Below are positions 1-33,835 of a DNA stretch of 33,835 bases, one piece after another. This stretch comes from Archaeoglobus sp. JdFR-37. GTDB lineage: Archaea > Halobacteriota > Archaeoglobi > Archaeoglobales > Archaeoglobaceae. The stretch spans positions 1 through 33,835 of the forward strand of contig MTMY01000017.1 of assembly GCA_002010215.1 (NCBI GenBank), read 5' to 3'. Both the position numbers and the translations under genes were made by a program. Every line of letters starts with the position of its first letter. Within the stretch, counting starts at the first letter, position 1. The notes beneath the pieces are model-generated. The model did not search any database. It was not told the DNA's origin and saw only the letters and a program-made list of their open reading frames with translations.

Positions 1-364
1 TCAACACACCGCCTCATCCAGGCTTTAGCAGCTTTGAATCTCCAATACAGTCAGAAAAAAGCTTAGAAGAGAGTATTCAGAAGTTAACTTAGAATTGAGA
101 AATTTTAAACGCTGTAATCAAATTTGGCAAAAATCAGTCTGTCTGTGTCTCAAAAACCCAGTACTACTCCAAGAAATTTTAGTTTTATTAATTATCAATT
201 AATCTAAATTTTTATTTCAGATTTTAATTTTCCGAACTTATATCGGTTAAATGAGCTCAAATTTGACTAAATCCACTAAAAATCTAATTAAATTAGATAT
301 AAATACATTTAATGAGAGTAATGCTTAAATACCCCATCGAGAATCCGCTATAAGGTGTAAGAGG

Positions 365-928
365 ATGGATGGAGCGACTGAGATCGGGTTAGTGGATACT
401 AGGCAAGTTTCAGAGCAAAAGGGCGGCAGCTATACAATTTCTGCGAGTCGAATACTGCTCCCAAAAAAGGTGCTCTTTACAATTGGGGTAGGTGTCCACG
501 AAGATTGTTTGGTCAGCTTTGAGCTTGCTTTGAGAGATGCGGGCATAGAGAAGTACAATCTCGTAACTGTTAGCAGCATATTTCCGCCTGGCTGTGAGAT
601 AGTCGGCAAGGAAGAGGGGCTTAGAGAACTCATGCCAGGGCAGATTGTCTACTGTGTAATGGCAAGGATGACGAGCAATGAAGAGGGTAAAAAGATTTTT
701 GCAAGCGTTGGTGCCGCAATTCCTGAAGATCCAGCGTTGAACGGCTATCTTACAGAGTACCACGGCTATTACGATGGCAAAGAAATTGGCAAGCATGCTG
801 AGGATATGGCAGCATACATGCTGGAAACGAATTTTGGTGTTAAAGCTGCAAAGAAGCTCAACGCCACAGTTACAGCTGATGTTGAGAAGTATACAACAGT
901 TGTTGCTGCAGCAGTTTTCGTGATGTGA
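365..928 (+). CDS. pdaD: Pyruvoyl-dependent arginine decarboxylase
   Basis: SFELALRDAGIEKYNLVTVSSIFPP contains the Ser-Ser autocleavage site; GYLTEYHG and C-terminal TTVVAAAVF are typical. About 28-aa N-terminal extension; start slightly uncertain. Confidence 0.93.
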   Translation: MDGATEIGLVDTRQVSEQKGGSYTISASRILLPKKVLFTIGVGVHEDCLVSFELALRDAGIEKYNLVTVSSIFPPGCEIVGKEEGLRELMPGQIVYCVMARMTSNEEGKKIFASVGAAIPEDPALNGYLTEYHGYYDGKEIGKHAEDMAAYMLETNFGVKAAKKLNATVTADVEKYTTVVAAAVFVM

Positions 929-929
929 C

Positions 930-1952
930 ATGCAGCCGACGGAGCCGATTAAAGTTTCTGAGAAAAGCGTTGCCGATGTTCTTTTAGCCATGTCAAAAAC
1001 AGGATTTCAGGGTAGAAAGCTTGGAGAAGCATTCAAAATATGGCTTGAGATGCTGGAAGAGAATGAGATTACCATACTTATGGGTCTCGCCGGAGCGATG
1101 GTTCCTGCTGGAATGAGGAAAATAATTGCATACCTAATCAGAAACAGATACATCGATGTTCTCGTTTCGACAGGAGCGAACATTTTCCACGACATTCACG
1201 AGGCTTTAGGTTTCAAGCACTATTTAGGTAGCGAAAAAGCAAACGATTTCCACCTTTACAAGGAAGGAATAGACAGGATTTACGATGTATTTGCCTACGA
1301 ATCGGAATTCAACAGAGCCGATTACATCCTCGCAGACATAATTTCTGAGCTCATTGGCGTTATGTCCTCGAGAGAGTTCATAGAGAAGCTGGCAGAGAGT
1401 GTTTGCAAGTTAGTCTCTGAAGAAGAATCGATAATTGTTGCAGCGTACGAAAGTGATGTGCCAATCTTCTGCCCCAGCATTGCAGACAGCTCCATTGGAA
1501 TTGCCGCGACAATTGCAGATAGACGAGTCGTGATAGATCCAATCAAGGACATAGAAGAACTTACGGACATCGTTGTTAAGTCTAAGAAGACCGGAGTAAT
1601 TTACGTTTCAGGAGGTGTTCCCAAGAACTTCATCCAGCAAACGGAAGTTGTTGCAAGGCTTAAGGGCATAGAAAAGGGAGGACACAACTATGCAATACAG
1701 TTCACCACCGACATGCCGCAATGGGGCGGTTTGAGCGGGTGCACGTTTGAAGAGGGAATCAGCTGGGGCAAGATAAGTCAGAAGAGCAAGAAAATTCAGG
1801 TTCACGTTGATGCAACAATTGCTCTGCCAATTATTGCTCACGGACTGCAGAATGCGAAGCGGAGAAGCTGTCCGGTTTTCATCTGGGATAGGGAGCTGAA
1901 GATCGATTACGGGTGTTTGAGCCATGAAGTTAGCGCTTGTCAGGGACTCTGA
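930..1952 (+). CDS. dhs: Deoxyhypusine synthase family protein
   Basis: TGFQG, GAMVPAGMR, TGAN, IDRIYD, GGVPKNF and GGLSGCTFEEGISWGK (active-site Lys) motifs. Confidence 0.93.
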   Translation: MQPTEPIKVSEKSVADVLLAMSKTGFQGRKLGEAFKIWLEMLEENEITILMGLAGAMVPAGMRKIIAYLIRNRYIDVLVSTGANIFHDIHEALGFKHYLGSEKANDFHLYKEGIDRIYDVFAYESEFNRADYILADIISELIGVMSSREFIEKLAESVCKLVSEEESIIVAAYESDVPIFCPSIADSSIGIAATIADRRVVIDPIKDIEELTDIVVKSKKTGVIYVSGGVPKNFIQQTEVVARLKGIEKGGHNYAIQFTTDMPQWGGLSGCTFEEGISWGKISQKSKKIQVHVDATIALPIIAHGLQNAKRRSCPVFIWDRELKIDYGCLSHEVSACQGL

Positions 1953-2961
1953 GATTTACAACAGGAAACTTCTTGGATTAACGCTGAGAGACAGAATCAA
2001 ACTACCACTTGAGAGAGCAGGATTTACGGTGAGGTTCTTCAAGGAAGATACGAGCGTAGAGCATGCGGAGTCGTATCTGATAATCAATGAACCCGTTCTC
2101 ATCCTTGAAAGAGACCTAGAACTTAACGGCAGGAAATTACTCGTGTCTGATGGAGTTACATTTGGCTACCTCTTCGGGGATGATTTCCATGCATTCTTCG
2201 ATGGAGATTTGCAGATGACAATTGAAAAGTATCTGGAAAGGAACAGTGTCGGAGTTCAGCAAATTTGGTCTGTAAAGCTCTCAGATGAAAACCTAAAATT
2301 GGCTGAAAAACTCCTTTTGAGCTCTCTTGTGAAGGTAAAGAGAACAGGCTTAAAGCCTGCATACTACGACGGAATTATTGCAAGAACTCTAAATCGGATA
2401 ATTTCCCTAAGAATTTCGAAGTATCTTGCGGATAGAACTGTAACTCCTAATCAGATTACAGTATTCTCTTTTCTCATTTCTGTTATTGGATCAGCCTTGT
2501 TTTTGCTCAACAGCTATTTCGCAACGCTTATTGCTGGAATCATTATCCAGCTTCACAGCATCATTGACGGCTGCGATGGTGAGATTGCAAGGCTAAAATT
2601 TTTGGAGTCAAAGTATGGTGCTTGGCTTGACGGTGTTCTGGACAGATATGCTGATTTCATAATCATATTCTGTGTAACTCTCTCAGTTTCTCAAACAAAT
2701 GGGCTTTACTGGGTTTTAGGCTTTTTAGCTGCATTCGCGTCATTTATCATCCCTTACACCGGAGATAAGTACGTTGCCGTTTATAAGCAGACTTATACTT
2801 CAGGATCATTCAGAATCCCAATTACAAGAGATATAAGGCTGTTTCTGATATTTTTAGGAGCTATTTTCAATACTCTTGCGATTTCACTAGCGTTAATTGC
2901 AGTTCTGGGAAATATCGAAGGTTTAAGGAGAATTATTGCATTGAGGAGTGTCGAGCTGTGA
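1924..2961 (+). CDS. CDP-alcohol phosphotransferase with N-terminal cytidylyltransferase-like domain (AF2299-like)
   Basis: TPNQIT and DGCDGEIAR...GAWLDGVLD signature; about 6 TM helices; soluble N-terminal domain resembling A. fulgidus AF2299. Confidence 0.92.
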   Translation: MKLALVRDSEIYNRKLLGLTLRDRIKLPLERAGFTVRFFKEDTSVEHAESYLIINEPVLILERDLELNGRKLLVSDGVTFGYLFGDDFHAFFDGDLQMTIEKYLERNSVGVQQIWSVKLSDENLKLAEKLLLSSLVKVKRTGLKPAYYDGIIARTLNRIISLRISKYLADRTVTPNQITVFSFLISVIGSALFLLNSYFATLIAGIIIQLHSIIDGCDGEIARLKFLESKYGAWLDGVLDRYADFIIIFCVTLSVSQTNGLYWVLGFLAAFASFIIPYTGDKYVAVYKQTYTSGSFRIPITRDIRLFLIFLGAIFNTLAISLALIAVLGNIEGLRRIIALRSVEL

Positions 2962-3155
2962 ATCACTCCTTGCTTCGCGAGGAGTCTTGCAAGCAACTGG
3001 GAGGGGAAAAAATAGTTTGTATCTCCGATCTACATCTCGGTGAGTTGAGGATGATGAAAACAACCTCCAAATATTTTTCCCAGATATGCTCCACTCACTC
3101 CAAAAACTCCAAAGATTCGGGCGAAATAGGAAAAGTGAATCAGAACTCTGTGTAA
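2958..3155 (+). pseudogene. Truncated metallophosphoesterase remnant
   Basis: KIVCISDLHLG is calcineurin-like phosphoesterase motif I (DxH); no later motifs, and the ORF runs into the convergent kaiC gene. Confidence 0.5.
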
Positions 3156-3883
3156 ACCTCTTCTCTTGAGTGCACTACGATGCCTTCTTCTGTAATCTCG
3201 AAGGGGTGTATTTTCTTGCTGTGATTGCTGCCTCTCATCTTGAAGATTTCTAGGCTCCTTACTCTTACGTTTTCACTTCTTGTGAAATACAGAACAATTG
3301 TACCTTCAGTAACGAAATTCTCAACACCGAACCTGCTGATCTTGTCTCCACTTAAATCCTGAATTTCACAGGTAAGCAGAGATGTCAGGCCGAGGATCTC
3401 CATGGTGGTGGCTATTTTGAGCAGCTCAACTCTGAATTTCGCCGGATCCTGTATTGCAAATCCAATTGCTGTTGTGGAGTCAAGAACGGCTCTCCTGGCA
3501 CCGATCTCATCCTGAATTGTTATCACTTGGTCAAGTAAAGATCTAGTGTCAAAGGGGCGTACATCAATATAGCGCTCATCTGATGGTAAACCAATCTTCG
3601 TAGAGGTTGCATCAACGATTGCCAGCATGTTCTCATCTTCAAACTTCTCAAGATCCCAGCCAAAAACATAGAAGTGCTCTCTGAGATGCTGAGGCCTCTC
3701 CTCAGTGGCAATGAAAATACCTGGCTCGTTGAACATCTTTATTCCGTTGACAATGAACTGCATGGCAAAAATTGTCTTACCAGAACCTGAAGTTCCCGAG
3801 ACAAGGTAGCTCCTGTCTCTTATCAAACCACCCTCACAAAGCTCATCAAAGCCTGGAATACCAGTGGGCACCCTTTCAAGCAT
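3140..3883 (-). CDS. KaiC/RAD55-family single-domain ATPase
   Basis: RVPTGIPGFD, Walker A GTSGSGKT, Walker B AVLDS, RSLEIFKMRGSNH. Confidence 0.92.
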   Translation of the reverse strand: MLERVPTGIPGFDELCEGGLIRDRSYLVSGTSGSGKTIFAMQFIVNGIKMFNEPGIFIATEERPQHLREHFYVFGWDLEKFEDENMLAIVDATSTKIGLPSDERYIDVRPFDTRSLLDQVITIQDEIGARRAVLDSTTAIGFAIQDPAKFRVELLKIATTMEILGLTSLLTCEIQDLSGDKISRFGVENFVTEGTIVLYFTRSENVRVRSLEIFKMRGSNHSKKIHPFEITEEGIVVHSREEVYTEF

Positions 3884-3987
3884 TTTTTCACCTCATTATC
3901 ATATCCCAATTGTTAAGCTCATTATCATCAATCTTGCATAATTCAGAAACCCCAAAGTTTAAATTATTTACGATTGTTTTGCCAAAC

Positions 3988-5100
3988 ATGGCAAAGATAA
4001 CCGTTAGCATAATAAAGGCTGACGTGGGTGGGCTGCCAGGACATGTTCTGGTTCCAGAAGAGCTCATAAAGGTTGCCGAGGACAATCTGACAGAGAAAAA
4101 GGAGAGTGGAGATATTATTGATTTCAGAGTCTTTAACGCTGGAGATGACCTCGACCTCATAATGACCCATCGTCATGGTGTAGATAGCGAGAAGATTCAC
4201 AGAATTGCCTGGGAGACCTTCGAACTGGCCGCTGAAAAAGCAAAGGAGCTGAAACTCTATGGAGCTGGTCAGGATTTGCTGGCAGATGCCTTTTCCGGTA
4301 ACGTGAGAGGAATGGGTCCTGGAGTCGCAGAGATGGAATTTACCGAGAGAAAAGCGGAGCCTGTCCTGGCATTCCTCATGGATAAAACCGAGCCCGGAGC
4401 TTTTAACCTTCCTATCTTCAAGATGTTTGCTGATCCATTTAACACCGCCGGCCTTGTAATTGATCCATCCCTCCACAGCGGGTTCGTTTTCGAGATCTGG
4501 GACATCTACGAGAGCAAAAGGGTCTTCATGAGCACTCCAGAGGAGATGTACGATATACTTGCCCTCATCGGTGGAAAAAGCAGATTTGTGATAAAAAGAG
4601 TATTTCCGAAAGAGGGAGGGAAGCTTCCAGCAGATGAACCGGTAGCTGCAATAAGCACGGAGAAGCTCTACCTGATTGCTGGCGAATACGTTGGAAAGGA
4701 TGATCCTGTAGCAATTGTGAGAGCTCAGAGTGGTTTGCCGGCAGTTGGAGAGGTTCTTGAGGCTTTCGCATTTCCGCATCTGGTGAGTGGATGGATGAGG
4801 GGGAGCCACAATGGCCCCTTGATGCCTGTCCCCTTCAGATACAGCCAGTGCACCCGCTTTGATGGGCCGCCTCGTGTAATAGGTGCCGGCTTCCAGCTAG
4901 CAGATGGAAAGCTCATCGGACCGGTTGATCTCTTCGACGATCCTGCATATGATTACACCAGACAGAAAGCTGTAGAAATAGCAGATTACATGCGCAGACA
5001 CGGCCCCTTCGAGCCCCACAGACTGCCAAGTGAGGATATGGAATACACAACCCTTCCGAAGGTTATGGAAAAGCTCAAGAACAGATTTGAAGATATCTAA
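3988..5100 (+). CDS. fbp: Bifunctional fructose-1,6-bisphosphate aldolase/phosphatase (FBPase class V)
   Basis: IKADVGG.PGH, LYGAGQDLL, DKTEPGAFN, YVGKDDP, WMRGSH, GPFEPHRL. Start reset to ATG 3988 (MAKITVS), with a TATA box ~27 nt upstream. Confidence 0.97.
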   Translation: MAKITVSIIKADVGGLPGHVLVPEELIKVAEDNLTEKKESGDIIDFRVFNAGDDLDLIMTHRHGVDSEKIHRIAWETFELAAEKAKELKLYGAGQDLLADAFSGNVRGMGPGVAEMEFTERKAEPVLAFLMDKTEPGAFNLPIFKMFADPFNTAGLVIDPSLHSGFVFEIWDIYESKRVFMSTPEEMYDILALIGGKSRFVIKRVFPKEGGKLPADEPVAAISTEKLYLIAGEYVGKDDPVAIVRAQSGLPAVGEVLEAFAFPHLVSGWMRGSHNGPLMPVPFRYSQCTRFDGPPRVIGAGFQLADGKLIGPVDLFDDPAYDYTRQKAVEIADYMRRHGPFEPHRLPSEDMEYTTLPKVMEKLKNRFEDI

Positions 5101-5114
5101 ATGTATCTTCTCAG

Positions 5115-5780
5115 ATGAATCCAGAATTTTTTTCTTTTCTTCAACAGTTTCGCAAATACTGGTGGGATAGCCAGAGGGAAGAGGAGTTCAGGGAAGTAGA
5201 GGCTGATCCTTTTAAACTCCTAATTTTCACAATTCTGAGCCAGAATACAAGCTCTGAAAACACATGGAGGGCTTGGACATCTCTCAGGAGTAAATTTAAT
5301 GTCTCAACCGAATCTCTGGCAGGGGCAAATCCTGAAAAGCTTGCAGAGACCATCAAAAGTGGTGGATTGCCGAGAGTTAAGGCGAGAAGGATTATTGAGG
5401 CATCTAGATATCTACTGAATAATGGAATAAAGCTTGTAGATCTGATCGATAAAGGAGCTAAGCAGGAATTGCTTAAAATCCCGGGAGTAGGGCATAAGAC
5501 AGCCGATGTACTGCTATCGTCAAAGCACGGTCAGAGTGAGCATTTCATCGTTGACACCCACATGGAGAGAGTTGCAAAGAGACTGGGGCTGGTTGATGAA
5601 AAGGCAGGATATGACGAGATACAGAAAGCACTTGTGAGGTTTCTTGATCATCCAGATGATGAAATAGCCACGCTCTTCTGGTTCTTTGCCAGACATATGT
5701 GCACTGCCAGAAATCCGAGATGTTGGGAATGTATGCTTAAAAAGGATTGCAAATTTGGGTCAGACAAGGTCTCAGATTGA
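5115..5780 (+). CDS. nth: Endonuclease III family HhH-GPD DNA glycosylase with [4Fe-4S] motif
   Basis: ILSQNTS, HhH LLKIPGVGHKTADV, VDTH, C-x6-C-x2-C-x5-C. Confidence 0.88.
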   Translation: MNPEFFSFLQQFRKYWWDSQREEEFREVEADPFKLLIFTILSQNTSSENTWRAWTSLRSKFNVSTESLAGANPEKLAETIKSGGLPRVKARRIIEASRYLLNNGIKLVDLIDKGAKQELLKIPGVGHKTADVLLSSKHGQSEHFIVDTHMERVAKRLGLVDEKAGYDEIQKALVRFLDHPDDEIATLFWFFARHMCTARNPRCWECMLKKDCKFGSDKVSD

Positions 5781-5786
5781 TTACTG

Positions 5787-6491
5787 CTATTTTCTCAGGT
5801 CATCTTTCTCCCTCTTTCTAATCAATCTTTCCATAACTGCCTCGCCAGTCAGTTCCCTAAGGGCATCAGAAGCAATCCATCTGGCACTTTTAGAATCCAT
5901 TCTACCGATTTCCTTGGCAACTTCGATGGCTTTTTTGTTGAGATAAATGTTTCTTTTCCCGATCTGCCTCAACGCCCAGTTAACCGCTTTTTTCACATAG
6001 TGTCTTTCATCGGTAGCCTCTCTTTTGATAATCAAGAGAAACTCTTCGAATATCTCGTCACTTGCCTTTTTATCAGCTAACGCCAGACGGGCCATCAGGA
6101 CAAATCCTGCCCTTTTCACGAACTCCTCATCTCTTGAACTCCACTCAACCGCTTTTCTGTATGCAAATCTGGTTTTTGTGAAGAGATTAGCACAGCACTG
6201 GTCACATATCTCCCAATAGTCGAAATCTTTCACCCAATTCTCCATCTGTTCTTCTGTGACCTTCTCTGGCTCGCTTATCATGGTAGCAAGTATTCTGGTT
6301 TCCCTCGTATCTATATCCCAGAGTTCTTGGGCAAGAAGGTGATTTTTTCCTATCTCTCTTGCCAGTTTCCTCAGATCAGGGATTGATATGCCATAAGCTC
6401 TCTTTGGCGTAATTCCATATCTTGCCATACTCTCCACTGCCTTTGGATTCGACATCTTCTCTAACTTTTGAAGGACATCCTCTAGCCTCAA
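5787..6491 (-). CDS. DNA alkylation repair protein (AlkD-like HEAT-repeat glycosylase)
   Basis: YGISIPDLRKLAREIG, WEICDQ, EFVKRAGF, DERHYVKKAVNWALRQIGKR; TTG start after a GGTGA RBS. Confidence 0.88.
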   Translation of the reverse strand: MRLEDVLQKLEKMSNPKAVESMARYGITPKRAYGISIPDLRKLAREIGKNHLLAQELWDIDTRETRILATMISEPEKVTEEQMENWVKDFDYWEICDQCCANLFTKTRFAYRKAVEWSSRDEEFVKRAGFVLMARLALADKKASDEIFEEFLLIIKREATDERHYVKKAVNWALRQIGKRNIYLNKKAIEVAKEIGRMDSKSARWIASDALRELTGEAVMERLIRKREKDDLRK

Positions 6492-6534
6492 TTATTCACC
6501 CCTCTTAGTTTCGTTGCCGTGATGCTGGTAAAAA

Positions 6535-6714
6535 TCAGTCGAAATCAAAAATCGTCCTACCTTTAGAGAACATCATTATAAACTGGCAGTTGTTGCAAAT
6601 CTTAATTCTGACCTTGTGGGCTGTTAAGCCCCACTTGCTATCTATTTTCCCTTCTTCGGTTTTGAAGTCTGTCGATCCGCACAAAGGACATTTGAGCTGG
6701 ATTTTGTCGCTCAT
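6535..6714 (-). CDS. Small Zn-ribbon protein (59 aa, not in ORF track)
   Basis: Hand translation MSDKIQLKCPLCGSTDFKTEEGKIDSKWGLTAHKVRIKICNNCQFIMMFSKGRTIFDFD; two CxxC knuckles; TATA-like element upstream. Confidence 0.85.
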   Translation of the reverse strand: MSDKIQLKCPLCGSTDFKTEEGKIDSKWGLTAHKVRIKICNNCQFIMMFSKGRTIFDFD

Positions 6715-6789
6715 GTCTTGAATTTCACTTGAAGAACTTAAGATTTGCCAAGGTCAAAATATTTATTTACAGACATCTTAATATTAAAT

Positions 6790-7641
6790 ATGGCTGAAAG
6801 GTATTATGAGCTTTCTGAGCTTGAGGCTAAAGCCCCCAAGCTTTTTGGAATTCCCACAGGAACAAAGCTTGATGAGATGTTCTACAAAATTGAGCAGGAA
6901 GGAGATGAATATGTCAAAAAGCCCTTGGGCGGAATACCACATCTTGCTGTCATGAATGTAACAGGAGTTCCTGATAGTGGCAAGAGTGTTCTTGCTGAGC
7001 AGTTTGCTGTAACCCAAGCCAATGCAGGATACAAGGTGCTGTTTGTTACAGTTGAGAGTCCGGCTAATTTCCTTTATACTGCCCTCAAGCAGAAAAGCGT
7101 CGCTCTGGGTGCAGATTTCTCGAAGGTTGAGAAGAACATAGTGGTGATAGATGCCAGTGAGAGTGATGAGCTGAGGGAGAACCCAAAAGCTTTGCTGGAC
7201 ACCATGGCCTATGCAATCAGGGAGAAGAAGGTGACTAATGTGATAATTGACAGCATCACTGGTCTCTACGAACACAAGGAAGTGATGGCTAGGCAGATAG
7301 TCAGACAGTTCTTTAATTTCCTGAAGAAGTGGAAGCAGACTGCAATTCTTGTCTCCCAGAAAAGGTCAGCTCAGGCTAGTGAAAGCGCTGAAGCTGCCGG
7401 TGGTCTGGCAGTCGCCCATATAGTTGATGGAACCATTGTGATGGATAAGAAGCTCATAGAAACCAGATGGGACGTCAGTCTCTACGGCCTCCCTCTTGGA
7501 AGTGTTCTGAGAACCATAAGGATTGATGGCTGCCGTCTTACAGCCCACGACTCCCGCTCATGGGTTTTTGAGATAACTGAGATGGGGACTGTTGAGATAC
7601 TCGCACCCCTTTCGGATTTCATCAAAAAGAAGGCGAGGTGA
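6790..7641 (+). CDS. KaiC domain protein (thermophile AF_0795-type)
   Basis: LFGIPTGT.LD, Walker A GVPDSGKS, VIIDS, AEAAGGLAVAHIVDG, RIDGCRL; start reset to ATG 6790. Confidence 0.9.
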   Translation: MAERYYELSELEAKAPKLFGIPTGTKLDEMFYKIEQEGDEYVKKPLGGIPHLAVMNVTGVPDSGKSVLAEQFAVTQANAGYKVLFVTVESPANFLYTALKQKSVALGADFSKVEKNIVVIDASESDELRENPKALLDTMAYAIREKKVTNVIIDSITGLYEHKEVMARQIVRQFFNFLKKWKQTAILVSQKRSAQASESAEAAGGLAVAHIVDGTIVMDKKLIETRWDVSLYGLPLGSVLRTIRIDGCRLTAHDSRSWVFEITEMGTVEILAPLSDFIKKKAR

Positions 7642-7680
7642 AATTGGAATATTGGAGAAGTATAGAGGGGGGTGATGAGT

Positions 7681-8283
7681 ATGGAGGTTATCGCGACCCC
7701 GAAAGGCGGGAACGTCGATAAGATGGCGGAGAAAGTGTTTATGGAGAGCATAAACATACTTGGTGGATTGAAAAAGCTGGTAGAGTACAGAAATCTCACC
7801 TGGCTACCATCTTTGGCTGAGGCTGCATATGTTGTCGTGCTGAAAAATGAGGTGTTCAGGAGTTATGGAGAAATCGCTAAAGAACTTGGCATAACAGAGC
7901 AGACTGCAAGGAACATTGCAACAGCAGATGAAGAGAGAGTCAAAAGGTATCTAGAGGGTCAGCTTGATGAGAAGCCCAACGAGCACATAGCAGGTGGTAT
8001 TGCAAAAATCGCCTACAGGAAACTGAAAGAGGAGGGAAGGCTGGATGAAGAAGAGGTGGTGATGGCGCAGAAGGAAATAGAGGTTCTCGACATCGACTGG
8101 GCAGTCCACGTCCTTGCCAGAATCAAAGGGCTTGACTTTCCGGCTTCAAAAGAGCAGATTGGCGAAAGATTACAGGGGATGGTTGTGAAGGGTAGGGCTA
8201 TCGAAGAAATCCTGGATGAAATAGCGTATCCAGTGAAATCACCGGCTGAATTGCTTCACAAAATTAAGGAGAAACTCTCTTAG
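7681..8283 (+). CDS. KaiC-associated HTH regulatory protein with C-terminal helical domain
   Basis: GGLKKLVEYRNLTWLPSLA and HTH SYGEIAKELGITEQTARN; directly downstream of the KaiC gene; start may be 7672, 7675 or 7681. Confidence 0.8.
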   Translation: MEVIATPKGGNVDKMAEKVFMESINILGGLKKLVEYRNLTWLPSLAEAAYVVVLKNEVFRSYGEIAKELGITEQTARNIATADEERVKRYLEGQLDEKPNEHIAGGIAKIAYRKLKEEGRLDEEEVVMAQKEIEVLDIDWAVHVLARIKGLDFPASKEQIGERLQGMVVKGRAIEEILDEIAYPVKSPAELLHKIKEKLS

Positions 8284-8347
8284 TTTTTCTTAGTTTTCTC
8301 GTTTGCTTTAATTTGCTTTAGAGTTTATTCAGGCAGGTAGCCATACG

Positions 8348-9304
8348 TTATACATTTATCCTTTCCTTTTGGGCCTTCATTAGCTCCAGCGTCCTTCTTA
8401 TCCTCTCAGCATCTCTTCTTCTTGCAATCTCATCAAGTTTCTGCTTCCAGACACTCATTTCTACAGTTCCCGCCATGCACTCATCAATGAAGTCTCTGTA
8501 GAATCTCACAATTTCGTAGATCAGCCCTACGCTGTACTCCCTCCCCTGAATCTTGAGGCAGTCAACAACATCAAGCATGGGGGGTATCTCTTCAAGCATC
8601 AGGAACATGTCGTTGGGCAGGTTGAAATCTTTGGCATAGCACCCTGTGTTCGTCCCACCACCATGGAGCCCCCACTTCATCAAGCAGGGGCGGAAGCATA
8701 CGCCGCCTCTATTGGGGCTACCCACATAATAGCTCTTGCCGTCAAGTTCTTCGTATCTCAAAGCCTTATAGCTGCTCATCCAGCACTTGCCGAGGTAAGT
8801 GAAGTCTGTGTTTGCGTGTATCAGCACCTCAACGCCTACTCCTGCCTTATTCTTTATTTCGGCAATTTCCTCAAGGCTGAGCTTGCAGTCGGCAACGATC
8901 ATTCTGGCACCAGCGTCGCGATAAAGCTTTGCTTCCTGATAGTTTATTATGTTGCAACCAATGCTCGCCACAATTTTCATGTCTGGATATCTGTCTCTAA
9001 CGATTCTCATCAAACCAATGTCATTCAGGATGATGGCATCAACTTCAGCGGAGTGGAGGAAATCCAGCTTTTCTTCAAACATGCTTATCTCGCCGCTCCT
9101 CGGCATGGCGTTGATGGCTGCCCTGAGCATTCCATCGTAGTCGTGGGCTATCTCGGCTGCTCTCCTTATTGTGTTATCATCCAGCTCGTATTTGGAAGAC
9201 CTCCTGCTCCAGCCCTTCACGCCAACATAAACGCTGTTTGCCCCAGCCTGAAACACCCTCTCCACCATTTCCAAGCTGCCCCCAGGGCCGAGAAGTTCAA
9301 CCAT
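8348..9304 (-). CDS. Peptidase U32 family Fe-S protein (UbiU-like)
   Basis: ELLGPGG...GANSVYVG, DAIILNDIGL, EVLIHA, GKC..SSY, NRGGVCFRPC, LKIQGR. Confidence 0.88.
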   Translation of the reverse strand: MVELLGPGGSLEMVERVFQAGANSVYVGVKGWSRRSSKYELDDNTIRRAAEIAHDYDGMLRAAINAMPRSGEISMFEEKLDFLHSAEVDAIILNDIGLMRIVRDRYPDMKIVASIGCNIINYQEAKLYRDAGARMIVADCKLSLEEIAEIKNKAGVGVEVLIHANTDFTYLGKCWMSSYKALRYEELDGKSYYVGSPNRGGVCFRPCLMKWGLHGGGTNTGCYAKDFNLPNDMFLMLEEIPPMLDVVDCLKIQGREYSVGLIYEIVRFYRDFIDECMAGTVEMSVWKQKLDEIARRRDAERIRRTLELMKAQKERINV

Positions 9305-10224
9305 CAGAGCACCCCCTTTGTTTCTTCAGCTTTTCCGGCCTTTCCAATATAATCCTGACCGGCTTTATTGAAGTAAAATCCGTTGCAGATTCCATTTTTC
9401 GCCATTTCCTTAAGCCTTCCGAAGTCCTCGGTTGAATACCCTTCGTTGATCCTCCTCCTGTAAATTTCCCCAACTACATCTCTGTAACCTATTCTCTCCG
9501 AAATAGCCTCAATTCGCATGGCATCAACGAAGTCCAGCTTTTCTATATGCTCGTACATGCAAACATCCTTTCCGCTAAGCGTTGCACTTCCGAAAGGCTT
9601 CAGAACCAGATCGTCGCTCCTGAACCAGAACTCCTCTTTGCAGATGTATGGGCAATCTTTCCCGGTCTTATCTGCGAAGCTCTTCAAAAAGCAGTCGTGA
9701 GAGATGCCCAGCGGTATTTTTCCGTGCACCACCACTTCAACTTCCAGCCCAACATCCTTTATCTTGCGAATATCTTCTATTGGGAGCTCGTAGGCTGGCA
9801 TAACTCTCCCAACACCCATGCTGTAAAGAAGCTCGGCAGTGGCAGAAGTGTAAATGTTAGTCAGCCCGCCGGTATGAACTCTCACATCGGGATACTCTTT
9901 TGTGATATGCCTTATGACTCCGTAATTGGTTGATTCAACAGCATCCACTTCCAGCTCCACAGCTTTATCAATAAGGCTGAAAACGTGCTTCAAATCCTTA
10001 TTTCTGGGAGCAGCAAAGGTTGAGACATATACTTTTTTCTTCATAGCTCGAAGCATCTCCACCGCTGCTCCCAGATCATCGTGGTTTGAGATTAAATTTC
10101 CCTCATACTCCCAGCAGTAAGGCATGCCCAGATAAACCGCATCATAGTGTTTCAGGCTGCACTCAGACATGCTCTCGAGGGTTGGAACATTTGTTACGAG
10201 CTCTGGATTTACCTCATGAGTCAC
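9304..10224 (-). CDS. Peptidase U32 family Fe-S protein (UbiV-like)
   Basis: DAVYLGMPYC, EVVVHGKIPLGISHDCF, CPYIC, GKDVC; probable GTG start at 10224, just after the upstream stop. Confidence 0.85.
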   Translation of the reverse strand: MTHEVNPELVTNVPTLESMSECSLKHYDAVYLGMPYCWEYEGNLISNHDDLGAAVEMLRAMKKKVYVSTFAAPRNKDLKHVFSLIDKAVELEVDAVESTNYGVIRHITKEYPDVRVHTGGLTNIYTSATAELLYSMGVGRVMPAYELPIEDIRKIKDVGLEVEVVVHGKIPLGISHDCFLKSFADKTGKDCPYICKEEFWFRSDDLVLKPFGSATLSGKDVCMYEHIEKLDFVDAMRIEAISERIGYRDVVGEIYRRRINEGYSTEDFGRLKEMAKNGICNGFYFNKAGQDYIGKAGKAEETKGVL

Positions 10225-10225
10225 C

Positions 10226-10885
10226 TCAATCCCCTCCACTTTTAATCTGTCTACCTTCATACTTCACAATATCAGCTCCATCTATCCTCAACCAGGATTT
10301 TTGAGGTGGAAAGCTGGTTTCAAAAACCTTCTCATCACCCATGAAAACTTCCCACTTTCTGCAACACTTTTTTGTACACAGACCATCTTTCTTTGTGCTT
10401 ATACCATCAAAATATCCGGTTAGCATGCATCTGCCTTTGTAGAACATCTCCATCAACGCAAATCTGAAAAGCTCTAGTTTGTACGCTTTTTTCCCGGTTT
10501 TATCAGTTTTTGCCTTCGCAAAGTCTTCATTCAGCTCTGGTGGGATAATGCATATGTCACAACCAATCTCGGCTAGAAACTCTAAATCCAGTCTGTTTGT
10601 CGGGCAGATGCCCACGCTTGAAGTTATAGAAAGGTCGTGTTTATCCTTAAGTTTCCAGATGGTACCGGGATCGTTCAAAATTAGGCCTTCAATTCCTTTT
10701 AATTTATTAACAGCTTCCTCAATCTCTTTAGGACTTTTAATCCTGTTAAATGCCACATAAACCCGCTTCTGCTTTGCAAGCTCATTTATCTCTTCAGCAG
10801 TGAGAGCATACCGATCAGAGTATCGACTGAAACCTTTAAGACCGACATACAAGGCTTCTCCATCTCCAGGCCTGAGTTCTAGCAT
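10226..10885 (-). CDS. Short peptidase U32 family protein
   Basis: ALYVGLKGFSR, GLILNDPG, YKGRCML, GLCTKKCCRKW, VKYEGR; truncated barrel relative to typical U32. Confidence 0.78.
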   Translation of the reverse strand: MLELRPGDGEALYVGLKGFSRYSDRYALTAEEINELAKQKRVYVAFNRIKSPKEIEEAVNKLKGIEGLILNDPGTIWKLKDKHDLSITSSVGICPTNRLDLEFLAEIGCDICIIPPELNEDFAKAKTDKTGKKAYKLELFRFALMEMFYKGRCMLTGYFDGISTKKDGLCTKKCCRKWEVFMGDEKVFETSFPPQKSWLRIDGADIVKYEGRQIKSGGD

Positions 10886-11234
10886 CCAAATTTTTCACAA
10901 TTTATATTGGTATAATAACTTTTCCGAATTTTTCGACGATGGTACAGTTACATACTGGGGTTTGTGTCAGCTCTTTGTGCCAAGTTAATCAGTCCATCGA
11001 AAATTATTGTATTATTTGATGGATGGGCTATCCAGCTCTCGCTATCAGGTTTTTCCTGCTTCATCAAGAAAAACGACAGAAATATTATGTCTATATCACA
11101 ATGAAATACTTAAGTAGTATTGGGAATATAATTTCTTAGTTTTGGTAATTAATATGTGAAACAAATGAGTTCGCGTGACTTCCGATTTTGGGCAGAATGC
11201 GAATTCATGCGAAAAATGAAAGGAGGTGAGAATT

Positions 11235-11651
11235 ATGGCAATAGAAGAGAACAAAGCTATTGTCCGCCGTTTTCTGGAAGAGGCCTACAGTAAGGGGAAT
11301 TTGGCTGTGGGAGATGAGTCGTTAACAGACAATGTGGTACTCCATACTCCTGATGCTGATATTATGGGTATTGAAGGCTGGAAAAAATTTGCCACAATGT
11401 TTCTTACCGCATTCCCAGACCTCCAATTAACAATTGATGAAATGATCGCCGAAGGAGATAAGGTTGTGGCAAGCTGGACATGTCGTGGTACGCACAACGG
11501 CTACCTTCGAAGCATCGCCCCTACCGGCAAACAGGTAACATGGACTGGAATTGCCATTTACCGCCTTGCTGGTGGGAAGATCGAACATATCTGGGGTATG
11601 AATGATGCACTGGGTATGATGAAACAGCTCGGGGTTATCCCCTCTGGATGA
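11235..11651 (+). CDS. SnoaL-like ester cyclase (NTF2 fold)
   Basis: EENKAIVRRF, AFPDL, IAEGDKV, GTH.G, PTGK.V...G; AGGAGGTGA RBS before ATG 11235. Confidence 0.9.
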   Translation: MAIEENKAIVRRFLEEAYSKGNLAVGDESLTDNVVLHTPDADIMGIEGWKKFATMFLTAFPDLQLTIDEMIAEGDKVVASWTCRGTHNGYLRSIAPTGKQVTWTGIAIYRLAGGKIEHIWGMNDALGMMKQLGVIPSG

Positions 11652-11745
11652 TAGAGATGAGTCAACCCCCACCCTGTCAGAACAGACCCGTCAGCATTAG
11701 ACGAAACGATAACAGTACCTTTCAAGGTGCTATGCTGAAACATCT

Positions 11746-13056
11746 TCAAACAATCTTCATTGGCACCTTTGCCCAATCTCCAACCAGATAGTTGAATGTT
11801 GCATCCACAACTTTTACCACGTAAAATCTACCAACTTCACCCTCTTTCAGCACGACTGGCCGGTATGAGTTTGTTCTTGCAAGCATGGTGTTATTTTTGC
11901 CTTTTTTCGTCACCAGAACCCTTTCGACCCTCCCCACAAACTTTCTGTGGTTTTCCAGCCCAATTTCCTCGCACAACCTGGTCAGAATTCTGGACCTCTC
12001 CTTTTTAATCCAGTCCGGCATGTCCTTCAGTCTGTAAGCTGCCGTACCCTTTCTAGGGGAGAAACGGGTTATGTTCACAATATCGGGGCGGAACTCTTCA
12101 ATCAGCTGGTAACTCTTCCAGAATGATTCTTTGCTTTCAGTAGGAAAACCCACTATGATGTCAGTGGAGATCATGACATCATCAAATCTTCTTCTGAAGG
12201 CATTCACAACCTCCACGAAATCTTCCACAGTGTGATCCCGTCTCATATCTTCCAGAATCCTGTTATCTCCGCTCTGAACGGGGATGTGGAGGAACTTATA
12301 TATCTTCTCACTCTCAAAGGCACTTAAAAGGTCGTCAAGTATTTCAACAGCGTGCTGGGGATTCATCATCCCCACCCTCACCCTGAAATCACCGTCAATC
12401 TCTGAAATGGCATTGAGAAGATCTGGGAGCCTGTAATCCTTTCCATCCATCCCGTACGCCCCAGTGTCCTGAGAAGTAAGCTGAATCTCTCTGAATCCAT
12501 CTGTTACAGCTCTCTGAACCTCCTCCACAATTTTTTCCAGAGAGAAACTTCTCAACCTGCCTCTGGCAATTTTCGTTGCACAGTAGCTGCAGCTTCCTAG
12601 GCAGCCTTCGGAGATGGAGACGATGGAGATTGCGTTCTCTCTCTTTCTGCATTTTGTGGAGTGGAGGGCAGCCTTATCGGTGCTGCTCACCTGGATGAGT
12701 ACGGGCTTCTTCCCGTTGAGAGCTGAAATCACTGCTGAATCCACCAGATGGACGTTATCTGGGCTTATGACAGCATCAGCAATCTTTTCCATCTCCTTTC
12801 TGGCAATTCTGGCTAGACATCCGGCAGCAACAACAGTCTTTCCGCTCTCTTTCAGCTCTCTCAATCTTCTCAGGATTTTCCTTTCGGTGAAATTTATGAC
12901 TCCGCAGGTGTTGACGACAACCACATCTGCCTCATCCACAGAATTGGCTAGTCTAAAGTGCTTTGCAAGCACACCCCTCATTATGTCCGAGTCTGCCTGA
13001 TTTGTGGTGCATCCATATGTCTCTATGTAAACTCTGTGGGCTCTCAGGATGTCCAT
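11746..13056 (-). CDS. mtaB: tRNA t6A37 methylthiotransferase (archaeal MtaB/MiaB-like radical SAM)
   Basis: ETYGC..N, NTC, GCLGSCSYC (CxxxCxxC), DIIVGFP.E, C-terminal TRAM domain. Confidence 0.93.
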   Translation of the reverse strand: MDILRAHRVYIETYGCTTNQADSDIMRGVLAKHFRLANSVDEADVVVVNTCGVINFTERKILRRLRELKESGKTVVAAGCLARIARKEMEKIADAVISPDNVHLVDSAVISALNGKKPVLIQVSSTDKAALHSTKCRKRENAISIVSISEGCLGSCSYCATKIARGRLRSFSLEKIVEEVQRAVTDGFREIQLTSQDTGAYGMDGKDYRLPDLLNAISEIDGDFRVRVGMMNPQHAVEILDDLLSAFESEKIYKFLHIPVQSGDNRILEDMRRDHTVEDFVEVVNAFRRRFDDVMISTDIIVGFPTESKESFWKSYQLIEEFRPDIVNITRFSPRKGTAAYRLKDMPDWIKKERSRILTRLCEEIGLENHRKFVGRVERVLVTKKGKNNTMLARTNSYRPVVLKEGEVGRFYVVKVVDATFNYLVGDWAKVPMKIV

Positions 13057-13202
13057 CACGGATGTTGCGATACATGAGATATTAAAGATTGTCCCGAAGA
13101 AGTGCTTGTGTATCGTGCTTCCTCCGTGGGCAAGGTTGATTGCAGGAGCAACACTTTCTGCTCAGCAAAGTTTTAAATTTTCTTAATACAGATAGATGTT
13201 CG

Positions 13203-13424
13203 ATTAGCACAGAAGCTGAACTTCTAAAGGCGATTTACGAGGAGCCTAGGGTGATAAAGGAAGAGCTAAGAAGATTAAGTAGCAGGATAGAGCTCATCGA
13301 AGCTGGATTGATTCAGGAGGAAGAGATTAGCGAAGAAGAGGCAAAAGAGCTCGACAAACTTGCTGAAGAGGCGAAGAAAGACGGAGTTCCCTGGGAGAAG
13401 CTTAAAGCTGAAGAAAGAAATTAA
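13203..13424 (+). pseudogene. Orphan antitoxin-like coiled-coil protein lacking a canonical start (ATT)
   Basis: (I)STEAELLKAIYEE...EEEISEEEAKELDKLAEEAKKDGVPWEKLKAE resembles archaeal RelE-associated antitoxins; the TATA box at ~13171 predicts a start near 13203, where ATT stands; no toxin follows. Confidence 0.5.
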
Positions 13425-13738
13425 AAAGTAAGCAATCTGTCGCTCTCTCTCACAATTTCATAGAGGTCTTTCATGGTGGAGATGGGGCACAGTTCTGACT
13501 CGGATTCCCTTATTTTCAGACACGTGCCACACGCGTAGATTTCTCCTCCATTATCCACGAAGACCTTCATCTGCTCTGGAACATTGAATCGCGCATCTGC
13601 CAGTTTTTCACACTCAACACCTTTTCCAAGCAGAAAAACCTTCACATCATCTCCCGCATTCAGGGCGAAGTTTGCAAATCTGAAGGCATTCCAGACGGTC
13701 TCGGGATCATTTGAGGAAATAACGATTCCCACCTTCAT
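13421..13738 (-). CDS. DsrE/DsrF-like sulfurtransferase-family protein
   Basis: PETVWNAFRFANFAL, VFLLGKGVE, ACGTCLK.R, CPISTM. Confidence 0.88.
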   Translation of the reverse strand: MKVGIVISSNDPETVWNAFRFANFALNAGDDVKVFLLGKGVECEKLADARFNVPEQMKVFVDNGGEIYACGTCLKIRESESELCPISTMKDLYEIVRESDRLLTF

Positions 13739-13855
13739 GGAATACTAAGTGTCAAGCCTAGTATTATAATTTTTACTTCAGATTGATTTAAGCTGGGTTT
13801 GGATGACCGACCAGTTGGTCAAATTTTCCGAAGGTGCCACAGGCGGATTTGAAAC

Positions 13856-14084
13856 AACGACAAAGATTTCCTCGAAGACCTTGGTGCGGATTTCAAAGAG
13901 AGTCTTCAGGAGCTGAACTTTGAAAAATCTGTGGATGGATACAAGAAAATGAAGAACTTGGAATGGAGAAGACACTTAATGACATGGGCAGATTAATAGA
14001 GGCATACAGGATACGTAATGCCCTCACGGGTACACAACCATAAAAGAAATCAGACGAGATTTTAGGGTCGTGGTGGAGGATTAA
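13856..14084 (+). pseudogene. Frameshifted HEPN (HepT/DUF86-like) RNase toxin remnant
   Basis: Joined frames read ...LNDMGRLIEAYRIRNAL / HGYTTIKE..., an R-x4-6-H HEPN motif broken by a frameshift at ~14025. Confidence 0.55.
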
Positions 14085-14138
14085 CGGAATCTTTAGCCAG
14101 ACCGTCAGGTTTTAAAACACCTCATTCAAGATCCCACC

Positions 14139-14981
14139 ATGGAGCCAAGAGAAAACTGGTTCACCGAATTCTACGGGGATGCAGCCCTCATGATAAAGGT
14201 CAGGAAAAAGATTTTCGAGGGACAAACAGAATTCCAGCACATGCAGATTTTCGACACCGAGTTTTTTGGCAAGTTGCTGGTTCTGGATGGTAAAGTGCAG
14301 CTAACAGAAAGAGATGAGGGATTCTATCACGAAATGCTGGTTCACGTCCCCATGTTCACTCATCCAAATCCCAGAAAGGTTCTGATCATTGGTGGGGGAG
14401 ATGGTGGCTCCGTTAGAGAGGCCTTAAAACATAATCCAGATGAGATTGTGATGGTGGAAATAGACAGGAAGGTGGTTGAGTTCTGCAGAGAATACATTGG
14501 CGTTGACAAGGGTGCTCTGAACGACAGCAGAGTGACAGTTCTTTACGAGGACGGCATCGAATTCGTGAAGAGTACAAACGAGAGGTTTGATGTCCTGATT
14601 GTGGATGGGACTGACCCTAATCCGGTGAGCAAGAGCTTGGTGATGGGGGATTTCTACGAAGCGTGTGCTAGGATCTCAGATGTTTTTGCCACCCAGAGCC
14701 AGACACCATTCATTCAGCAGGAATACTTCAGGCTGATACTTGAAAATACCCGTGGCGTCTTCCTGAACCGTCGGGTGTATCTGGGATACGTTCCCACATA
14801 CCCCTTCGGACTGTGGAGCTACTTGCTTGCTTCAAATCGTGATATTTCTTTGGATGGGGAAGAAATAACGCAGAGGTATGTAGAAAGAGGCGTTGAAACA
14901 GTCTATTACACTCCTACAATCCACGTATCCAGCTTTGTTTTACCGAAATGGGTAGCGGACATCGTTAATGCCTACAGCTAG
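14139..14981 (+). CDS. speE: Polyamine aminopropyltransferase (spermidine synthase family)
   Basis: LVLDGKVQLTERDE..YHEML, VLIIGGGDGG, VEID, FDVLIVD, VPTYP.GLW. Confidence 0.95.
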   Translation: MEPRENWFTEFYGDAALMIKVRKKIFEGQTEFQHMQIFDTEFFGKLLVLDGKVQLTERDEGFYHEMLVHVPMFTHPNPRKVLIIGGGDGGSVREALKHNPDEIVMVEIDRKVVEFCREYIGVDKGALNDSRVTVLYEDGIEFVKSTNERFDVLIVDGTDPNPVSKSLVMGDFYEACARISDVFATQSQTPFIQQEYFRLILENTRGVFLNRRVYLGYVPTYPFGLWSYLLASNRDISLDGEEITQRYVERGVETVYYTPTIHVSSFVLPKWVADIVNAYS

Positions 14982-15006
14982 GCTCATGTTAGGGGTAAAA
15001 TCTGAT

Positions 15007-15747
15007 CTATACCTTTCTCCCTATGGTTATATAACCGGTGTGAAAAATCGGAGAGGTAGGGCGTGTCCCCACTCTCTTGAACTCCAGATCTATTTTCACC
15101 AGCTCAAAAGACTCCACACCAAAAAAGCCGTGTTTTACCATTTCTTCGTAAACCCTTTTCGTCGCCTCTATATAGGGGTTGTAAACAGCAAGGTGGCCAC
15201 CACTCCTCAAAATTTCCTTAGCCTTTCCCACGAATTCTGCATCATCTTTCATGTCTAGGAAAATCAGATCAAACTCTTTTTTGAAGCCGTCAGCAACAAA
15301 TCTTACATCTCCTACAATCTGGTGGATGTTTTTCAGGCCAGCCGTCCTGAAATTCTGCCTTGCAACCCTTGCAAACTCCCTTCGTCTCTCTACAGTAACA
15401 ACCTCCCCATACTTGTTAAAGTAGGCAAGATAAGCAGCAACCATGCCGCTTCCTGTTCCTGCATCAAGAATCAGGGAGTCAGGGGAAAGGGCGGAATAGG
15501 CTATAACGGCTCCTATGTCCTTTGGCATAACCGGCGTTGCTGAACGCCTGAAGAACCGGAAGAAGTCTGAGGGGCTGAAGGGGACTATTCTGTACTTCAC
15601 ACCCAGATGAGTTCTGACAATATCTCCGTAATTCTTCCCTTTAAGCTCTTCTAGCTTTATTATTCCGTGGTGGGTGTGCAACTCCCCTTCAAATTTCTCA
15701 ACGAGATACGAATTTCTCCCCCTTTCAAGAATAACGGGAGGTTCCAT
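15007..15747 (-). CDS. trmI: tRNA (adenine-57/58-N1)-methyltransferase
   Basis: LHTHHG, PKD, ILDAGTGSG, DLIFLD, TRP...FHTGY. Confidence 0.9.
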   Translation of the reverse strand: MEPPVILERGRNSYLVEKFEGELHTHHGIIKLEELKGKNYGDIVRTHLGVKYRIVPFSPSDFFRFFRRSATPVMPKDIGAVIAYSALSPDSLILDAGTGSGMVAAYLAYFNKYGEVVTVERRREFARVARQNFRTAGLKNIHQIVGDVRFVADGFKKEFDLIFLDMKDDAEFVGKAKEILRSGGHLAVYNPYIEATKRVYEEMVKHGFFGVESFELVKIDLEFKRVGTRPTSPIFHTGYITIGRKV

Positions 15748-15755
15748 GTTTCACT

Positions 15756-16088
15756 TCACAATCCTTGGAGTTTCATCAGCGCTTCGGCAATATCGCCTTT
15801 TGCCTCCTTCAGCGCTTTCACAGCTTCTTCTTCACTCACACCTGCCTGTTCCATGACGAGTTTGACGTCTTCCTCGCTAACTTCAACTTCCCTCTCCACA
15901 ACTTCATAGCTTCCGGCAATCTGGAACGTCTCAACGCCCTTTGCAGTTATCTTTGTTACTGTGGGGTTTTTGAACACGAGCTCTTCTTCTCTGGTTCTGA
16001 TTATCACCTCTTCTGCGTCAAGCTCGTCCATCTCAATACCCATCTGTTTCATCATCTTCTTCATCTGTTTCGGATTTAGAGGCATCAT
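15756..16088 (-). CDS. nac: Nascent polypeptide-associated complex protein
   Basis: NPKQMKKMMKQMGI, NAC barrel, UBA domain EEDVKLVMEQAGVS...GDIAEA; start reset to ATG 16088. Confidence 0.95.
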   Translation of the reverse strand: MMPLNPKQMKKMMKQMGIEMDELDAEEVIIRTREEELVFKNPTVTKITAKGVETFQIAGSYEVVEREVEVSEEDVKLVMEQAGVSEEEAVKALKEAKGDIAEALMKLQGL

Positions 16089-16301
16089 GGTTATCCCAGC
16101 CTGCCTTACTCTCAAAATTTAAGAGGTTTGTGGTCTCCTGCTGTATTTGTGTTTTTTCAGATATCATTCCTTGATTATTTAACCAGTGTCAATTAATATG
16201 GAGATATGGGTGGACAAACCATGCTGCAAGCTCTATCAAAGACCAAGCTCAGCTACCTGACTCTCGTTTCGCTGGTTACGCTGATAGTACTGTCTAGGCC
16301 T

Positions 16302-16559
16302 TTAGATAATCTTCCAGTAACACTCTTTAATGCCCTTGCCGTTAAAGCTATACTTCTTCAAAATCTCGTGTAGATGCGAGACCTTTATGGCCCGCTTGTC
16401 GTTGAACTCCTGAACCTTCCCATCGCTATAGACCAGCTTAATCTCTGTGGCATAGGTTTCGTAGAAAAGACGATTCTCATAGCTAATTGAAAACTTCTCA
16501 ATCTCTTTCTGAACTCGTTCTCTTAGAACATCCAGAGGAAAGATCGTCTCCTCCGATAT
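16302..16559 (-). CDS. Hypothetical 85-aa protein with non-canonical ATA start (not in ORF track)
   Basis: Open frame (I)SEETIFPLDVLRERVQKEIEKFSISYENRLFYETYATEIKLVYSDGKVQEFNDKRAIKVSHLHEILKKYSFNGKGIKECYWKII; GGTGA RBS 3 nt before ATA; host-like codon usage. Confidence 0.55.
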   Translation of the reverse strand: MSEETIFPLDVLRERVQKEIEKFSISYENRLFYETYATEIKLVYSDGKVQEFNDKRAIKVSHLHEILKKYSFNGKGIKECYWKII

Positions 16560-16625
16560 GAATCACCTACTCATTTAGTGAACCTGAGAGTATTTATAAT
16601 TAACTGTAACGACGGTTTACGCTTG

Positions 16626-17177
16626 CTATTTCTGGATTTTAATTTTCTGAGCCTGCACATCTTCAGCAATAACCTCCACCGCCTCTAATTTTACCGCCTT
16701 AATTTTTCTGCAACGTATTTTCTCGGCTTTGATACTTGACGTTTCAGAAATCAGGTTTTCTGCCTCAATCTCTTTGGCTATTATGGCCTTCCTAGCATAA
16801 ACGTTATTCGCCATGATTTTGTCCGCTTCAATGAACCAGCCTGCTTCAACCCTCTGCCCAGAGACCAGATCAGATCTTATATACCCTTCAGCCTCTATCA
16901 AATTCGCCCTAATATAGCTTCTGGCAGCTATATGCCTTGAGGCCACTATTTTTTCTGCAACAATGAATGAATCTGACGTCAAACTCACACATCTCAAAGT
17001 TCCGCCAGACTTTACAAAGCCCCTCACCTTGCACGGTCTGATGAATTTGATATCGCCATCGAAGTGTATGCTGTCCTCAACCACCTTAGCTTCAACAACC
17101 AATGTGCCGGTTTTGTCTATGTAGATTCTGCCAGCGTGGGTTCCAGCATGGGTTCTGTCAAAGCTTTCAGAGTCCAT
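16626..17177 (-). CDS. Beta-solenoid (bactofilin-like) repeat protein
   Basis: More than 20 short I/V-x-A-x-x repeats (IVAEK IVASRH IAARSY IRANL IEAEGY ... IKAEK IRCRK IKAVK LEAVE VIAED VQAQK). Confidence 0.65.
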   Translation of the reverse strand: MDSESFDRTHAGTHAGRIYIDKTGTLVVEAKVVEDSIHFDGDIKFIRPCKVRGFVKSGGTLRCVSLTSDSFIVAEKIVASRHIAARSYIRANLIEAEGYIRSDLVSGQRVEAGWFIEADKIMANNVYARKAIIAKEIEAENLISETSSIKAEKIRCRKIKAVKLEAVEVIAEDVQAQKIKIQK

Positions 17178-17266
17178 CAAAAAGTATTGGATTTAAAATT
17201 TAAAAGGGTTCAGTACAAATCGAATCACATCGCAACCCGTTTAAACTCTGGCATCAGGTTAATGGC

Positions 17267-18010
17267 ATGAAGATCGTTTTTCATCCACGATGTCTGGAGG
17301 TTTACTCATCTGACCCGGCAGCATCCTCTGGGCGGCTGGAGGCAATTCTGGATGAGCTGAAAGATGATTATGAATTCGTTGAGCCAGAGCCGTGTAGTGA
17401 CGATGACGTGCTGCTTGTTCATACGGCAGGCTTGCTTGAGGAAGTTAAAGCCATGAAAGAAGTGTATGGCGTGGCAAGACTTGCTGCAGGTGGCGCTATT
17501 CTGGCAAGTAACATCGCCTTCAACGAGCCCGCCTTTGCTCTCATCCGCCCCCCGGGACACCACGCAAATCCCGGCTACTTCTGGGGGTTCTGCTACTTTA
17601 ACAATATCGCCATTGCCGTCAGAAAGCTGATTGCAGAGGGGAGAATTGGTAAAGCTGTTATAGTGGACTTCGATCTTCATTTCGGAGATGGTACAGATGC
17701 AATTTTCAAAAATGATCCATCTGTGGAATACTTCCACATGCCTGTTGATGATGTGAGCAGCGTGGAGAATTTTCTGAAAGCCAAGGATTACGATATCATC
17801 GCTGTATCAGCTGGTTTTGATAAGCACAAAAAAGATTGGGGCGGCTATCTTGAGACAGAGGACTACAGAGAAATCGGGAGAATAATTGCAGAATTTGCTG
17901 CAGAGAAATGCCAAGGAAGGAGATTTGCTGTGCTTGAGGGTGGCTACAACACTGATGTATTGGGAAAGAACGTCAAGGCTTTCCTCGAGGGTTTTGAGGT
18001 GTCCGAATGA
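17267..18010 (+). CDS. Histone deacetylase/acetylpolyamine amidohydrolase family protein
   Basis: RPPGHHA, GFCYFNN, DFDLHFGDGT, SAGFD, LEGGY. Confidence 0.94.
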   Translation: MKIVFHPRCLEVYSSDPAASSGRLEAILDELKDDYEFVEPEPCSDDDVLLVHTAGLLEEVKAMKEVYGVARLAAGGAILASNIAFNEPAFALIRPPGHHANPGYFWGFCYFNNIAIAVRKLIAEGRIGKAVIVDFDLHFGDGTDAIFKNDPSVEYFHMPVDDVSSVENFLKAKDYDIIAVSAGFDKHKKDWGGYLETEDYREIGRIIAEFAAEKCQGRRFAVLEGGYNTDVLGKNVKAFLEGFEVSE

Positions 18011-18153
18011 GTTATATTCTCTAAATTCCAAAAAAGATACGTGTCTCTAGAAGAACTGGAGATTTTGAAAGAATCGGCGTCTTCTCACCCTTTGAAATCC
18101 ATCTGGCGGATGAAAAAGAGTTCAGGTGGTACAGGAGGTTTGCTAAAAAATGA
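18011..18153 (+). pseudogene. C-terminal remnant of a minimal nucleotidyltransferase (MNT)
   Basis: IGVFSPFEIHLADEKEFRWYRRFAKK resembles the C-terminus of archaeal MNT proteins; no start and no GS/DxD motif. Confidence 0.45.
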
Positions 18154-18180
18154 TTGAAATCAGGTAATTCCTTTTTTGCC

Positions 18181-18873
18181 CTATTTTGCAGCAACCACAA
18201 CATCTATCTTCATCTTGGGCTTGACGTAATAACCCTTTTCCGGGCTCTGTCCAATCACTACTCCTTCTGCTGTAAGGCTTTTCTGCTTTGTAACGCTCCC
18301 CAGTCCCAGACCTGCGTCTTTAAGGATTTTTCTTGCATCTTCCAGCGTCAGACCTACTAAAGCCGGAACCTCAATCAGGGTGGGGCGGAAAGAGATTACT
18401 GCTGGTTTAATTGAAAACTTCACCCTGTCCACCGCAGCACTCTCCACTTTGTCGAAAGGCGAGATTATTTTAAAGAACACATTTCCCTCCTCATCTTTAT
18501 CGATATGTGTGGCCATTTCAACCTCTATGCCACTCACTACATACCTCGGCTCAGCACCAACCTCTGAGATAGCCAAACCAAGTTTTTCAACGATCTCCTG
18601 AGGTCTGATAATCCTTAAGGACTCAAGAGATTCGGGTGTTACCACAGGCTTCTTTTCAATCACCTTTGCAAGCTGTTCTTTCTCAGAGCTGACTTTTTCC
18701 ACTTCTTTCTTGAGTGCTTCATTCTCCTTTCGCAGTTTGTTCACTTCTAAGCTGAGACTTCTGACAGTTTGCTCAAGAGCAGGAACCTTAACCTTCAGCT
18801 CTTTCAGTTCCTTAATTTCATCTTCAATGGGCTTTTCCGTCTTATCGGGAAGCTTTCTAACTCTTTTCGCCAT
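18181..18873 (-). CDS. Coiled-coil + DUF2589-like + PASTA domain protein
   Basis: Heptad coiled coil (LKELKVKV...LAKV); middle helix-beta-beta module; C-terminal PASTA VPALVGLTLEDARKILKDAGL...GVVIGQSP..G; start reset to ATG 18873. Confidence 0.8.
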   Translation of the reverse strand: MAKRVRKLPDKTEKPIEDEIKELKELKVKVPALEQTVRSLSLEVNKLRKENEALKKEVEKVSSEKEQLAKVIEKKPVVTPESLESLRIIRPQEIVEKLGLAISEVGAEPRYVVSGIEVEMATHIDKDEEGNVFFKIISPFDKVESAAVDRVKFSIKPAVISFRPTLIEVPALVGLTLEDARKILKDAGLGLGSVTKQKSLTAEGVVIGQSPEKGYYVKPKMKIDVVVAAK

Positions 18874-18874
18874 A

Positions 18875-19255
18875 TCAATCCACTTTCCTGCCTGGTGGAA
18901 CTGAAACAATTTTCACCTTCAAAACACTTGTACCTTCCACCTGATAGTCGTACCTGTTTTTGTACGTAGCGTTGATGGGTGCTGCTACCATGACCTTTTT
19001 GAAAACATTCGCTGCCACCTGCTGAAAATTCACACCTAAGGCAAGCTTCAGTTCAAGCTCGATTTCAGGCATGTAGTACCACGGTGCCTGATAGTCGTAT
19101 TTTGAGAGTACCGGATCGTTTTCTGCAGCAATTTGGAGTTCAACGGACGCTCTGTCCAGAGCCTTCTGAGTTTCTGCAATTGCCTCTCCCAGCGACGAAA
19201 GAATTCTATCTACAGGTTCTATGAGGACTTCTTCTACTATATCAAGCTCTCTCAT
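18875..19255 (-). CDS. Hypothetical protein, DUF2589-like (short paralogue)
   Basis: LGEAIAETQKALD helix; PWYYMPEIELELKL; NATYKNRYDYQVEGTSVLKVKIVSVPP matches the upstream paralogue. Confidence 0.72.
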   Translation of the reverse strand: MRELDIVEEVLIEPVDRILSSLGEAIAETQKALDRASVELQIAAENDPVLSKYDYQAPWYYMPEIELELKLALGVNFQQVAANVFKKVMVAAPINATYKNRYDYQVEGTSVLKVKIVSVPPGRKVD

Positions 19256-19267
19256 GTCTTCTCAGCC

Positions 19268-19873
19268 TTATCCAGGTGGTGATGGCTCTTCAACTGTTAT
19301 TCTTACTGGAGTAACCCCTTCCGGAGGTGGAACCGGCTTTATAGTTACACGAAGTAAACTTGCACCCTCTGCCTTGTAGCCGTATTTCTGAGAGTACTTC
19401 GCATTCACGCTTGAAACTCTCAGCGAGGTCTTCTTTGCACTGGCCTCTATGGATGCTTTACCCCACAGCCAGCTTGCACTTGCCTTCGCCTTAACTCCAG
19501 CTTCCTTGCTCACTCTGCTTGTAACATTTGTCTCTCTTTCGTAAGATCTTTCAGAAGTCATGGTGATGGATATTTTCACCTCCACCAGCCCTTCCGTCAC
19601 ATTGTAGAATGTGGGAGAAATCCCGTATACAAGCAATGGCATCTCAACATCGTTGAAAACCGGCTCAGCTTTCTTGAGATTCCCCTCTTCATCTCTCGTC
19701 TCTTTTATTGCCACTATCACGCTTTCTGCCGGTAACGTCGTCTCTGCAAGGGCCTGTGCGACGCTTATAGACTCCATATCCATAGCCGTCTGACCTTGGG
19801 CTATGGCAAGCATCAGTTCCTTAACCATCTCTGGAAAAGGAACGTCCAGAAGTTCTTCACCAATCCTTGGCAT
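19268..19873 (-). CDS. Hypothetical protein, DUF2589-like with Ser/Ala/Lys-rich amphipathic beta-hairpin
   Basis: LLDVPFPEMV...AIAQGQTAMD; PTFYNVTEGLVEVKISI; hairpin AGVKAKASASWLWGKASIEASA; NAKYSQKYGYKAEGASLLRVTIKPVPP. Confidence 0.75.
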   Translation of the reverse strand: MPRIGEELLDVPFPEMVKELMLAIAQGQTAMDMESISVAQALAETTLPAESVIVAIKETRDEEGNLKKAEPVFNDVEMPLLVYGISPTFYNVTEGLVEVKISITMTSERSYERETNVTSRVSKEAGVKAKASASWLWGKASIEASAKKTSLRVSSVNAKYSQKYGYKAEGASLLRVTIKPVPPPEGVTPVRITVEEPSPPG

Positions 19874-20065
19874 CTAAAACACCAATTTATTAGCTCTACT
19901 TATACTATATATAACTTCCGAAACTATAAATTCGTTATTAAGAAAATATTATAAATTTTCGAGCTTGGCTATAGCACTAGACAATAGCTCTGGATTTGCA
20001 ACTCATTTCCAATCCAGTTTTTTAGAGAATTATTCAGAATCTAGAGAAAAATAAGAAAATAAAAA

Positions 20066-22888
20066 CTAAACTGCATAAATAGCTGGCTTCCCGGGCATTG
20101 CTGCTCTTCTCTTCTCCACTGGTACCTTTTCTGGATCTATCTTCACCTTAATTCCTAACTCCCTTTCAAAGAAGTCTAAAGCCGAGTTTATAACTTCTTC
20201 CTCATTGACGCTATCAAAGCCCTCGAACCTCTCCTTGAAGATCCTTTTCACAAAACTCGAGACCTCCTTGGCCATTCCTCTGAATCTCTCGTCGGACATT
20301 ATTATCTTCATGGCCTTCCTGACATCGCCAGCTTCTCTGGCTACCCTGACCACTTCACGCTTCCAGTCTTCAGCTATGGCTATGTAAACCGCTTCAACAT
20401 CGCCAGCAAACTTGAGAATTTCCTTCATATCTTCAAGAAGCATTCTAACGTATTCTTCGCTGACCTCTGCGACCTCATCTACCTTCGTTTCATCGTATTC
20501 GGGATAGCTTTCCAGACTGATAAAGGAATCGTGCTTCCAGTGCCAGATTTCCTCGCAGATGTGGGGTGCGAAAGGTGCCAGCAGCTTCAGCCAGTCGTCG
20601 AAGATGATTGCAAGGTTTTTGCCTCCCCGCCTTAGATACCATCTCACATCATTCATCATCTCGAAGAAGGCCGCATTCACTGCCCTCCTGGTCTGCAGCT
20701 TCTCCATTGCATCTCTCGTCTCCTTAATTGCCCTTTGCAGCCTGCTCATAAGCCATCTGTCAAGCTGGTCGGGTTGCTGAACATCTTTCAGATAGTAATC
20801 TTTCGCCAGATTATAGAACCTCCTGAGGTTTGCTGCAAGCCCTTCAACATCCTTTCTCCGCCAGTCAGCATCGCTGTCGTATTCCGATGCATGAAGAATG
20901 TAAAGGCGTGTCACGTCAGCTCCAAACTCCTCTACGGCCCTCTTCATGGTGAGAAGCGGCCCCTTGCTCTTGCTCATTTTCTTTCCTTCAAGGCTGACAA
21001 ATCCATTTACTGCTATTGCTCTTGGCCACAACTCCTTTGGGAAAATTGCGATGTGGTGGAAGAGGAAGAAGAGGAGGTGGTTCGCAACTAAATCCTTCCC
21101 GCTGCTCCGCAGGTCAACGGGGTACCAGTACAGGAAGTCCTTTCTCATCTCTTCCGCAGTTTTAACATCCACTCCACTTTTACCTGCAGCCTCTTCTGGA
21201 TTGCCGATGCCAAGCAGAACGTAGTCCAGCAGCTCTTTGGTGAGGTTCTCTGCTTTTACCACGCCCGAGTTTACGTACTTGGCGATTATGTAGTAGGCCA
21301 TGTAGATTGTTGAGTCGGAAAGACTCTCTATTAGCCACTCCCTATCCCAGGGGATCCTCGTACCCAGACCTTTTCGCCTTGCACATGCCTTGTCTTTCAA
21401 CCACTCTATCTTGTTCCTGAACTCCTCCTTGTAGTATTCGGGGATTATGGCCATTTCATCCAGCCATTCCAGAACCTTACCCTTCCACTCCGGATTGGAA
21501 TAGTTCAGGAACCACTGATCCTTCACAACCTTCACAACGCACTTGGTGCCGCATCTGCAAACTACTGGCTTCTCGCTGAACTCGTAGAAGATGTCTCCAA
21601 TCCCATTTCTGATGAGATCCTGCTGAAGCCTCTCCTTTATTTGGGAGACCTTTATCCCGGCATAATCTCCGGTTATTTCCAGCAGAACTCCTTTGTGGAA
21701 CTCCTTCTTGTAGATGGTCTTCGTGGCCTTTTCCAGCTGCTCCACTTCCTTCTGACTCTTTATCTCCATTTCTTCAACTATGTCTTTGGCCGGGACTTCA
21801 TAGTCCTCATCCTCTATCTTTATCAGGACTATCGGCCTGAGGTTCTGGACTATTTCCCCGATTCCGTACTTCTCAAGAGTCTTATCGTCTTTCTTGAGCT
21901 CCTCTATGGCCACATAGTCATAAGGTGCGTGGGCTGGCACGCTCATCACAACGCCTGTTGCATTGTCTGTGTCAACGAACTCTGCCGGAAGAATAGGAAC
22001 ATTATTCCCTGTGACTGGATTGGTAACGTATTTTCCAATGAATTGGTCAGCATCCACCTCTCTGAGGAGTTCAACTTTCTTATCTGTGAATGTGAGCTTC
22101 TCATAAGCCTCTCTGCTCACAAACCATACTTCATCATCTACTTTAGCGAGGACATATCGGGTGGGCTTTAACCAGATGTTTGTCACACCAAAAACTGTTT
22201 CGGGGCGAAGAGTGGCGCAGGGGAAGATTATTCTCCCATCTTTACTTTCAAAATAGAACTTTATGATGGTGTAATCAACTATCGTTGCCTCTTCACCCAT
22301 CAGAAGGTCATGATCCTCAACTGGATTTGCATCATGGGGGCAGTAGCGGACTGGGTGGCTGCCCTTGACGATGAGGTTCTTCTCCTTCAGCTTCCAGTAC
22401 TGCCACTCTATAAAACGCTGGTAAGCCTCATCTGTAGTTGTAAAAACGCGGCGCCAGTCTATGGAGTAGCCTATGCCTTTTAAGGCAGATAAAGCCTCTC
22501 TTGCAAAGTACTCTACCACTTTCTCAGGGGTTGTTAGCTGGAGAAGTTCATCCAGATGCACATCATGGAATTTTGTGTAGACATCGATGGTTCTTTCATC
22601 CCTCTTTGCAATGAGCTCGGCAAGCCCAATGATGGGCGTTCCAGTGACGTGAAATCCCATAGGGAAGAGGACATTATAGCCGAGCATTCTCTTGTATCTG
22701 GCAACTGCATCCCCAATTGTAAATGTTCTTGTATGCCCGGCATGAAGATTTCCGTTCAGATACGGATAGGGGATTGTGATGAAGAACTTGGGTTTTTCAG
22801 ACGATTCAGCAGGTTCAGCGTGAAATACTCCCTTTTCCTCCCACTCTTTCTGCCACTTCTTCTCTACCTCTCTGAAGTCCACGCTCAT
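20066..22888 (-). CDS. leuS: Leucine--tRNA ligase (archaeal type)
   Basis: PYPYLNGNLHAGH (HIGH), CP1 editing motifs ATLRPET and TGVVMSVPAHAPYD, KMSKS. Confidence 0.98.
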   Translation of the reverse strand: MSVDFREVEKKWQKEWEEKGVFHAEPAESSEKPKFFITIPYPYLNGNLHAGHTRTFTIGDAVARYKRMLGYNVLFPMGFHVTGTPIIGLAELIAKRDERTIDVYTKFHDVHLDELLQLTTPEKVVEYFAREALSALKGIGYSIDWRRVFTTTDEAYQRFIEWQYWKLKEKNLIVKGSHPVRYCPHDANPVEDHDLLMGEEATIVDYTIIKFYFESKDGRIIFPCATLRPETVFGVTNIWLKPTRYVLAKVDDEVWFVSREAYEKLTFTDKKVELLREVDADQFIGKYVTNPVTGNNVPILPAEFVDTDNATGVVMSVPAHAPYDYVAIEELKKDDKTLEKYGIGEIVQNLRPIVLIKIEDEDYEVPAKDIVEEMEIKSQKEVEQLEKATKTIYKKEFHKGVLLEITGDYAGIKVSQIKERLQQDLIRNGIGDIFYEFSEKPVVCRCGTKCVVKVVKDQWFLNYSNPEWKGKVLEWLDEMAIIPEYYKEEFRNKIEWLKDKACARRKGLGTRIPWDREWLIESLSDSTIYMAYYIIAKYVNSGVVKAENLTKELLDYVLLGIGNPEEAAGKSGVDVKTAEEMRKDFLYWYPVDLRSSGKDLVANHLLFFLFHHIAIFPKELWPRAIAVNGFVSLEGKKMSKSKGPLLTMKRAVEEFGADVTRLYILHASEYDSDADWRRKDVEGLAANLRRFYNLAKDYYLKDVQQPDQLDRWLMSRLQRAIKETRDAMEKLQTRRAVNAAFFEMMNDVRWYLRRGGKNLAIIFDDWLKLLAPFAPHICEEIWHWKHDSFISLESYPEYDETKVDEVAEVSEEYVRMLLEDMKEILKFAGDVEAVYIAIAEDWKREVVRVAREAGDVRKAMKIIMSDERFRGMAKEVSSFVKRIFKERFEGFDSVNEEEVINSALDFFERELGIKVKIDPEKVPVEKRRAAMPGKPAIYAV

Positions 22889-23033
22889 CGCCTCCTAATA
22901 GTCTTGGCGCTTAAAAAAATTGCGTAAAGGGTTGTGTAAAGAGTGTGTTGATAGCGTCACTAACAAATGTTTCGAAAGATAATTTCTTACAAATTGATAT
23001 AATTTCATTTAAATCATTAATTGGGGAACGTGT

Positions 23034-24221
23034 ATGAAAGTGAAGGTGATTGTGGAACTTATTGTGATTTTCGCTGTCTTAGCAATTCCTGCTGAGGTTT
23101 ATGCTGCAGGTTTTGGTCTTGCACCGTCATTTATTGATCTTAAAGACCTGACAAGGGGACAGAGTGTGGAAAGGAGTGTGAAAATATATAACAATCAGAA
23201 TCAGCCTCTGGAGCTGTATCCAGATACAGGGGAGTATAGTGATTGGGTTACAGTCCTGAATCCTGACGGAGGTGAGATTAAATCGATAAATGTTCCTCCA
23301 AACGGCTCAGCCACAGTTATTCTGAAGATAACTGTTCCGGCGACCGCTGCCAATGGTGAATATGAGATACCTGTTTACTTTGGCACCAAACCGCCAGAGG
23401 AGGGGACAGGAATTGGCGTTCAGGCCCCTGTGAAGGTGTTTTTAATAGTAACGGGTCAGCAGAGGATTAGCGTGAAGGTCATGTCTTATGAGGTGAGCGA
23501 TACAGAAGTTGGAGTTCCTGCGAGGTTAAGCATTACCGTTATGAATGACGGAAACGTGATTGCTCAGCCGGAGTTTAAGATCAAGATCTCGAAAGACGGA
23601 AGCGAGATATTTGAAAATAAAACTAAGGTAAAGATTCCGCCTCGGGAGATAGAGGAGATTAAGCTATCTTGGGACACCTCAAATGCTCAGAAGGGAAATT
23701 ATTCAGTAATGCTGACCGTAGATCTTGATGGTGAAACTGTTTATTCCCATGAAGTAGCGTTTAAGGTTTTTGAAAAAGGAACCCTGACAGCATCACTCTA
23801 TCTGGTTAATGCAAGCCTCAACAAGTACCTGGAAGTGGGTAAAACAGGAAAATTTGAAGTTTTCGTCAAAAATACGGGATACATCGACTATGAAGCCAAA
23901 TTGAGGGTTGAAGTGTATAGAGACGATGAGTTCCTCAGCGTGGTTCAGAGCGATTCAGTGTGGCTGGAAAAAGGAAATATGGCTCCGCTTACAGCGTACC
24001 TATTATTCGATGAAAAAGGAGAGTATACTCTCAAACCAGTGGTAGTTTATGCAGGAAAGTTGGCCATACTCAACGAGGCTTTTGTGAAAGTTGGAGTAGG
24101 AACGAAAACTCAAGAAAATTCAGAGGAGAAAGTTGCTGTAAAAGCACGTGGGTTCGAAGCATTTGCGCTGCTAACAGTAGTGATAGTCTTAATGACAATT
24201 CTATGGTTAAAAAGACGTTAA
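23034..24221 (+). CDS. Secreted multi-Ig-domain surface protein with PGF-CTERM-like anchor
   Basis: Signal peptide; three beta-sandwich domains (G.SVERSVKIYN, VMNDGNV, VKNTG); C-terminal ARGF + TM helix + KRR. Confidence 0.8.
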   Translation: MKVKVIVELIVIFAVLAIPAEVYAAGFGLAPSFIDLKDLTRGQSVERSVKIYNNQNQPLELYPDTGEYSDWVTVLNPDGGEIKSINVPPNGSATVILKITVPATAANGEYEIPVYFGTKPPEEGTGIGVQAPVKVFLIVTGQQRISVKVMSYEVSDTEVGVPARLSITVMNDGNVIAQPEFKIKISKDGSEIFENKTKVKIPPREIEEIKLSWDTSNAQKGNYSVMLTVDLDGETVYSHEVAFKVFEKGTLTASLYLVNASLNKYLEVGKTGKFEVFVKNTGYIDYEAKLRVEVYRDDEFLSVVQSDSVWLEKGNMAPLTAYLLFDEKGEYTLKPVVVYAGKLAILNEAFVKVGVGTKTQENSEEKVAVKARGFEAFALLTVVIVLMTILWLKRR

Positions 24222-24302
24222 TTCAATCTTTTTTACCATTTTTTTTCCTGTTAATCACTTCTTAATCCTTCTACATTCTGGTTAACTCTGTTTTATTCTG
24301 AA

Positions 24303-24319
24303 ATTAACTAAGTAGTTTG
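24303..24319. promoter_or_regulatory. 17-bp motif ATTAACTAAGTAGTTTG, copy 1
   Basis: Exact match to 26090-26106; contains the inverted repeat AACTA-N2-TAGTT; ~39 nt upstream of the probable start. Confidence 0.7.
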
Positions 24320-24357
24320 GAGCTAATGGACTGACAGCCGAAAAGGAGGTGAGTTAT

Positions 24358-25473
24358 GTGAGAAAAGAAATACTAGTGTTGGTGGTAATGGCATTATTGG
24401 CGTCACCAGCGTTTGGATTGACTGCAGCAAGCCAAGATTTAACGGAGCAGATAAGAGTTGATGTTGTTGCACATGTGGATCCGGCAGGAAACCCACCGTG
24501 GATAAAAGCGAAGTGGGAAATGTGGATGGAGCCTACCTATGAAGAACTTGTAGATGCTGACCCATACACAATTGGAACCCAAGGGGATATCGTACCGGGT
24601 GGAAACACGTACTTCTATTCCTTCGTGATAGTTAGTGACCCCAATGGTATTGAGGATCTTGATTATGGTAATGTGTATGTAGATGTATATCATCCAACAT
24701 GCGGCTGGGGAGATGGCAGCTTCAAGTATCAGGTACATGCTTATGAAATAACCCCACCACAGGATGAATATGGAGTACCAATGATGGATGTGCCCATATT
24801 CTATGGCTATACTGTTCGGGACCTTCTTGATATGGGTGTAGCTGCTGGTTACTTTACAGCTGAGGAGGCAGCTGAGCTCTGGGAGGAAATCCACCAGAAT
24901 GATGCGAGAATCTATGTGGCCGAACTTGAAATAAGCTACCACCAGCCTTATGGGTGGTATAGAGTTGAAGCTTGGGCCACCGACAACGATGGTGGACAGT
25001 CTGACAAGTTTATCAACTACTTCGAAGTCAGACCAATGCTTGCATGGGAGACAGACTTCAATACAGTTGAGTTCGCTAATGTGAAAGTTGGAACAAGGGC
25101 ACAGGTTAGCGGTGACTACGATCTGAACACTCCGTTTAGGCCAACCGTCAGAAACTTGGGCAATACACCAATAATCCTGTCCGCATATGCATCGGATGCC
25201 ACGAGCAACACAACTCCGCCAAAGCACTTTACGGACATCTTTGACATGAGATTCCTGAATGAGGATGTAATGCTACCGTCATTCGAGTGGTTCATGTTTA
25301 GCAACATGTTGCCGCCATGCAACACAACGAAGATTGACTTTAGCCTGCATCTACCACAGGGAGCACCCGCGTCAGACTACTCAGGTTACATACTGCTGAA
25401 GTTTGAGGGCTACGTGCTACCGTGCGATGTGCCAGAGTCAATAAGCGACCCAGTGCAACCATGGGCACCATAA
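24358..25473 (+). CDS. Secreted beta-rich surface/filament subunit candidate
   Basis: GGAGGTGA RBS, GTG start (24349 alternative); signal peptide ending AFG; acidic beta-rich body; no membrane anchor; T-rich terminator follows. Confidence 0.75.
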   Translation: MRKEILVLVVMALLASPAFGLTAASQDLTEQIRVDVVAHVDPAGNPPWIKAKWEMWMEPTYEELVDADPYTIGTQGDIVPGGNTYFYSFVIVSDPNGIEDLDYGNVYVDVYHPTCGWGDGSFKYQVHAYEITPPQDEYGVPMMDVPIFYGYTVRDLLDMGVAAGYFTAEEAAELWEEIHQNDARIYVAELEISYHQPYGWYRVEAWATDNDGGQSDKFINYFEVRPMLAWETDFNTVEFANVKVGTRAQVSGDYDLNTPFRPTVRNLGNTPIILSAYASDATSNTTPPKHFTDIFDMRFLNEDVMLPSFEWFMFSNMLPPCNTTKIDFSLHLPQGAPASDYSGYILLKFEGYVLPCDVPESISDPVQPWAP

Positions 25474-25488
25474 AGCTATAAGGACAAT

Positions 25489-25511
25489 ATTTATTTTTTA
25501 ATTTTTATTTT
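25489..25511 (+). terminator. Oligo-T archaeal terminator
   Basis: TTTATTTTTTAATTTTTATTTT run just after stop 25473. Confidence 0.5.
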
Positions 25512-25604
25512 GAGAATTAGGTTAAGGGGTTTTACTGAATATATATTAGGAACTATAAAATTTAATTAAATACTAGTATTGATCATTATTTTTTGGTGTA
25601 GGTT

Positions 25605-26048
25605 ATGGATGGGATTGCTAGTTTGATATCTAATAAGCGCAGGAGGCTTTTGCTGAGGTATCTTGTGAACAACAATGGCAAAGGCAGCCTGGAAGAAGTC
25701 ATTTCTTATATCTGTGACAATGAAGGCGATCCTGAGTGTAAAAACCGGAAGAGTGTTTACATAAGCCTGAAGCAAACTCATATTCCGAAGCTGGAAAAGG
25801 CACGGCTTGTGATTTATGATAAAAGGTCGAACACCCTTTATCTGGAGGAGAGCTACAAGAAAGATGTGAAGATGTATGTTGAGTTCGTAGAAGGGGTTGA
25901 TATAAGCTGGAGTAAATACTATATTGGGCTCGCTGGTGTGGCGATGGCAGGAAGCGTTTATTTGATGGACTTCTGGGCACTTACGGTATCGTTTCTCTTC
26001 CTTGTGAGTGCTAGTCTGAATATAGCCAAACAAAGGAGAGTAATCTGA
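25605..26048 (+). CDS. Membrane-anchored winged-helix regulator (DUF7344-like)
   Basis: LISNKRRRLLLRYL, RKSVYISLKQTHIPKLEKARLVIYD, then two short TM segments. Confidence 0.8.
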   Translation: MDGIASLISNKRRRLLLRYLVNNNGKGSLEEVISYICDNEGDPECKNRKSVYISLKQTHIPKLEKARLVIYDKRSNTLYLEESYKKDVKMYVEFVEGVDISWSKYYIGLAGVAMAGSVYLMDFWALTVSFLFLVSASLNIAKQRRVI

Positions 26049-26089
26049 TTAATGGGTCGTTAAAAGTTCAGAAAAACGGTTTGGCGGAT

Positions 26090-26106
26090 ATTAACTAAGT
26101 AGTTTG
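26090..26106. promoter_or_regulatory. 17-bp motif ATTAACTAAGTAGTTTG, copy 2
   Basis: Exact match to 24303-24319; ~50 nt upstream of the first DUF1102 gene. Confidence 0.7.
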
Positions 26107-26155
26107 TGAGGATATATTCTACAAAAATGGAGGAGTAATAGAGGGGGTATGAAAA

Positions 26156-26665
26156 ATGATGGGGAGGCTTTTTGGGCTCGTATTGCTTGTAACCGCCTTA
26201 ATGCTGGCCATGAAAATTGGCGCAGATTTTGCCAGCTATGAGGCTGAAAGAAGCGTGCACATAGCAGTGGTGGCAGACGATCAGGAGCTCATTGACTTGG
26301 ACCCTCAGCAACCATATGCTTACTTAGGGAATGATGGTAAGCTCTACATTGATATAAGCGAAAACAATCCAAATTATGATGAAGGTCTTGGTAAGGGGAT
26401 AAGTCCTGATTCTGTGTATGCTTTCAATTGCATGTTCAATGTTTCAAACCATTTGTGGAATGGAACCACAATAGAGGTAAGGATAACCTCCAGCCATAGC
26501 TTGGTTAAACTTTACACCGATAATCTTGACTCAGCTGATAATACTGTCACGTTCCAGGTGCCACCTGAAAGCAGCGTCTGCGTGGGCATGGAGTTCAGCG
26601 GACAGGGTCTCGAACCGGATGAGGTCATTAATGGTACATTGACAATACATGCAGAACCTTCTTAA
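26156..26665 (+). CDS. DUF1102 family secreted pilin-like protein 1
   Basis: Signal peptide, then GADFASYEAERSVHIAVVADDQELIDLDPQQPYAY; G.G.SPDSVYAF..MF.VSN.LW; CVGM. Confidence 0.85.
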   Translation: MMGRLFGLVLLVTALMLAMKIGADFASYEAERSVHIAVVADDQELIDLDPQQPYAYLGNDGKLYIDISENNPNYDEGLGKGISPDSVYAFNCMFNVSNHLWNGTTIEVRITSSHSLVKLYTDNLDSADNTVTFQVPPESSVCVGMEFSGQGLEPDEVINGTLTIHAEPS

Positions 26666-26678
26666 TGGGGTGTTATAG

Positions 26679-27212
26679 ATGAACAAAATAGCCCTGCTGG
26701 TAATTTTTTCAGTGGCTCTGGCTTTGGTGGCTGGAGTTGGTGCAAACTTCAGGATGTTCAACGCGGAAAGAGAGTTCAGCGTGGCAGTGGTAGCGGATGA
26801 TCAGGAGCTTATAGACCTCACTCCGAACCAGCCGTACGCCTTTATAGATGATGATGGTAAAATGATCGTCAGATTCGACACGCTCAACAGAAATTATCCC
26901 GGCTATGGTAACGGGATTAGTCCGGATACAATCTATGTTTTTGATAAGGTATTCTGTGTCTCTAATGGGCTGTGGGATAATGAAACAATTGCTGTGGACC
27001 TAAGAGTTTCACCAAGTTTGGAAGGTATAATTAAACTTTACTCGCCAAGCAGTACTGAAAACAGAAGTCCGGATGAGGCTGGAAGTACTTTAATTACCGT
27101 AATAAAGCCAGGCGAGGATGCATGCATCGGTTTTGTGATAAACACTACAGGCTATACTAAAGACAACTCCTATGAAGGAACGATAACGATACAAGGGTAC
27201 AGGTTCACTTAA
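26679..27212 (+). CDS. DUF1102 family secreted pilin-like protein 2
   Basis: GANFRMFNAEREFSVAVVADDQELIDLTPNQPYAF; YPGYGNGISPDTIYVF. Confidence 0.85.
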   Translation: MNKIALLVIFSVALALVAGVGANFRMFNAEREFSVAVVADDQELIDLTPNQPYAFIDDDGKMIVRFDTLNRNYPGYGNGISPDTIYVFDKVFCVSNGLWDNETIAVDLRVSPSLEGIIKLYSPSSTENRSPDEAGSTLITVIKPGEDACIGFVINTTGYTKDNSYEGTITIQGYRFT

Positions 27213-27226
27213 AGCTGCTTAGGGGC

Positions 27227-27251
27227 TTTTTATAATTTTTTAATTTAATTT
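27227..27251 (+). terminator. Internal oligo-T terminator/attenuator after DUF1102 gene 2
   Basis: TTTTTATAATTTTTTAATTTAATTT between genes 2 and 3. Confidence 0.45.
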
Positions 27252-27264
27252 CAGGTGAACAAAA

Positions 27265-27774
27265 ATGAAAACGACAGTGATGACATTAGTTACTCTTACA
27301 GCTATGATAGGTATAATTTTGTTCTCGGTATCAGGGGGTCTCATTAATTATGATTCAGAGAGGACATTCAGGGTGATGGTGGTCACTGAGGATCAGGAGC
27401 TCATAAAGCTCATTCCGGCACAGCCATATGCCTACATAGGACGTGATGGAAAGCTGTATGTGGAAATCACTGAGTCAAATCCAAATTTTCCAGGATATGG
27501 GTCTGGGTTAAGTCCTGACACTGTTTATGCTTTTGATTGTGTTTTCAAGGTGAAAAATTCTCTGTGGCAGAATCAGACCATTTTCTTCGCGATTAACTCA
27601 TCATCTCCCAGCATTCTTGTTTATAGCCCGGAGGACACCTTTGTTAATTCACCTGAAACTGCTACCATGAATATGGTTTTCCCGCTTCAGTGGAAAGAAG
27701 AAATCTGTATTGGTATGGTTTTCAACCTCAGTGACACTACGGAGGTGGGAGTGAAAATAAATGCTACAATCTAG
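27265..27774 (+). CDS. DUF1102 family secreted pilin-like protein 3 (possibly clipped by a premature TAG)
   Basis: NYDSERTFRVMVVTEDQELIKLIPAQPYAY; FPGYGSGLSPDTVYAF; ends NATI-TAG and the frame continues FLIGI-TGA. Confidence 0.82.
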   Translation: MKTTVMTLVTLTAMIGIILFSVSGGLINYDSERTFRVMVVTEDQELIKLIPAQPYAYIGRDGKLYVEITESNPNFPGYGSGLSPDTVYAFDCVFKVKNSLWQNQTIFFAINSSSPSILVYSPEDTFVNSPETATMNMVFPLQWKEEICIGMVFNLSDTTEVGVKINATI

Positions 27775-27812
27775 TTCTTAATTGGCATTTGAGTTAGTAA
27801 TGGGGTGCATGT

Positions 27813-28844
27813 ATGCGAAAAGCAGTAAAAAAGATTCTTAGTTTAATAACAATAATTTTGACCGTATCGTCTATAGCTGGAGCTTTGCTGGAGAGACCTG
27901 TGTTGATATCATATGTTACGTCTGGAAGTATGGTTCCTACGATTCATGAAAATGACTTGATTTTCATAAATCCCTTGGCTATAAATTATGGAGTCGGAGA
28001 TATAATCGTCTTCGAATCAGATGGAAAATGGATCTGTCATCGGATTTTTGCCATCACTGATAAAGGATTTTTGACAAAGGGAGATAACAACATTGCTATA
28101 GACCAACTCGAGGGTCAATCGGCAGTTAAACCGGATAAAATAGCCGGGAAAGTCGTGACTTTCATGGATAAGCCTGTAGTCATTCCTGGAGTCGGTGATA
28201 AACTCGGGCTGATCTCAGCCTACGCATGGGAACACAGATTTATAATGCTCGTTCTGCTGGCAATAGCTGGCTTATTTCAGATTGTAGGTGGTGAGAAGGC
28301 TACCAAGAAAAAAACCAGAAGGTTTCTGAAAATTCGGTTCTCTCAGGTTTTTGTTGCAGCCTCTTTTTCAGTAATTCTACTACTGACAGTCGTATCAGCC
28401 TTGATGATCGGAGGGCAGGATATCCAATATGGTACAACAGTAGCTGGGAATGTGCGACCAGAGTGGGTTCTGCCAGGATCTACCTTTGAGAGGCCTATCC
28501 TTCTTGAGAACCGGGGAGTGTATCCATATCTTTATGTTGTTAAAGACGATGGTGGTAGAGCATCCGTTAAAAAATGGTTTTTGCTTGGCCCAGGAGAAAG
28601 TAAGGAGGTGGATGTGATAATAAGAGCACCTAAAGAAACTAGCATATATTCTGAGCACATCATCATCGCCAGGTACTTACCTGTTGCACCACTGGAATTT
28701 TTGGCAACTCTCGCTTTATATAACCACTTTCTGCCAATTCTGGTTATTGACTTTGAATTTGCCATGTTCTTTGTTCTCCTGTACATTCTCACCGGCAGCA
28801 ATGAAGTTTATAAGATTCGGTTACCATGGAGGCTCAGATCATGA
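27813..28844 (+). CDS. Signal peptidase I, SipW/Sec11-type (S26B), with C-terminal TM + Ig-like extension
   Basis: VTSGSMVPTI (catalytic Ser), GDIIVF, ICHRI (His), TKGDNN..D. Confidence 0.92.
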   Translation: MRKAVKKILSLITIILTVSSIAGALLERPVLISYVTSGSMVPTIHENDLIFINPLAINYGVGDIIVFESDGKWICHRIFAITDKGFLTKGDNNIAIDQLEGQSAVKPDKIAGKVVTFMDKPVVIPGVGDKLGLISAYAWEHRFIMLVLLAIAGLFQIVGGEKATKKKTRRFLKIRFSQVFVAASFSVILLLTVVSALMIGGQDIQYGTTVAGNVRPEWVLPGSTFERPILLENRGVYPYLYVVKDDGGRASVKKWFLLGPGESKEVDVIIRAPKETSIYSEHIIIARYLPVAPLEFLATLALYNHFLPILVIDFEFAMFFVLLYILTGSNEVYKIRLPWRLRS

Positions 28845-29650
28845 AGAGGGCAATGTTGCTTATCATTGCCGTCTTAACAGTAATGGCTGTTGATGCAAGC
28901 ATCAGAAGTATAAACGAGTCCAGAGCATTTACTGTAGTCATTACGGAACCGGAAAATTCTCTCATATCCTATGAGTGTGGTATTGAGGCTAAACTCAGGC
29001 CTGGTTACTGGAGCGCTGTAAAAGTGGCTCAGCTGGAAAATAGAATGCAGGAGGAGGTGATAATAAACTATTCTCAACACTTATGGATTGAAGGGGGAGA
29101 AGGTATCAGATTTATTGGGATAGATGCTCCTTTATCGCTTCAGCCACTTGAAAGCCAAGAGGTTATGGGCGGATTTATTGTGGATGAACATTCAACAAAT
29201 GGTAAGCTCTATTTTGTATTCTCAGCTACTTGGCCTAATGGAAGTGCGGTTATAAAAACAGGTGTGTGCCCCTTGGAAGTTGAGGTTAAACATAATTCAA
29301 TGTCGGTATGGGCTTTTCCTGAAGGACACCACAAGTGGGATGATGAAAGCCGGGGCGGTTACTTCTATTACGATGGAGGAAGCCTTATAGTGCCCATATA
29401 TTCGAACCGAGACACTCAGATAGGATGGCTTCAGATAATGGGTGGAGAGACTACCACTATCTGCTACAACCTCACTTCTAGTGGTTACAGGATCGATAAA
29501 ATCAACCTAATGGTAAAAGTGGACGAAATCCAAGAGAATAACCCTGATAATTACACCTATGTAGTGGAAAACGTTGACAGGGAATCCTTCTGCATAGATA
29601 TTGGCGAGTTCAGTGAAGGCTATATAGCAGCCCATGCTGTGGTTCGCTGA
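28841..29650 (+). CDS. Secreted two-domain protein, putative minor pilin/tip
   Basis: ATGA overlap with the peptidase; signal peptide, then SIRSINESRAFTVVITEPENSLI resembling the DUF1102 N-terminal strand; extra aromatic-rich C-terminal domain ending YIAAHAVV. Confidence 0.7.
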   Translation: MKRAMLLIIAVLTVMAVDASIRSINESRAFTVVITEPENSLISYECGIEAKLRPGYWSAVKVAQLENRMQEEVIINYSQHLWIEGGEGIRFIGIDAPLSLQPLESQEVMGGFIVDEHSTNGKLYFVFSATWPNGSAVIKTGVCPLEVEVKHNSMSVWAFPEGHHKWDDESRGGYFYYDGGSLIVPIYSNRDTQIGWLQIMGGETTTICYNLTSSGYRIDKINLMVKVDEIQENNPDNYTYVVENVDRESFCIDIGEFSEGYIAAHAVVR

Positions 29651-29709
29651 ACTCTGTTTCGGAAAATTGTTTATTCTGGATATTTATACTAAAATGTATA
29701 ATAAAATAT

Positions 29710-30729
29710 ATGGACCTCAGGGAGATAAAGGAGATGGAGCTCAGAACAGTACTGTCACTGGTTTCTCTTATTATATTGATCGCATCCATTATTGCGCTCT
29801 ATCGAATCTGGGATGTTCAGGATGAAGTCATTCAGAAGGTGGAGGTAGGAGAGTATAGAATTAGGAGCAAATTTACTCCTTCAGCTAAGATAGAGTCTCC
29901 AACTCTGATTTATGAGAGGAAAGAATTGATTAAGTATGGTAGAGATGAGTTTTTTCCCACTCTAATCAAGGACTTCTGGTTGGACTACGAGATTGAAATA
30001 GCTGGAAAGGGGATATTCATTGGAGACTACGAAATTAAAACATATCTTGAACCATCTTCTGCTAGAAATGCACCACACTGGAGTAAAGAGCTACCGTATT
30101 CAAAGAGGAAGGTTTTCTCAGAAAGTGGTGTGAGCGATAAAATCAGAATCGACTGGAAATACATATTAAACCTCTGGAATGATATTCAGAGGGAGATAGG
30201 GGTCGCATACACTAATCCTTCTATAAGAATAGTATCTGTGATAAAGCTCCGAGGAAATGCTGGAGATACCGGGGTGGAGCGAAACATCGTTCACGAGGCT
30301 AGAATATATTATGGGAAAACCATATCCTTTGAAAAACTCACTCTGGAGAAGTCGGAAAAGATTTTTAAGGATGTGAAGGTAATTAACAAGATTGGGGACG
30401 GATTTCCCAGTTTTAGTCCAAGTACTGCGAAATTTGGTCTCGGGTTGATTGTAGTAATATCTGGAACATCCTTTCTGTTGGTTTCTAGAAAAACGATTCT
30501 GGATGGCATTGTTGCCTTCTTAGAGGATAGAAGAGTGGGACGCTTTAAACGTAAATATGGCTCGCTGGTTGTGAGAATCAACAGCAGCCTCCCCCATACG
30601 AGAACTGTTAGGGTAGGTAGTCTCGATGACCTCGGCAAACTGGCGTTTGAACTCGAAAAGCCGATACTTGAAACAGACGAATTTTATGGAGTTCTCGAAG
30701 GGGATGTCTTGTATGCTGTGAAAAAATGA
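29710..30729 (+). CDS. DUF5305-like membrane protein
   Basis: N-terminal TM, extracellular beta domain, second TM, cytoplasmic tail FKRKYG...VRVGSLDDLGKLAFELEKPIL...GDVLY. Confidence 0.75.
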   Translation: MDLREIKEMELRTVLSLVSLIILIASIIALYRIWDVQDEVIQKVEVGEYRIRSKFTPSAKIESPTLIYERKELIKYGRDEFFPTLIKDFWLDYEIEIAGKGIFIGDYEIKTYLEPSSARNAPHWSKELPYSKRKVFSESGVSDKIRIDWKYILNLWNDIQREIGVAYTNPSIRIVSVIKLRGNAGDTGVERNIVHEARIYYGKTISFEKLTLEKSEKIFKDVKVINKIGDGFPSFSPSTAKFGLGLIVVISGTSFLLVSRKTILDGIVAFLEDRRVGRFKRKYGSLVVRINSSLPHTRTVRVGSLDDLGKLAFELEKPILETDEFYGVLEGDVLYAVKK

Positions 30730-30746
30730 TGTATATGGTGATATGG

Positions 30747-30983
30747 ATGAGTAAAAGAACGAAGATTGAGATAATGGTTGAAATACTTAAAATAGCTACG
30801 CATGGAGTCAACAAAACTCGAATAGTTTACGATGCGAATCTCAATTTCAGAGTTGCAGACAGGTACATTGACGAGCTGAAAAAGCTCGGCTATCTCAAAA
30901 GCCAGTCTCGTGAGGGCAGGAAAATTTATATGACGACTTCTGAGGGGTTAAAATTTTTAGAAAAATTTAATAAATTTAAGTAG
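30747..30983 (+). CDS. Small winged-helix transcription regulator (HTH_45-like)
   Basis: KRTKIEIMVEIL...NKTRIVYDANLNF...Y.TT.EG..FL. Confidence 0.88.
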   Translation: MSKRTKIEIMVEILKIATHGVNKTRIVYDANLNFRVADRYIDELKKLGYLKSQSREGRKIYMTTSEGLKFLEKFNKFK

Positions 30984-31138
30984 CAGATATTATGAGGATG
31001 TACTATTTATTTCAAATGTTTATAATAATAGCTTCTGTTATATTTCATCTAAAGTAAAATTAATCCAAGTGCCTGAAAAATTTAAATATGATTGTGTATT
31101 AAGAAATAGAGATTCTAATGATTTGCACTGGTGGAAAA

Positions 31139-31390
31139 ATGCGGAGAACAAAATTCGATATAATTGTTGATATAATAAACCTGACCATGGATGGTGGTGC
31201 GAATAAAACTAGAATAGTTTATGGAGCAAATCTAAATTTTAAGATTGCTAACAAATATATCAACTTCCTCCTGGAGAATGGTTTAATTGAAGAAGAAGTC
31301 AAAGAGGGTAAAAAATACTATTTGGCCACTGAGAAGGGTGTTCAATTCCTAAGGCTTTTCAGAGAACTTTCTGGAGAAGTAATCTTCTAA
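31139..31390 (+). CDS. Small winged-helix transcription regulator (HTH_45-like), paralogue
   Basis: RRTKFDIIVDII...NKTRIVYGANLNF...Y.ATEKG..FL; TTTAAATA at 31081. Confidence 0.88.
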   Translation: MRRTKFDIIVDIINLTMDGGANKTRIVYGANLNFKIANKYINFLLENGLIEEEVKEGKKYYLATEKGVQFLRLFRELSGEVIF

Positions 31391-31409
31391 TTTTTCGTGA
31401 TTGTTCAAT

Positions 31410-31607
31410 TCAAACAGATGGAAGTTCTTTGAACATCTCCCCTTTTTCCGTTATAATCACAGACCCATCTTTGATCTCTATAAGACCTAATATTAAGAGC
31501 AAATCGAAGGCTTTTTTCACTTCCTCCCCAAACCTTGCCGTCAACTCATCAATCCTTGCCTTTGAGTTCATTCCCAATATTATTTTTTCAGCAAGTTCGA
31601 TGCTCAT
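31410..31607 (-). CDS. Small winged-helix-like protein
   Basis: LLLILGLIEIKDGSVIITEKG wing motif; GGTGA RBS before ATG 31607. Confidence 0.65.
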   Translation of the reverse strand: MSIELAEKIILGMNSKARIDELTARFGEEVKKAFDLLLILGLIEIKDGSVIITEKGEMFKELPSV

Positions 31608-31829
31608 GGTTTCACCTCTATTATAATGATGGTTGTTATTCAACTTTTAATTCAAATTTATAGTATAAATAAGCATCGATTAATTAAGAAATTTAGTTAC
31701 TGAACTTCGTTCAGGAAAATTATTAGGGTGATTAATATATTGTTATAAATTCTTCAGAGTCTTATAATCCTTGATATATCTAGATAAACCGACATCTTTA
31801 AATAGTGATATTGCAACTATAATAATAAC

Positions 31830-31955
31830 ATGAAACATAACATGAAATTGAAAACTAGAGAAATTGACGCTTTGGATTTAGAAGAGCTCGAAGCGCTAGA
31901 ACAGCTTTGGACGGAGCGCTACGAGGAAGAATATTTAGAAGAGCAGGAAGAGTAA
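31830..31955 (+). CDS. Acidic micro-protein (41 aa, not in ORF track)
   Basis: MKHNMKLKTREIDALDLEELEALEQLWTERYEEEYLEEQEE; purine-rich coding-like island in AT-rich DNA; TTTAAATA at 31797. Confidence 0.5.
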   Translation: MKHNMKLKTREIDALDLEELEALEQLWTERYEEEYLEEQEE

Positions 31956-32083
31956 TGACTAATTAACCAGAATTTAAGCTATTTTTAAGTCTTTGTTATA
32001 GTTGTTTATCACAATAATAATAGTTACTATTATTATATAGCAAAAAGGAAAAATTTAAGTTATAATTAACTCAGAATGATTGT

Positions 32084-32194
32084 ATGGGTGAAATACTTAA
32101 ATCTTTAATGAGCTTCGAGCAGTTGACTGGTATGATACTTTCTTTAAAAATCATCGAAGCTCTTGCAACTCTTTTAGAGCACATTCATTTTTAG
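32084..32194 (+). CDS. Amphipathic micro-protein (36 aa, not in ORF track)
   Basis: MGEILKSLMSFEQLTGMILSLKIIEALATLLEHIHF; BRE/TATA-like GGAAAAATTTAAGT ~30 nt upstream. Confidence 0.35.
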   Translation: MGEILKSLMSFEQLTGMILSLKIIEALATLLEHIHF

Positions 32195-32244
32195 GTGTTA
32201 GTATTAGGGTTAAAAATTCATCAGATTATATTATAGCTAATAGT

Positions 32245-33207
32245 TTAAAGTATAATCTCATTTAACTCGACCAATTTTCCTGATTTATACGATCTTATTG
32301 CCGAAATAGCTACGGAAAGTACATAGATACCATCCTCTCCTGAAGGTTCGGGACACCTGTCTTCTAATATGCATTTCAAAAATGATCCAATTTCATTTTT
32401 TAGCGGTTCTTCTCTCTCAACTTCTATGTTCATTACCCTATCATTCCTGGATATTTCAAGAGTCTGCTTAATGTAGTCAAGGGTGGCAACACCACCCGTA
32501 CCAACTGCGGTGAGAACTCTCACCTTCTTGGGTGTAAGCCAGTTTGTCTCTATCAAGCCAGCTTTATTGGGATGGAATTTTACAACAAGTGAGGCGTAGT
32601 CCTCTAAAGTGTGAAAGCTACTCCCTGCAACTGCATAAACACTTTCACATCTTTCACCATATAGATATGATATTGTGTCAATATCGTGGACGGCAAGATC
32701 TATAATGATTCCCACATCTCTAATTCTGGGGGAGTATGGTCCCACCCTCTTGCATGAGATAGCCAGAATTTCTCCAAGTTCACCCGCTATTATATGTTCT
32801 TTTAACTTTAGCACTGCAGGGTTAAAGCGTTCTATGTGTCCAACCATGACTTTTACTCCTCTTTTTCTAGCAGCTTTTACTATTCTTTCTGCATTTTTAA
32901 GAGAATCAGCAATTGGTTTTTCGATGAGCATATCGACATTGCTTTCTGCTACTTTAAGAGCGACATCCGTATGTAAACTCGTAGGAACAGCTATACTGAC
33001 TGCATCAAGGTTCATTGATAGGAGTTCTTCATAATCGGAGAAGGCCTTTGTACTGTAGAGTTGTGCAACCTCTCTTGCTGCGCTTTCGTTAATATCTGCC
33101 ACACCTACAAGACTAGCATTAGGTGATTCGCTGTAAACTCTGGCATGGTGTCTACCCATAGCTCCGACACCAATCACTCCAACCTTCAATTTCTTCAATT
33201 TCAGCAC
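32245..33207 (-). CDS. Gfo/Idh/MocA oxidoreductase, probable UDP-N-acetylglucosamine(-uronate) 3-dehydrogenase
   Basis: GVIGVGAMGRHHAR, IEKP, VGHIERFNPA, RIRDVG..IDLAVHDID, NWLTP.K.R. Confidence 0.9.
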   Translation of the reverse strand: MLKLKKLKVGVIGVGAMGRHHARVYSESPNASLVGVADINESAAREVAQLYSTKAFSDYEELLSMNLDAVSIAVPTSLHTDVALKVAESNVDMLIEKPIADSLKNAERIVKAARKRGVKVMVGHIERFNPAVLKLKEHIIAGELGEILAISCKRVGPYSPRIRDVGIIIDLAVHDIDTISYLYGERCESVYAVAGSSFHTLEDYASLVVKFHPNKAGLIETNWLTPKKVRVLTAVGTGGVATLDYIKQTLEISRNDRVMNIEVEREEPLKNEIGSFLKCILEDRCPEPSGEDGIYVLSVAISAIRSYKSGKLVELNEIIL

Positions 33208-33279
33208 CTCTAATTTAGTTAATCAAATTATTTTTTATAATTACTTTTAATTAAATACTATTTATTTATCTTAGGCTGT

Positions 33280-33594
33280 GCGAGAAGGCTGAAAGAGCCG
33301 CTCGCGCAGTAGTGAAGGTTAATCCTGCATACACTTCAAAGAGATGTGTCAGATAGTTTATATTGTAAATAACTTAAAGTCTAAATGACAGGTTGTTTAC
33401 CTGTCCAAAATGCGGAGAGAAGCAGACAGAGGTTATAATGTCTCCCTGAACATACTAGAGTGAGACTGGATTAACAATGACTATGGAGAAAACCTCTCTA
33501 TGCAATTTCCTGATGGGAGGTGATCACAGGGTAAGCTCTCCCTGTGAAGTAGGAAGGCGCCCTGCCAAGGGGGAAGGGGGTGGAGTAAGTTCAC
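33280..33594 (+). mobile_element. tnpB: Decayed IS200/IS605-family (tnpB) 3' remnant with right end
   Basis: Broken frames give KAERA..VVKVNPAYTSKRC, DRLFTCPKCG, ADR.YNVSLNIL (RuvC-II region/Zn finger/RuvC-III); element ends GGGGTGGAGTAAGTTCAC. Confidence 0.85.
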
Positions 33595-33610
33595 ATCCTG
33601 AAACCAAGAG
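33460..33610 (+). ncRNA. Putative TnpB omegaRNA/reRNA scaffold remnant plus flanking guide
   Basis: Lies at the tnpB 3' end; hairpin TCACAGGG(33524-31)/CCCTGTGA(33540-47); GC-rich subterminal stem; TTCAC end. Boundaries approximate. Confidence 0.45.
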
Positions 33611-33835
33611 CTTTTACTAGCCCCCTAACTAACTCCATCAACAAGCCCATCAGATTCTGAAGTAACCCCTCTACAACATCGATTCTGGTGAGTTTGAGGG
33701 TCATGGGTTCCAGCTTTTGTGTAACCTCATCATTAGGTACAAACTCCATATCATTAGTTATCAGGAGCATGTCAAGCTTTGTCCCGTCCTCTCTTTGTTT
33801 TATCTTTATTACATGTGTCCCTTCTGTTAAGGTGA
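33591..33835 (-). CDS. 3' end of a gene running off the window; CBM/galactose-binding-like domain plus amphipathic C-terminal helix
   Basis: TLTEGTHVIKIKQREDGTKLDMLLITNDMEFVP...LLQNLMGLLMELVRGLVKALGFRM-TGA. Confidence 0.7.
   Translation of the reverse strand, partial: TLTEGTHVIKIKQREDGTKLDMLLITNDMEFVPNDEVTQKLEPMTLKLTRIDVVEGLLQNLMGLLMELVRGLVKALGFRM

What the first reader, a model, noticed from the sequence alone, without database searches (positions are those of the whole stretch)
18181..19873. Three-gene DUF2589-like operon with a pore-forming-type beta-hairpin and a PASTA domain: candidate hetero-oligomeric pore or antibacterial apparatus in an archaeon
Seen: three tightly coupled genes (gaps of 12 and 1 nt) share a helix-beta-beta architecture. 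Genes 1 and 2 align clearly: AIAQGQTAMD/AIAETQKALD, PTFYNVTEGLVEVKISI/PWYYMPEIELELKLAL and NAKYSQKYGYKAEGASLLRVTIKPVPP/NATYKNRYDYQVEGTSVLKVKIVSVPP. Gene 3 has a degenerate copy (LGLAISEV, PRYVVSGIEVEM, DRVKFSIKP) between a coiled coil and a PASTA domain. Only gene 1 carries a ~50-aa Ser/Thr/Ala/Lys-rich insertion with alternating polarity and an aromatic tip (AGVKAKASASWLWGKASIEASA). None has a signal peptide. Known: such hairpins typify the stems of aerolysin-like beta-pore-forming proteins; PASTA domains are mostly bacterial and often associated with peptidoglycan, which Archaeoglobales lack. Inference: the paralogues co-assemble into stacked rings or a beta-barrel, with a membrane-inserting subunit, an adaptor and a PASTA-bearing targeting or stalk subunit. 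I know of no characterised system of this form.
Basis: partly seen in the sequence, partly recalled or inferred. Interest (0 to 1): 0.85.

Follow-up and report, generated by a model that had tools for sequence, protein, structure and literature searches.

The report
DUF2589/Pepco-like three-gene PASTA cassette
Three adjacent small genes in this archaeon form a cassette shared by many archaea and bacteria; their proteins distantly resemble a recently described ring-forming pore protein, so they may build a regulated membrane pore, though their function is untested.

Summary
Three co-oriented genes lie on the minus strand: g1 19268-19873, g2 18875-19255 and g3 18181-18873, with gaps of 12 and 1 nt. 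g1 and g2 are clear paralogues (hhalign E 8.7e-27). g1 carries a ~50-residue Ser/Thr/Lys-rich amphipathic hairpin. g3 is coiled coil, then a small helix-beta domain, then PASTA (Pfam E 4.5e-15).

The cassette is not an oddity. 201 species genomes encode a g1 relative, and 63 of the 80 loci examined keep the order g1-g2-g3. The g2-like domain has 1079 representative clusters, and 64 of the top 150 have a PASTA domain fused directly behind it.

No Pfam model hits g1 or g2. Profile comparisons still link the genes to the three-gene DUF2589 operon of other Archaeoglobales (E 2e-4 to 3e-5). [quoted passage not shown]

My best reading, at moderate confidence, is a cytoplasmic, horizontally mobile hetero-oligomeric ring or barrel. 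g1 would supply the stem and the PASTA subunit would act as regulator.

Assembly and membrane activity remain untested.

The parts
19874..20065 (-). AT-rich intergenic region upstream of g1, after the leuS stop. It holds TATA-like runs and a GGTG 7 nt before the g1 ATG, and is the likely cassette promoter and RBS.
   Evidence: Sequence read. The bacterial-type promoter scan is uninformative for an archaeon. The assignment is by eye (inference).
19268..19873 (-). g1: 201-aa DUF2589-like protein with an N-terminal helix, a short hairpin and a very long beta-hairpin
   Evidence: ORF. The family has 34 clusters and relatives in 201 species genomes. AF2 model: helix 13-44, strands 53-60/66-73, strands 89-113 and 158-181, residues 111-166 below pLDDT 50. 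hhalign to DUF2589 gene A gives E 2.3e-4. The nearest ESM Atlas clusters carry PF11655 in 46%, 31% and 89% of members.
19394..19552 (-). g1 residues ~108-160: the Ser/Thr/Ala/Lys-rich amphipathic hairpin insertion with a W-L-W-G tip, absent from g2
   Evidence: It appears as an insertion in the hhalign alignment. Composition across 59 family members: S 14%, T 13.5%, K 10%. The family consensus alternates aromatic and polar residues on both strands around a GGLxxLLFG tip. The window copy has a period-2 z of only 1.14.
18875..19255 (-). g2: 126-aa minimal paralogue (helix plus three strands, ending IVSVPP), without the hairpin
   Evidence: The g2-like domain family has 1079 representative clusters at E<=1e-3. 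An HMM of gene C of the DUF2589 operon scores 59 of 78 g2 homologues above the best reversed decoy.
18181..18873 (-). g3: 230-aa protein made of a coiled coil, a central helix-beta domain and a PASTA domain. The ATG is at 18873; the ORF is also open from a TTG at 18909.
18655..18828 (-). g3 coiled-coil helix (residues 16-73)
   Evidence: AF2 helix 16-73 with pLDDT 94-98. Only generic coiled-coil Pfam hits.
18403..18603 (-). g3 central domain (residues ~91-157): helix 91-104 and strands 116-126, 132-135, 149-155. It is a probable diverged g2/Pepco-like domain.
   Evidence: AF2 pLDDT 58-75. hhalign E 2.8e-5 to DUF2589-operon gene C and E 1.2e-4 to Trypco2, against reversed controls of 0.043 and 0.59. 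PF19631 matches here at 13 bits, E 0.21, below the cut-off.
18184..18378 (-). g3 PASTA domain (residues 166-230)
   Evidence: PF03793, E 4.5e-15. AF2 pLDDT 96-98.
18011..18180 (-). Region downstream of g3 with several oligo-T runs. It is the likely end of the transcription unit and converges with the HDAC-like gene on the + strand.
   Evidence: Sequence read. The assignment is by eye (inference).

Best explanation
The cassette encodes three members of one superfamily of small 'amphipathic helix + beta-hairpin' proteins. This superfamily includes DUF2589 and, more distantly, Trypco2/Pepco.

I propose that the three proteins co-assemble in the cytoplasm, by strand-to-strand pairing, into a ring or beta-barrel. 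In this model:
- g1 contributes a ~25-residue-per-strand amphipathic Ser/Thr/aromatic hairpin that forms the barrel stem and can insert into the cell's own membrane from inside.
- g2 is a stem-less paralogue that completes or limits the ring.
- g3 docks through its diverged copy of the same domain. It adds a coiled coil for multimerisation and a PASTA domain that sits exactly where Pepco carries its inhibitory C-terminal tail, so it would act as a ligand-sensing or gating element.

The unit is a horizontally mobile accessory module. Its likely use is controlled membrane permeabilisation, either as cell suicide or defence or as a stress response.

Shown here: paralogy, cassette conservation, PASTA fusion as a hallmark of the family, hairpin amphipathicity, patchy distribution, and absence of secretion signals.

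Inferred only: oligomerisation, membrane insertion, the roles of g2 and g3, and the biological purpose.
For: (1) g1 and g2 are paralogues: hhalign E 8.7e-27.

(2) The gene order g1-g2-g3 is kept in 63 of 80 loci drawn from 201 species with a relative. These span Methanosarcinales, Bathyarchaeia, Aquificales, Acetobacteraceae and others.

(3) There is a superfamily link to true DUF2589 operons, which have the same three-gene layout (A with a WGWG hairpin, B, C) and occur in 9 of 61 Archaeoglobales genomes. hhalign gives g1~A E 2.3e-4, g3 central domain~C E 2.8e-5 and g2~C E 5e-4, while 21 reversed-template controls never go below 0.01. The gene C HMM beats every reversed decoy for 59 of 78 g2 and 48 of 87 g1 homologues. 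The ESM Atlas neighbours of g1 carry PF11655.

(4) There is a link to Pepco. g3's central domain against Trypco2 gives hhalign E 1.2e-4 (control 0.59), and PF19631's only match in the whole genome falls in this domain. The preprint 10.1101/2025.11.14.688446 (section 8 read) reports Pepco as a 117-aa protein with an N-terminal amphipathic helix. It forms 9-10-mer beta-barrels and has a Pro- and charge-rich C-terminal tail.

(5) g1's hairpin is conserved as amphipathic, with a hydrophobic Gly-flanked tip. AF2 models long paired strands 89-113/158-181 with an unmodelled tip, as expected for a stem that orders only in an oligomer.

(6) PASTA follows the g2-like domain with a median gap of 0 residues in 64 of the top 150 representatives. 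In L080 the g2-like domain matches window g2 at BLASTP E 5e-17.

(7) No TM helix or signal peptide is seen.

(8) The distribution is patchy: 3 of 61 Archaeoglobales, with the same-genus genome lacking it, and 31 of 121 Methanosarcinales. The tree mixes the two domains of life.
Against: No oligomer was demonstrated.

The Trypco2 link is weak. The PF19631 score is 13 bits against a 24.2-bit cut-off. The g1 and g2 profiles against Trypco2 are non-significant (E 0.17 and 0.097). Only 7 of 61 g3 and 7 of 78 g2 homologues beat decoys with a Trypco2 HMM.

No protease is conserved beside the cassette, so Pepco's activation logic does not carry over.

No solved fold matches: the best VIA Z is 5.1 and no Foldseek hit has E<=0.001.

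The window copy's own hairpin is Ala-rich with weak alternation (z 1.14).

The window neighbours are housekeeping genes. Only 10 of 93 flanking proteins in 30 loci hit PADLOC models, several of them generic ATPase, helicase or oxidoreductase models, so there is no clear defence-island signal.

Many family members carry HhH/DUF4332 domains, which hint at nucleic-acid association rather than membranes.
Confidence: 0.4

Rival explanations
1. The proteins form a soluble, non-membrane assembly or scaffold. They oligomerise into a ring, filament or sheet in the cytoplasm. The coiled coil, PASTA repeats and (in relatives) HhH/DUF4332 domains tether it to another polymer such as DNA or a glycan precursor. 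The long hairpin is an inter-subunit element, not a membrane stem.
For: HhH/DUF4332 domains are fused to g3 or g2-like proteins. There are 1-5 PASTA repeats in g3 homologues and 12-14 in neighbouring Methanosarcina proteins, which looks like a spacer or rod. Housekeeping neighbours in the window and conserved synteny within Methanolobus and Methanosarcina. No TM segments. The weak fold hits include ring-building flagellar and baseplate proteins (Z<=4.3).
Against: The hairpin's alternating aromatic/polar pattern, hydrophobic tip and S/T richness are typical of membrane-inserting stems. The closest characterised relative in kind, Pepco, is membrane-active. The patchy, transfer-prone distribution fits an accessory module better than a core cytoskeletal part.
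Confidence: 0.25
2. The complex is a secreted or surface antibacterial apparatus. The PASTA subunit targets bacterial peptidoglycan and g1 forms an aerolysin-type pore in the victim's membrane.
For: A PASTA domain is present. The hairpin is amphipathic and Ser/Thr-rich. Very weak Foldseek rows list aerolysin, lysenin and epsilon-toxin pores (E 4-6, probability 0.02-0.03).
Against: No signal peptides or TM anchors in any of the three families. The same cassette, with PASTA, sits in many bacteria as well as archaea, so PASTA in an archaeon needs no antibacterial explanation. No secretion genes are conserved nearby. HhH/DUF4332 fusions imply a cytoplasmic location. There is no significant structural similarity to aerolysin-family toxins.
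Confidence: 0.05
3. The three genes are co-transcribed but do not co-assemble. They would be small regulatory or stress proteins of the DUF2589 superfamily that act separately, for example as PASTA-mediated sensors of a metabolite with g1 and g2 as unrelated partners.
For: Function is unknown for all DUF2589 proteins. The only expression note found is up-regulation of AF0414-AF0417 on lactate in A. fulgidus (PMC3949148, one passage read). No interaction was demonstrated here.
Against: The order is strictly kept, the spacing is tight (12 and 1 nt), and paralogous folds occur in all three genes and in the DUF2589 operon. This pattern is typical of subunits of one complex. Fusion of the g2-like domain with PASTA shows the domains work in one molecule.
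Confidence: 0.15

Closest known systems
DUF2589 (Pfam PF11655) three-gene operons, e.g. A. fulgidus AF0414-AF0417 and loci L084-L092
   Same: Both have the same layout. Gene A is ~190 aa with an N-terminal helix and a Trp/Gly-tipped amphipathic hairpin (AKAGWGWGSVKLTASYG against the window's AKASASWLWGKASIEASA). Gene B is a shorter paralogue. Gene C is a small helix-beta protein. Profile links: g1~A E 2.3e-4, g2~C E 5e-4, g3 central domain~C E 2.8e-5. Both are cytoplasmic, patchily distributed and of unknown function.
   Different: Window g1 and g2 do not reach the Pfam model at all. DUF2589 proteins end in a C-terminal helix (DEMPEGxR motif) where g1 and g2 end in VPPP. The DUF2589 operon's gene C lacks the coiled coil and PASTA. 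The two cassette types were not found together in the genomes searched: 9 and 3 of 61 genomes, with no overlap.
[quoted passage not shown]
   Same: Both are small cytoplasmic proteins with no enzyme domain and the order amphipathic helix, beta-hairpin, final strand, Pro-rich C-terminal segment. g3's central domain aligns to Trypco2 at hhalign E 1.2e-4 over 55 columns. g2's N-terminal helix has a hydrophobic moment of 0.61, against 0.44 for Trypco2.
   Different: The match is below Pfam's threshold (13 against 24.2 bits). No adjacent trypsin- or caspase-like protease or STAND sensor is present. There are three different paralogues instead of one homo-oligomer. g1 has an extra ~50-residue hairpin. 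A PASTA domain, or in relatives another C-terminal domain, stands where Pepco has its cleavable tail.
Aerolysin-family and other beta-pore-forming toxins
   Same: Both have a Ser/Thr-rich hairpin of alternating polarity that could form a transmembrane beta-barrel stem.
   Different: There is no fold similarity beyond noise (Foldseek E 4-7). There is no signal peptide and no receptor-binding lectin-type domains. The proteins are much smaller.
PASTA domains of PBP2x/PknB-type proteins (PF03793)
   Same: There is a clear sequence match (E 4.5e-15; NCBIfam PknB_PASTA_kin region E 4.3e-8) and a confident model.
   Different: Here there is no TM segment or secretion signal. The domain is fused behind a g2/Pepco-like domain rather than a kinase or transpeptidase. 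It occurs in archaea that, from general knowledge, lack murein, so the ligand is unknown.

Membership tests
DUF2589 (PF11655) | Match to the Pfam HMM at or above the gathering score (23 bits) | tested here: not met
   No hit for g1 or g2 at E<=1. 0 of 59 g1-family and 0 of 48 g2-family members hit at E<=0.1. PF11655 finds nothing in the whole genome at E<=1, yet scores 60-159 bits on true members in related genomes.
DUF2589 (PF11655) | Remote homology at profile level, and the same operon layout | tested here: met
   hhalign g1 family against DUF2589 gene A: E 2.3e-4 over 108 columns, against 0.07 for the reversed control. The nearest ESM Atlas clusters carry PF11655 in 46%, 31% and 89% of members. 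The three-gene A-B-C layout parallels g1-g2-g3.
Pepco / Trypco2 (PF19631) | Match to the Pfam HMM at or above the gathering score (24.2 bits) | tested here: not met
   The best match is 13 bits, E 0.21, in g3's central domain. One of 48 g2 homologues scores E 0.031.
Pepco / Trypco2 (PF19631) | Profile-level similarity of the helix-hairpin-strand core | tested here: inconclusive
   g3 central domain against Trypco2: E 1.2e-4 (control 0.59). g2 gives 0.097 and g1 gives 0.17. The Trypco2 HMM beats decoys in only 7 of 61 g3, 7 of 78 g2 and 1 of 87 g1 homologues.
Pepco / Trypco2 (PF19631) | Neighbouring serine or cysteine protease, usually fused to a sensor | tested here: not met
   Only g1/g2, g3 and a small ~80-aa gene are conserved across the 80 loci. 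No protease lies beside the window cassette.
Pepco / Trypco2 (PF19631) | Stable 9-10-mer beta-barrel that permeabilises membranes | not testable with these tools
   This needs multimer modelling at n>=8 or biochemistry. Only monomer models were possible.
Aerolysin-like beta-pore-forming toxins | Aerolysin or ETX/MTX2 fold | tested here: inconclusive
   Foldseek lists aerolysin, lysenin and epsilon-toxin pores only at E 4-6 and probability 0.02-0.03. None appears among the VIA-align top 50.
Aerolysin-like beta-pore-forming toxins | Amphipathic Ser/Thr-rich insertion hairpin | tested here: met
   S+T make up 27.6% of the insertion across 59 members, and the family consensus alternates aromatic and polar residues.
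Aerolysin-like beta-pore-forming toxins | Secreted protein (signal peptide) | tested here: not met
   No N-terminal hydrophobic segment. The highest 19-residue hydropathy means are 1.26, 0.89 and 1.45.
PASTA (PF03793) | Match to the Pfam HMM above the gathering score (23.2 bits) | tested here: met
   55.8 bits, E 4.5e-15, g3 residues 167-228, profile positions 1-63 of 64.

The most novel reading that the evidence does not exclude
A protease-independent, hetero-oligomeric relative of the Pepco pore. Three paralogous subunits (a stem-bearing g1, a stem-less g2 and a PASTA/coiled-coil g3) pre-assemble inside the cell into a closed beta-barrel. The PASTA domains, sitting where Pepco has its inhibitory tail, open the barrel when they bind a small-molecule or glycan signal. 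This would be a ligand-gated suicide or stress pore that has spread between archaea and bacteria, and it would give a cytoplasmic, non-peptidoglycan role to PASTA domains.
Probability: 0.22. Interest if true: 0.85.

Novelty: new variant of a known kind. Interest (0 to 1): 0.62.

Why it matters
The g2-like domain defines a large family (1079 clusters at 50% identity). Pfam does not cover it, and I found no functional study of it. A full-text search for 'DUF2589' gave 2 papers, neither functional. A search for 'PASTA domain' + archaea + Methanosarcina gave 2 papers, neither on this family.

If the cassette builds a regulated beta-barrel, three things would follow:
- The newly discovered Pepco class of prokaryotic pore-formers would extend to heteromeric, protease-free forms and into archaea.
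- PASTA domains, classically extracellular peptidoglycan or beta-lactam sensors, would gain an intracellular role.
- There would be a working hypothesis for DUF2589.

If instead it is a soluble scaffold, it is still an unrecognised and widely transferred three-subunit complex.

Tried and rejected
- Family scans. Pfam, NCBIfam, PADLOC and PHROGs scans of g1 and g2 gave no family. g3 gave only PASTA plus generic coiled-coil noise.
- PDB sequence-profile search with the g1 family gave nothing below E 0.068.
- Fold searches of the g1 model. Foldseek against PDB gave no hit at E<=0.001. VIA-align wide gave a best Z of 5.1 (FPM13, a Francisella periplasmic protein; 58 residues aligned), which is within background. 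BFVD gave one unnamed viral protein, A0A516MP19, at E 4.6e-4 with TM 0.29-0.32. It was not followed further.
- Complex prediction of g1 + g2 gave no verdict (score 0.08, mark 0.32). I count it neither for nor against binding.
- The look-up of sequencing runs listed no RNA holder, and read laying was therefore not used. This says nothing about expression.
- Viral-contig scans with the g1 and DUF2589-A profiles confirmed no relative.
- ESM Atlas search with g3's central domain gave no usable hit.
- The small fourth gene of the cassette (alignment A10) was not found in this genome, which is 94.5% complete. Its PDB profile search gave only non-significant rows, the most suggestive being the subtilisin E propeptide at E 0.68.
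- Defence-island test. PADLOC on 93 flanking proteins from 30 loci gave hits in 10 proteins from 8 loci, for example mad3 at E 6e-100 in L016 and Csa3 in L066. Several of the rest were generic ATPase, helicase or oxidoreductase models. There is no background rate to compare with, so this is not taken as support.
- Direct g2 against g3 central domain was rejected as evidence on its own: hhalign E 0.016 against a best reversed control of 0.01.
- The N-terminal helix hydrophobic moment was judged too generic to weigh.
- The careful tree did not finish, so only the quick IQ-TREE tree was used. The window sequence sits on a long branch, so its placement is unsure.
Full report
**Anatomy**

On the minus strand the window holds three tightly packed ORFs: g1 at 19268-19873 (201 aa), g2 at 18875-19255 (126 aa) and g3 at 18181-18873 (230 aa from the ATG). 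The g3 frame is also open from a TTG at 18909.

The spacers are 12 nt and 1 nt. A GTGGA motif lies just before the g3 ATG.

Upstream lies a 192-nt AT-rich spacer after leuS, with TATA-like runs and a GGTG before the g1 ATG. Downstream are oligo-T runs and a convergent HDAC-like gene. The three genes therefore look like one independent transcription unit. This is inference from sequence; no RNA data were available.

**Checking the observation**

All quoted motifs are present.

- g1 and g2 are paralogues over their whole length. BLASTP gives E 2e-8. hhalign of a 59-member g1 alignment against a 48-member g2 alignment gives E 8.7e-27 over 124 columns, against E 0.01 for the reversed control.
- g1 differs by two insertions. 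One is a short hairpin at about residues 44-79.
- g3 has a confident coiled-coil helix (residues 16-73). It also has a moderately confident central unit, with helix 91-104 and strands 116-126, 132-135 and 149-155 at pLDDT 58-75. The PASTA domain is very confident (pLDDT ~98; Pfam E 4.5e-15).
- None of the three, nor their families, shows a signal peptide or TM helix by hydropathy.

**How widespread it is**

A word-indexed search found 34 g1-like clusters. A scan of one genome per species found 201 genomes with a relative. The best 80 loci include many Methanosarcinales (Methanolobus, Methanosarcina, ANME-2, Methanoperedenaceae), Bathyarchaeia, one Archaeoglobaceae MAG, Aquificales, Elioraea and other Acetobacteraceae, Syntrophales and others.

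Of these 80 loci:
- 63 keep g1-g2-g3 colinear.
- 13 show g1-g2 only. In four of these (L034, L061, L069, L076) fewer than 700 bases remain after g2, so the contig end may have cut off a third gene.
- 4 are arranged otherwise.

g3 homologues are 216-589 aa, with 1-5 PASTA repeats and sometimes a C-terminal HHH_5/DUF4332 domain.

A fourth small gene (~80 aa) accompanies 42 of the 63 colinear loci, upstream in 8 and downstream in 34. It is missing from this window and was not found in this genome.

The distribution is patchy. The cassette is in 3 of 61 sampled Archaeoglobales, and the same-genus genome lacks it. It is in 31 of 121 sampled Methanosarcinales.

In a quick ML tree, archaeal and bacterial sequences interleave. 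For example, Methanocalculus groups with Syntrophaceae at SH-aLRT 100. The window's g1 sits on a long branch away from the other Archaeoglobaceae sequence. The cassette is thus an accessory, horizontally transferred unit.

**What family is it**

No library model hits g1 or g2. Other Archaeoglobales, however, carry true DUF2589 operons (9 of 61 genomes). Their layout is strikingly parallel:
- Gene A (~190 aa, PF11655 E 4.5e-45) has an N-terminal helix and a Trp/Gly-tipped hairpin.
- Gene B is a shorter DUF2589 paralogue.
- Gene C (~145 aa, no Pfam hit) has a helix plus strands of the type 'TFELSEIEVELNF ... SKVRFKLTSK'.

Profile-profile comparison links the two systems:

| Comparison | hhalign E |
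|---|---|
| g1 ~ A | 2.3e-4 |
| g3 central domain ~ C | 2.8e-5 |
| g2 ~ C | 5e-4 |
| g2 ~ B | 1.9e-3 |

None of the 21 reversed-template controls was better than E 0.01.

An HMM of gene C scores 59 of 78 g2 homologues and 48 of 87 g1 homologues above the best reversed decoy. The ESM Atlas places g1 next to clusters in which 46%, 31% and 89% of members carry PF11655. 'DUF2589-like' is therefore right at superfamily level, although formal Pfam membership fails.

**Is g3's central domain a copy of the same fold**

Direct comparison is not significant. Three indirect lines support the idea.

1. The domain matches DUF2589-operon gene C (E 2.8e-5), which in turn matches g2.
2. In locus L080 a single protein reads DUF4332/HhH, then a bona fide g2-like domain (BLASTP E 5e-17 to window g2), then PASTA.
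3. An exhaustive profile search with the g2 family found 1079 representative clusters (593 at E<=1e-10). Of the top 150, 64 have a PASTA domain starting immediately after the g2-like domain (median gap 0 residues). A further 35 are stand-alone and 39 have another C-terminal extension.

PASTA directly behind this fold is a hallmark of the family, and g3 has PASTA in exactly that position.

**Link to a characterised system**

Searching the whole genome with Pfam's Trypco2 model (PF19631) gave a single sub-threshold match, and it fell in g3's central domain (13 bits, E 0.21). An alignment of 13 true Trypco2 proteins matches the g3 central-domain profile at hhalign E 1.2e-4 over 55 columns (reversed control 0.59). 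The g1 and g2 profiles do not match it, and a Trypco2 HMM beats decoys in only a few homologues.

Trypco1 and Trypco2 are called 'Pepco' in bioRxiv 10.1101/2025.11.14.688446, of which I read the abstract, matched passages and section 8. There a 117-aa Pepco forms heat- and SDS-resistant 9-10-mer beta-barrels and has an essential N-terminal amphipathic helix. It becomes toxic when an adjacent protease removes a Pro- and charge-rich C-terminal tail.

g1 and g2 share the same order of elements and end in a conserved (I/L)xxVPPP segment. In g3 and in the fused relatives, PASTA stands where that tail would be.

**The hairpin**

Across the 39 main-group g1 homologues the consensus reads KFGSKFSFKNKTKFSGSYKT-GGLASLLFGK-AKASVENTTTVAYSSTFNAKYSSKYSF. 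Aromatic or apolar residues alternate with Lys/Ser/Thr/Asn on both strands, around a hydrophobic Gly-flanked tip.

The period-2 statistic against shuffles is modest: mean z 1.49, with 27% of the 59 members above 2. The window copy (z 1.14) has replaced most aromatics by Ala or Val.

AF2 models long paired strands that flank the segment but leaves residues 111-166 below pLDDT 50.

**Interpretation**

The best-supported picture is a cytoplasmic hetero-oligomer built from three paralogous Pepco/DUF2589-like subunits. g1 would provide a barrel stem and the PASTA/coiled-coil subunit would act as regulator or anchor. The output would be controlled permeabilisation of the cell's own membrane. Assembly, membrane activity and purpose are all inferred.

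Points against:
- No protease partner is present.
- The neighbours are housekeeping genes.
- There is no clear defence-island signal.
- HhH/DUF4332 fusions could point to nucleic-acid association.
- No solved fold matches.

In distant bacterial variants (L070-L079) the g1/g2-like genes sit with GT4 glycosyltransferases and GH5-like proteins; one of the glycosyltransferases hits the 'GT4-conflict' model. This hints at glycan chemistry or conflict systems but was not pursued.

**Verdict**

The feature is real and well conserved. It is a diverged PASTA-bearing member of the DUF2589/Pepco-like superfamily with no characterised representative of this three-subunit form. The pore hypothesis is reasonable and directly testable, but unproven.

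Noticed in passing
window 16626-17180 (-): A 184-aa ORF with an internally repetitive C-terminal half, with a pattern like A-x-K/R-I-x-A recurring about every 11 residues. It has no Pfam, NCBIfam or PADLOC hit and was found only in the window among the 80 related loci. It may be a beta-helix or bactofilin-like protein; that guess is by eye only.
   Followed up: partly
window 23034-30729 (+): A cluster of predicted exported proteins: a CARDB-domain protein, three tandem DUF1102 paralogues, an S24-like (signal-peptidase-type) protein and a DUF5305 protein, followed by two HTH_45 winged-helix genes. It looks like a surface-filament or pilus-type locus; that reading is recalled, not tested.
   Followed up: no
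window 8348-10885 (-): Three consecutive peptidase-U32-family genes (E 4.9e-40, 2.5e-29 and 3.3e-12).
   Followed up: no
window 3140-3883 (-) and 6745-7641 (+): Two KaiC-like ATPase genes flank an HhH-GPD glycosylase gene and a DNA-alkylation-repair gene.
   Followed up: no
L001-L068, e.g. L021:8210-8452, L002:3180-3428: A conserved ~80-aa fourth gene of the cassette (consensus ETxLIxL...GGxV...IIAxFD...GVxLVGGV), placed either before g1 or after g3. It has no Pfam hit. Its beta-alpha-beta-beta-alpha-beta pattern recalls protease propeptide or ACT-like folds, with a non-significant E 0.68 to the subtilisin E propeptide. It is absent from this window and genome.
   Followed up: partly
L013:1408-5493, L028:932-5509: Giant PASTA-repeat proteins (1362 and 1526 aa, with 12-14 PASTA domains) are encoded just upstream of the cassette in some Methanosarcina genomes.
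   Followed up: no
L070-L079 (Chloroflexia, Acidobacteriota, Nevskia, Syntrophobacterales MAGs): These distant cassette variants have two g1-like genes and a g2-like gene with a different C-terminal domain. They are embedded with GT4 glycosyltransferases (one hits PF20706 GT4-conflict), GH5 cellulase-like proteins and an NAGPA-like protein.
   Followed up: partly
L077:6626-7318 (Methanothrix MAG): A 231-aa ORF just downstream of a g1-like gene gives a weak ribosome-inactivating-protein (PF00161) hit, E 5.8e-5 and 23.2 bits against a 21-bit cut-off.
   Followed up: no
L084-L092 (Archaeoglobales genomes G002-G043): True DUF2589 operons always come as an A-B-C triplet. In L084 gene B appears shortened, with only an 82-aa frame matched. 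A. fulgidus AF0414-AF0417 were reported as up-regulated on lactate (PMC3949148, one passage read).
   Followed up: partly
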